The position numbers were made by a program, and so were the translations under genes. The notes below the pieces were generated by a model. The model made no database searches. It was not told the DNA's origin and saw only the letters and a program-made list of their open reading frames with translations. From assembly GCF_030013205.1 (NCBI RefSeq), contig NZ_CP122648.1: 64,000 nucleotides of DNA. One strand, written 5' to 3'. Of the stretch, positions 1 to 64,000 are shown piece by piece; the stretch's first letter is position 1, and the number at the start of each line of letters is the position of its first letter. This stretch comes from Escherichia coli. Its GTDB lineage: Bacteria > Pseudomonadota > Gammaproteobacteria > Enterobacterales > Enterobacteriaceae.

Positions 1-824
1 GTCATCTGGATCAGCCCCTGTCGCTCGACAATGTAGCGGCGAAAGCAGGTTATTCCAAGTGGCACTTACAGAGAATGTTTAAAGATGTCACTGGCCATGC
101 TATTGGCGCGTATATTCGTGCTCGTCGTTTGTCGAAATCGGCGGTCGCACTACGCCTGACTGCGCGTCCGATTCTGGACATCGCGCTGCAATACCGCTTC
201 GACTCTCAACAGACATTTACCCGCGCATTCAAGAAGCAGTTTGCCCAGACTCCTGCACTTTACCGCCGTTCTCCTGAATGGAGCGCCTTTGGTATTCGCC
301 CGCCGCTACGTCTGGGTGAATTCACTATGCCAGAGCACAAATTTGTCACCCTGGAAGATACGCCGCTGATTGGTGTTACCCAGAGCTACTCCTGTTCGCT
401 GGAGCAAATCTCTGATTTCCGCCATGAAATGCGTTATCAGTTCTGGCACGATTTTCTCGGCAACGCGCCGACCATTCCGCCGGTGCTCTACGGCCTGAAT
501 GAAACGCGTCCGAGTCAGGATAAAGACGACGAACAAGAGGTATTCTATACCACCGCGTTAGCCCAGGATCAGGCAGATGGCTATGTACTGACGGGGCATC
601 CGGTGATGCTGCAGGGCGGCGAATATGTGATGTTTACCTATGAAGGTCTGGGAACCGGCGTGCAGGAGTTTATCCTGACGGTATATGGAACATGCATGCC
701 AATGCTCAACCTGACGCGCCGTAAAGGTCAGGATATTGAGCGATACTACCCGGCAGAAGATGCCAAAGCAGGAGATCGCCCAATTAATCTGCGCTGTGAA
801 CTGCTGATTCCGATCCGTCGTTAA
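1..824 (+). CDS. rob: Rob, right-origin-binding AraC/XylS-family regulator (5' end cut by window edge)
   Basis: In frame from nt 3. The translation ..HLDQPLSLDNVAAKAGYSKWHLQRMFKDVTGH.. through ..LLIPIRR stop matches E. coli Rob as I recall it. gpmB is adjacent, as in K-12. Confidence 0.95.
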   Translation, partial: HLDQPLSLDNVAAKAGYSKWHLQRMFKDVTGHAIGAYIRARRLSKSAVALRLTARPILDIALQYRFDSQQTFTRAFKKQFAQTPALYRRSPEWSAFGIRPPLRLGEFTMPEHKFVTLEDTPLIGVTQSYSCSLEQISDFRHEMRYQFWHDFLGNAPTIPPVLYGLNETRPSQDKDDEQEVFYTTALAQDQADGYVLTGHPVMLQGGEYVMFTYEGLGTGVQEFILTVYGTCMPMLNLTRRKGQDIERYYPAEDAKAGDRPINLRCELLIPIRR

Positions 825-1468
825 CGCTGCAACTCATCTAATGCAGGGGCGTCCAGATGCGAGATGTCCCCTGCGGTTTCAACGACCCAGCCAGACGCCA
901 GCCACAGGCTTTCCTGATAATCCACGCGCGAAATAGAACAGTTACGCAGACGTAAGCGGCGCTCTGCCCATGCTGGTAATCCGAGAATCGTACTCACCAG
1001 GCATCCCAGTGCAATACCATGACTCACCAGCAGCGGTCGGCTTCCCTGCGGTAAGTCCCGGCAAGATTCCAGTGCCGCATTGACGCGATCGCTGAGCTCC
1101 TGCATTGACTCGCCTTCAGGAATACGCCCGTCAACGGTGCCATTGACCAGCTGCCGACGCCAGTTCTCTTCTTCTTCGGTCAGAGAATCGATATGTCTTT
1201 TTTCCAGCACACCCATGTTTAATTCACGCAGGCGAGAATCAAAGATGATGTCACAGCCGCAGGCCTGGGCGATGATTTCCGCCGTACGCCGGGTGCGTCC
1301 TAAATCGCTACTGATGATATGCGTAATGCCAAGCTCTTTGGCACGGGTTGCCACCTGCATCGCCTGTTGCTCACCTTTGGCGGTCAGCGGGCTGTCAGAC
1401 TGGCCCTGAATACGTCGCTCGGCGTTCCACTGCGTTTCACCGTGGCGGACTAGGTATACCTGTAACAT
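821..1468 (-). CDS. gpmB: Probable phosphoglycerate mutase GpmB (histidine phosphatase family)
   Basis: 215-aa ORF MLQVYLVRHGETQWNAERRIQGQSD.. with the RHGE motif. Matches K-12 GpmB/YtjC, and synteny agrees. Confidence 0.95.
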   Translation of the reverse strand: MLQVYLVRHGETQWNAERRIQGQSDSPLTAKGEQQAMQVATRAKELGITHIISSDLGRTRRTAEIIAQACGCDIIFDSRLRELNMGVLEKRHIDSLTEEEENWRRQLVNGTVDGRIPEGESMQELSDRVNAALESCRDLPQGSRPLLVSHGIALGCLVSTILGLPAWAERRLRLRNCSISRVDYQESLWLASGWVVETAGDISHLDAPALDELQR

Positions 1469-1507
1469 GCTTTTTTTCCGTATACTGCTGTAACGTTAAT
1501 TTTCTGA

Positions 1508-2370
<863 letters not shown>

Positions 2371-2402
2371 TTAGCGGGGGAAGCAAAATGCCTCCCCCGG
2401 TT

Positions 2403-2420
2403 GTACTCGCTAAAGAGTAC
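2403..2420. promoter_or_regulatory. TrpR operator (trpR autoregulation)
   Basis: GTACTCGCTAAAGAGTAC is a near-perfect palindrome of the GTACT..AGTAC Trp-repressor box type. It lies 48 bp upstream of the trpR start. Confidence 0.6.
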
Positions 2421-2444
2421 GATAGCATATCATAAACGTGCGGA

Positions 2445-4382
2445 TCAGTAACGACGTCCCCATTCCGTGGCGCTCATCAATGTCGGTTTATCCCCCATGA
2501 AATAGCGGTAGTAAGCGTCATAAGCCAGCACGTTCTTCACATAACCGCGCGTCTCGGAGAACGGAATACTCTCGACAAATGCCACTGCGTCGATACGCCC
2601 GGCGCTGTTGCCAAGCCAGGTTCGCACCCGCCCTGGTCCGGCGTTATAAGCTGCTGAGGAGAAAATACGGTTATTACCAAACTGCTGATAAACATATTGC
2701 AGGTAACTGGTGCCAATGTTGATGTTCGTTTCCGGATCCAGCAATTGTCCTGGGCTGCTATAACCAGGAATAGAGAACATCTTCACCGTATGGGTCGCCG
2801 TGCCCGGCATAATCTGCATCAGGCCGCTGGCCCCTACCGGCGATTTCACTTTCGGATTCCAGGCACTCTCCTGACGGGCAATCGCCATCGCATAGCTTTG
2901 CGGGATCTCCTTCCCACTGGTGTAACGTTTGAAAAGATCGTTGTAGGCCAGCGGGAATCGTTCTTCCAGATGATCCCAAAGCTTCCCGGCGATCGTTGCC
3001 TGAACGCTAAGATCCCACCATTGGTTATTGAAAGCATACCGAGCCAGTTGCGCCTGCTCTGTTTTTGACTTGCTCTTCACCAGATTGGCCCACTCGCTAC
3101 GCGCGGTGTTATCGAGATTCCAGTACATCAACTCGCGCACGCGCGCCATCTCCGGCCCCTGAGTCAGGGCGCTGTCAACATTCTGCGGCGCTTTATCAAT
3201 CTTCAGCTCATACTCTTCTCCGATGCGTTGTGCTGCAACCATCGGGTAGAAACCACGCTGTTGCATGAGTTGATGCAAAATCTCTTTTGCTTCAGCTTCA
3301 CGTCCGCGTTCCAGCAGTAAATCCGCCTGCCAGTAACGCCATTCATCTTTCTCTTTCGCCTCCATCGGCAAACGCGCCAGCCAGGTATTCAGGCCGCGAC
3401 GATCGCCGGTGCCAAGCGCCATTCGCACACGGCGTTCAATAAGCGAAGTAGATTGCGAACGCATAATGGCGTCATCACGCCATTTCGCCTGTTCGTCGGT
3501 GACATCGTTGCCCATCAAACGCCAGGCGACGATATCGCGCAGCTCCTGAATCTGATCTTCATTAAGCTGCTGCGCCTGGGCAAGCGACGGGATCATCAGC
3601 CGTGCATTTTCAGCATCCTGCCGCGCCACACTGGCAAACGCCACCGCCGCCATTTGACGGGTAAAATCGGTCGCTCCGGTTGTACGCGCGAAGGTCAGTA
3701 CCGTATTAGGATTGTTCGCCAGTGAAATAATTGCCGAAGCGATAGTCTGGTAATCGGCAGGCATCTGCCCTGCCAGCACTGTTACCAGGCCAGTGTTACC
3801 CGCTTTCATCGCCAGACGGATACGCTCTAAATACGCCAGCGGATCTTGTTTACCTGACGCACGCCAGACGCTAAATAACTTGTCACAGGCGTTAGGCTGG
3901 CTCTTGCCGGTTAGCCACAGCTCTTTCGCCCCTTGCCAGGCTTCTTCACTCTGCCCGGTATTCCATTTCGCATAGTAGTAATTACATTGCGCTTCGGTAG
4001 TTCCGGGCTTTTCCGGGCTAAAGGCTAACAAGCCACGCCAGTCTTCACGCCGCGCCAGTTCATTGACGAAACGAGATTGCAGCGTGCGAGCGGGAGGAAG
4101 CGTGGGGTTAGCGCGAACAAAGTTAGTGACCGTCACCGCCGGTTGATTCATCAGGTCATCGGTGATCTGACGGTATTCCAGGTAGGGATAAAGCGGATAA
4201 TCCTTCAGTCCCGGCATCATTTGTTCGACCACATCCATTTGTCGATTATCCCAGGCCTGCTTGATTTGGGCGTAGCGGCTACGCTGCTCATCCAGTGAGT
4301 CGGCTCGCGCCACGCTGCTGACCGTCAGCAGACAGACACCGGCAGCCAACAGCCGCCAGGTAACGTGTTTGGCTTTTTCCAC
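2445..4382 (-). CDS. slt: Soluble lytic murein transglycosylase Slt70
   Basis: The ORF matches Slt70. The GTG at 4382 (..VEKAKHVTWRLLAAGVCLL..) gives the 645-aa K-12 length. The signal peptide and C-terminal ESAWNP..GLMQIMP lysozyme-like motif are present. Confidence 0.95.
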   Translation of the reverse strand: MEKAKHVTWRLLAAGVCLLTVSSVARADSLDEQRSRYAQIKQAWDNRQMDVVEQMMPGLKDYPLYPYLEYRQITDDLMNQPAVTVTNFVRANPTLPPARTLQSRFVNELARREDWRGLLAFSPEKPGTTEAQCNYYYAKWNTGQSEEAWQGAKELWLTGKSQPNACDKLFSVWRASGKQDPLAYLERIRLAMKAGNTGLVTVLAGQMPADYQTIASAIISLANNPNTVLTFARTTGATDFTRQMAAVAFASVARQDAENARLMIPSLAQAQQLNEDQIQELRDIVAWRLMGNDVTDEQAKWRDDAIMRSQSTSLIERRVRMALGTGDRRGLNTWLARLPMEAKEKDEWRYWQADLLLERGREAEAKEILHQLMQQRGFYPMVAAQRIGEEYELKIDKAPQNVDSALTQGPEMARVRELMYWNLDNTARSEWANLVKSKSKTEQAQLARYAFNNQWWDLSVQATIAGKLWDHLEERFPLAYNDLFKRYTSGKEIPQSYAMAIARQESAWNPKVKSPVGASGLMQIMPGTATHTVKMFSIPGYSSPGQLLDPETNINIGTSYLQYVYQQFGNNRIFSSAAYNAGPGRVRTWLGNSAGRIDAVAFVESIPFSETRGYVKNVLAYDAYYRYFMGDKPTLMSATEWGRRY

Positions 4383-4592
4383 AAGCGCATCCTCTAAGTG
4401 TAAATACATCAATGCAGCGTCTTGCCGCGTAATAGATTTATGCTAACCAGTCATTGCCGTTTACGCCACGTTACGGACACTTTTTTACTTTTATCGGGAG
4501 GGTGATCGACCGGCTGGGATTAGATAAGGAAACAGGCTACACTTCGCCTTTGAAAACTCATCATCACTATAAACATAGAGGCGAAGTCCAAC

Positions 4593-6260
4593 GTGGCTCA
4601 ATTCGTTTATACCATGCATCGTGTCGGCAAAGTTGTTCCGCCGAAACGTCATATTTTGAAAAACATCTCTCTGAGTTTCTTCCCTGGGGCAAAAATTGGT
4701 GTCCTGGGTCTGAACGGCGCGGGTAAGTCCACCCTGCTGCGCATTATGGCGGGCATTGATAAAGACATCGAAGGCGAAGCGCGTCCGCAACCGGATATCA
4801 AGATTGGTTATCTGCCGCAGGAACCGCAGCTGAACCCGGAACACACCGTGCGTGAGTCCATTGAAGAAGCGGTTTCTGAAGTGGTTAACGCCCTGAAACG
4901 CCTGGATGAAGTGTATGCGCTGTACGCCGATCCGGATGCCGATTTTGACAAGCTGGCCGCTGAACAAGGCCGTCTGGAAGAGATCATTCAGGCTCACGAC
5001 GGTCACAACCTGAACGTTCAGCTGGAGCGTGCGGCGGATGCGCTGCGTCTGCCGGACTGGGACGCGAAAATCGCTAACCTCTCCGGTGGTGAGCGTCGTC
5101 GCGTAGCGTTGTGCCGCCTGCTGCTGGAAAAACCAGACATGCTGCTGCTCGACGAACCGACCAACCACCTGGATGCCGAATCCGTGGCGTGGCTGGAACG
5201 CTTCCTGCACGACTTCGAAGGCACCGTTGTGGCGATTACCCACGACCGTTACTTCCTCGATAACGTGGCGGGCTGGATCCTCGAACTGGACCGTGGTGAA
5301 GGTATTCCGTGGGAAGGTAACTACTCCTCCTGGCTGGAGCAGAAAGATCAACGTCTGGCGCAGGAAGCTTCACAAGAAGCTGCGCGTCGTAAGTCGATTG
5401 AGAAAGAGCTGGAGTGGGTACGTCAGGGGACTAAAGGCCGTCAGTCGAAAGGTAAAGCACGTCTGGCGCGTTTTGAAGAGCTGAACAGCACCGAATATCA
5501 GAAACGTAACGAAACCAACGAACTGTTTATTCCACCGGGACCGCGTCTTGGCGATAAAGTGCTGGAAGTCAACAACCTGCGTAAATCCTATGGCGATCGT
5601 CTGCTGATTGATGACCTGAGCTTCTCGATCCCGAAAGGAGCGATCGTCGGGATCATCGGTCCGAACGGTGCGGGTAAATCGACCCTGTTCCGTATGATCT
5701 CCGGTCAGGAACAGCCGGACAGCGGCACCATCACTTTAGGTGAAACGGTGAAACTGGCATCGGTTGATCAGTTCCGTGACTCAATGGATAACAGCAAAAC
5801 CGTTTGGGAAGAAGTTTCCGGCGGGCTGGATATCATGAAGATCGGCAACACCGAGATGCCAAGCCGTGCCTACGTTGGCCGCTTTAACTTTAAAGGGGTT
5901 GATCAGGGTAAACGCGTTGGTGAACTCTCCGGCGGTGAGCGCGGTCGTCTGCATCTGGCGAAGCTGCTGCAAGTTGGCGGCAACATGTTGCTGCTCGACG
6001 AACCGACCAACGACCTGGATATCGAAACCCTGCGTGCGCTGGAAAACGCCCTGCTGGAGTTCCCGGGCTGCGCGATGGTTATCTCGCACGACCGTTGGTT
6101 CCTCGACCGTATCGCCACGCACATCCTGGACTACCAGGATGAAGGTAAAGTTGAGTTCTTCGAAGGTAACTTTACCGAGTACGAAGAGTACAAGAAACGC
6201 ACGCTGGGCGCAGACGCGCTGGAGCCGAAGCGTATCAAGTACAAGCGTATTGCGAAGTAA
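4593..6260 (+). CDS. ettA: Energy-dependent translational throttle ABC-F ATPase EttA
   Basis: 555 aa from the GTG start, MAQFVYTMHRVGKVVPPKRHILKNISL... Two Walker A motifs (GLNGAGKST, GPNGAGKST) and two LSGGE signatures are present. Matches EttA/YjjK. Confidence 0.96.
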   Translation: MAQFVYTMHRVGKVVPPKRHILKNISLSFFPGAKIGVLGLNGAGKSTLLRIMAGIDKDIEGEARPQPDIKIGYLPQEPQLNPEHTVRESIEEAVSEVVNALKRLDEVYALYADPDADFDKLAAEQGRLEEIIQAHDGHNLNVQLERAADALRLPDWDAKIANLSGGERRRVALCRLLLEKPDMLLLDEPTNHLDAESVAWLERFLHDFEGTVVAITHDRYFLDNVAGWILELDRGEGIPWEGNYSSWLEQKDQRLAQEASQEAARRKSIEKELEWVRQGTKGRQSKGKARLARFEELNSTEYQKRNETNELFIPPGPRLGDKVLEVNNLRKSYGDRLLIDDLSFSIPKGAIVGIIGPNGAGKSTLFRMISGQEQPDSGTITLGETVKLASVDQFRDSMDNSKTVWEEVSGGLDIMKIGNTEMPSRAYVGRFNFKGVDQGKRVGELSGGERGRLHLAKLLQVGGNMLLLDEPTNDLDIETLRALENALLEFPGCAMVISHDRWFLDRIATHILDYQDEGKVEFFEGNFTEYEEYKKRTLGADALEPKRIKYKRIAK

Positions 6261-6270
6261 TGCATAAAAT

Positions 6271-6301
6271 GCCGGATGCGGCGCGCCAGCATCGCATCCG
6301 G
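6271..6301. repeat. REP-like hairpin, probable ettA terminator
   Basis: GCCGGATGCG..CGCATCCGG inverted repeat immediately after the ettA stop. Confidence 0.55.
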
Positions 6302-6415
6302 TATTAGTTAAATGATTAGTCCCCGGAAAAAGGCAGAATTTTCTTTAAGCGTATTAGCTCAGATGCGGACTGACACCTCAAATCAAGCGGGAACTCATGG
6401 TTCCCGCTTAACGTT

Positions 6416-7303
6416 TTATTCACCGCGCAGGATCTGGCGGAAATGGGAAACCAGCGGACGTTGGTTGGCTTTATGCCAGGCTGCCCATAATTGCGTTGAA
6501 TAATTCATCCACGGCAATTCACGTAATACCACCCCTTCCGGCGCATTATGACGCAGACTATGTTGAATTAAGGCCAGACCTAATCCCGCAGCGACCAAAC
6601 CTAATGCCGTGAGGGGTTCACCCGCTTCCAGGCGAATATCAGGATTAAACCCGGCGTTAACACAGGCGGCGACAAAATGATCGCGAGAATGCGCATCGTC
6701 GTTATGAATCACCGCAATCCACTGCTCATCGCCAAGTTGTGACGCGACAAGGTTTTCCTCCTGCGCCAGAGGATGATTTTGCGGTAAGGCCAACAACATT
6801 CGATCATCCAGAACCTGAATATATTCCAGATCCTGCTCGCTGTCGGTGGGCGGCGTATCGACCAGAGAAAAATCGAGACTGCGCTGGCGCAGGCCTTCAA
6901 TCTGGGTAGCCGGTGGTTGGCTGTAAAGTGCGATATGCACATTCGGACGCGATACACGTAACGTACGTAGCGCCGTAGAAAGCACACCGGAATGCATGGC
7001 GTTTTCGATATAGCCAATACACAAGCCACCATCTTCCCCCCGTCCCAGGCGTTTGCCTAACGACTCCAGGCGGTTGGCGTGTGTCAGCAACGAACGTGTT
7101 TCGGCAAGGAATGTCTGTCCATCAGCGGTCAGGCGAATGCGCTGCTGATTACGCTCAAACAGCGTCAGCCCCAGCCGTTCTTCCAGTTGTGCAATCTGGC
7201 GGCTCAGCGGTGATTGCGAGATATGTAATCGCTCGGCTGCGCGTCCCACGTGCTCTTCTTCTGCGACCACCACGAAGTACTTCAGTTGGCGTAAATCAAT
7301 CAT
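6416..7303 (-). CDS. LysR-family transcriptional regulator
   Basis: ATG at 7303 gives MIDLRQLKYFVVVAEEEHVGRAAERLHISQSPLSRQIAQLEERLGLTLFER, a typical LysR wHTH N-terminus. It is divergent from the downstream reductase operon. Confidence 0.85.
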   Translation of the reverse strand: MIDLRQLKYFVVVAEEEHVGRAAERLHISQSPLSRQIAQLEERLGLTLFERNQQRIRLTADGQTFLAETRSLLTHANRLESLGKRLGRGEDGGLCIGYIENAMHSGVLSTALRTLRVSRPNVHIALYSQPPATQIEGLRQRSLDFSLVDTPPTDSEQDLEYIQVLDDRMLLALPQNHPLAQEENLVASQLGDEQWIAVIHNDDAHSRDHFVAACVNAGFNPDIRLEAGEPLTALGLVAAGLGLALIQHSLRHNAPEGVVLRELPWMNYSTQLWAAWHKANQRPLVSHFRQILRGE

Positions 7304-7436
7304 GTTAGACCTCAAAGGACTTAAGTCAGACGAATTATGTCCTATCAAGTCACAACATCGCAAGGTATTGTGATCCACGTCACAGGGCGATAGCAAAAAA
7401 ATGCCCTAACCCAAACCGAATAATTGAGGACATCTT

Positions 7437-8447
7437 ATGAGCATCAAAAATTTACTTCCCGGCAAAATTGGCTTAGGCGGCGCACCACTCGGCAACATGT
7501 TCCGTGCCATTCCGGAAGACGAGGCCCACGCCACCGTGAGCGAAGCCTGGAACCTGGGCGTGCGTTACTTTGATACCGCGCCGCTGTACGGCTCTGGCCT
7601 TTCTGAAATCCGCATGGGCGAAGCGCTGTCTCAGTATCCACGTGATGAATACGTTCTGAGCAGCAAAGTCGGCCGCATCATGCTGGACGAAATGGAAGAT
7701 CCGGCAAAACGTGATTTCGGTGAAAAAGGTGGCCTGTTCGAACATGGCCTGAAAAACAAAATTCTGAATGACTACTCTGCTGACGCCACGCTGCGCTCGA
7801 TTGAAGACAGCCTGAAACGCCTGAAAACAGATCGTCTGGATATTGTCTGGATCCACGACCCGGCGCAGGACTTCTACGGTGACAGCTGGCTGGAGCAGTT
7901 CAACATAGCCCGTACCGGTGCGTTTCGTGCGCTGACGCGTTTGCGTGACGAAGGTGTGATTAAAGCCTGGGGACTGGGTGTGAATCGCGTCGAACCTTGC
8001 GAACTGACGCTGGCGCTGGACGAACCGAAGCCGGATGCGTTCCTGCTGGCGGGGCGTTATTCCCTGCTGGATCACGAACGTGCGCTGCAACGCCTGATGC
8101 CAGAAGCACTGGAACAGAACGTGGATATTGTTGTGGGCGGTCCGTACAGCTCTGGCGTACTGGCAGGCGGCGAGCACTTTGAATATCAGAAAGCTTCTGC
8201 GGCCATCCAGCAGAAAGTGGCGCAAATTAACACCATTGCCACACGTTTCAATGTGAACGTTAAAGCAGCTGCGCTGCAGTTCGCGCTGGCAAACCCGGCC
8301 GTTGCGGCGGTTATTCCTGGCTCCAGCCGTCCTGGCCGTATGGCAGAAGATCTGGCTGCACTGAATGCGCCTGTTCCGGCTGAATTCTGGGCAGAAATGC
8401 GCCGTCAAAATCTGGTTGCGGAAAACGCTCCACTGCCGACCCGTTAA
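7437..8447 (+). CDS. Aldo-keto reductase family oxidoreductase
   Basis: 336 aa with ..LGGAPLGNMF..YFDTAPLYGSGLSE..VWIHDP.., the AKR catalytic D/Y/K/H context. Has a clean RBS (GAGGA) and start. Confidence 0.85.
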   Translation: MSIKNLLPGKIGLGGAPLGNMFRAIPEDEAHATVSEAWNLGVRYFDTAPLYGSGLSEIRMGEALSQYPRDEYVLSSKVGRIMLDEMEDPAKRDFGEKGGLFEHGLKNKILNDYSADATLRSIEDSLKRLKTDRLDIVWIHDPAQDFYGDSWLEQFNIARTGAFRALTRLRDEGVIKAWGLGVNRVEPCELTLALDEPKPDAFLLAGRYSLLDHERALQRLMPEALEQNVDIVVGGPYSSGVLAGGEHFEYQKASAAIQQKVAQINTIATRFNVNVKAAALQFALANPAVAAVIPGSSRPGRMAEDLAALNAPVPAEFWAEMRRQNLVAENAPLPTR

Positions 8448-8466
8448 TCAACCTGGTGAGAAAACG

Positions 8467-9264
8467 ATGAAACTGGATCTGACAGGTAAAGTCGCGGTGG
8501 TCAGCGGCTCAACCTCCGGCATTGGGCAGGGTATCGCCGCCGGACTGGCAAAAGCAGGCGCAACGGTGGTTGTCGTCGGCCGTAAACAGCGCGGCGTTGA
8601 TGACGCCATGGCTGCGATTGCGGCACAAACTCCCACGGCGTCACTGCGTGGCGTGGTGGCCGACCTCAGCACCGAAGACGGCGTGACTGCGCTGATCGCT
8701 GCAGTCCCAACGGCTGATGTGCTGGTCAATAATCTGGGCATTTTCAACGATAAAGATTTCTTTAGCGTTCCGGATGATGAGTGGCTGCACTTCTATAACG
8801 TCAACGTCCTCTCCGGCGTTCGTCTGGCGCGTCACTATGCGCCAGGCATGACGGAACAGGGCTGGGGGCGGATTATCTTTGTCTCGTCCGAATCCGGCGT
8901 GGCAATTCCTGGCGACATGATCAACTACGGCGTCACCAAAGCTGCGAATCTGGCGGTTTCTCATGGTCTGGCGAAACGACTGGCAGGGACCGGTGTGACC
9001 GTCAACGCCATTCTGCCAGGGCCAACCTTTACCGATGGCCTGAAAGAGATACTGGCGGATGCCGCTGCACAATCGGGGCGCAGTGCGCGTGAACAGGCCG
9101 ATGAGTTTGTTAAAACCTCGCGTCCGAGCTCCATCATCCAGCGTGCGGCGGATGTGGAGGAAGTAGCGAATCTGGCGGTTTATCTCGCGTCACCGCTTTC
9201 CTCGGCAACCACAGGGGCAGCTCTGCGCGTCGATGGCGGTGTCGTCGACACCCTGACTATGTAA
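8467..9264 (+). CDS. Short-chain dehydrogenase/reductase (SDR)
   Basis: ATG at 8467 gives MKLDLTGKVAVVSGSTSGIGQGIA (TGxxxGIG Rossmann motif), plus the YGVTKAA (YxxxK) catalytic motif. Confidence 0.85.
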   Translation: MKLDLTGKVAVVSGSTSGIGQGIAAGLAKAGATVVVVGRKQRGVDDAMAAIAAQTPTASLRGVVADLSTEDGVTALIAAVPTADVLVNNLGIFNDKDFFSVPDDEWLHFYNVNVLSGVRLARHYAPGMTEQGWGRIIFVSSESGVAIPGDMINYGVTKAANLAVSHGLAKRLAGTGVTVNAILPGPTFTDGLKEILADAAAQSGRSAREQADEFVKTSRPSSIIQRAADVEEVANLAVYLASPLSSATTGAALRVDGGVVDTLTM

Positions 9265-9289
9265 CCCTATAAATTAAGAGAAAATTATC

Positions 9290-9706
9290 ATGGCTAAAAC
9301 AACTGTATCGATCGAAATTCCGGCTTCTGCCGACGCCGTATGGCAATTGATGGGCGGCTTTGATGCGCTGCCAGACTGGCTGCCGTTCATCCCGAAAAGC
9401 GTAGTGACAGAAGGCGGTCGCGTTCGTTCGCTGACAACCTCTGACGGCGGCACTGTGGTTGAACGTCTGGAAGCGTTTGATAACCGTCAACGCAGTTATA
9501 CCTATTCCATTATTCAGGCACCGTTCCCGGTGGTGGATTACCTCTCCACCATTACCGTTCATGAAACCGCCGACAGCCAGGTTTCCCGTGTGGAATGGTT
9601 CGGTGAATTCACCCCGGTGAATGTGACGAACGAAGAGGCCGAAGCGCTGTTTACCGGCATCTATCGGGATGGTCTCAAGGCGCTGAAGGACAACTTTGTT
9701 GCCTGA
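9290..9706 (+). CDS. SRPBCC (polyketide cyclase/START-like) small protein
   Basis: 138 aa, tightly coupled to the SDR gene. The size and sequence pattern suggest the SRPBCC fold; this call is from memory only. Confidence 0.6.
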   Translation: MAKTTVSIEIPASADAVWQLMGGFDALPDWLPFIPKSVVTEGGRVRSLTTSDGGTVVERLEAFDNRQRSYTYSIIQAPFPVVDYLSTITVHETADSQVSRVEWFGEFTPVNVTNEEAEALFTGIYRDGLKALKDNFVA

Positions 9707-9863
9707 TGCGATCGACAGGCGTCGGAACGTCCGGCGTCTGATTATTAACAAAATCAGAATAGTCTATTGCCATTTGTATCATTTATGTTATCAGGCAGTA
9801 GGCGTATTCTCTCCCCATCGCGTTAATAAACGCCAAACAATTAAGACACTCTGGAATATAAAC

Positions 9864-10076
9864 ATGAAAACGATCATCGCAATTTTTACGGCTTCTCTTT
9901 TCTCTGTCGCGGCGTTTAACGCATCGGCGCAAAGCGTGACAGCAACCGGTACAACACTGGATTCCGCTGAAGCGGTTATTGCGCAGAAAGCGAAAGAGAT
10001 GAACGCCTCTGAATACAAAATTACCAGCGCTCGCATGGGCAATACCGTCACCATGAGTGCCGAACTGTACAAATAA
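9864..10076 (+). CDS. YdgH/BhsA/McbA-family (DUF1471) secreted small protein
   Basis: ATG at 9864 gives MKTIIAIFTASLFSVAAFNASA, a signal peptide. The mature part ends ..YKITSARMGNTVTMSAELYK, typical of DUF1471. Confidence 0.75.
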   Translation: MKTIIAIFTASLFSVAAFNASAQSVTATGTTLDSAEAVIAQKAKEMNASEYKITSARMGNTVTMSAELYK

Positions 10077-10124
10077 CCGCACGAGAGACCCATTACGTAA
10101 TTTGCTAAATATGCGCTGAATGCG

Positions 10125-10440
10125 TTGCCATTAATAAACCGTATTGTAATGCCACCGATGACGCGTTCCCGTGCGGGTGCGGGTGACGTTGCGATTGACA
10201 TGATGGCGGAGTATTACGCGCAGCGCGCCAGTGCAGAACTTATCATCAGCGAAGGTACGCAAATCAGCAGAAGCGCTGCGCATAATTTTCCACGGCCCGC
10301 TGATTTACTCCGGTAAATAGACCAAAGCGCGCGCCGAAGCGGACTGTCAGATTTGATTGCATTCTGGCTACGCAACTGATCGGTTGGAGTATGAAGTTGC
10401 TCACGAATAGCCTTAGCATCTGCAATTTCGTAGCGGGTCA
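10125..10440 (+). pseudogene. Old-yellow-enzyme (NemA-like) flavin oxidoreductase remnant
   Basis: An N-terminal OYE signature (LINRIVMPPMTRSRAG..EYYAQRAS..IISEGTQIS) runs into C-terminal-type sequence (..FHGPLIYSGK stop) with frame changes. This indicates an internal deletion plus decay. Confidence 0.6.
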
Positions 10441-10542
10441 CCCGTGCAGGTTCTTTCTAATCTCAACAGCCTCTTCCAGAGAGTTTTTCAACTCATCAAA
10501 AAAACTCAATTTATACCTCGCCTTTGAGCCGTTTCATCACGG

Positions 10543-22529: not shown

Positions 22530-23364
22530 GATTATCCCCTTCTCCTGCGTTGACGGGCCAGGCAGTCGTCTGGCTCTGTTTTTGCAGGGCTGCAATCTGC
22601 GCTGCAAAAACTGTCACAATCCGTGGACGATGGGGCGCTGTAATCATTGCGGAGAGTGCGTGCCACAGTGTCCGCATCAGGCGTTGCAGATTGTTGACGG
22701 CAAAGTGGTGTGGAACGCTGCGGTCTGCGAGCAGTGTGATACCTGCCTGAAGAGGTGTCCGCAACATGCCACGCCGATGGCGCAATCCATGAGCGTGGAC
22801 GAAGTGCTTAGCCATGTCCGCAAAGCGGTGCTGTTTATTGAAGGGATAACGGTAAGCGGCGGCGAAGCCACGACCCAACTGCCGTTTGTAGTGGCGCTGT
22901 TTACTGCTATCAAAAACGATCCACAACTGCGCCATCTCACCTGTCTGGTGGACAGTAACGGCATGTTGAGCGAAACCGGCTGGGAAAAATTACTCCCGGT
23001 GTGTGACGGCGCAATGCTCGATCTCAAAGCATGGGGTAGCGAATGTCATCAACAATTAACCGGACGCGATAATCAGCAGATTAAGCGCAGCATCTGTTTG
23101 CTGGCAGAGCGCGGCAAGCTGGCGGAACTGCGTTTGCTGGTAATCCCTGGCCAGGTGGATTATTTGCAACACATCGAAGAACTGGCGGCGTTTATCAAGG
23201 GACTTGGCGATGTTCCGGTACGCCTGAACGCGTTTCATGCCCACGGCGTGTATGGCGAGGCGCAAAGCTGGGCGAGCGCCACGCCGGAAGACGTTGAGCC
23301 GTTGGCTGATGCATTAAAGGTGCGCGGGGTGGGCCGGTTGATATTTCCGGCGCTGTATTTGTGA
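22501..23364 (+). CDS. yjjW: YjjW, glycyl-radical enzyme activating (radical SAM) protein
   Basis: 287 aa with a CNLRCKNC radical-SAM cluster plus two ferredoxin-like Cys clusters ([24 protein letters not shown]). Confidence 0.9.
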
Positions 23365-23365
23365 C

Positions 23366-23872
<507 letters not shown>

Positions 23873-23880
23873 AGGGTAAA

Positions 23881-24663
23881 CTACCCACTAACGCTAAACA
23901 ACGCATACGTATTATTAAGCAACACTTCGGCAATCTCATCTTCTGGTTCCGGGCGCAACTCGCAAAGCACGTCAAACACCCGCACAGCCTGTTCCGGTCG
24001 GTTAGGCTGCCCCTGAAAGCCGTTGAGCGGCATATCCGGCGCGTCGGTTTCCAGCAACAACGATGCCAGCGGTAATTTTGCGATGACATCGCGGGTTTTA
24101 CTGGCGCGTGGATAGGTGATAGTACCGCCTACGCCGATTTTGTAGCCCAGCTGTACAAACCGTTCAGCCTGTTGCTGGCTGCCAGAAAATCCGTGGACAA
24201 CACCAGCACGCGGCAAATCGTGGCGTTTAAGATGCATCGCCAGTTTGTCGTGTGTGCGCCGTGAATGCAGGATCACCGGCAGATCGTAGCGTTTCGCCAG
24301 TTTCAGTTGTTCGTCGAGTAACCACTGCTGCCTCTCAAATTGCGGATCGTCGCCGAAGAGATCCAGACCGTTCTCCCCCACCGCCACCACCTTCGCCGGA
24401 CGCCTTTCCAGCGCCTGCTGTAGCTGATCAAGAGACACATCGCTATGTTTTTCCAACATCCCCGGATGCAACCCCAATGCGGCATACAGCGGTTGATATT
24501 TTTCCGCTAACGCCTGCACGCGGGCAAAATTTTCCGCCTCTGTCGCCGGAACAATGATCTTGCCTACGCCCGCTTGTGCCGCGCGTTGCAGGCTGGCCTC
24601 TTCATCGCCACTAAACGGCGGGAAATCAAAATGGCAGTGGGTATCGATAAAACGGCAAATCAA
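23881..24663 (-). CDS. yjjV: TatD-family metal-dependent hydrolase YjjV
   Basis: 260 aa from a TTG start, MICRFIDTHCHFDFPPFSGDEEASLQRAAQAGVGKIIVPA... Overlaps the yjjU stop. Confidence 0.9.
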   Translation of the reverse strand: MICRFIDTHCHFDFPPFSGDEEASLQRAAQAGVGKIIVPATEAENFARVQALAEKYQPLYAALGLHPGMLEKHSDVSLDQLQQALERRPAKVVAVGENGLDLFGDDPQFERQQWLLDEQLKLAKRYDLPVILHSRRTHDKLAMHLKRHDLPRAGVVHGFSGSQQQAERFVQLGYKIGVGGTITYPRASKTRDVIAKLPLASLLLETDAPDMPLNGFQGQPNRPEQAVRVFDVLCELRPEPEDEIAEVLLNNTYALFSVSG

Positions 24664-25733
24664 GCCAGATCCTCATTGTTAAATGTCGGGTCGTTCGCCT
24701 GCGGAGCATCGCTCACTTCGGCAACCAGCGTATCGTTGGCGACTGGCGCAGGCGGAATAACGATCGATTCCGGCGTCACCACTGGCACCAGATGGCGGGT
24801 AAGCGGCGCTTTTTCAGTTAATAGCTTGCCAACCGTGGCGAGGAAATAACGACCGCATAAACGCCCAAGTTTATAGTCTTCACGCAGCGCCGGAACCCGA
24901 CTGCCAAGCGCGATACTATGTAATGGCTTCGGCGGATAAATTTCGAATATCCGCAGCTTGCCCGGTGGTTTCTCAATAAATTGCTGAATGTCACGATAGC
25001 TGGTTTCATGATGCTGCACCAGATTGACCAGCGGCTGCAGGCTACTGTCACCCAGCCAGCGTTCCATGCGTTTGAACCACTGCGGCGTGTAGTACATTTG
25101 TGACGGCACAGTGCGGATGACGACCAACGTTTTAGCGCCCTGCCTTGCCGCCTCTTTAACCGGAATCGCATCACTGATCCCGCCATCCAGGTAGTTAATG
25201 CCTTCCAGCGACACTCCGCTACGATAAAAGCCAGGTATCGCACTGGAGGCGCGAATCACATCCAGCCAGTTTTGTTTGGTTGGTAAAAAGTAATTCGGCG
25301 CGTAGTCATCCTGACGACAGGCGCACATATAAAACGATTTGCCGCTGTCAAACAACCGCGCGGCGGTATCCATTTGCAACGGCATCTGGCTTGCGGTGGC
25401 CTCCACCAGCCAGTCGAGATCGATAAGATTTCCTCCACGGACAAAGCGCAATGGATCGAAAAATTCGCGTTTTGTGGTATAGCGCATGATGACTTTGCGC
25501 GCGTAACCGGGCTGATTGCAGATAAACGCCGAGAGGTTCTGCGCCCCGGCAGATGTGCCGAGATAAAGATCGAAAGGATTAAACTGCGCGCGCATAAACT
25601 CATCCAGCACGCCAGCCGTGAAAATTCCACGCTGTCCGCCGCCTTCGCACACCAGAGCTATTCGTCCAGGCTGGAACGGCCTTAGCGACAACGGCGCAAT
25701 ATTACCAAGCGTTACAGGTATTCGCTGCCCCAC
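24660..25733 (-). CDS. yjjU: Patatin-like phospholipase YjjU
   Basis: GGGQRG oxyanion and GTSAG serine motifs are present. GTG at 25733 gives the K-12-like (M)GQRIPVTLGNIAPL.. start. The track ORF extends to 25769. Confidence 0.88.
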   Translation of the reverse strand: MGQRIPVTLGNIAPLSLRPFQPGRIALVCEGGGQRGIFTAGVLDEFMRAQFNPFDLYLGTSAGAQNLSAFICNQPGYARKVIMRYTTKREFFDPLRFVRGGNLIDLDWLVEATASQMPLQMDTAARLFDSGKSFYMCACRQDDYAPNYFLPTKQNWLDVIRASSAIPGFYRSGVSLEGINYLDGGISDAIPVKEAARQGAKTLVVIRTVPSQMYYTPQWFKRMERWLGDSSLQPLVNLVQHHETSYRDIQQFIEKPPGKLRIFEIYPPKPLHSIALGSRVPALREDYKLGRLCGRYFLATVGKLLTEKAPLTRHLVPVVTPESIVIPPAPVANDTLVAEVSDAPQANDPTFNNEDLA

Positions 25734-25854
25734 CTCTGCCTTCCTGTTTTTGTTGTGAAAGAATGACAAAGTAACGCAATTTATTATTCGCTAAAACCGC
25801 AAAAGCCAGTCCGCTGGACTGGCTTTGGATAAAATTTTCTTAATGGTCTGAAAT

Positions 25855-26016
25855 CTAGGGTCGTTTTCGGCCCATGAACAAACTCACCAGGAACAGAATA
25901 ATCCCGACGACAAAGACAATTTTAGCTGCGCCTGCAGCGGTACCGGCCAGACCACCAAACCCAAGTGCGGCGGCGATTAACGCGATAACCAGAAATATGA
26001 TGCCCCAACGAAACAT
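25855..26016 (-). CDS. ytjA: Small membrane protein YtjA (DUF1328)
   Basis: ATG at 26016 gives [53 protein letters not shown] (53 aa). Confidence 0.85.
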
Positions 26017-26142
26017 AAGCGTCTCCTTTACCATAGTTAATGTCACCGCTTGATATGAGCGTGAAAATCACTCAATGCGATATTTTTAGTGTGGTGCACA
26101 TCGCGCCTCCCGACAAAGTTCGGGAGGACGAATTACGACGAA

Positions 26143-26748
26143 TTACTTAGTTTTCAGATCATTTTTAACGCTTTTCACACCATCTACCGCTTTGGCGATA
26201 CTTTCAGCACGGTCACTTTGTGCCTGAGAATCTACGGTACCGGAGAGCTGAACCACGCCATCGGTGGTTTCAACTTTCACATGACGGGAAGGGACGATAT
26301 CGTCCGCCAGCAGTTTGGCTTTGATTTCACTGGTGGTGGCGGTGTCACCCGCGTAGCCCTTCACCGAGCCTTCTTTAGCGTCGCGAACGTGCAGTTTGTC
26401 GCTGACAGAGGTCACCCCTTCAACGCCTTTCGCCACTTTCACTGCCTCTTCGGCCTGGGCCTGGCTTTCAACGAAACCGCTCAGGGTCACGACTTTTTGA
26501 TCGGTTTTTACAGAGATATCGGTGCTCTTGATGTTGTCATGATCCACCAGGGCCGCCTTCACTTTCGCGGTGATGGCGCTGTCATCCATGAAATTACCGA
26601 CTTTATTCATAGAGCTATCGACTTTTTGCCCTACGCTTTCATTGGTAGTCTGCGCGTTGTTTTCCGCGTAGGCAGAGCCGGTCGCGACGGCAGAGGTCAA
26701 CATTACAGCCAGCAGAGTTTTCGAAATCTTCAGTCTTGTCATAGTCAT
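26143..26748 (-). CDS. osmY: Periplasmic hyperosmotically inducible protein OsmY (two BON domains)
   Basis: ATG at 26748 gives [38 protein letters not shown].. (201 aa). Confidence 0.95.
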
Positions 26749-27140
26749 CGATTTATTCCTGTATGTTTGCTCGTAATTTGAGCCTGGCAACACGAGGTTG
26801 CATTGCTGAATAGGGAGAGACTTCACCCTCTACAGAAGTCAATGGTCGCCATCACAAAAGCGATGGGTGATGAATAACGACCATTACAGCCTCTGAATCA
26901 GTTATTAATATCGGTAGAATGACAATCGACGGCTTTAGATACTGATATCTACGCATTGAACGGTATTTAACGCCGTCAGAAATGTCATCACTTTGTTAAA
27001 TATAGATCACAATTTTGAAACCGCTCGGGATATCAGCGAAAACATAAGCAAAAGTGAATGTTTTAAGAACATTCCGTAAGCGGCTAATAAGGAAGGGAAA
27101 TTGACAGGGCGCAGCGGCTACCGCGCCCTGGAGGCAAGAA

Positions 27141-28727
27141 TTAATGCTCGCGGGTCTGGTGGAACTGAACGTCCGGATAACGTTCCTGTGCCAGGCGCAG
27201 GTTAACCATGCTGGTAGCGATGTAAGCGAGATTATCGCCGCCATCAAGCGCCAGTTGGCTTTCGTTCTTACGCTTGAACTCTTCAAATTTCTTCGCGTCC
27301 GCACATTCTACCCACCGGGCGGTGGCAACGTTGACTGATTCATATACTGCTTCAACGTTGTATTCGCTCTTCAGGCGCGATACCACTACATCAAACTGCA
27401 GCACACCAACCGCACCAACGATCAGGTCGTTGTTGGAGATCGGACGGAACACCTGCACCGCGCCCTCTTCGGAAAGCTGTACCAGCCCTTTGAGCAGCTG
27501 TTTTTGCTTCAGCGGATCTTTCAGGCGGATACGACGGAACAGTTCTGGTGCGAAGTTCGGAATACCGGTGAACTTCATCATCTCACCCTGGGTAAAGGTG
27601 TCGCCGATCTGAATGGTGCCGTGGTTGTGCAGGCCGAGGATATCGCCAGGATACGCTTCTTCAACGTGCGAACGGTCACCCGCCATAAAGGTCAGCGCGT
27701 CGGAGATAACCACATCTTTCGCGGTGCGCACCTGGCGCAGCTTCATGCCTTTTTCATATTTACCGGATACCACGCGCATAAACGCCACGCGGTCGCGGTG
27801 TTTCGGGTCCATGTTGGCCTGAATTTTAAATACGAAGCCGGTAAATTTGTCTTCGCTCGCTTGTACGGTACGGGTATCAGTCTGACGCGGCATCGGCGCA
27901 GGTGCCCACTCCACCAGGCCATCCAACATATGATCGACGCCGAAGTTACCCAGCGCAGTACCGAAGAATACCGGAGTGATTTCGCCCGCAAGGAACAATT
28001 CTTTGTCGAACTCGTTAGACGCGCCTTTCACCAGTTCCAGTTCGTCACGTAGCTGCTGTGCCAGATCTTCACCAACCGCAGCGTCGAGATCCGGGTTATT
28101 CAGCCCTTTAACAATACGGACTTCCTGAATCGTGTGGCCTTTACCGCTCTGATAGAGATAGGTTTCGTCTTTATAAAGGTGGTAAACGCCTTTAAACAGC
28201 TTGCCGCAGCCAATCGGCCAGGTGATCGGTGCGCAGCCGATTTTCAGCTCGTTCTCAACTTCATCGAGCAGTTCCATCGGGTCGCGGATATCACGGTCAA
28301 GTTTGTTCATAAAGGTGAGGATCGGCGTGTCGCGCAGACGGGTAACTTCCATCAGCTTACGGGTACGATCTTCAACACCTTTTGCGGCGTCGATAACCAT
28401 CAGGCAGCAGTCCACCGCCGTCAGGGTACGATAGGTATCTTCCGAGAAGTCTTCGTGCCCCGGGGTGTCGAGCAGGTTAACCAGGCAATCGTGATACGGA
28501 AACTGCATCACAGACGTAGTAATGGAGATCCCACGCTGCTTTTCCATCTCCATCCAGTCCGACTTAGCGTGCTGGTTGGAACCACGGCCTTTTACTGTAC
28601 CGGCGGTCTGAATGGCCTGTCCGAACAGCAGCACCTTCTCGGTGATGGTAGTCTTACCGGCGTCCGGGTGAGAAATAATTGCAAAGGTTCTTCTTTTCGC
28701 TACCTCTGCGGCCAAAAGGCTTGTCAT
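27141..28727 (-). CDS. prfC: Peptide chain release factor 3, with prophage-supplied first codons
   Basis: From residue ~8 onward ([33 protein letters not shown]..) it matches RF3 to the C-terminal ..VQFHQTREH. The N-terminus here is MTSLLAAE, whereas the orphan native 5' end at 53497-53571 encodes MTLSPYLQ. Confidence 0.9.
28666..28679. repeat. att core copy 1 (prophage/prfC junction)
   Basis: GGGTGAGAAATAAT (minus strand ATTATTTCTCACCC, codons I-I-S-H-P of prfC) is repeated exactly at 53507-53520. Confidence 0.7.
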
Positions 28728-28747
28728 AATTGTTGTCTCTTTAATTA

Positions 28748-28862
28748 TGTACAATCATATGTACAAAGAAAAATTCATGCCGCTGATTGTACATTTTGGA
28801 GGTATCAGAGCATAGCAGAACATGATCAGTAGGTGTATTTGTAGCCAAAGAACATTTGTACA
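28748..28862. repeat. Cluster of four TGTACA-core sites (candidate integrase arm-type sites, prfC-proximal end)
   Basis: TGTACA at 28748, 28760, 28788 and 28857, in the contexts tATGTACAAt, tATGTACAAa, aTTGTACATt and tTTGTACATg. A mirror cluster lies at 53286-53342. Confidence 0.45.
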
Positions 28863-28887
28863 TGCAGCAATCTTTGTTCTATTGACA

Positions 28888-28931
28888 CTGTTTATTCATA
28901 CAGTTAAAAATAACACTGTATACAAACACAG
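28888..28931. promoter_or_regulatory. Two tandem LexA (SOS) boxes in the dinI-like promoter
   Basis: CTGTTTATTCATACAG (28888-28903) and CTGTATACAAACACAG (28916-28931) both fit CTGT-N8-ACAG. TTGACA at 28882-28887 precedes box 1, and the ATG of the DinI-like gene is at 28947. Confidence 0.75.
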
Positions 28932-28946
28932 TGTAGAGGGATTTTT

Positions 28947-29195
28947 ATGCGTATTGAGATCTGCATAGCTAAAGAGAAAATGACTAAAATGCCAAGCGGT
29001 GCTGTGGATGCGTTAAAGGAAGAATTAACTCGACGCATCAGTAAGCGTTATGACGATGTAGAGGTGATCGTAAAAGCCACCAGCAACGATGGCCTTTCTG
29101 TTACGCGCACCGCCGATAAAGATTCAGCTAAAACTTTTGTTCAGGAAACTCTGAAAGATACCTGGGAGTCTGCTGACGAGTGGTTTGTTCATTAA
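28947..29195 (+). CDS. DinI-like protein (prophage-encoded)
   Basis: 82 aa, [59 protein letters not shown], parallels E. coli DinI (MRIEVTIAK..AIDAL..ELSRRI....ILQETWESADDWF). Confidence 0.85.
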
Positions 29196-29226
29196 GTTCA
29201 TCATCTCTGGACACCATTCACTTGTA

Positions 29227-29256
29227 TTGACTTTAAGATCATTAAATTGTAATAAT
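29227..29256 (+). promoter_or_regulatory. Candidate sigma70 promoter of the RT cassette
   Basis: TTGACT (29227-29232), a 17-nt spacer, then TAATAA preceded by TG. This predicts a start near 29262. Sequence match only. Confidence 0.35.
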
Positions 29257-29260
29257 TCAA

Positions 29261-29397
29261 AAGGATGGGGCAGGTTTTTCCTCTTGTGCATGCAAGGGCG
29301 GCTCTGATAATGAACAGTAATATTTTACTGTTGAGCTTATGCTCACTGATCCTGCCGGGCAGGATGTTCAATGATTCCAATATATCCTGCCCCTTCC
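29261..29397 (+). ncRNA. Candidate structured leader / ncRNA upstream of the SLATT-RT pair
   Basis: Closing helix GGATGGGGCAGG (29263-74) with CCTGCCCCTTCC (29386-97). Internal hairpins at 29313-29332 (8 bp, perfect), 29333-29344 and 29349-29365 (17-nt palindrome). The 8-mer ATCCTGCC recurs. Confidence 0.35.
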
Positions 29398-29417
29398 GCT
29401 TTTAAAAAGGATCTTTT

Positions 29418-29969
29418 ATGCATGACAATATTTGGTTTACATATAAAGCCCGTATCCAAGCGCACCATCGACTAGAATGGCTTGAAAAGCACTCTCAATT
29501 TATCCTCGTTTGGTATGCTATATTGAGTGCGGTACTTTCAATTGTAACGTTGCGATTTCCAAAAGTTCTAGGAGATAACACAGATATCGTTGCGGCAATA
29601 CTTTCGGTGGCCCTACTGGGTATTTCGCTGATCGTATCTAACCTAGATTTTCGTGGTCGAGCAATAGCCATGAGAAGGAATTATATTGCACTACAGCGAC
29701 TCTATTTTGACATTACCACCAGTCAACAGTTAACTCTTGAACAGAAAGAAAAATATTTTAATTTGCTCAATGAGGTTGAGAATCACCGTGACATAGATGA
29801 TAAAATTTCAAGGGTAACTCAAGTTGGACTTACGACGAGGATCCCCACACAAAAAGAAAAAATAATTGTTATTTTATGGATATTACTTCGAATATTTACT
29901 ACTGCCGCCCTTTATATACTCCCATTAATATATCTTTGGATTGACTATGACTGCAAGCAGAATTTTTAA
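29418..29969 (+). CDS. SLATT-like 2TM (+1 C-terminal TM) membrane effector candidate
   Basis: 183 aa. An N-terminal amphipathic helix (IWFTYKARIQAHHRLEWLEK) is followed by TM hairpin FILVWYAILSAVLSIVTL / IVAAILSVALLGISLIVSNL, a helical middle and a C-terminal TM IIVILWILLRIFTTAALYILPLIYLWI. RBS AAGGA upstream. The 3' end overlaps the RT start. Confidence 0.6.
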   Translation: MHDNIWFTYKARIQAHHRLEWLEKHSQFILVWYAILSAVLSIVTLRFPKVLGDNTDIVAAILSVALLGISLIVSNLDFRGRAIAMRRNYIALQRLYFDITTSQQLTLEQKEKYFNLLNEVENHRDIDDKISRVTQVGLTTRIPTQKEKIIVILWILLRIFTTAALYILPLIYLWIDYDCKQNF

Positions 29970-31317
29970 AAAGTCATTCTCGAAAAAAAACCTTCTAAAA
30001 GTATACACTGAAAAAATCAAAGAATCAGGAGCGATTGGCATAGATCGGATTCGCCCATCAAAACTTGATTTGACAATAAAAAATGAGATCGCTTTCATTT
30101 TTGAAAAGGTTAACTCTGGCAATTACAAATTTACAGCATATAAAGAAAAATTAATATCTAAAGGCGCTAACTCTACACCCAGACAGATTTCCATACCAAC
30201 TGCTAGGGACAGAATTACTCTTAGAGCTCTCTGTGAATGCCTTACGGAAATATATCCTAACTCCAGATTAAAACTACCACATACAGTAATTGACTCATTG
30301 AAAGAAGCATTAAACAGCAGTCTTTATGCTGAATATGCAAAAATAGATCTTAAAAGTTTCTATCCTTCAATTGAACATAAATTGATAATTAATGCAATAA
30401 AAAATAAAATTAGAAAAAAAGAAATTAGACAGTTAATAACATCATCATTAATCGTGCCTACTGTAAGTGGAACAACAGGAAGCAAAGGTATCCCGAATAA
30501 TACCAGAGGAGTACCTCAGGGATTAGCGATATCAAACATTTTAGCTGAAATATCACTATCTAATTTTGATGATGAAATCAATAAAATGCATGACATATGG
30601 TACATGCGATACGTTGATGACATTCTTATTTTAACACCAAAATATCAAGCAACAAAAATAGCTTCTCATATCATTGATAAGCTTCAATCATTAAATTTAA
30701 ACCCACATCCATTAAATGAAGAGAACTCAAAATCCAAAGTAGGCAGCTTGGATGAAAGTTTTAACTTTTTGGGATACCACATAGAAAATCGAGAATTATT
30801 GATAAAACATGAGAGCATTCTTAGATTTGAGTCATCTTTAGCAAGGATTTTTACTGCATACAGGCACGCTCTACTACAAGCTAAAAGTAAGCGTGATAAA
30901 GAACGAGCTGTTGCATATTGTCAGTGGAAACTAAATCTCAGAATTACGGGATGTGTGTTTGAAGGTAAACGATTGGGATGGGTATCGTACTTCTCACAAA
31001 TAACCTCAACAGCTCAACTTCGCTCTGTTAATCATACTATCAATAATCTTATCCGCCGATTCGGCCTTTCATCAGAAATAAAACCAAAGTCTTTGATTAA
31101 AACTTTCTATGAACTCCGCAGAGGTAGAGCGGAGACTTTTAAATACATACCTAACTTTGATAATTTACATATATCTCAGAAACGAGAACTTGTTTCTATG
31201 TGGATAGGTAAAGAGAAGGAAAAAAAACTTAGCAATAGTGAAATAGAGAGGAAGTTTAAATTTAAAATTGCGAAATCAGTAAAAGAGCTTGAAGAGGATA
31301 TCTCAGGAATATCATAG
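29947..31317 (+). CDS. Reverse transcriptase (non-retron, group-II-intron-like / UG-DRT-like)
   Basis: Motifs RQISIPTARDR, AKIDLKSFYPSI, RGVPQGLAISNILAEI, YMRYVDDILIL (YVDD at 30610-30621), FNFLGYHI and a maturase-like LGWVSYFSQ. ATG at 29947 (TTG at 29941 is also possible). Confidence 0.9.
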   Translation: MTASRIFKKSFSKKNLLKVYTEKIKESGAIGIDRIRPSKLDLTIKNEIAFIFEKVNSGNYKFTAYKEKLISKGANSTPRQISIPTARDRITLRALCECLTEIYPNSRLKLPHTVIDSLKEALNSSLYAEYAKIDLKSFYPSIEHKLIINAIKNKIRKKEIRQLITSSLIVPTVSGTTGSKGIPNNTRGVPQGLAISNILAEISLSNFDDEINKMHDIWYMRYVDDILILTPKYQATKIASHIIDKLQSLNLNPHPLNEENSKSKVGSLDESFNFLGYHIENRELLIKHESILRFESSLARIFTAYRHALLQAKSKRDKERAVAYCQWKLNLRITGCVFEGKRLGWVSYFSQITSTAQLRSVNHTINNLIRRFGLSSEIKPKSLIKTFYELRRGRAETFKYIPNFDNLHISQKRELVSMWIGKEKEKKLSNSEIERKFKFKIAKSVKELEEDISGIS

Positions 31318-31380
31318 ATATGTAATCCATTAAGTCCTTTAAATATACCGCAATAAACACACTATTTAAACTCACAAACC

Positions 31381-31421
31381 AGCCGCAGTATCCTGCCATG
31401 GCAAGTTACTGCGGCTTTTTA
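31381..31421 (+). terminator. Rho-independent terminator after the RT gene
   Basis: AGCCGCAGTA..TACTGCGGCT is a 10-bp stem followed by TTTTT. The loop carries another ATCCTGCC copy (31390-31397). Confidence 0.65.
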
Positions 31422-31424
31422 TAT

Positions 31425-31727
31425 TTAACGGATCAACAGCCAGATCAGCAGACACGCCACCACCGGCACAGCAAAATCCATCAGGCTTGCCACATCCCAC
31501 GCGCGCGGATCAAAACCGCCCCACCACGGCATATTCATTCGCTTGCCATGCCCGAACATTTCAATCCAGCGATATTCTGCCTGGGTGTGTTCACGCGCAA
31601 TGAAGAACGTACAACCGGCTATCGCCCCGTAAGCCCAGTTCCCGGTAAAAAGACCAATCAGTAGCTGCGCAGCCACAGCACAAAGCGCATGAAGGAAAGG
31701 TGTTATATCCATTTTCATCCTACCCAA
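31425..31727 (-). CDS. Prophage small membrane protein, function unknown
   Basis: 100-aa ORF with hydrophobic segments (FLHALCAVAAQLLIGLF, AIAGCTFFIA, FAVPVVACLLIWLLI). Last gene of the tail-fibre block. Confidence 0.5.
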   Translation of the reverse strand: MGRMKMDITPFLHALCAVAAQLLIGLFTGNWAYGAIAGCTFFIAREHTQAEYRWIEMFGHGKRMNMPWWGGFDPRAWDVASLMDFAVPVVACLLIWLLIR

Positions 31728-31754
31728 TAAAACGGGGCGCTCGGCCCCTTAATA

Positions 31755-32795
31755 TTATTTAGACGCAAGCGCCGCCTCAATTGCAGATAATCTTTGTCTT
31801 AATTCTGCGTTTTCTTCTTCCAGTGCTGTTATCCTGTCGTCTGACTCTCTGGCTACCTGAACAAGCAAACCCGTTACGCCTGAGTAATCGACGGTATAGT
31901 ATCTTTCTCCCTCTTCTCCATCAGACCCATTGTCCCCGCTCTTGTACTTTATTGTGCTACCAACTGATTCAGGGATTGCATTAAGTGCCTCTTGCGCAAT
32001 AACGCCAGCATAAGGCATACCATTAGACTTGAGACGGTAAGTATACCCATTCATTAATCTGATGCGCTCAGTGGCATTATCAATAACCTGAATGTTTTCT
32101 TTAAGATCTCTGTCCGACACCTGGTCGAATGATGTAGCCTTGCATGGCCCGTTTATCTCAAGCTGATAGGTTTTATCTGGGTTCCTTTGTGCATAAAACA
32201 AAAAAAGCCCGCCATCATCCCTAATTTCATAAACAACTGGACGACTGGAATTTCCCCATAATAACGTCGACACACCAGAATACGCCGTACCTTGCGTGTT
32301 TAGTGTCATGGTCGACCCGTGATTAGCATATTTGATCTGCAATGAGTCTGTATTATCAAACTTAATAAGCGCGTTACTTCCCCGCACACCATACGACATG
32401 AGACAGTTCCCCATCTTAAGGTAACCATCACTGCCTGGAAAAATTAAAGTTCCTCCGTAAAGATCACTAAAGTCCCAAAAGATACCTTTTGTCCCGTTAT
32501 GTGTGACGATCCTCGTCATTGTATCTTTAGTACCATCAATATTTTTTCTGGTATATATGTCACTATAAGCGTTTTCCGTTTCACCAGTCTTATTTGACAA
32601 ATGCAGCTTACCGCTGAATATAGTTCCAGTTGTTGGCAATGTTTTTTGATCATAGATTACATTGCAATAACCATTCCATGTTGTTTTATTGTCTACATAA
32701 TATTTTGTTGCGTAGTTTCCTTGATCGGTTTTTAATTTACTAACATCCGATTTTAGCGTTTTGATGTCATCAGGAATTACTGTTTTTGTAACCAT
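31755..32795 (-). CDS. Tail fibre/spike protein with C-terminal intramolecular chaperone (peptidase S74-type) domain
   Basis: C-terminal ..SDRDLKENIQVIDNATERIRLMNGYTYRLKSNG..AGVIAQEALNAIPESV..YYTVDYSGVTGLLVQVARE.. followed by a coiled coil (ENAELRQRLSAIEAALASK). This is typical of the self-cleaving chaperone domain. Confidence 0.75.
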   Translation of the reverse strand: MVTKTVIPDDIKTLKSDVSKLKTDQGNYATKYYVDNKTTWNGYCNVIYDQKTLPTTGTIFSGKLHLSNKTGETENAYSDIYTRKNIDGTKDTMTRIVTHNGTKGIFWDFSDLYGGTLIFPGSDGYLKMGNCLMSYGVRGSNALIKFDNTDSLQIKYANHGSTMTLNTQGTAYSGVSTLLWGNSSRPVVYEIRDDGGLFLFYAQRNPDKTYQLEINGPCKATSFDQVSDRDLKENIQVIDNATERIRLMNGYTYRLKSNGMPYAGVIAQEALNAIPESVGSTIKYKSGDNGSDGEEGERYYTVDYSGVTGLLVQVARESDDRITALEEENAELRQRLSAIEAALASK

Positions 32796-32807
32796 TGTCT
32801 TACTCCA

Positions 32808-33077
32808 TTAAGCCCATGTCCTTACATGCTGATCTGTCGTAATGAAAGGCATTAAAGAAGATATGTTTTTACTGCTATCAACAATCCTCATGTTTACGAA
32901 AAAACCACCGCGATCAATGCCTGTACATCTTTCGTTTTCTGGCTCCTCGTAATCAATAATGCAGCCAATAACATCAACAAGAACCCCATTTTCTTCTTCA
33001 AGACTGAACAGGCCACTGTCATATACAATTGCGTTAAACTGTTCTCTGTTATCGAATCGTAATGTTATATCCCGCAT
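32808..33077 (-). CDS. Hypothetical tail-fibre-module protein
   Basis: 89-aa ORF, start-stop coupled to the upstream gene (overlap at 33077). No recognisable motif. Confidence 0.4.
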   Translation of the reverse strand: MRDITLRFDNREQFNAIVYDSGLFSLEEENGVLVDVIGCIIDYEEPENERCTGIDRGGFFVNMRIVDSSKNISSLMPFITTDQHVRTWA

Positions 33078-34366
33078 TATACGTATTCCTTAAGCTGCGT
33101 ATCTGACAATGCTCTGTTCCAGAAACGGAGGTTTTTTATATGACCATTAAGGTGTCGTAATCCTGTCGTCGTTTGCCCCCCGATTCGAATCACGGCTGCT
33201 TCACGAATATATTTCCATACTGTTTTGGTTTCAGTGCTTATATGCTTATTTGCAAATGAGCATGTCATGCCGTCAGCCTTAACCCTGAATCCCATAACGA
33301 GATCTCTTACTCCGCATGACTCATATACACGCCGGTTAGCCCCGCCTATATCGCAATACGAATAACCATCCTGACTGATAGTTCCAGAAGAACCAAACCC
33401 CATAATAAATGGGCCTCCGGACTGGTGATTTTCTGAATCAATGACACGCGGTGCAGCATTATGAGAAATAAACCAGTTTTTATGGACTTCCACCATGAAC
33501 GTAAAAGGCATGGTATACATATTTTTCATCAGCGGAAACTTACATAAATCTGATGCACGAGTCGCTGGCTCTGTTGTCGTTATGATAAAGGAAGTTGCAC
33601 AAGCACCATACTCGAATTGCGGGGTGGTTACTTCTATCCAGTCACCTGTTGCAAAAGCCCCCACTGCTCTGTCGGCTGCAATTTGCAGCTGCGTACCAAC
33701 CATTCCCCATTCTGGCAGACATTTCAGTGTTGCCTGAAAATATATCCATCCACTACCAGGGTCGATTTCAAAGTTTGCTGTTAATAGCTGGGCATTACCA
33801 CCCGTAATTTGTAGTTCATGAGTCTGTAATGACAAATAGGCGTCACAAAGGAAAGTGTATCCTTCCGAGTTATACCGTTCAAAACGGATACGTGCGCGAA
33901 CATTGAGATCACTTCTTACCCTGAACGACGCGGTAACATACGGACCTTTACTGTACTGATCATCGCCAGTCACATCTATGCCTTTATTACCAGCAACTGT
34001 GCATATATTTCTCCCTGTTGTCGTTCCTGCTATCTCACTTCCTACTGTGAAACGTCCATATTTAAACTCAAATTCATCTGTTGATGATGTTACAGATATA
34101 CCACCGCTTTTATTCCACGCATCAGGATTAAAACTATTTACGAACATGTTTGTTCGCTGATTCTCTATCAGCAAACCATATTTTTCAAAACGAGGAACGT
34201 TATTCCCTGCCACGGTAATATGCCCGGACTTATCAATATACGTTGCAGATGAAGCCCGGCTAAATTGGCATATGCCATTAACAGGCATTGTTATTTCATC
34301 ACTGCCGATGGTTATTGTTTTATAGCCCGGGGCATACCCTGTTATCGCTTCCAGAGAATCATTCAA
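33077..34366 (-). CDS. Tail-fibre-associated / receptor-binding-like protein (frame stays open upstream to 34453)
   Basis: 429 aa from a TTG. The in-frame upstream sequence reads ..NAARIAEDAADPASVPPLPDIWLPL.., so the true N-terminus is probably the frameshifted fragment at 34407-34562. The C-terminal ..LRFWNRALSDTQLKEYV resembles lectin/LamG-type ends. Confidence 0.6.
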   Translation of the reverse strand: MNDSLEAITGYAPGYKTITIGSDEITMPVNGICQFSRASSATYIDKSGHITVAGNNVPRFEKYGLLIENQRTNMFVNSFNPDAWNKSGGISVTSSTDEFEFKYGRFTVGSEIAGTTTGRNICTVAGNKGIDVTGDDQYSKGPYVTASFRVRSDLNVRARIRFERYNSEGYTFLCDAYLSLQTHELQITGGNAQLLTANFEIDPGSGWIYFQATLKCLPEWGMVGTQLQIAADRAVGAFATGDWIEVTTPQFEYGACATSFIITTTEPATRASDLCKFPLMKNMYTMPFTFMVEVHKNWFISHNAAPRVIDSENHQSGGPFIMGFGSSGTISQDGYSYCDIGGANRRVYESCGVRDLVMGFRVKADGMTCSFANKHISTETKTVWKYIREAAVIRIGGQTTTGLRHLNGHIKNLRFWNRALSDTQLKEYV

Positions 34367-34406
34367 GGGTAGCCAGATATCAGGAAGCGGAGGGACAGAA
34401 GCAGGA

Positions 34407-34562
34407 TCAGCGGCATCTTCTGCAATCCGGGCTGCATTCAGAGGCCACCGTGTTCACCAGTACCGTGGTGCTGTTACGCTTTGCCTTCAGTTGAATAGTG
34501 CAGTTCTGTATTGGTTTTCCCGCACCATCTTTCAGCACACCTGAGATTTTTACTGCTGCCAT
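34407..34562 (-). pseudogene. Side-tail-fibre N-terminal fragment (lambda Stf-like), out of frame with the downstream body
   Basis: ATG at 34562 gives MAAVKISGVLKDGAGKPIQNCTIQLKAKRNSTTVLVNTVASE, very close to the lambda Stf N-terminus MAVKISGVLKDGTGKPVQNCTIQLKARRNSTTVVVNTV... It then reads CSPDCRRCR and stops. Confidence 0.65.
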
Positions 34563-34573
34563 ATCCACTCCAC

Positions 34574-34600
34574 AAAAAAGCCCGCCTGAACCGGCGGGCT
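34574..34600 (-). terminator. Rho-independent terminator after lom
   Basis: GCCCGCC..GGCGGGC stem followed on the minus strand by TTTTTT. Confidence 0.65.
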
Positions 34601-34626
34601 GTCATAACACTGTGTTACCTGGCTAA

Positions 34627-35226
34627 TCAGAACTTATAACCGACACCCACGATGAAACCGTCAGTGCGCCAGTCGCCACTGCCGGAGCCTTCATAAGCAA
34701 TATCAATGGCCACGGATTCGGTCGGGTTAAACTGCACGCCAGCTCCCCACGCCAGAGACGTGTTGCTGTGGCGACCGTCATCACTTCCGGTCAGCACATC
34801 GTGCTTTTTCCCCTTGTTGTCAGTTACGCGGAGATAATCCCCGGAGAAAGTCGACACACGGCTGTAAGCCACACCCGCCATCGCATACGCGCTGAACCAT
34901 TCATTCACGCGCACAGACGGCCCCGCCATTACGCTGAACCAGCGGTTACGAACGGAATCTTCATGCCAGCGGGTATCGCTGTAACGGGTCAGCTGGCGAT
35001 TCTTGTCTCCTGCATAGCTGAATGACGTCACCAGCCCCAGTGTGTCCGTAAACTCATAACGGTATTTCACGTTAATCCCGTTCAGATCATCACTGCCGGG
35101 GACGTTCGTCGAGGCATGAAGATACCCCGCGCTCAGCGTGGACTGATGTTCAGACGCCCATGCAGGCGCACCGGATACGGCCAGACAAATGGCTGCGGAC
35201 AAAATTGCTGCACAAACTTTACGCAT
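34627..35226 (-). CDS. lom: Lom-like outer membrane protein (Ail/OmpX/Lom family)
   Basis: 199 aa with a signal peptide (MRKVCAAILSAAICLAVSGAPAWA), beta-barrel repeats and a C-terminal ..GFIVGVGYKF. Sits between J and the tail fibre, as in lambda. Confidence 0.9.
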   Translation of the reverse strand: MRKVCAAILSAAICLAVSGAPAWASEHQSTLSAGYLHASTNVPGSDDLNGINVKYRYEFTDTLGLVTSFSYAGDKNRQLTRYSDTRWHEDSVRNRWFSVMAGPSVRVNEWFSAYAMAGVAYSRVSTFSGDYLRVTDNKGKKHDVLTGSDDGRHSNTSLAWGAGVQFNPTESVAIDIAYEGSGSGDWRTDGFIVGVGYKF

Positions 35227-35296
35227 AATTACCTCTCGCTTTTCTGCAATAAAAAAGGCGTCATTCCTGACGCCCTTTATTGGGGTTATAAATATT

Positions 35297-37108
35297 TCAA
35301 CGAATACTGATGCCGGAAGCGGCTTTTTTGGTCACAATCACCGTACAGTCGGTGATATTGCCTGCCCCCTGATTGCCTTTCTGGAAAATCTTAAACTCCA
35401 GAGTGACGCTTCCCCTGCCACTCGGCATATCAATAACTGCACTGTAACTACCGGGAATGGCCCCTTTAGTTTCTCTGGATGCGATTAATACGCCGTTTTT
35501 GCGAACTTCAAAACCATAACCCGTGTATCTTGTACCTCCCGGGTTATTACCACTTCCCGGATCGCTATACGCTATTCCGTTAAAGATAATGGGCGGAATA
35601 ATGATTTGACGGTCAAAGTTATGATCATCGCTGATGGTGACTGTAACCGTCCCGTTTGGTGTTTCCGTATTACCCCACGTACCAGCCTGTTTCGGGAATG
35701 ATTTGGATACAGCTTTAACGAAGTCACCTCTGACCTGAGTCGCCTCCAGCATGCCCTTAATCGTACAGTTTTCATTTACCGTGACATTGTTGAGCGTCCC
35801 GGCGTTCGCATTCACACTGCCACTGATATCCGCATTTTTAGCGGTCAGCTTTCCGTCCGGTGTCAGGGAAAATGCCGGCGGATTTCCACCGCTGGTAATG
35901 GTGGGAGCCGTCAGGCGTTTCAGGAACACGTCATTCATGAATATCTGATCACCCTGACCAACAAACATCGGTTTTGTGTTGCCATTTGCAGGATTAATCA
36001 TCGCAATCCTGTCCGCCGCCAGCAGCACCTGACTCTGCATGCCGTCAGGGGTGTTCTCAATACCGGCACCGATACCCGCAATATAAAGGCGTCCGTCCTG
36101 CATCTGCTGCAGCTTCACTGCCCACATGCTGTTCAGGTTATTATTTGTATCAACCTGAACCTTCTGTATCTGCTGGATCGCTGCACTCTGGTCTTCCAGT
36201 TTCTTATTGACGGTCTGTGTTATTTCATTGCTGACATCCGTTATGGACGTCCTGATTTCAGTCAGGTCAGGCGCAAGCTGACCGTTATCAATCTGCGTCC
36301 ACAGCTCCTGAGCCAGATGGGTTTTCCCTATCTCGCCTTTGAAAAAATCCAGATAGCCTGATGCATCATCACTCGGCTGACCGACAGCCTCCACGAATGC
36401 CGATTTGCCAACGGTGTTCACACTGCGAACGTAAAAATAATAATCATGGCCCGGTTTGATATTGATACTGGCGGCTATCCAGTACAGCGCCGTGCCAAGA
36501 TAGCGTGCTGTGGTTTCAACCTGCCTGATATCCGCAATCCGCTTTTCCGAGAACCAGAACTCAAACTGTACCGTCGGATCATAAACCGCAAGATGCGGCG
36601 TGGCGGTTATCTGAAAATAGCCCGGCGTCAGCTCAATCCGCGACGGCGCTGCCGGTGCGGCAATCCGGAACGATACCGACGCCGGATCTCCCTGCTGCCC
36701 CCACGCATTTACCGCCCGGACTGTCAGCCTGTAGTTCCCCAGCGCCAGTTGCGTGAAGCGGTATGTGGTTTCCGTCGTCCGGGCCGTGCTGACCAGCCGC
36801 TCACTGCCGTCGTCCGCTGTTACGGTCAGACGGAGCAGGAAGCTCACGCCCTTCACCACCTTCGGCGTGTCCCAGCGCGCCAGCACCTGATATTCCCCGC
36901 TGTCTGCAGTGACTTCTGCGGTCAGGTGCTGCACCGCTGGCGGCGTGACACCATTCACCGTGCCGCTCTGGTCACCGTCAAAGTGCGCCCCGTTATCCAC
37001 GATGGCTTCTTTCTCCGGTACATGCTGCACGGCGGTGATGGCATACGTGCCGTCATCGTTCTCACGGATACTCACGCACCCGCATATACTGAGCAACGGC
37101 ATCAGCAA
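35297..37108 (-). pseudogene. C-terminal half of a lambda J-like tail tip/host-specificity protein (5' truncated)
   Basis: From ..[34 protein letters not shown].. onward it tracks the lambda gpJ C-terminal half as I recall it (..[46 protein letters not shown]..). The first ~12 codons are junction sequence. Confidence 0.88.
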
Positions 37109-37184
37109 CCCGCATTCGTCTCGGTGCGCGAAGGATATAACCTGAATCGGTTCGTGCTGCCTTTGCGGTTTCCTGATTCAGCAT
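37062..37184 (-). pseudogene. Terminase large subunit 5' stub fused to the J fragment
   Basis: ATG at 37184 overlaps the terS stop (TAATG) and reads [30 protein letters not shown].. for 40 codons. It then stops inside the J-derived sequence, in a different frame from J. Confidence 0.5.
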
Positions 37185-37678
37185 TACTCCTCCTGCTGTA
37201 ATTCCTCCTCATCATCCGCACCTGCTTCAGTCACCCGCAGGGCTATCTGATCGCGAAGATCATCAATAATGGACTGAACACGGCTCACAGCGGCAGGCTG
37301 CAGACCGCAGTCACGTTCAAGAATATCCGGTAATGTCTCCAGCACCTGCACGACCGCTTTTGCCCAGATGGCAAACTCCCGTCTGACATCACTGGCCGGA
37401 ATGAGTTGTGCCGTTTCCTGTTCGAACTTAAGACGCTCACGTTCAGACTGATACCAGGCTTTGCGCTCATGCGCGTCCATTTCGCCTTCTGCAACCGGCG
37501 GTGGTAATGCCAGAAATGCCGACACAATATCAACCACCCGATAAAGCTTGAGGTTGCTTTCATGCCCCCCTGCAACGGGTAGATTTTGCAGCCTTGCCGC
37601 AGCAGTCTGGCGATGTACACCTGACAATGCCGCCAGTTGACTGATATTCAGCGTCAGATTTTTTAACTCTCGATCCAT
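37184..37678 (-). CDS. Terminase small subunit (Nu1-like HTH)
   Basis: 164 aa with an N-terminal HTH (LNISQLAALSGVHRQTAAARL) and an acidic C-terminus. Lies immediately upstream of the terL stub and downstream of a cos-like site. Confidence 0.65.
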   Translation of the reverse strand: MDRELKNLTLNISQLAALSGVHRQTAAARLQNLPVAGGHESNLKLYRVVDIVSAFLALPPPVAEGEMDAHERKAWYQSERERLKFEQETAQLIPASDVRREFAIWAKAVVQVLETLPDILERDCGLQPAAVSRVQSIIDDLRDQIALRVTEAGADDEEELQQEE

Positions 37679-37852
37679 ACCCGCTCCAGAATGTTTTAAA
37701 CATGCATCTTGCGAACAACTTTAGGCAAACGGTGTTAGTGATGAACAAAAAACAATCAGAATCGACACCATAAAAATAAAATCACTGTAATATCAATCAA
37801 TTACAGTGGTGGTGATGACGAATAAAATTTCAAAAACTAGCCTTTTTCCGCG

Positions 37853-37864
37853 ACGCTCCCGCCC
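37853..37864 (-). other. Candidate cosN cohesive-end sequence
   Basis: The minus strand reads GGGCGGGAGCGT followed by CGCGGAAAAAGG..TTTTTGAAATTTTATTCG. Compare lambda GGGCGGCGACCT CGCGGGTTTTCGC..ATGAAAATTTTCCGG. It is located upstream of terS. Confidence 0.3.
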
Positions 37865-37894
37865 CGTGGCAAGGCCACCCCACCGGGAGGACCC

Positions 37895-38020
37895 ATGAAA
37901 AATGAGAGCAATTATCATTTATGCTCAATTAAACATCAGCATTATCGCAGCCCCTCACTGAAGGACTGCTGTAATGCTGATTGTTCAACATCAAAAAACC
38001 CAATCTGTTGCAAGTTATAA
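37895..38020 (+). CDS. Unannotated 41-codon Cys-rich small ORF
   Basis: GGGAGG lies 4 nt upstream of the ATG. It encodes MKNESNYHLCSIKHQHYRSPSLKDCCNADCSTSKNPICCKL (6 Cys including two CC pairs). It is below the ORF-track length cut-off, so coding status is unproven. Confidence 0.3.
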   Translation: MKNESNYHLCSIKHQHYRSPSLKDCCNADCSTSKNPICCKL

Positions 38021-38110
38021 AAGCAACAAACGACATTGCGCGTTAAGATTTTCTTAATATTTAAGAAATATATTTTTTAATCTCATTTATTTTTGCAAAA
38101 GACTTTTCAT

Positions 38111-38686
38111 ATGCAGCGTCGAGAAATAAAGAAAATTACTTATTTAATCACTTTGATTTTAACTACTCTTTTGTTTGTTTATTTTTTAAGAACACCCACC
38201 ACAATCAATATGAAACAGGCGCATAAAATAAATCAACAACACCAGACAATTTTCCTTATCCGTCACGGTGAACGATGTGACAGAAGCAAAAATGCATGTC
38301 TCTCAAGCAATAAAGGAATTACCGTCAATGGTGCCATTAAAGCTCGTGATTATGGAAAAATATTTAGCAATACTTTCCCGTCATTCAGCCTTTACTCCAC
38401 GGATACCATACGGACAATGCAGACAGCCTGTTTTTTCTCTGGAGGAAAAGCAGCCTCCCGGATACCGTTGGCTGCAACATGTGGACTTGATGCTGCAAAG
38501 AACATACTCAAATTGTCATCCGATAATAAAACTACCGTTATATTCACCCATAATCATTGCCTGACACAAATAGCAAAAAAAATGAAATGGTGGAAGTTAA
38601 AGCCAGAATATCTTGAAACACTGGTTCTTCATATCGAAAACAATCGTCTCATTCTTGACGGAAAACTGACTCACGATAAAGCGTAA
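38111..38686 (+). CDS. Ais/PmrG-like LPS core heptose(II)-phosphate phosphatase homologue (histidine phosphatase family)
   Basis: ..[85 protein letters not shown]..LDGKL parallels E. coli Ais (..[83 protein letters not shown]..LDGEF). Has an N-terminal signal anchor. Confidence 0.8.
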   Translation: [191 protein letters not shown]

Positions 38687-38757
38687 CAATCATTCAAAGA
38701 GTCAACATATTTTCTGCATTAACCCCGAACAGTTCCTCTGCCGGGGTTTTGTATTAG

Positions 38758-39141
38758 TTATCGCCTCAACTGAAAATGCGGTCCGTCTTTCAGTGTTTTC
38801 CAGTCCCCGCCCCATTCGATGGCAGTTCCCAGCTCTGCGGCAGCCTGCTTAAATGCCTGCGCTATTTTCTCGTACAGAGGCCAGTCCCATGACACCTGGC
38901 TGCCAACCCAGGCAACAACATCCACCGCATCACCGGTCAGGTGGCGGCTGTTCATGGTCTGGCTTTTCCCTTCCGCGACCAGCTGTTTCTGGCGTTCTTT
39001 CGTGCGCAGCCCTTCCGTAATACCGAAATCAACCTCCGTCAGCTCCAGCGCACGGCGAACGACAGCAACCAGCTGTGGTTTAACGCCCTCCAGATTCTTT
39101 TCGCTGCGACGACTAAATCTGAATTTACCCGACATATTCAC
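38758..39141 (-). CDS. Endolysin, peptidase M15 (L-alanyl-D-glutamate peptidase type)
   Basis: 127 aa with ..GITEGLRTKERQKQLVAEGKSQTMNSRHLTGDAVDVVAW..WGGDWKTLKDGPHFQL, the H..D..H zinc-peptidase pattern of M15 phage lysins. Confidence 0.85.
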   Translation of the reverse strand: MNMSGKFRFSRRSEKNLEGVKPQLVAVVRRALELTEVDFGITEGLRTKERQKQLVAEGKSQTMNSRHLTGDAVDVVAWVGSQVSWDWPLYEKIAQAFKQAAAELGTAIEWGGDWKTLKDGPHFQLRR

Positions 39142-39413
39142 CTCAACAATGGAAAGATTTTTGTGACGTTCCCGCGCGCGCGTATCACCAGCACGCAGAA
39201 CAGCAGATTAAAAAACACTTCAGGCCAGCCCGTTGCTAACGGGCGACCACACAGATAGCTGAGGGGCGCAAAGGCATACAGCAGCATCAGCAGCCAGGCC
39301 AGCCATGACATCAGCGGTTTATGTCTGGAATCACGGCGACGATAAAAAAAGAACGTCAGCACGATAACCGTGCATAACGCCACATTCAGCAATCCGGGAA
39401 GGTTACTTAACAT
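39138..39413 (-). CDS. Lysis-cassette membrane protein (holin partner/antiholin-like)
   Basis: 91 aa with 3 hydrophobic segments. Overlaps both the holin and endolysin genes. Confidence 0.4.
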   Translation of the reverse strand: MLSNLPGLLNVALCTVIVLTFFFYRRRDSRHKPLMSWLAWLLMLLYAFAPLSYLCGRPLATGWPEVFFNLLFCVLVIRARGNVTKIFPLLR

Positions 39414-39795
39414 TGCCGCCTCCTCCGCCCCTCAGGCGGGAGAACAGGCCGGACACCAGTGATGCGATATCCTGCTGGTGGATGAATGACAGAATCTTCA
39501 CTGACACCACCGATACCAGCACCGCACACAGCGCATCTGCCGATGTACCGTCATACCCTGTTTTTGATGTAATCCAGGCTGACAGCACACGTGCTCCCAG
39601 CACGCCGACGATAAACGACACCAGAAAATGCGCCGCCACACGCCAGGCGGAAATCTTCTGCGGCACAGTTGCCACAAACAAAGCCCCCGCGAACGCACCA
39701 AACACAATCCCGAAATCCGTTCCGGTGAACAGCCCGAATACCGTCGCCCCTCCGAGCGCAGCCGCCGTGCCGGAACCGGATAAGGGTTCAGACAT
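39403..39795 (-). CDS. Putative holin
   Basis: 130 aa with Gly/Ala-rich TM segments (AAALGGATVFGLFTG, IVFGAFAGALFVATV, AAHFLVSFIVGVLGARVL, ALCAVLVSVVSVKIL). It is the first gene of the lysis block. Confidence 0.6.
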   Translation of the reverse strand: MSEPLSGSGTAAALGGATVFGLFTGTDFGIVFGAFAGALFVATVPQKISAWRVAAHFLVSFIVGVLGARVLSAWITSKTGYDGTSADALCAVLVSVVSVKILSFIHQQDIASLVSGLFSRLRGGGGGNVK

Positions 39796-39811
39796 ACTTT
39801 TTTCTCCTGTA

Positions 39812-39838
39812 AATAAAAAAGGGCCACCAGCGGCCCGT
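39812..39838 (-). terminator. Rho-independent terminator upstream of the lysis genes
   Basis: GGGCC..GGCCC stem followed on the minus strand by TTTTTTATTT. Confidence 0.55.
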
Positions 39839-39963
39839 AAAAAAACAACACCCCGTCAAAGGCACCCGCAGATACCTTTTGTGTGGTGTATTCAGATTTG
39901 ACATACGCTGAGCAGGGCGAAGAAATGAAAAAGGCCCGCAGTAGCGAGCCATGAAGAAACTGA

Positions 39964-39991
39964 ATAAAAAAAACCGCCTGGTACGGCGGTT
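39964..39991 (-). terminator. Rho-independent terminator downstream of the prophage tRNA
   Basis: AACCGCC..GGCGGTT stem followed on the minus strand by TTTTTTTT. Confidence 0.6.
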
Positions 39992-40253
39992 AAGATGAAT
40001 TTCCAGGTTTTGCTTAATACGTGATTAATCTCAACGTTTTTTATAGATGTTAACAACATCGGAATGATGCATCACCGGCCCTGTCAGGAAATACAAAATC
40101 TCCACCGATAATGCACCATTACGCTGTTGTAAAAAGACAGCACTGGACTGTAACCGATATCACGTATTACAGAACAGGATGTGGATAAAGATTCAGGAAA
40201 ACATCCCACATATAATATGTCAGTGCCCAAAACAACTTGGTATCGTCTACTGC

Positions 40254-40328
<75 letters not shown>

Positions 40329-40745
40329 ATACTATGCGGTCTTCAGTAATCACACGAATTACCGTGAAAGCCAGCACTGGTCTTTCCGACGGTAGTAACA
40401 CCCCTGTGAACACCAAAATAACCGTCTTCCAGACCGACGAGAATACTAACGACATTTTTTCAGATATCAAAAATATATTTTGTTTTTAGTTTTTAATATA
40501 TGTATGCATCTGTATCAGAAATATACAATTTATATCATTACTAAATTAAAAACATTTCTCTGACGTCTGATTAAAACGTTCCTGTTCCAGTTCCGCGCCA
40601 ATCACACATGGTCATTGCGTTTTACCAGTCCATCGCCACTATCAGGCTGACCAGGGGACGCCCCACCCGAACTGCTGAGAATGCCAGGCACACAAAGAAT
40701 AATGCCCGCCAAAGCGTTCCTGCATACAATGACTGCAAAATTCAG

Positions 40746-41596
40746 TTATTCTTGAGCGGAGCCAGAACTCATCTCACTGAATGCAGCCATCCTGTAACCT
40801 TCCGGGGTGACCCCAAAATAACGCCTGAATACACTGATAAAATAAGATGTATTATTATAGCCACACTGCACAGCGATTCTGTTGATGGCACAGCTATATT
40901 GATGCAACAGCATTGCTGCCATTCTCATTCTCTCCGTAAGCAACAACTCACTGAAACATGTGCCTTCTTCTTTCAGTCTTTTTTTAACAAACTTTCACTC
41001 ATACATAACCGTGATGACACATCTCGCAGAGTCCAGTTTGCTGCAATGTCTGTATGAAACAACGCACCAAGCCTGCCGCTGATAGTACTGATACACGCGG
41101 TCATAAACGACGAAAACATTTTATCTGATGAAAAAAACGCCAGACACGAAAAGGAAAGCATTTCCGCTAAATTGTCCGTATGAATCTTTTCCTCATAAAG
41201 ATAATCAATCAGGATGCCCATCAATTCTGGCCTGGGAAAACTCATGCAAAGATATCGTGGCATTTTCCGGACTAAAACAACATCCTGTTTTACCCCACTA
41301 CGCAACAGGTAACGGCTAATTGTCGATTCACTGAGACTTATACGCCGAAAACATTCAGAAAAGGGCAATAACGGTCCAGCCCCTCCCCTGACAAGAAGTG
41401 CACTACCACTTTCCAGAGAGAGTACTTTTCCTTCGAAGAGCACAACAAACGGGGAATGAACAAAAATAACAGAACAGGCCTCATTCATATCAATATCCCT
41501 GACATTACTGGTCGCAAGATAAGTATATATCACTTTACAAAAATGCAAGCCGTGAGCCCCGAATTCACGACCACCAGCGTGTTTACTGTACTGCAC
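40746..41596 (-). pseudogene. AraC/XylS-family regulator (GadX/AppY-like) split by a frameshift in a homopolymer
   Basis: The 207-aa ORF ends ..CMSESLLKKD stop. The 66-aa ORF carries the second HTH (..INRIAVQCGYNNTSYFISVFRRYFGVTPEGYR). Adding one base to the T7 run at 40979-40985 restores ..SESLLKKRLKEEGTCFSELLLTERMRMAAMLL... Confidence 0.8.
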
Positions 41597-41767
41597 CAGG
41601 TTTACAGGTACAAAAAACCGCTCGACGGCGGGTTTAAGCTGTGTGGCGAAGTAACCACTCTTAACAGATTAAGATAAAATTTGCGGACCGCGGTAATTTT
41701 TTTTGCTAAATTAAAGCCATATAAAAAATAAGATCCATAAGAAATTATTAGTATACTAAGGTTTAAC

Positions 41768-42709
41768 ATGGCTACTATTGCGCAATCAAAGAAACAAAAA
41801 AAACTTAAAATTGGTTTTTACACCAGCAGTTCTGGGACTATCCGCAGCCATTCAGTTGCTAAGCAAGCAATTGAAAATCTGTATAATACTTGCGTAACCG
41901 TTACGAATAATCATTTTGATACCATCTATAGAAATAAAAAGTTAAAAATAGCTTTTATAAATAAAGATACAAAAGCTAAATATTTCTTCGGCTACATGTC
42001 ATGCTCACGAGAAGAGTATCTCCTTCCTTATATTGGTGATGAACACTGGAATGAGCACAACATACCACTAGATGATAAAAAATACATAGTCGAAAGAACC
42101 TATTTTTTATATTATTACGATAGTGATATTTTAATATTAACTCAAAATCATCTTGGGCCGAAAGAATCGGATTTAGCTTATCTGCTTTACAGCCAGAGTG
42201 GTAATCCTGGAAATAACTTTTCATTCCAAGCCATCTGGAAAAAAGAGAGCGTCAAAGAGCTACTTGAAACAGGAAGTACTTTGAGAAGTTGTGATATTGT
42301 CCTGGCTGCTCCCAGGAACTTTGATGCAACAAATTACCAGCTAAATAGTTCATTTTCTAAGGAACTGGTAAATATGATGGTAGGGCTGGGTGGAACACGT
42401 CTCAAGTTAAATCTAAGGGGACGTGCATCAGGGAGAGTAAAAGTCAAAGGTTATTTATCAGATCTCGTTAAGGATGGTATTAAAGAACTCCTTGAAAAAA
42501 TGCCGGGAATTGTAAAAAAAGCGGCAGTAACACAGCCCAAAAATACCGTTGAACAAAGTCTTCTTGATCAGGTACTCATTTCAGAAAAAAACATATATAC
42601 CGTTAATGGTTATGGCACTGATAGTGATGTTCTGCAAGCCATGATTTCTGCTAAAATTGATAACAATGAATACCTTAAGCAATACGATATCAGCAAAAAG
42701 AAGGTATAG
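41768..42709 (+). CDS. Orphan 313-aa cytoplasmic protein, first gene of a candidate two-gene defence cassette
   Basis: AT-rich ORF on the strand opposite to all neighbouring phage genes. I could recognise no catalytic motif. 3 nt separate it from the downstream membrane gene. Confidence 0.7.
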   Translation: MATIAQSKKQKKLKIGFYTSSSGTIRSHSVAKQAIENLYNTCVTVTNNHFDTIYRNKKLKIAFINKDTKAKYFFGYMSCSREEYLLPYIGDEHWNEHNIPLDDKKYIVERTYFLYYYDSDILILTQNHLGPKESDLAYLLYSQSGNPGNNFSFQAIWKKESVKELLETGSTLRSCDIVLAAPRNFDATNYQLNSSFSKELVNMMVGLGGTRLKLNLRGRASGRVKVKGYLSDLVKDGIKELLEKMPGIVKKAAVTQPKNTVEQSLLDQVLISEKNIYTVNGYGTDSDVLQAMISAKIDNNEYLKQYDISKKKV

Positions 42710-42712
42710 GAT

Positions 42713-43156
42713 ATGTTATTGAAATACTTAAGAAACCTGATTGTAAGTGTTTTTTGCACCTTGTTCCTACTGAGGTATATCCCTCAGATGGGGCATGCTG
42801 ACATACTTACAGCCTCCGGGGTTATTTCAACTGTATCCGGTATTTTATTTGGTTTTATTTTAGCCACAATATCAATTTTTAGTGCTGCTAGCGAAAACTC
42901 AAATGGAATAATAAAAGCATTAAAAAACAACAACATACTTCAAGTTATTATTGTAAATCTATTAACCGCAGGTGCATCTTTAATTACGGCATGCGTTATT
43001 GCTTTGATAGCAATGTTTGCCAATGAAAAGACATTGTTACATGGAGAAAAAATAGAATTTATTTTAATTATCGAATCTTTATCTCTTCTTATCATTTCAG
43101 TAATAACTTTTGCCTTTACATGGAGAAAAGTAAACTGGATACTCCCCCACATTTAA
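42713..43156 (+). CDS. Orphan 147-aa 4-TM membrane protein, second gene of the cassette
   Basis: Four hydrophobic helices (LIVSVFCTLFLL, VISTVSGILFGFILATISIFSAA, VIIVNLLTAGASLITACVIALIAMFA, FILIIESLSLLIISVITFAFTW). Confidence 0.7.
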   Translation: MLLKYLRNLIVSVFCTLFLLRYIPQMGHADILTASGVISTVSGILFGFILATISIFSAASENSNGIIKALKNNNILQVIIVNLLTAGASLITACVIALIAMFANEKTLLHGEKIEFILIIESLSLLIISVITFAFTWRKVNWILPHI

Positions 43157-43179
43157 AAAGGGCAGAAATGCCCTTTTTT
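43155..43179. terminator. Strong hairpin terminator between the cassette and Q (convergent)
   Basis: AAAAAGGGCA-GAAA-TGCCCTTTTT is a 10-bp stem with a GAAA loop and U-runs on both strands. Confidence 0.7.
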
Positions 43180-43542
43180 CTACTCCATTTCAAGTTTAAC
43201 ATCCAGCATTGAAAGGCATCCATCAATAAACCCTTCAGCCATCTGTATCTCTATACGTATCAATTTCTCATCTTTTTTGCGAGCTCTTGCAAGCTTTCTT
43301 TTCGAGATGCCATACAGGTAATGGGCCACAATCAAAGAATGCTCGTACGGTTTTCGCTTTTTAAGAAGAGCAAGACAACCTTCAATAATTAATGCATCAC
43401 TATCTGAACAAGCCTGACGTGTTTTGCTTGTATAGGGAAGAAGCCCTTTAAACCCAGCAGCTATAGGAGAATAGTCTACTCCTGAACTATCACTCGCCGC
43501 CCATGCTCCCCAACGATCCAGAACCATTTGAATATCACGCAT
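43180..43542 (-). CDS. Late-gene antiterminator Q (phage 21/82, QuuD-like family)
   Basis: ATG at 43542 gives MRDIQMVLDRWGAWAA..IAAGFKGLL..; compare DLP12 QuuD MRDIQMVLERWGAWAAN..IAAGFKGLI... The C-terminal ..AEGFIDGCLSMLDVKLEME has the same pattern. Confidence 0.85.
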   Translation of the reverse strand: MRDIQMVLDRWGAWAASDSSGVDYSPIAAGFKGLLPYTSKTRQACSDSDALIIEGCLALLKKRKPYEHSLIVAHYLYGISKRKLARARKKDEKLIRIEIQMAEGFIDGCLSMLDVKLEME

Positions 43543-43559
43543 CAACTTTCTCCACAAAA

Positions 43560-44555
43560 TCAGGCCAGCACGCCAGTTGCCAGCGCACGATCGATAAAAC
43601 GAAATATCAGCTCCAGCTGGGAGCCATACCTCTCTTCAAATGTCACGGTATCCGCATGCAGCTCGTCGTGATGCTTTCTGCACAAAGGCAACACAAAAAG
43701 GTCATGCGCTTTTGTTCCCATTCCACCCTGACCGTAACCTATCAGGTGGTGGGGATCATCAGCGGGCTTTCCACAACATGCACACGGCTGTGTCTTAACC
43801 CAGCGCGTGTACTTTTCATTAACCCAGCGGCGACGTTTTGGGCGTAACATAAAAGACTCCGGCGACTCCGGATCCACTTTCAGCGCCAGCACCTTTTTCG
43901 CCTTATCCTGGATGATGCTGGTGGCAGGAACCGAAGGCACAAGGTCACTTTCCCGGGTGACAGACGGCACAACAGGCTTCGGTAATCTCAGTGCCTTACG
44001 GGCTGCACTTTCCGGTAAGGCATCCGCCAGGTCATTACGAATCAGCCACCAGCACAGTTCCGGCATTGTCACAACGTGACTGTCATCAAAACCGAGATCC
44101 CGACGCACAACAGACAACACCCAGCGGGCACAGTTATCCGTTGCCATTGATTCCAGCCGTTCCGTGAACTGATCGCGCAGCTGGTTATCGCAGTGCCAGC
44201 ACAGACGGATTGCACCCGGAGCGTGTCGCATTGTGGTCATGTTCTCGCTGTGCCAGTCGGAATGAGGCCACTGGCAGCCTTTTTTACGAAGTAACCAGCT
44301 TTCAAGACATTCCACGCCACCAGCACGACGGATCACTGCCTCATTGCGGAACACGGCCCGAACGGCAGGATCATCCGCCAGCGGTTGTGACGCCGCGGGA
44401 ACGGCACCACTGGCGAAAGATGAATAATGCTCCGGCTCAGGCTCCAGCAGGACACGCCCCTGCATAAACAGGGGCATCAGCTCTGAACCGGGCCTGAACA
44501 ATACGATCCCCATACGCGGGGCAATTTCAGGGGTCAGTAGTGCTCTCACGGTCAC
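43560..44555 (-). CDS. DUF968-like (YdfU-family) prophage protein with HNH-like C-terminus
   Basis: 331 aa with C-terminal ..CACCGKPADDPHHLIGYGQGGMGTKAHDLFVLPLCRKHHDELH... Nin-region position upstream of Q. Confidence 0.6.
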   Translation of the reverse strand: MTVRALLTPEIAPRMGIVLFRPGSELMPLFMQGRVLLEPEPEHYSSFASGAVPAASQPLADDPAVRAVFRNEAVIRRAGGVECLESWLLRKKGCQWPHSDWHSENMTTMRHAPGAIRLCWHCDNQLRDQFTERLESMATDNCARWVLSVVRRDLGFDDSHVVTMPELCWWLIRNDLADALPESAARKALRLPKPVVPSVTRESDLVPSVPATSIIQDKAKKVLALKVDPESPESFMLRPKRRRWVNEKYTRWVKTQPCACCGKPADDPHHLIGYGQGGMGTKAHDLFVLPLCRKHHDELHADTVTFEERYGSQLELIFRFIDRALATGVLA

Positions 44556-44556
44556 C

Positions 44557-45366
44557 TCAATGAACGGTATCGAGCAGCTTTAACAGCTCAGGGAATCGGG
44601 ATTCGAAGAAATGCGGCTGCGTCTCGCGCGGATTTGCGGGACTGGTGATGTTCTTGCCGAACATGCAGCCTTTCGCTGTCAGCGACCAGAATTTTTTGAT
44701 GTTGTTAATCGCGGTACGGCTGTATCGTTCGCGTTGTTCAACGATCCCCAGCTTCGCCATCTGGTGATATGCCTGATTAGCCGTCAGGCGGATACCATAC
44801 TGTTTCAGCAGTGCACTCAGCGACAGCGTAGGGCGACTTGAGCCATCAGGCGCGTCAGCAGGAGCATCAATGGCATAGCGCGGTGCCAGATTCGGTAAGC
44901 CAACAGCCTCCTGGAGTTTCTGACAGGCACCAAGCACTGAAGAGTTAGACAGGTTTAACTCCCTGCGCATAAAGTCCAGCAGAATCACTCCAGCCTGCAT
45001 CTTGTCAGCAGCCTGCCCGGATAATTTTTCCGGTGCGCTGGTTACCATATCGAAAGTACGGATCACCTTCAGATGGAATGACGGGCTGATCCACATTGCA
45101 TAGGCATACACCAGTTCTTTGCAGACATACGTCCCCTGGTTATTTCCGCCATTAATGACGCTAACTGGTTGATTTTGTTCCAGAGGCGGAATTCCACCCT
45201 CGGTGAAAAGTTGTTCAATCAATTCACAGGTTTGCTTATTGGAGAGCCAGTATTTCGGGCGGTTTTTTTGTTCTCCCCCGGCTGCCCTGTGCAGATCGTT
45301 CAGGCTGTAACGCCCATAAGCATCACGACGAACTTCAATACCATCAATAACCATCAGATTATTCAT
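44557..45366 (-). CDS. KilA-N domain DNA-binding protein
   Basis: The N-terminal ..IDGIEVRRDAYGRYSLNDLHRAAGGEQKNRPKYWLSNKQT..GTYVCKELVYAYAMWISPSFHLKVI pattern is typical of KilA-N. Confidence 0.7.
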   Translation of the reverse strand: MNNLMVIDGIEVRRDAYGRYSLNDLHRAAGGEQKNRPKYWLSNKQTCELIEQLFTEGGIPPLEQNQPVSVINGGNNQGTYVCKELVYAYAMWISPSFHLKVIRTFDMVTSAPEKLSGQAADKMQAGVILLDFMRRELNLSNSSVLGACQKLQEAVGLPNLAPRYAIDAPADAPDGSSRPTLSLSALLKQYGIRLTANQAYHQMAKLGIVEQRERYSRTAINNIKKFWSLTAKGCMFGKNITSPANPRETQPHFFESRFPELLKLLDTVH

Positions 45367-45385
45367 ACTTCGTTTCTCCTCTTAA

Positions 45386-45589
45386 TCAGGCGGCTGCACC
45401 CGCCGGTTTCTCATACTTACTGATAGTGATCTCGACCTTCCCTTTCGGGATAACCGGTCCCCACTCCACCAGCATTCTTTTCACCTGTCTGTCGTCTTCC
45501 CACACACCCGCGTGGGTCAGGGCGTCAAACAGCGCCTTGTTATAGTTGTCCAGATCGCGGATCCGGTTATTTGCCGTTAAACTGTTCAT
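45386..45589 (-). pseudogene. RusA Holliday-junction resolvase, C-terminal stump
   Basis: 67 aa, ..RIRDLDNYNKALFDALTHAGVWEDDRQVKRMLVEWG.., aligns to the RusA C-terminal half (..[28 protein letters not shown]..). The N-terminal ~55 residues are missing. Confidence 0.7.
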
Positions 45590-46137
45590 GCGTTAGTTTC
45601 TCCACAGACACAAAACGCCACGACGCCCGGAGCTGCACACTCGCGGGCGTCACTCTTTTCTGGAGCGCAGAAAATTTTGTAGACCAGTGCCGCATGCTCC
45701 TGGAGCTTCGAAATTGACAGATACAATTCATCATTAATTGCTGTCTGCTCGTGTGGCTCCACTACCCCATCTTCGATTGCCGAACGAATCTGCTTTGAGT
45801 AACTCCCGATCTGTTCGATGACTTCCAGCAGGCGCTGGTTTATATCTGCGTTCTCTACTTCCTCAATTTCAGGAAGCGATACAAACACCCCACCAGCAGA
45901 CTGTGCGACAGCATCCGCAATGTAGTGAGTGCCAGCAGCACGCTGTAAAATCATTGCCCATCCCAGCGGGAAAATCTGATCGCCATCTGCACGAAGGCGG
46001 TTGAATAAAGCGTTCTCTGTAACATCCAGCCACTCAGCAGCTTCAGCGTAACCCCCCGGCAACGCCGCGATAGTTTTTCTGACAGCTTTCACGTACCACT
46101 CAGGCTGTTTTTCCACTTTCCAGTGATGATTACCCAC
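45586..46137 (-). CDS. Early regulatory protein, CII/CP76-like (e14 YmfL-like)
   Basis: 183 aa, directly downstream of and overlapping the cro-like gene. The family call is from memory of e14-type immunity regions only. Confidence 0.45.
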   Translation of the reverse strand: MGNHHWKVEKQPEWYVKAVRKTIAALPGGYAEAAEWLDVTENALFNRLRADGDQIFPLGWAMILQRAAGTHYIADAVAQSAGGVFVSLPEIEEVENADINQRLLEVIEQIGSYSKQIRSAIEDGVVEPHEQTAINDELYLSISKLQEHAALVYKIFCAPEKSDARECAAPGVVAFCVCGETNA

Positions 46138-46390
46138 GGCTTACCTCCTGTTCCTGTGGTTTAAACCCATTCTGGTTTTGGCTAGATTGAAAACGTGCCG
46201 GATAAAGAATCTGCATTTCGCTGATTTCACCCTTAAAAAAATTGGCCAGACGTTCTGCAAGATCGATAGATGGAATTTGTTCCAGTCTTTCAATACGACT
46301 CAGCGTCGCTGGATTGACCTGAACGCCAGCAGCAACATGCTGCAAAGTAAATCCGTGCGCCTTACGCACATTCCGTAATGGTGATTGCAT
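46130..46390 (-). CDS. Cro-like XRE-family HTH repressor
   Basis: 86 aa with ..RKAHGFTLQHVAAGVQVNPATLSRIERLEQIPSIDLAERLANFF... Divergent from cI across a 97-bp operator region. Confidence 0.7.
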   Translation of the reverse strand: MQSPLRNVRKAHGFTLQHVAAGVQVNPATLSRIERLEQIPSIDLAERLANFFKGEISEMQILYPARFQSSQNQNGFKPQEQEVSRG

Positions 46391-46404
46391 ATGACCTCCA
46401 CATA

Positions 46405-46467
46405 TTGCGTGATGAGCATATTATTTCACGCAAATATTTTGCGCAAGTTGATTTGCTTAACGCGCAA
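46405..46467. promoter_or_regulatory. OR-type operator region (TTGC-N7-GCAA sites)
   Basis: TTGCTTAACGCGCAA (46453-46467), TTGCGTGATGAGCAT (46405-46419) and the palindrome TTGCGCAA (46439-46446) lie between the divergent cro-like and cI genes. Confidence 0.45.
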
Positions 46468-46487
46468 TAAAGAAATGTAATAAACGC

Positions 46488-47180
46488 ATGAACATAGGAA
46501 ACCGAGTCAGACAACTTCGCCAGGCGAAGAACATGAAAATCGCCGATCTCGCTGAAGCAATAGGAGTGGATGCGGCGAATATCTCACGCCTGGAAACAGG
46601 TAAGCAGAAACAATTCACTGAACAAGCCCTGAGTAATATTGCCAAGAGCTTAGGTGTTGATATTGCTGATCTCTTTACCTCAGACTTCAAAAGTAATACT
46701 GTATGTAAAAACAGTATTAGTGAGGATGTTGCGCAGGTGAAGGATGTATTCCGTATTGAAATGCTGGATGTCAGTGCCAGTGCGGGAAATGGCCTTATCC
46801 AGGGCGGTGATGTCATTGATGTGATTCATGCCATTGAATACAGAACTGATAATGCTGTATCGATGTTTGGTGGACGGCCAGCCAATCACATTAAAGTTAT
46901 CAACGTTCGTGGGGACAGTATGTGTCCAACCATTGAGCCAGGAGATCTCATCTTCGTTGATGTCAGTATCAATCAGTTTGATGGAGATGGTATCTATGTA
47001 TTTGGTTTTGATGATAAAATTTATGTCAAACGACTGCAAATGATACCTGACAAACTACTGGTGATTTCTGATAACCAGATTTACCGTGAATGGGGAATTA
47101 CCAGCGAAAATGAACACCGGTTTATGGTCTTTGGAAAGGTCTTAATCAGCCAGTCACAAACCCTTAAGCGACACAATTAA
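46488..47180 (+). CDS. CI-type prophage repressor (HTH + S24 LexA-like autopeptidase)
   Basis: 230 aa with an N-terminal HTH (NRVRQLRQAKNMKIADLAEAIGVDAANISRLETGKQ), an Ala-Gly cleavage context (SASAGNG), and the catalytic GDSMCPTI Ser and VKRL Lys. Confidence 0.9.
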   Translation: MNIGNRVRQLRQAKNMKIADLAEAIGVDAANISRLETGKQKQFTEQALSNIAKSLGVDIADLFTSDFKSNTVCKNSISEDVAQVKDVFRIEMLDVSASAGNGLIQGGDVIDVIHAIEYRTDNAVSMFGGRPANHIKVINVRGDSMCPTIEPGDLIFVDVSINQFDGDGIYVFGFDDKIYVKRLQMIPDKLLVISDNQIYREWGITSENEHRFMVFGKVLISQSQTLKRHN

Positions 47181-47200
47181 CCCTTACCTCCTCATCAATT

Positions 47201-47221
47201 AGCCACCCAAAGGTGGCTTTT
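47201..47221 (+). terminator. Terminator after cI
   Basis: AGCCACC-CAAA-GGTGGCT followed by TTTT. Confidence 0.6.
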
Positions 47222-47259
47222 CATCACCCTTTAAATTGCATATCTCGCAACAAAAACAC

Positions 47260-47274
47260 TTGCATAATGCGCAA
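47260..47274. promoter_or_regulatory. OL-type operator overlapping a pL-like promoter
   Basis: TTGCATAATGCGCAA is 13/15 identical to the OR site TTGCTTAACGCGCAA. It overlaps a CATAAT -10-like hexamer, with TTGCAT at 47235. Confidence 0.4.
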
Positions 47275-47699
47275 CTTCATTTTATCTTTCTTTCCAGACA
47301 AACAAACAAGGTACTAACAAAATTTGGTTGTAACACGGCGTATGGCACATGCGTCGTTAGCGGTCTGGGGACGTTAAAGGGGACAATCCACTCCTTGCTC
47401 GGGCAAACAAACCAGGTAGCCGGAATGTGCAAGTCAATGATGATGCTGATAAGACGCCTAACCAGCGTGGCGATTCGGTTTGACGCCTGGGAAGAGACCA
47501 GGGTGCAACGATGAGGGCATTTATGGAGCCGCGACAAAGTGTGGTGCCGTAACTGGCTAAGTGCTCTCAGCGTTGTGGTAATCCGCGAAATGGCGCGGCG
47601 GTAAGTATGGCGGGGTTACTCTTTCCCCGTTGAGGACACCGGATTGTCAGGTTGACCATACGCCTGAGTGACAACCCCACCACAACAGCCACTGCTTTG

Positions 47700-47745
47700 G
47701 CGGTACCAGTTTGTACCCTTGCTTCCGGCTGGTACCGCTCTTTTT
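47700..47745 (+). terminator. Rho-independent terminator inside the early-left leader (tL-like)
   Basis: GCGGTACCAG (47700-09) pairs with CTGGTACCGC (47729-38), a 10-bp perfect stem, followed by TC TTTTT. Confidence 0.6.
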
Positions 47746-47882
47746 ACAAAACAGAGAAGAGCATCACCGGACGACGAGCTCATAACCCAATCCATCCGGG
47801 CGGCTGCCACCGCAGGTGTTCTTCTCCGTTTTGTGGAGAAACCAACCGACCTTGCAGGGTCGATATGATGAGGAGCAGCAAA

Positions 47883-48245
47883 ATGGCTAGCGAACGCAGT
47901 ACTGATGTGCAGGCATTTATTGGGGAGCTGGACGGCGGCGTATTTGAAACCAAAATCGGCGCAGTTCTCAGTGAAGTCGCTTCCGGTGTGATGAACACGA
48001 AAACCAAAGGTAAGGTCTCGCTCAACCTGGAAATCGAACCGTTTGATGAGAATCGTGTGAAAATCAAACACAAACTCTCGTATGTTCGCCCGACTAACCG
48101 CGGGAAAATTTCCGAAGAAGACACCACCGAAACGCCGATGTATGTCAATCGCGGTGGTCGCCTGACTATTCTGCAGGAAGACCAGGGACAATTACTGACT
48201 CTTGCTGGTGAACCTGACGGAAAACTCCGCGCAGCAGGTCATTAA
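47883..48245 (+). CDS. Conserved prophage early protein (CPS-53 YfdP-like position), 120 aa
   Basis: AGGAG RBS then ATG at 47883, giving MASERSTDVQAFIGELDGGVFETKIGAVLSEVASGV... The longer track ORF (from 47652) has no RBS and runs through the terminator. Confidence 0.6.
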   Translation: MASERSTDVQAFIGELDGGVFETKIGAVLSEVASGVMNTKTKGKVSLNLEIEPFDENRVKIKHKLSYVRPTNRGKISEEDTTETPMYVNRGGRLTILQEDQGQLLTLAGEPDGKLRAAGH

Positions 48246-48310
48246 TATCGTTCTTAATTAACTGATTATTTATCTCATCACTGAATATCTTTATATAGTG
48301 AGGACTTATT

Positions 48311-49135
48311 ATGTCTCAGAACTTAGACGCAACCGCAATTAATCAAATCCATGCCCTTATTTCTGCTCAGGGTGTTAATGAAATTATCAGTAAGATTGGT
48401 GCCGATGCTGTGGCATTGCCTGAGAATTTCCGCATTCATGATCTGGAAAAATTTAATTTAAATCGCTTCCGTTTCCGTGGTGCGCTTTCCACTGCCAGCA
48501 TCGATGACTTTACCCGTTATTCTAAAGATCTTGCAGATGAAGGCACCCGCTGCTTTATCGATGCTGATAATATGCGTGCCGTCAGTGTGCTTAACCTGGG
48601 TACTATTGATGAACCAGGTCACGCAGATAACACCGCCACTCTCAAACTGAAAAAGACAGCACCGTTCTCTGCTCTGTTGTCTGTTAATGGCGAGCGTAAC
48701 TCCCAGAAATCACTGGCAGAATGGATTGAAGACTGGGCCGACTACCTTGTGGGCTTTGATGCTAATGGTGACACCATTCAGGCAACCAAAGCGGCTGCGG
48801 CAGTCCGTAAAATCACAATTGAAGCAAACCAGACCGCTGATTTTGAAGACAATGACTTCAGCGGCAAACGCTCCCTGATGGAGTCTGTCGAAGCGAAAAC
48901 CAAAGACATTATGCCAGTGGCATTTGAATTTAAATGCGTTCCGTTTGAAGGCCTGAAAGAACGTCCGTTTAAATTACGCCTCAGCATTATCACTGGCGAT
49001 CGTCCTGTACTGGTTCTGCGCATTATTCAGCTGGAAGCGATGCAGGAAGAAATGGCTAACGAATTTCGTGATCTGCTTGTTGAGAAATTCAAAGACAGCA
49101 AAGTAGAAACCTTTATTGGTACTTTCACCGCCTGA
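48311..49135 (+). CDS. DUF2303 protein (CPS-53 YfdQ-like)
   Basis: 274 aa, the same length and gene order (before the YfdR homologue) as K-12 yfdQ. Recalled, not searched. Confidence 0.7.
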
Positions 49136-49263
49136 TTTCATTACTGCAAATGCCCCTGCGGGGGCATTTATGGAAACGTAATTAACTCAATAATCACCGG
49201 ATGGTGAGAGCTTCCTTTTAGCAGAATTCAGCGCGGTGCAGCGCATATAAAGTGGAGAACTAA

Positions 49264-49800
49264 ATGTCATTTATTAAAACTTTTTCCGGGAAGCATTTTT
49301 ATTATGACAAGATAAATAAAGACGACATCGTGATTAACGATATCGCAGTTTCCCTTTCAAATATCTGTCGCTTTGCAGGACATCTTTCACACTTCTACAG
49401 TGTCGCCCAGCATGCGGTGCTTTGCAGCCAGCTGGTGCCGCAGGAATTTGCTTTTGAAGCGTTAATGCATGATGCAACAGAAGCATATTGCCAGGACATC
49501 CCAGCGCCACTGAAACGACTTCTTCCTGACTATAAACGGATGGAAGAAAAAATAGACGCCGTAATCCGTGAGAAATACGGGTTACCCCCGGTTATGAGCA
49601 CGCCTGTGAAATATCCCGATCTCATCATGCTCGCAACCGAACGCCGTGATCTCGGGCTTGATGATGGCTCTTTCTGGCCTGTACTGGAAGGTATCCCGGC
49701 AACAGAGATGTTCAAAGTTATTCCACAGTCGCCAGGCCATGCCTACGGGATGTTTATGGAACGCTTTAACGAGTTATCGGAGTTACGCAAATGCGCATGA
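49264..49800 (+). CDS. HD-domain 5'-deoxynucleotidase (YfdR-like)
   Basis: 178 aa, MSFIKTFSGKHFYYDKINKDDIVINDIAVSLSNICRFAGH..VAQHAVLCS..LMHDATEAY, matches K-12 YfdR as I recall it. H..HD motifs are present. Confidence 0.8.
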   Translation: MSFIKTFSGKHFYYDKINKDDIVINDIAVSLSNICRFAGHLSHFYSVAQHAVLCSQLVPQEFAFEALMHDATEAYCQDIPAPLKRLLPDYKRMEEKIDAVIREKYGLPPVMSTPVKYPDLIMLATERRDLGLDDGSFWPVLEGIPATEMFKVIPQSPGHAYGMFMERFNELSELRKCA

Positions 49801-49834
49801 GTCTTTCAACTGCACAACCATTGGAGGGGTAGCA

Positions 49835-50029
49835 ATGAACAACTTAATGACAACTAAACAGGTCGCCGACTTCTGTGGTGTTTCAATATCAACAGTGCTT
49901 CGCTGGAACAGCATAAACCATAGAACAGGTAAGAAATATAGACCAGACTTTCCTGATCCTGATATAAAATCCTGTCCCAATAAATGGGCATCACACAAGA
50001 TTTATAGGTTTGCGGGTATTATCGAATAA
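49835..50029 (+). CDS. AlpA/excisionase-type small HTH protein
   Basis: GGAGG RBS then ATG at 49835, giving MNNLMTTKQVADFCGVSISTVLRWNS.. (64 aa). This is the MerR-like HTH typical of Xis/AlpA. Confidence 0.65.
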   Translation: MNNLMTTKQVADFCGVSISTVLRWNSINHRTGKKYRPDFPDPDIKSCPNKWASHKIYRFAGIIE

Positions 50030-50761
50030 CATTTATTTGTTTCGATGTTAGCTGACACATCTATGGCACAGAGCAAAACCGAATATGATTGTCCACTCTG
50101 TGCTAGTAGAAAACATAGATATCAACTATCCGTACCAATCTGTGAGTATAGAATAAATTAATCTGCTCGCAACTAATAGCCTCTAACAGCCAATACAGTG
50201 CCACCGATGATACAAAAAACAATACTCCAAAAAGCGTCTGGTATTGGATTGTCATTACTAGCTTCCGAGGTGAGATATGCATTAAGCCAGGTGCGCTGGA
50301 AAAGTTATGTTTCCCTAATGGAATTGCCCATGACTCAACATATTTTTTCTCTGTTGCTAGCGAATAGACCTAAAATGATAAGCACCATTAACATCAACAG
50401 CGCCCCCTTGAGCTCTTCTTTTCGGTGAAAAGCCCATCATCAACGGCGCATTGCCTAACCCGAATTCTAGCCACCTTAGCCAGTATTTACCCCCTAGATA
50501 CCAAATGCTTACCCCTCTATTTGCTCTGATAATACTTTATTGCATAATCCCTCACTACATTAGACACTGCGTCAATCCTGCCTTCTATAGCTTGTTTTAA
50601 CGCTTTCGGCACATTCCTCTGAACCAGCCCAAGATATGGCTGTTAAATTTTTACTTACATTCAAAAAAACTTTAACTTTTGCAATCAGATCATATGATGT
50701 TGTTAATGGTAATATTCTGAATCTAAAATGACTTAAGAGTTCGTAGGTTAGAGGGACATGT

Positions 50762-51781
50762 ATGACTTCTGAAAGCAACAGAATTGGGAAGATGGGTGTA
50801 AACTACATAGAAGGTGTATTGACAAGATGGGGATGGGGATATCAATCAATTTCGCAAGAAAATGATGATGGGTTTGATGGCTTAATATATATAAGATCTA
50901 AACGATTTGAGGCGAAAGATAAAGAAAACCGGAGTAAACAATCTTGGGAGTTCACTGGTGGGTTGATTCATGTACAAGTAAAAAGTGGAGATACATACAT
51001 TAGTAGTCGTAATAAAGATGAAATAAGGATCAAAATAAAAAACCTCAATGAAAAGAAGAAAATATGGTCTAGATCGTCTATTCTATGCATACTTGTATTT
51101 GTTTTTTGGGATCATAATGAAGTTGAGTATTCCTACTGGGCTGATCTTAAATCTGAATTAACTTATTGTGATAACAGTAGTACGCTAATAAAAATCCCCT
51201 TAAAAAATAGATTTATGAGATCCCAAGAGTGTAAGGGGCCTTTAAGACGACTTGCAAGGGTATCGGCCAACTATGCAGATAAGCCGCTGATAGATTTATC
51301 AAAATTTGACTCATTAAGTGGTAAGCTACCTACAAGTCTAAACAGTAACCTAAATTGTTCTTTGAAAAAGAAAGGTATTGAATTCTATCAGAAATGGCGA
51401 TTAATTGGGGCTACAAACCCTTATTTTGGTCCTGTTCTAATAAACAGAACTGGTTGGAGTCATATAACTCGACGAAATCGCCCAATAGCAAGAATTGAAG
51501 CAAGCTTTAATTTGTTACCTTTAGCAGCAAGAATTATAAATGATGTATCTACATGGCGAATGTTAACACCCGTACGACGGTATGATAATAGAAAGGATGG
51601 TTATGTTTGCTTTATAGATTTCGTTGGGTTAACAGCCAAAGTGAATTTAAAGAATCGCAACTCATCAGAAGTTATGGTTGTGTTAAAAAGGGAGAGGAGG
51701 TATAAACAGGGTGAAGACTGTTCCTCTGCGAAAACAAGATTATGGTTTTACACTGTTTATGAACCTGGAAGAGGAAAATAA
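50762..51781 (+). CDS. DUF4365-like (PD-(D/E)xK nuclease fold) N-terminal domain protein with unknown C-terminal domain
   Basis: 339 aa and AT-rich. The N-terminus ..IGKMGVNYIEGVLTRWGWGYQSISQENDDGFDGLIYI..(27 aa)..GGLIHVQVKSGDTYI fits the G..E....GW.....DDG.DG....VQVKS pattern. Confidence 0.6.
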   Translation: MTSESNRIGKMGVNYIEGVLTRWGWGYQSISQENDDGFDGLIYIRSKRFEAKDKENRSKQSWEFTGGLIHVQVKSGDTYISSRNKDEIRIKIKNLNEKKKIWSRSSILCILVFVFWDHNEVEYSYWADLKSELTYCDNSSTLIKIPLKNRFMRSQECKGPLRRLARVSANYADKPLIDLSKFDSLSGKLPTSLNSNLNCSLKKKGIEFYQKWRLIGATNPYFGPVLINRTGWSHITRRNRPIARIEASFNLLPLAARIINDVSTWRMLTPVRRYDNRKDGYVCFIDFVGLTAKVNLKNRNSSEVMVVLKRERRYKQGEDCSSAKTRLWFYTVYEPGRGK

Positions 51782-52052
51782 ATTGAGGCGGTACAATCGC
51801 GCTCAGGCTGTCCCAGACGTGATGCATAACACCACCGGTTCCAGAATTTAAGGATCTGGACCTTCAATTATGCGTGTACCGCCTTATGCAACAATACTAT
51901 AAAATTATTAAACGTCAAGATGTTCAATAAGATTTGGGCTTTCATGCCACAACACGAAAGTTCATTTTATAACGTCTAAAGCTTTCACAATGTCCGCTTT
52001 TCGCAGCTCAAAGCGGACAGTCATATTTGATTGTATTCTGGCTACTGGAGCC

Positions 52053-53276
52053 TCAGTTAGAGTCTGAGATAGTACAAGTAATGATCGATTCAACTCTCTC
52101 CCACCATGCCTGGTAGGCTTTACGCTGTTCTTCTAGATAATCGCTCTTATCATAAACTTGCCATACCCCTGGCAGTTTATGGCCGAGCATTATTTCTGCA
52201 ATATGAGGCGCAGTAAGATCAGAAAAGTTTGTTCGTGCTGTTCGCCTCAAATCATGAAGAGACCAATGAGGGAATTGATACCCCAAACGCCGCCATGCGT
52301 ACTGCATTAAATTGTAAGGCAGCGACTGCAATGATGTTCGTCCAACGGGTTCCCTGCTTCCTTCCTTAGTAAAAAGCATATCGGAACCATTGTTCATAGA
52401 GATAACGTACTTTATAAGCTCTTCAACCGGTTCAATAATGGGGCGCTTTAGCGGTTCGCCTGTTATATCCCCTGTCTTATGTCGTTCTGGCGGTACAGTC
52501 CATACCTTATTAATGAAATCAAAATCATCCACCCTAGCGGTAATTAGCTCTGAACTACGGCAGCCAAAATGCAGCAATAGTTTAATGAAGGCCCGGTATT
52601 TAGGAACCATTCGAGAACCATCGATCGCAGCATAAAGGATTTTAATTTCATCATGTGTCAGAAACCGTTTCTTCTGACCTTTACGGATATCCATATCTTT
52701 ACCCGTGATATCCGACAGCGGGCGGGTTTCAATGAGCTTTCTCTTATAGGCCCAGACATGGGCCTGCTTTGCGTTAATTAGCAATCGGTCTGCTATTGCT
52801 GGAGTCTTAGTGCTAAGAGGCTCTAAGACTTCTAACCAATCATGCAATGTAGCTGCATCGTGAGGGATACTCCCGATTTTAGAGAACAGGTGCAGCTCAA
52901 ACGAGCGGAGTATCTGTTCAGAACCTTTTTTATTTTTTACACAATATGCTTCATACCAGGCACGGATCACAGACTCTACCGTCATGGCTTCAGTAGCTTT
53001 TCGTTTTTCAGCCTGCTTGACCAATCGTGGATTACGGTTTGACTCGAGTTCACCACGAAGACGGAGAACTTCTTCTCTGGCCTCTTTTAATCCAGTTGCC
53101 GGGTAAGTTCCGATATCAAGACGCTCACCTTTCCCTGCCCATTGATAACGATATTGGAACACTACGCGACCTTTCGGTGATACTCTGACAGACAGACCAT
53201 CACGATCGGATTTAACCAAAACCTTATCACGTTCCTTTCCAACGACTGAACGCAACCACGCATCAGACAGCGCCAT
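52053..53276 (-). CDS. int: Tyrosine integrase, P4-type (DUF4102 N-terminal arm-binding domain)
   Basis: 407 aa, MALSDAWLRSVVGKERDKVLVKSDRDGLSVRVSPKGRVVFQYRYQWAGK..DIGTYPATGLKEAREE... The catalytic ..HDLRRTARTNF..MLGHK..VYDKSDY has R, HxxR and Y. Confidence 0.92.
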   Translation of the reverse strand: MALSDAWLRSVVGKERDKVLVKSDRDGLSVRVSPKGRVVFQYRYQWAGKGERLDIGTYPATGLKEAREEVLRLRGELESNRNPRLVKQAEKRKATEAMTVESVIRAWYEAYCVKNKKGSEQILRSFELHLFSKIGSIPHDAATLHDWLEVLEPLSTKTPAIADRLLINAKQAHVWAYKRKLIETRPLSDITGKDMDIRKGQKKRFLTHDEIKILYAAIDGSRMVPKYRAFIKLLLHFGCRSSELITARVDDFDFINKVWTVPPERHKTGDITGEPLKRPIIEPVEELIKYVISMNNGSDMLFTKEGSREPVGRTSLQSLPYNLMQYAWRRLGYQFPHWSLHDLRRTARTNFSDLTAPHIAEIMLGHKLPGVWQVYDKSDYLEEQRKAYQAWWERVESIITCTISDSN

Positions 53277-53285
53277 TACTCACCT

Positions 53286-53342
53286 TGTACAAATCGCAAA
53301 ACACCTCTGCTGCTTTGTACATTATGTACAAGTATATGTACA
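53286..53342. repeat. Cluster of four TGTACA-core sites (candidate arm-type sites, int-proximal end)
   Basis: TGTACA at 53286, 53316, 53325 and 53337, between the int start and the att core. Confidence 0.45.
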
Positions 53343-53496
53343 GATTTTTGATGAAAGCAAGCTGATCGATTTAAAGTTACATGAAAGAATTTTCAATTAA
53401 AGAAGCCACATAACCAAATGTATTTAAATGAGTTATATAGCTCAACCTCAATTAACTGAAAGGATTTTGAAAGAGTAAAAGAGCTTTAATTTGGGC

Positions 53497-53571
53497 TTAA
53501 TTATTGGGGTGAGAAATAATGGCAAAAGTGCGGCGCTTCGCCACCTCTTGCAAATAAGGAGACAACGTCAT
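53497..53571 (-). pseudogene. prfC: Orphaned native 5' end of prfC
   Basis: The minus strand reads ATG ACG TTG TCT CCT TAT TTG CAA GAG GTG GCG AAG CGC CGC ACT TTT GCC ATT ATT TCT CAC CCC AAT AAT TAA. This encodes [22 protein letters not shown] (the K-12 RF3 N-terminus), then NN and a stop at the junction. Confidence 0.88.
53507..53520. repeat. att core copy 2
   Basis: GGGTGAGAAATAAT is identical to 28666-28679. Similarity continues imperfectly on the prfC side. Confidence 0.7.
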
Positions 53572-53661
53572 AATTCTTTCTTCTTGAGTAAGCGGCATCG
53601 CGCCGCGCTTGTTGAAAACGAAAAATTGCGGCTATTTTACCCATCAACGGGGGGGAGGCAA

Positions 53662-54339
53662 TCAGTGTTTACACAGGAGCTGCTCCAGTTCGTGCAACGA
53701 TGAAACGGTCCAGGTGGGCGCGATGCCTTCTGGTTGCTCGCGATGGTGCGCATTCAGCCAGCAGGTCGCAAGCCCGGCGTTGATGCCACCGAGAATATCG
53801 GACTCAGCAGTGTCGCCAACCATCAGCACGCGTGAACGGTCAGGATTGCCCGCCTGTTCCAGCGCATAATCGAAAATTTTCTTATTCGGTTTAGCAACGC
53901 CAACTTCTTCGGAAATCACCAGCAAATCGAAGTAATCACGCAGGCCCGTACGTTCCAGACGCACTTGCTGCAAGGCGCTAAAGCCGTTGGTGATGATGCC
54001 GATTTTGGCGTTGCCACGAATGGAGTTAAGCAGAGAAACCGCGCCCGGCAGCGGCGTACAGATTTCCGCCATCGCATTAATAAAGGCTTCGTTGAGTTTA
54101 CCCGGCTCGACGTTCAGCCGTTCGGCCCAGCTCTCAAACCGCCCGTGCTGAAGCTGTAATGAAGTGATCGCGCCGTTTTGATAATCCACCCACAGTGGCT
54201 TGTTAACGGCCTGATAGTCCTGAAAATCTTCAGCGGTAAAGGTGACGCTGTAATCAAGAAACATCCGCTGCAGGCCGGTGAATGAGTCAAAGGTAAACAG
54301 CGTTTCATCGGCATCAAAGAAAATCCAGTCCCACTTCAT
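53662..54339 (-). CDS. yjjG: Pyrimidine 5'-nucleotidase YjjG (HAD family)
   Basis: 225 aa, [56 protein letters not shown]... Confidence 0.95.
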
Positions 54340-54353
54340 TATTCCACCTTGTA

Positions 54354-54800
54354 TTACATACTGATTGGCAACGCCATGATGATGGCGTCTTCGCGACCGT
54401 CCGTGGTGGGGTAGTAATTGCGGCGAATCGTCGCCTCGTTAAAGCCTAAACTTTCGTACAGGGCAATGGCGGCAGCGTTTGAGGCACGGACTTCCAGCCA
54501 TAGCGTCGCCACACCGCGTTTTTCCAGTTCGTCGATCAGATGTTCCAGCAGCGCCCTTCCCAATCCCTGACGCTGATAGTCGGGATCGACCGCAATATTG
54601 AACAATGTAGCTTCATCCAGCACCACTTGCGTAATCGCAAACGCCGCCATTTTGCCGTTTTGCGTTAACTGAAAGTTGAGATAACGCTCGCCCTGGTTGC
54701 TGGCAAAGGTTTTTTCACTCCACGGAAAGGCGTGGGCGCGTTGTTCAATGTGGTAAGCCGCCGGTAAATCAGTCGTTTCGAGGGAAGAAATCGTGTTCAT
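54354..54800 (-). CDS. rimI: Ribosomal protein S18 alanine N-acetyltransferase
   Basis: 148 aa, [32 protein letters not shown]... Has the GNAT motif [10 protein letters not shown]. Confidence 0.95.
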
Positions 54801-55182
54801 ATGTGCAAATTTGTTGCCATAACGCGGCGCGTGCCGTTGGGTTTGCCCGTAATTCGGTGAGCGCCGGTGATGCCACCTGAGCGCCTTCCAGTGATAGCGG
54901 TTCGTCAGTACCCAACCGCCAGCTGTTGCAGCGACTGCCTTGCGGCAGCATCGCGATTTTTTCTGGCGTCAGTTGCAGCACCTGGTCGGGGCTGACGGTT
55001 AATGCGCGCAGAACATCGCTCACTAAAGGATCAGTCAGGGCGGGAAGATCGTTTGCCACCATCACCAGACGGACGTGTGCCGGGATCGCAATGGCAATCT
55101 CCCCCTGCAACGCGCCAGGGCGACGCAGCGACCACTGGGTAATGCCCAGTTGCTGTAACTGCCAGTCTCGTCGGGATGTCAT
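54769..55182 (-). CDS. holD: DNA polymerase III psi subunit
   Basis: 137 aa, MTSRRDWQLQQLGITQWSLRRPGALQGEIAIAIPAHVRLVMVAN... Overlaps rimI as in K-12. Confidence 0.95.
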   Translation of the reverse strand: MTSRRDWQLQQLGITQWSLRRPGALQGEIAIAIPAHVRLVMVANDLPALTDPLVSDVLRALTVSPDQVLQLTPEKIAMLPQGSRCNSWRLGTDEPLSLEGAQVASPALTELRANPTARAALWQQICTYEHDFFPRND

Positions 55183-55284
55183 AGCGAATCGCTCCTGTTG
55201 TCAGGGGCGCAAATATAGCAAATTCGTCGATACCGCGCCAACATATGGCTATAATCGCCGCCAGTATCAATTGAGGAGCATTCC

Positions 55285-56316
55285 ATGTCTGCATTTACCC
55301 CGGCAAGTGAAGTCTTGCTGCGTCACAGTGATGATTTCGAACAAAGCCGTATTCTGTTTGCCGGAGACTTACAGGATGACCTGCCCGCGCGTTTAGATAC
55401 CGCGGCCAGCCGTGCTCATACCCAGCAATTCCACCACTGGCAGGTGTTAAGCCGCCAGATGGGGGATAACGCCCGTTTTAGTCTGGTCGCCACGGCGGAT
55501 GACGTCGCAGATTGCGATACGCTGATTTACTACTGGCCGAAGAACAAACCGGAAGCCCAGTTCCAGTTGATGAATTTACTTTCTCTGCTGCCAGTGGGGA
55601 CAGATATTTTTGTCGTTGGCGAGAACCGCAGCGGCGTGCGCAGCGCCGAGCAGATGCTGGCAGATTATGCGCCGTTGAATAAAGTCGACAGCGCTCGTCG
55701 CTGTGGCCTCTATTTTGGTCGTCTGGAAAAACAGCCGGTATTTGATGCCGATAAATTCTGGGGCGAATACAGCGTCGATGGCCTGACGGTCAAAACGCTG
55801 CCTGGCGTGTTTAGCCGCGACGGTCTGGATGTCGGTAGCCAGTTGCTGCTCTCGACGTTAACTCCGCACACGAAAGGTAAAGTGCTGGATGTCGGCTGTG
55901 GCGCGGGTGTGCTTTCAGTTGCCTTTGCGCGCCATTCGCCGAAAATCCGTCTCACCTTGTGCGATGTCTCTGCCCCGGCGGTAGAAGCCAGCCGCGCGAC
56001 GCTTGCGGCCAACGGTGTTGAAGGTGAAGTCTTTGCCAGCAACGTCTTTTCCGAGGTGAAAGGTCGTTTTGATATGATCATCTCCAACCCGCCGTTCCAC
56101 GATGGGATGCAAACCAGCCTGGATGCGGCGCAAACGCTGATTCGCGGTGCGGTGCGTCATCTTAATAGCGGCGGCGAGCTGCGAATTGTAGCGAACGCCT
56201 TCCTGCCTTATCCGGACGTGCTGGATGAGACATTTGGCTTCCATGAAGTTATCGCGCAAACCGGGCGTTTCAAGGTGTATCGCGCCATTATGACCCGCCA
56301 GGCGAAGAAAGGTTAA
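55285..56316 (+). CDS. rsmC: 16S rRNA m2G1207 methyltransferase
   Basis: 343 aa, [37 protein letters not shown]... Has the SAM motifs [12 protein letters not shown] and NPPFH. Confidence 0.95.
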
Positions 56317-56334
56317 TTATCTCGCCGAATACCG

Positions 56335-56481
<147 letters not shown>

Positions 56482-56555
56482 AAACTACCAAACCTGCACG
56501 TTAGTTTCCTGATGGACATTTTTTCAGCAATTACACCTCCGGCGATAATTAACTA

Positions 56556-56583
56556 TTGACGAAAAGCTGAAAACCACTAGAAT
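56556..56583 (+). promoter_or_regulatory. leuV operon promoter
   Basis: TTGACG -35, 16-nt spacer, TAGAAT -10 and the GC-rich discriminator GCGCCTCC, about 40 bp upstream of the first tRNA-Leu. Confidence 0.6.
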
Positions 56584-56624
56584 GCGCCTCCGTGGTAGCA
56601 ATTCTTTTTAAGAATTGATGGTAT

Positions 56625-56711
56625 GCGAAGGTGGCGGAATTGGTAGACGCGCTAGCTTCAGGTGTTAGTGTCCTTACGGACGTGGGGGTTCAAGTCCCCC
56701 CCCTCGCACCA
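56625..56711 (+). tRNA. leuV: tRNA-Leu (CAG)
   Basis: 87 nt, GCGAAGGTGGCGGAATTGGTAGACGCGCTAGCTTCAGGTGTTAGTGTCCTTACGGACGTGGGGGTTCAAGTCCCCCCCCTCGCACCA. First of three tandem copies. Confidence 0.97.
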
Positions 56712-56739
56712 AAAACCACGTTGATATTGCTCGCACTGG

Positions 56740-56826
56740 GCGAAGGTGGCGGAATTGGTAGACGCGCTAGCTTCAGGTGTTAGTGTTCTTACGGACGTGG
56801 GGGTTCAAGTCCCCCCCCTCGCACCA
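56740..56826 (+). tRNA. leuP: tRNA-Leu (CAG)
   Basis: 87 nt. Identical to its neighbours except T for C at 56787 in the variable-arm stem, which changes a C-G pair to a U-G wobble. Confidence 0.97.
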
Positions 56827-56860
56827 AACGAGGCGATATCAAAAAAAGTAAGATGACTGT

Positions 56861-56947
56861 GCGAAGGTGGCGGAATTGGTAGACGCGCTAGCTTCAGGTG
56901 TTAGTGTCCTTACGGACGTGGGGGTTCAAGTCCCCCCCCTCGCACCA
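56861..56947 (+). tRNA. leuQ: tRNA-Leu (CAG)
   Basis: 87 nt, identical to the first copy. Confidence 0.97.
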
Positions 56948-56985
56948 ATTATCTTTACTTCCTTTCTTGTTTCTTCCTTGATTTT

Positions 56986-57222
56986 TCATCCCTGATTCAA
57001 ATTCATTATCATCAGCATGATGGCAGCAATAAGCGCCAGGCACGATGGTAGCAAAACGTAATGCCGTAACTGTTTGTGATACAGCATCACCGGCGTCAAT
57101 ACTAATCCCATCAGAATGACAATCCGCCACTGATCCGGCGATAAATCCGCATACATCAGCCCTGCAATCAGCAATCCCGGCAGCAACACTCCCCAGCCAC
57201 TGCCCAGCGTACGTTGCAACAT
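56986..57222 (-). CDS. yjjZ: Small inner-membrane protein YjjZ
   Basis: ATG at 57222 gives MLQRTLGSGWGVLLPGLLIAGLMYADLSPDQWRIVILMGLVLTPVMLYHKQLRHYVLLPSCLALIAAIMLMIMNLNQG (78 aa). Confidence 0.8.
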   Translation of the reverse strand: MLQRTLGSGWGVLLPGLLIAGLMYADLSPDQWRIVILMGLVLTPVMLYHKQLRHYVLLPSCLALIAAIMLMIMNLNQG

Positions 57223-57240
57223 GGTTTCATCTCTTTCATT

Positions 57241-57259
57241 GATAATGATAACCAATATC
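57241..57259. promoter_or_regulatory. Fur box (yjjZ/fhuF divergent region)
   Basis: GATAATGATAACCAATATC matches the Fur consensus GATAATGATAATCATTATC at 17/19. A further AATCATTATCATT lies at 57332-57344, near the fhuF start. Confidence 0.65.
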
Positions 57260-57362
57260 ATATGATAATTTTTATCATTTGCAAGCCAGAGAAATCCCTT
57301 GCTATCGGGTAAACCTATCGCTAGGATTAGCAATCATTATCATTTAGATTACTATCACGATT

Positions 57363-58151
57363 ATGGCCTATCGTTCCGCACCGCTCTATGAAGATATCAT
57401 CTGGCGAACGCATCTCCAGCCACAGGATGCTGGGCTTGCACAAGCCGTACGTGCGACGATCGCCGAACATCGTGAACATTTGCTGGAGTTTATCCGCCTG
57501 GATGAACCCGCTCCGCTTAACGCCATGACGCTGGCGCAATGGTCATCACCGAATGCGCTAAGTTCTCTACTCGCGGTCTATTCCGATCATATCTATCGCA
57601 ACCAACCAACGATGATCCGCGAGAACAAACCGCTGATCTCACTATGGGCACAATGGTATATCGGCCTGATGGTGCCACCATTAATGCTGGCGCTACTGAC
57701 GCAGGAAAAAGCATTAGATGTGTCGCCGGAACATTTCCATGCTGAGTTTCACGAAACCGGCCGTGCCGCCTGTTTCTGGGTCGATGTGTGTGACGATAAA
57801 AACGCAACACCACATTCGCCGCAGCAGCGAATGGAAACGTTAATCAGCCAGGCGCTGGTTCCGGTTGTGCAGGCACTAGAAGCGACCGGAGAGATCAACG
57901 GCAAACTTATCTGGAGTAATACCGGTTATTTGATCAACTGGTATCTCACTGAGATGAAGCAACTGCTCGGCGAGGCGACGGTTGAATCGCTGCGCCATGC
58001 CATCTTTTTTGAGAAAACGCTCACGAACGGTGAAGATAATCCACTCTGGCGTACCGTGGTACTGCGCGACGGCCTGCTGGTGCGCCGCACTTGCTGCCAG
58101 CGTTATCGCTTACCGGATGTGCAGCAATGTGGCGATTGTACGCTGAAATGA
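57363..58151 (+). CDS. fhuF: Ferric-siderophore reductase FhuF (2Fe-2S)
   Basis: 262 aa, MAYRSAPLYEDIIWRTHLQPQDAGLAQAV... Has the C-terminal Cys cluster CCQRYRLPDVQQCGDCTLK. Confidence 0.95.
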   Translation: MAYRSAPLYEDIIWRTHLQPQDAGLAQAVRATIAEHREHLLEFIRLDEPAPLNAMTLAQWSSPNALSSLLAVYSDHIYRNQPTMIRENKPLISLWAQWYIGLMVPPLMLALLTQEKALDVSPEHFHAEFHETGRAACFWVDVCDDKNATPHSPQQRMETLISQALVPVVQALEATGEINGKLIWSNTGYLINWYLTEMKQLLGEATVESLRHAIFFEKTLTNGEDNPLWRTVVLRDGLLVRRTCCQRYRLPDVQQCGDCTLK

Positions 58152-58188
58152 AAGCACTGCCGGGGAAGTAAACCCGGCATCATGCGGA

Positions 58189-58866
58189 TTAATAGGGATG
58201 CAACACATTACTTGCTTCGCAATGCCGCATACATAACAGAATATCTGCGGCCTCCAACAATCCTGCATCAGAACTGACGCCCAGTTTCGACATCACATTA
58301 AATTTATGCGCGCGGATCGTTTTGATATTGCGTTTAAGCTGCTCGGCAATTTGTGTCATTGAGTAGCCACGCGACATAAAGCGCAATATTTCTCTCTCCG
58401 TCGGGCTTAGCGTCCGGCTTTGGTTAATGTACCACTGATTGTTCAGTCGGTCGGTCGCCTGACGTACACCATTTAATGACAAAAAGAGTTCCTGATGAAA
58501 AATCTCCAGCGTTGACGCTTTACTTAATACACCGTCCAGCGGTGATGGCGACAATGAACCAATCAGCCGAGCTTCAATATCATCATCCGCAATAACTAAA
58601 CGCCGGGTACGCGGAAACTTAATCGCCAGTTCAGTCAGGCAAGATAATCCCTCTCTGCGCTCACTTCTCATGGCAGAAAAAGAAAAAATGACCGCCGCAA
58701 ACGAGATCCGCGACATGGCATCCTGAAATGACTCCTGACTGGTATAGGTATGGAGCTTATAAGGGTTGCCCGCAAACTTTCTGAATAAACTCTCAATACC
58801 GATACTACTCATGACGCATTTTTCTATGAGTGCGACATTTCTCTTCTTAATTCGGCTGTGTTCCAT
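58189..58866 (-). CDS. bglJ: LuxR-type regulator BglJ
   Basis: 225 aa, [31 protein letters not shown]... Has the C-terminal Lux[29 protein letters not shown]. Confidence 0.9.
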
Positions 58867-59549
58867 TCTGCGGCATCTCCATAAACAGAAGGCAAGTTAA
58901 GTTCTCTTGCACCCTGCGCGCTATTTATCCATGCATACATTTCAGCGTTGCTGTGAATTGCCAGTCGACGCATCGCACTGTTTTTTTGGGCGCTGATAGT
59001 TTTATTACTTTTCTTAAGCAATGAAGCTATCTGGTTGATGCCCCATCCTTTACCTAATAGCCGCAGTACCTTGCGCTCTGAAAGAGTGAGAATGACGGAG
59101 CGATAGCTAAAATCATGAGTTTCAGTCATTGCCGGGGAGGTCAGCATGGCGCTGATACGCTCTGCGTGCGTATTGCCGGAACGTACGGTCTTGACCAGAT
59201 TCTCAATGGGTTCAACATCAGACAATAACGTCGCCGTAGGGCACATGAGCAGTTCTACTGCCTGGGAATACCAGGAGCGTGACACCATGAAAACCCAGTG
59301 AATTTCCCGATATTGTGAGATTAAAGAATAATAATGTTCACAAACAGAACGTGGATCTTCACTTTCACCGGCTAAATCAGCAATGACTAATCCGGAACGA
59401 CGTAATTGTAATAAGGTAAGGTCCTCCGCAGAGGCGCTGGATATTATTTCATATTCAGGGAAGTGAGTCCTCATGACCTCTTTTAACCCTGCTTGCATAA
59501 CAGGTATTTTACTGATAACAATTCCATTTTTGCAGCATCCTGGCAACAT
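58824..59549 (-). CDS. yjjQ: LuxR-type regulator YjjQ
   Basis: 241 aa, [35 protein letters not shown]... Has the Lux[27 protein letters not shown]. Overlaps bglJ as in K-12. Confidence 0.9.
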
Positions 59550-60167
59550 ATTTCCTCCACATCCACTGTCTAAAAATCATGATGGTTTATTCAGGATATT
59601 CATTCCTTAAATGTTTCCAGCAAATTAATAGATTAAGCGAATAAATTATCCTTAGCATTCACTTTCATATCAGCATACTCCTGCTGCACAACAACTCCAC
59701 TGCATGTGTCAGAAGGTTAGCATCAAATGATAACCTGGTGAAATAGCCTGGAGACATTTAAAATATCTACATTAAGTTGTTAGAAATACTTAATGAAAAA
59801 CAGAAATATCATTCATTTAATTTATAATTCAATGATACCTCTTCCCGCAAAATGCAAAATCACACAACCAATATTTATTCAATAAAATCTGATTGTTTTA
59901 ACTTATTGGCATTAAAAAACGCGCCCAGTTATCTATTATCCTGATTCGTAAAGGCCAAACAATAAATTCATTATGGTGATAATATTCATGTGATAATTTG
60001 TTTGCGGCGAGAGATAATTCGCTTTTTATCACCGAGCTTCTCCCGATAACCAGGATTAATCAGCGCAATTTTGATCTTAACCTACCGCAAAACAACCGTG
60101 CTTCATGATACAAATGAATTCTCATTATCTGAACAATACGCAGCACGTCTATGACAAAGGGCGAGTT

Positions 60168-61402
<1,235 letters not shown>

Positions 61403-61508
61403 AATTGCCTCGCTTAAGCACACGGATGAGAGACAGCCTCCTCTCCTCCGTGTGTTACTATAAAAGTTATCTCCCTTCTCGTTCATCGTTCCATATTTGA
61501 GAAACAGT

Positions 61509-62048
61509 ATGTCTTCCAGAGTTTTGACCCCGGACGTCGTTGGTATTGACGCCCTGGTACACGATCACCAAACCGTTCTGGCAAAAGCTGAAGGCGGTGT
61601 GGTTGCCGTATTTGCTAACAATGCCCCGGCGTTTTATGCCGTCACGCCTGCACGCCTGGCTGAACTGCTGGCGCTGGAAGAAAAGCTGGCGCGTCCGGGA
61701 AGCGATGTCGCTCTGGACGATCAACTCTATCAGGAACCGCAAGCCGCTCCCGTTGCTGTCCCCATGGGGAAATTCGCCATGTATCCGGACTGGCAACCCG
61801 ATGCCGACTTTATCCGCCTGGCGGCGCTATGGGGCGTGGCGCTAAGAGAGCCGGTGACCACCGAAGAACTGGCCTCATTCATTGCCTACTGGCAGGCGGA
61901 AGGTAAAGTCTTTCACCATGTGCAGTGGCAACAAAAACTGGCGCGCAGCCTGCAAATCGGTCGTGCCAGCAACGGCGGACTGCCGAAACGAGATGTGAAT
62001 ACGGTCAGCGAACCTGACAGCCAAATTCCACCAGGATTCAGAGGGTAA
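61509..62048 (+). CDS. dnaT: Primosomal protein DnaT
   Basis: ATG at 61509 gives [50 protein letters not shown].. (179 aa). Confidence 0.95.
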
Positions 62049-62050
62049 CG

Positions 62051-62788
62051 ATGAAAAACGTTGGCGACCTGATGCAACGCCTGCAAAAAATGATGCCTGC
62101 CCATATCAAACCTGCATTCAAAACGGGTGAAGAGCTACTGGCCTGGCAGAAAGAACAAGGGGCGATCCGCTCCGCCGCTCTCGAACGTGAAAATCGGGCG
62201 ATGAAAATGCAGCGCACCTTTAACCGCTCCGGTATTCGTCCACTGCATCAGAACTGCTCCTTTGAGAACTATCGCGTTGAGTGTGAAGGGCAGATGAATG
62301 CGTTAAGCAAAGCGCGCCAGTATGTCGAAGAGTTTGACGGCAACATCGCCAGCTTCATCTTTTCTGGTAAGCCAGGAACCGGCAAAAACCATCTGGCGGC
62401 GGCAATCTGCAACGAGCTGCTGCTACGCGGTAAATCCGTATTGATCATCACCGTGGCCGATATTATGTCGGCGATGAAAGATACCTTCAGGAATAGCGGT
62501 ACCAGTGAAGAACAACTGCTTAACGATCTGAGCAACGTTGATCTGCTGGTGATCGATGAGATCGGCGTGCAGACCGAATCGAAATACGAAAAAGTGATCA
62601 TCAACCAGATCGTCGATCGCCGCTCTTCTTCCAAACGCCCAACCGGGATGCTGACCAACAGTAATATGGAAGAGATGACCAAGTTGCTGGGCGAACGCGT
62701 GATGGACCGTATGCGCCTGGGTAACAGTTTGTGGGTGATCTTCAACTGGGATAGCTACCGTAGCCGGGTAACAGGTAAAGAGTATTAA
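62051..62788 (+). CDS. dnaC: Helicase loader DnaC
   Basis: 245 aa, MKNVGDLMQRLQKMMPAHIKPAFKTGEELLAWQKEQGAIRSAALERENRAMKMQRTFNRSGIRPLHQNCSFENY... Has Walker A GKPGTGKNHL. Confidence 0.96.
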   Translation: MKNVGDLMQRLQKMMPAHIKPAFKTGEELLAWQKEQGAIRSAALERENRAMKMQRTFNRSGIRPLHQNCSFENYRVECEGQMNALSKARQYVEEFDGNIASFIFSGKPGTGKNHLAAAICNELLLRGKSVLIITVADIMSAMKDTFRNSGTSEEQLLNDLSNVDLLVIDEIGVQTESKYEKVIINQIVDRRSSSKRPTGMLTNSNMEEMTKLLGERVMDRMRLGNSLWVIFNWDSYRSRVTGKEY

Positions 62789-62833
62789 TCCCCGTTTCTG
62801 GCGGTATACTGCGACACAATTCCACCTTGAGTA

Positions 62834-63331
62834 ATGATGATGAAAACTGTTAAACATCTTCTGTGCTGTGCCATTGCCGCCAGCGCATTAATTTCCACCG
62901 GGGTGCATGCTGCGTCCTGGAAAGATGCGCTCTCCAGCGCCGCCAGCGAACTTGGCAACCAAAACAGCACGACACAGGAAGGCGGTTGGTCGCTCGCGTC
63001 ATTAACTAACTTGCTTAGCAGCGGAAACCAGGCCTTAAGCGCAGATAACATGAACAATGCCGCAGGCATTCTGCAATACTGCGCGAAGCAAAAGCTGGCG
63101 TCGGTAACCGATGCCGAAAACATCAAGAATCAGGTACTGGAAAAACTGGGCCTGAACAGTGAAGAGCAAAAAGAAGACACCAACTATCTGGATGGCATTC
63201 AGGGTTTGCTGAAAACTAAAGATGGTCAGCAACTCAATCTGGATAATATCGGAACGACTCCGCTGGCAGAAAAGGTGAAAACCAAAGCCTGCGATCTGGT
63301 GTTAAAGCAGGGGCTGAACTTCATTTCCTGA
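62834..63331 (+). CDS. yjjA: Secreted protein YjjA (DUF2501)
   Basis: 165 aa, MMMKTVKHLLCCAIAASALISTGVHAASWKDALSSAASELGN... Has a signal peptide. Confidence 0.85.
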   Translation: MMMKTVKHLLCCAIAASALISTGVHAASWKDALSSAASELGNQNSTTQEGGWSLASLTNLLSSGNQALSADNMNNAAGILQYCAKQKLASVTDAENIKNQVLEKLGLNSEEQKEDTNYLDGIQGLLKTKDGQQLNLDNIGTTPLAEKVKTKACDLVLKQGLNFIS

Positions 63332-63584
63332 ACCGCGAAACGCCGCGTTTTAGCTGTTACCCGGCTGACGCGGCTCTCTCCTGCCCTTTTCCCTGCTCCT
63401 GGACGGTTTTCCCCCTGTTACACGGGAAGCGACCGTAATCAAAAAAGTCTGTTTATAAACTAATTCCTAACAACATCGCATTTTTTTGACACTAGAATTG
63501 CAGCAATATGGCGACGCCATTACATTGTGCTTCTCAAAAAGCTTAAACGTTGGCTAAACGGCCCGGTTTAGTGAGGATCGCCCG

Positions 63585-64000
63585 TTGTCAGAACTACTCT
63601 CTTTCGCCCTTTTTCTCGCCTCTGTGCTGATTTACGCATGGAAAGCGGGACGTAACACCTGGTGGTTTGCAGCCACGTTAACGGTGCTGGGGCTATTTGT
63701 CGTTTTAAATATCACCCTGTTTGCCAGCGACTATTTTACTGGCGATGGTATTAACGACGCGGTTCTCTATACCTTAACCAACAGCCTGACCGGTGCTGGT
63801 GTCAGCAAATACATTCTTCCGGGTATCGGCATTGTGCTGGGGCTGACGGCGGTGTTCGGTGCGCTGGGCTGGATCCTGCGCCGTCGTCGCCATCATCCGC
63901 ACCATTTTGGTTACAGCCTGCTGGCACTCTTACTGGCGCTGGGTTCAGTGGATGCCAGCCCGGCATTTCGTCAGATAACGGAACTGGTGAAATCCCAGTC
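63585..64000 (+). CDS. opgB: Phosphoglycerol transferase I OpgB/MdoB (3' end beyond the window)
   Basis: TTG at 63585 gives (M)[63 protein letters not shown]... The frame is open to the window edge, so it is absent from the ORF track. Confidence 0.85.

Follow-up and report, generated by a model that had tools for sequence, protein, structure and literature searches.

The stretch of Escherichia coli DNA analysed here (64,000 nucleotides, hereafter the window) carries, inside a degraded prophage and adjoining its int gene, a 339-aa ORF that runs on the plus strand from an ATG at 50762 to a stop codon at 51781. Its sequence is that quoted in the original prediction, and RefSeq labels the protein 'DUF4365 domain-containing protein' (WP_063118504.1). 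The features of the locus are:

49835-50029, plus strand: short HTH ORF, given as context, without RefSeq annotation
50700-50729, plus strand: weak candidate promoter of the nuclease gene (TTGTTA-18-TAAAAT, 9/12 matches)
50762-51781, plus strand: nuclease CDS, 339 aa, consisting of a DUF4365 nuclease domain, a linker and a basic C-terminal domain (CTD)
50789-51220, plus strand: DUF4365 / PD-(D/E)xK nuclease domain, residues 10-153
E4, D35/D36/D39, Q72 and K74 of the protein: candidate active site in the nuclease domain
51362-51778, plus strand: CTD, residues ~201-339, pI 10.4
51768-51786, minus strand: U-rich tail past stem P1 (UCAAUUUAUUUUCCUCUUC), overlapping the stop codon and the final Lys/Arg-rich codons
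51787-51883, minus strand: structured non-coding element of 97 nt, directly past the nuclease stop codon
51891-51918, minus strand: predicted sigma-70-type promoter of a minus-strand RNA, with -35 TTGACG (51918-51913) and -10 TATTGT (51896-51891)
52053-53276, minus strand: prophage tyrosine integrase (Phage_integrase E=3e-17), adjoining yjjG and convergent with the nuclease ORF

The gene had been described as AT-rich, convergent with int and separated by ~730 bp from a xis-like gene. The first two points hold, as the integrase is encoded on the minus strand and the GC content of the ORF (34-37%) lies below that of its surroundings, with values of 0.34-0.38 over 50750-52000, as against 0.42-0.47 for the adjacent DNA of the prophage and 0.52-0.57 for the chromosome that flanks it. 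The spacing measures 732 bp, but the name 'xis-like' has no firmer basis than matches of the short HTH ORF to HTH_17, MerR and HTH_23, all of which are sub-threshold (E about 1e-3 for HTH_17/MerR). Sites of the type of the candidate plus-strand promoter are no more numerous than in shuffled sequences. The DNA upstream of the nuclease gene differs from that of the Yersinia and Acinetobacter copies, and homology across genera begins precisely at the ATG.

On the evidence of its sequence, the N-terminal part of the protein is an Mrr/Hjc-like DUF4365 head with predicted DNase activity. The search against PF14280 that had been suggested as a check gave a significant match of 62.9 bits (E=4e-17; gathering cut-off 24.3) over residues 10-153, a span that reaches well beyond the ~85 residues first claimed for the head, and the domain has a restriction-endonuclease-like fold of the PD-(D/E)xK DNase type. 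The segments DDGFDG and VQVK correspond to the DUF4365 signature DxGxD...QxK (as defined in PMC11297309). Poor conservation of the active site had been named as an outcome that would count against a nuclease; instead, D35, D36, G37, D39, Q72 and K74 are invariant among 38 homologues (33-79% identity), and D39 and K74 are conserved at 90% or more across 102 distant relatives.

DUF4365 heads are known from several characterized systems. EAT16, an eCIS-associated toxin from Photorhabdus, shares the head and its DxGxD...QxK signature, and point mutants of EAT16 lose toxicity in E. coli (PMC11297309), but it is an injected toxin with another C-terminal part, is not a prophage moron and has no RNA partner described. 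The same nuclease family is used by SPARDA (short pAgo with DREN-APAZ, where DREN is DUF4365), in which the DUF4365 domain is a non-specific DNase released by an RNA-dependent sensor (PMC10810196, PMC12205087), and the PADLOC model Aga_REase matches residues 3-131 of the window protein with an E-value of 5e-7. However, of the 429 positions of the profile this match takes in no more than 6-113, the window protein has no APAZ region, no Argonaute gene lies nearby in the window, Yersinia, Pseudomonas or Enterobacter contexts, and the nuclease is here partnered by a basic CTD of ~140 aa that has a structured RNA gene of its own. Divona, a chromosomal-integron cassette that follows VCA0373 in Vibrio cholerae N16961, is experimentally anti-phage and is reported to have homologues in E. 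coli within 20 kb of integrases (bioRxiv 10.1101/2024.07.02.601686), likewise joins an N-terminal DUF4365/Mrr-like nuclease to a differing C-terminal domain in one polypeptide. Compared by description only, it differs in that its C-terminus is assigned to Crr6 (PF08847) and no RNA partner is mentioned. Crr6 gave no match in the window protein or the 102 relatives at E<=10, and a method of greater sensitivity may lie behind the published assignment. No member of the present family was found in Vibrio.

The remainder of the protein, in which no motif had been recognized, forms a separate, conserved domain without a PDB fold match. A profile built from residues 155-339 displays the motifs NRTGW-S-H-ITR..RP, SF.LLP and WFY.VYEPGR, and the pI of the domain is 9.6-11.1 across all architectures (about 10.4 in the window protein). 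Sequence searches of the PDB with the whole protein and with the CTD profile retrieved nothing meaningful, and the NCBIfam and PHROGs profile libraries gave no match to the whole protein. The sole Pfam family touching the CTD is LPD3 (PF18798), which occurs in polyvalent proteins of phages and plasmids (PMC5512222) and has no known function. It is absent from the window protein and matches 24 of the 102 relatives weakly (best E=2.8e-5) over profile positions ~6-67, every match falling below the gathering score (about 21 bits at most, cut-off 27). The CTD is a separate module with swappable effector partners, being fused elsewhere to TIR, SIR2, CHAT and EAD11, which is the pattern expected for a shared regulatory or sensor module and fits the suggestion that the nuclease head is coupled to a sensor or specificity domain. 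Short-pAgo partner proteins similarly bear DUF4365 nuclease or TIR heads (PADLOC models Aga_REase and Aga_TIR), and SIR2-APAZ partners are named in a published abstract.

The description of the locus as a single, stand-alone gene has to be revised, as a structured non-coding element and a convergent promoter lie behind the gene wherever its flank is readable. In the window, a long closing stem P1 (GGCGGUAC..CGCGC / GCGUGUACCGCC) surrounds three hairpins, of which a small one is invariant and the other two vary. The element was modelled with covariation in 21 proteobacterial and acidobacterial loci, the other loci being read from stems and motifs. Pairing is retained in 94% of cells, double changes occur at 20 of 30 pairs, none of 500 shuffles scored as high, and the folding z-score is -4.5. 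Conservation is higher in the unpaired junctions (CUCUCAGACUGAUCCAGAC, CCGGC, ACUCUCUAUUGUG) than in the stems, and the two covarying inner hairpins and the invariant junction sequence persist down to 40% protein identity. The covariance model matches positions 51781-51887 with 50.9 bits and finds one element per locus, each directly behind the gene; nucleotide homology between genera continues 125-145 nt beyond the stop codon and takes in both the RNA and its promoter. Linkage to the gene is strict: gene and element are present in the same 21 of 5426 complete E. coli genomes, in all of which the element is unannotated, and a metagenome scan with the 19-mer core yielded 18 chance matches without P1 and eight true copies, each of them behind a ...WFY[ST]VYEPGR CDS. 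Rfam covariance models returned nothing relevant, either for the window element at E<=10 or for the elements of loci L006 and L028 at E<=1.

Several other identities were considered for this region and rejected. An attC site or integron cassette would have RYYYAAC/GTTRRRY ends, which are missing, and the element has three inner helices; ARAGORN makes no tRNA or tmRNA prediction there; and a small minus-strand protein (E. coli ORF 51672-51827) has no counterpart in L002, L012, L015, L016 and L018. An RNA-level 5'-3' interaction as the reason for the N-terminal invariance MTSESNR was also discarded, synonymous sites being free to vary.

The counts of G-U and A-C cells (21 and 18, respectively) are uninformative as to strand, and the element was assigned to the minus strand because of its promoters and U-tails. 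In the window, the minus-strand promoter has a 16-nt spacer and its -10 box lies 8 nt upstream of P1. TANNNT is found 8-10 nt ahead of P1 in 19 of 21 loci, with an extended -10 (TG) in 13 loci that lack a -35 box. In the E. coli-type clade the -35 box is TTGACA in L002, L011 and L012, TTGACG in the window and TTGACT in L007, and in the relatives from Bacteroidota the equivalent position is occupied by TAnnTT[TA]G. Past P1, most loci have a U-rich tail on the minus strand (U7 in L028 and U6 in L068, for instance). We propose that the 97-nt element is the body of an sRNA of ~110-120 nt that is antisense to the nuclease mRNA at its 3' end and for which the U-rich tail at 51768-51786 would serve as the terminator tail. 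The model implicit in the original prediction, namely a stand-alone defence or exclusion nuclease whose CTD senses phage, would instead make the element a moron terminator, insulator or mRNA stabiliser. Morons often bring their own terminator, P1 with its U-tract resembles a terminator for antisense read-through, and the example of Divona (bioRxiv 10.1101/2024.07.02.601686) demonstrates that single-protein DUF4365 fusions can defend. However, a terminator needs neither a conserved outward promoter with phylum-specific motifs nor covarying inner hairpins and an invariant junction kept over such protein divergence, and no U-tract follows P1 on the plus strand. We thus consider this model quite unlikely.

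The reading that we tentatively prefer, and to which we would give somewhat less than an even chance, is that the unit is a portable two-part module of a protein and an antisense, structured sRNA, working like a toxin with an RNA antitoxin in abortive infection or exclusion. The first part would be the Mrr/Hjc-like DUF4365 DNase head joined to the very basic CTD, and the second the convergent, highly structured sRNA of ~110 nt, the gene of which abuts and slightly overlaps the stop codon. In an uninfected lysogen, the sRNA would render the nuclease harmless by one or both of two routes: it could form a duplex with the nuclease mRNA, to the 3' end of which it is complementary (type I-like), or bind to the CTD (type III-like). 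Once an incoming phage stops transcription in the host, or breaks down or alters the host's RNA, the sRNA would be lost, upon which the nuclease would degrade DNA and the infection would be aborted. From sequence we infer an expressed RNA that neutralizes a toxic nuclease, and an anti-phage role for the module; a toxin-like character is suggested because many homologues start with GTG or TTG. Three observations sit less comfortably with an antitoxin: the multi-branched structure closed by P1 is atypical for an intrinsic terminator, only the 3' end of the mRNA is overlapped, and pure antisense action needs no strongly conserved unpaired nucleotides.

The arrangement proposed for this module, a convergent antitoxin RNA that overlaps the toxin mRNA at its 3' end, is found in bsrG/SR4 and txpA/ratA, and SymE/SymR counts among the type I toxin-antitoxin systems with a nuclease toxin or a 3'-overlapping antisense RNA. 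The predicted convergent promoter, the structured body and the U-tail overlapping the stop codon, all of them conserved, would suit a type I antisense RNA. However, the toxins of these systems have tens to ~110 aa, and type I toxins usually have less than 60 aa and are often membrane proteins, whereas the window protein is soluble, has two domains and comprises 339 aa; nor are the RNAs of these systems known to show deep conservation of structure or sequence across phyla or a link to a protein domain with swappable effectors. RalR/RalA (PMC4041452) is a prophage-borne type I pair of a DNase toxin, RalR, and a small-RNA antitoxin. Type III systems (ToxIN, CptIN) and retrons share with the proposed module an obligatory structured non-coding RNA for a protein effector and abortive infection as the outcome, and retrons also combine a single RNA-handling core with many alternative effectors. 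Unlike in type III systems, the RNA element is not a set of tandem repeats ahead of the toxin gene but single-copy, downstream and convergent, and there is no Kid-like RNase fold, the N-terminal domain being of the PD-(D/E)xK DNase type. Unlike retrons, no reverse transcriptase adjoins the nuclease gene; a UG17 RT (29941-31317) lies 19 kb away in the window and is absent from other family loci.

The genomic contexts of the family are those of a portable gene. A homologue of the same length sits alone and on the opposite strand between Q and the holin gene in a Yersinia lambdoid prophage, a P2-like prophage of Enterobacter carries another, likewise isolated and opposite in strand, between gpS and gpV, and in Pseudomonas a homologue lies in a defence island beside an OLD-family ATPase/TOPRIM gene. 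The module is also found at non-prophage chromosomal sites. The S-V slot of P2 differs from the P2 hotspot of Rousset et al., which is the gpA-gpQ locus. Isolated, opposite-strand insertion in three prophage slots, together with the Pseudomonas defence island, fits accessory or defence cargo, in agreement with the original view of the gene as accessory cargo; the integrase-proximal slot emphasized there is not a family property, being one of at least three insertion contexts. We infer a role in defence for the DUF4365-CTD family. Alternatively, the module might not be anti-phage but an addiction or stabilisation module for the prophage or island, or the phage's own nuclease, silenced by antisense in lysogeny, with host DNA degradation or recombination as its job. 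Maintenance systems were the first RNA-antitoxin modules to be found, the degraded prophage carrying the gene is still kept in 21 genomes, and RalR/RalA is a DNase and sRNA pair of the cryptic prophage rac (PMC4041452). This is nevertheless very unlikely in our view, given the non-prophage and defence-island copies and the sharing of the CTD with TIR, SIR2 and CHAT effectors and with STAND/EAD conflict systems, which are hallmarks of immunity rather than of phage replication. A tblastn search of 50,697 deposited phage genomes found no homologue, which speaks against this alternative and also against the two-part antitoxin module.

The element may belong to the CTD and not to the nuclease alone. 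Genes for TIR-DUF4365-CTD and EAD11-DUF4365-CTD proteins also precede structured flanks with long closing stems, and two SIR2-CTD loci without DUF4365 share a 3' flank that is structured and conserved, with TTGACT on the minus strand, the SIR2-CTD evidence comprising three loci only. The covariance model (R1) found no match in Bacteroidota, Marinobacter, TIR, EAD11 or SIR2 loci, which were judged by closing stems, folding z-scores and promoter motifs alone, a weaker kind of evidence; chance expectation in such windows includes 8-bp stems when G-U pairs are allowed. A link between CTD and RNA is suggested because structured flanks follow TIR-, EAD11- and SIR2-CTD genes and the CTD is basic throughout. 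The sRNA could then be the bait or ligand of an immune sensor, held and monitored by the CTD and without an antitoxin role. If a phage factor were to cleave, modify or displace the sRNA, or to pair with it, the attached DNase, SIR2, TIR or CHAT protease would be activated, by a logic like that of a retron, guard-type or fixed-guide system, without reverse transcriptase or Argonaute. The higher conservation of the junctions than of the stems argues for specific recognition and not for antisense pairing alone, and the company that the RNA keeps with a strongly basic CTD across effector types, as well as the match of the DUF4365, TIR and SIR2 set to that of RNA-guided short-Argonaute systems, points the same way. 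On the other hand, a variable guide-like segment is not evident, the cis-antisense layout would be superfluous for a pure bait, and the non-DUF4365 loci examined are few; we regard a pure bait as unlikely.

It is conceivable, if somewhat doubtful, that the CTD and the convergent structured sRNA form the core of an unrecognised RNA-dependent immune family of Proteobacteria, Bacteroidota and Acidobacteriota, in which the part of sensor, bait or switch falls to the RNA and the effector at the N-terminus can be exchanged. Its effectors may include the DUF4365 DNase, SIR2, TIR, the CHAT protease and an EAD adaptor to STAND NTPases, and the family may be a counterpart of retrons and short-Argonaute systems that lacks reverse transcriptase and Argonaute. 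As to the two-part module itself, it may in some settings be a downstream effector and not autonomous, because a TIR-DUF4365-CTD relative is part of an operon with STAND/EAD genes.

If the RNA controls or informs the nuclease, the module would be a compact system of one protein and one ~110-nt RNA that moves among unrelated temperate phages and chromosomal islands. Both the RNA partner and the protein domain linked to it would be new to bacterial immunity, and the presence of one domain behind four classic abortive-infection effectors would be explained. For candidate defence genes described as 'single-gene', a check for conserved partners outside the coding sequence is advisable, given that annotation pipelines left the element unannotated in 21 of 21 E. 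coli carrier genomes. Mutations in the -10 box or the stems, with toxicity and phage plating as readouts, offer an experimental handle.

The window allele departs from the rest of the family at residue 108, which is L here and P in more than 90% of the family and in other E. coli copies. It has also lost the upstream region common to the Yersinia and Acinetobacter copies. Judging from the P108L change at a near-invariant site and from this loss, the window copy may be attenuated.

Sequence comparisons point, as the main result of this analysis, to a conserved, previously unannotated gene for a predicted structured sRNA, coupled to the DUF4365 protein with its basic C-terminal domain (CTD) and, it appears, to TIR, SIR2 and CHAT relatives. 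The original prediction was of a single-gene DUF4365-like nuclease between xis and int; what it observed holds, and of its interpretation the nuclease head and the accessory cargo find support but the single gene does not. The gene, named 'DUF4365 domain-containing protein' in RefSeq, belongs to the E. coli chromosome; a lambdoid prophage, now degraded, has inserted next to yjjG there, and the gene lies at its integrase end together with the following features.

49835-50029: short HTH ORF, 732 bp before the DUF4365 gene
50762-51781, plus strand: DUF4365 gene, ATG to stop, 339 aa, matching the protein sequence originally quoted
51787-51883: structured element (by folding), a long closing stem (P1) around three hairpins, one small and invariant and two variable
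51918-51913 (-35, TTGACG) and 51896-51891 (-10, TATTGT), minus strand: predicted promoter of the element, by motif
52053-53276: tyrosine integrase (Phage_integrase, E=3e-17), convergent with the DUF4365 gene

The AT-rich character noted for the 339-aa ORF is borne out by a GC content of 0.34-0.38 across the gene, where the neighbouring prophage has 0.42-0.47 and the chromosome next to it 0.52-0.57; the integrase match likewise bears out the ORF's convergence with int. The distance of ~730 bp to a xis-like gene was also right; as to the label, the HTH ORF gives only sub-threshold HTH_17/MerR matches. Of 5426 complete E. coli genomes, 21 carry the 2.1 kb with the gene at no less than 99% identity; most of these are porcine ETEC. 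The upstream region common to the Yersinia and Acinetobacter copies is replaced in the window, and in four E. coli strains an IS3-family element is inserted upstream of the gene, in the xis-like/gap region (window ~50030-50100; locus L073, 359-1587), with gene and RNA intact.

Residues 10-153 score 62.9 bits (E=4e-17) with Pfam DUF4365, whose cut-off is 24.3, so the family proposed from the N-terminal ~85 residues is correct, though the domain extends over ~150 residues. A search of 5.8 billion proteins yielded 98 clusters of homologues from Enterobacterales, Acinetobacter, Pseudomonas, Burkholderiales and others, nearly all of them 310-350 aa long and covering the whole query. Residues D35, D36, G37, D39, Q72 and K74 are invariant among 38 homologues (33-79% identity) and form the DxGxD...QxK signature of DUF4365, mutation of which abolishes the toxicity of the DUF4365 toxin EAT16 (PMC11297309). 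The domain match and the invariant motif therefore uphold both the nuclease fold and the conserved active site, on either of which the original prediction could have failed. Residue 108 (codon 51083-51085) is Leu in the window protein (SSILCIL) and Pro (SSIPCIL) in >90% of homologues and in other E. coli copies (IMG/VR contigs L036-L038); the L108 allele may thus be impaired or attenuated.

In Yersinia enterocolitica, the homologue (75% identity) is an isolated gene in a lambdoid prophage, placed on the opposite strand between the Q antiterminator and holin. That of Enterobacter hormaechei (64%) is likewise isolated, with tail genes S and V of a P2-like prophage on its two sides, and a Pseudomonas homologue (41%) has an OLD-family ATPase/TOPRIM gene on one side and a 1471-aa NOV_C protein on the other. 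The integrase-proximal slot, originally taken as the home of the gene, is thus just one among several contexts, a pattern typical of self-contained genes in moron slots or defence islands. A tblastn search of 50,697 deposited phage genomes found no homologues. At its 5' side the mobile module has no fixed limit: homology to locus L002 (7792-8000) continues upstream of the ATG for 209 nt in L012 (9789-10000), 44 nt in L011 (5905-5947), 14 nt in L007 and 1 nt in the window. The 3' boundary always takes in the predicted sRNA promoter. In the clade of 40% identity, the first codon is GTG or TTG in nine of nine inspected loci (L006, L013-L020), five of which conserve TAGATTGC ~35 nt upstream of the gene start, perhaps a -10 box of their own.

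A CTD profile (residues 155-339) searched against 1.84 billion cluster representatives found 284 proteins. Among 102 sampled, the CTD is joined to DUF4365 in 94, follows TIR, SIR2 and CHAT in three proteins each, and also follows EAD11 plus DUF4365; by these architectures, it is a separate, shared module. A SIR2-CTD gene was found solitary between housekeeping genes, and in L066 (1-5287) a TIR-DUF4365-CTD gene stands third in an apparent operon, after an EAD8-STAND NTPase gene and an nSTAND2-SIR2-TIR gene. The median pI of the CTD is 10.4 within the family (range 10.0-11.1), with 9.6-11.1 for other architectures, and its best-conserved residues are W232 and H234 of the motif NRTGW-x-H-ITR.

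Aligned with the Yersinia, Acinetobacter and Enterobacter loci, the window is homologous at the nucleotide level from the ATG to 125-145 nt past the stop codon, the 3' flank being more conserved than the coding sequence. The 40%-identity clade has the same architecture after the stop codon with different stem sequences, retaining the junctions CTCTCAGACTGATCCAGAC, CCGGC and ACTCTCTATTGTG. A covariance model built on ten sequences found 21 distinct loci with a single match each, in every case immediately behind the gene (window 51781-51887, 50.9 bits). In the 21-locus alignment, which was itself fitted to the model, 94% of cells are paired and double changes are seen at 20 of 30 pairs (82 cells); none of 500 shuffles did as well, and sliding the register lowers pairing to 24-53%. 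These matches and their covariation speak against the stand-alone unit of the original prediction. In E. coli the element occurs, unannotated, once per genome in the same 21 genomes as the gene, and no Rfam match was found for the window, L006 or L028 elements. Searched in metagenomes, a 19-mer of the core found eight true copies, every one of them behind a coding end of the form ...WFY[ST]VYEPGR; another 18 matches have no P1 and are chance hits. A minus-strand ORF considered in E. coli as a small-protein gene is absent at other loci, so the element is non-coding.

Pair counts do not give the strand (21 G-U against 18 A-C cells). In 19 of 21 loci, the minus strand has a TANNNT hexamer 8-10 nt ahead of P1. 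The clade without a -35 box has TG before it, an extended -10 (13 loci); the E. coli-type clade has TA instead, plus a TTGAC -35 box 16 nt upstream (TTGACA in L002, L011 and L012; TTGACT in L007). At the equivalent position, seven of seven Bacteroidota loci have TAnnTT[TA]G, which we take to be the Bacteroidetes -7 promoter consensus. A U-rich tract follows P1 on the minus strand, where the stop codon and the final Lys/Arg-rich codons serve as its template; the plus strand has no U-tract behind P1. The tails after YEPGR are variable and their codons A-rich (window 51750-51781; L006, L014, L016, L028, L068), giving the U-tract on the opposite strand; protein tail and RNA terminator may therefore constrain each other. 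From the promoter signals and U-rich tract, we infer that the element is an independent sRNA gene of ~110-120 nt (minus strand, ~51885 to ~51770). The sRNA would head towards the nuclease gene as an antisense transcript of the mRNA's 3' end, and the 3'UTR of that mRNA would hold the complementary structure. That the element is a mere terminator of a single-gene moron seems quite improbable, as this leaves the conserved outward promoter and the covarying inner hairpins unexplained.

The predicted sRNA also appears to accompany the CTD across effector types. Long closing stems that adjoin the stop codon or overlap it (folding z-scores between -3 and -5) are seen in TIR-DUF4365-CTD (L066; 116 nt, stem-closed, 11 nt past the stop codon) and EAD11-DUF4365-CTD (L068/69) loci, and likewise after Marinobacter and Bacteroidota genes. 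Two SIR2-CTD loci without DUF4365, from different metagenomes, share a conserved structured 3' flank with a minus-strand TTGACT, and a third has a P1-like stem made out by eye. R1, the covariance model from proteobacterial and acidobacterial loci, gives no match at these diverged TIR, EAD11, SIR2, Marinobacter and Bacteroidota loci, for which the sequences are fewer and the statistics weaker. The link to the CTD and the conserved unpaired nucleotides of the RNA leave room for a role as bait, guard or ligand, which we consider unlikely.

The best-supported reading, held tentatively at a little under an even chance, is a protein-plus-sRNA module that follows the logic of toxin-antitoxin or abortive-infection systems. 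In it, the sRNA would restrain the DNase by pairing as an antisense with the 3' end of the mRNA, by binding to the basic CTD, or both, and infection would release the DNase by depleting or altering the RNA. The support is indirect: DUF4365 is a collateral DNase in SPARDA (PMC10810196, PMC12205087) and a toxin in EAT16 (PMC11297309), many homologues have GTG or TTG starts, the contexts are those of morons and defence islands, and the CTD partners are effectors of abortive-infection systems. Alternatively, though with low probability, the module would have a maintenance (addiction) role.

Among known systems, the module as predicted resembles type I toxin-antitoxin pairs with 3'-overlapping convergent RNAs. 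It is also like those with nuclease toxins, such as RalR/RalA (PMC4041452), but stands apart by the size of its putative toxin and by how deeply its RNA is conserved. Type III toxin-antitoxin systems and retrons do not match because RNA repeats and an adjacent reverse transcriptase, respectively, are absent here, and in the contexts read the protein is not a SPARDA partner since the APAZ domain and Argonaute are absent. The nearest functional precedent, compared by description, is Divona, an experimentally validated single-protein DUF4365 system (bioRxiv 10.1101/2024.07.02.601686), whose Crr6-type tail found no match among the 102 relatives searched. We rate the module as belonging with RNA-controlled toxin/defence modules, as a variant not described before, and see a meaningful chance that it is a new kind of RNA-dependent immune sensor.

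Elsewhere in the prophage, ~19 kb from the DUF4365 gene and adjoining tail-fibre genes, lies a 458-aa reverse transcriptase (29941-31317, plus strand) of the PADLOC defence-associated class UG17 (E=6e-159, full profile). A second moron-like block (40973-43156), none of whose genes is matched by PADLOC, lies between the Q antiterminator and lysis genes and comprises the following.

AraC-type regulator, minus strand
41768-42709: DUF6731 protein
42713-43156: 147-aa hypothetical protein

In the matching RefSeq record, tRNA-Gly (40254-40328) and IS200C adjoin this block. The window and strain ETEC4067 (L001) are not collinear throughout ~30000-50000; the reverse transcriptase gene lies ~700 bp off the position that the match at 50 kb would predict, which places an indel between the two strains somewhere in 31-50 kb.
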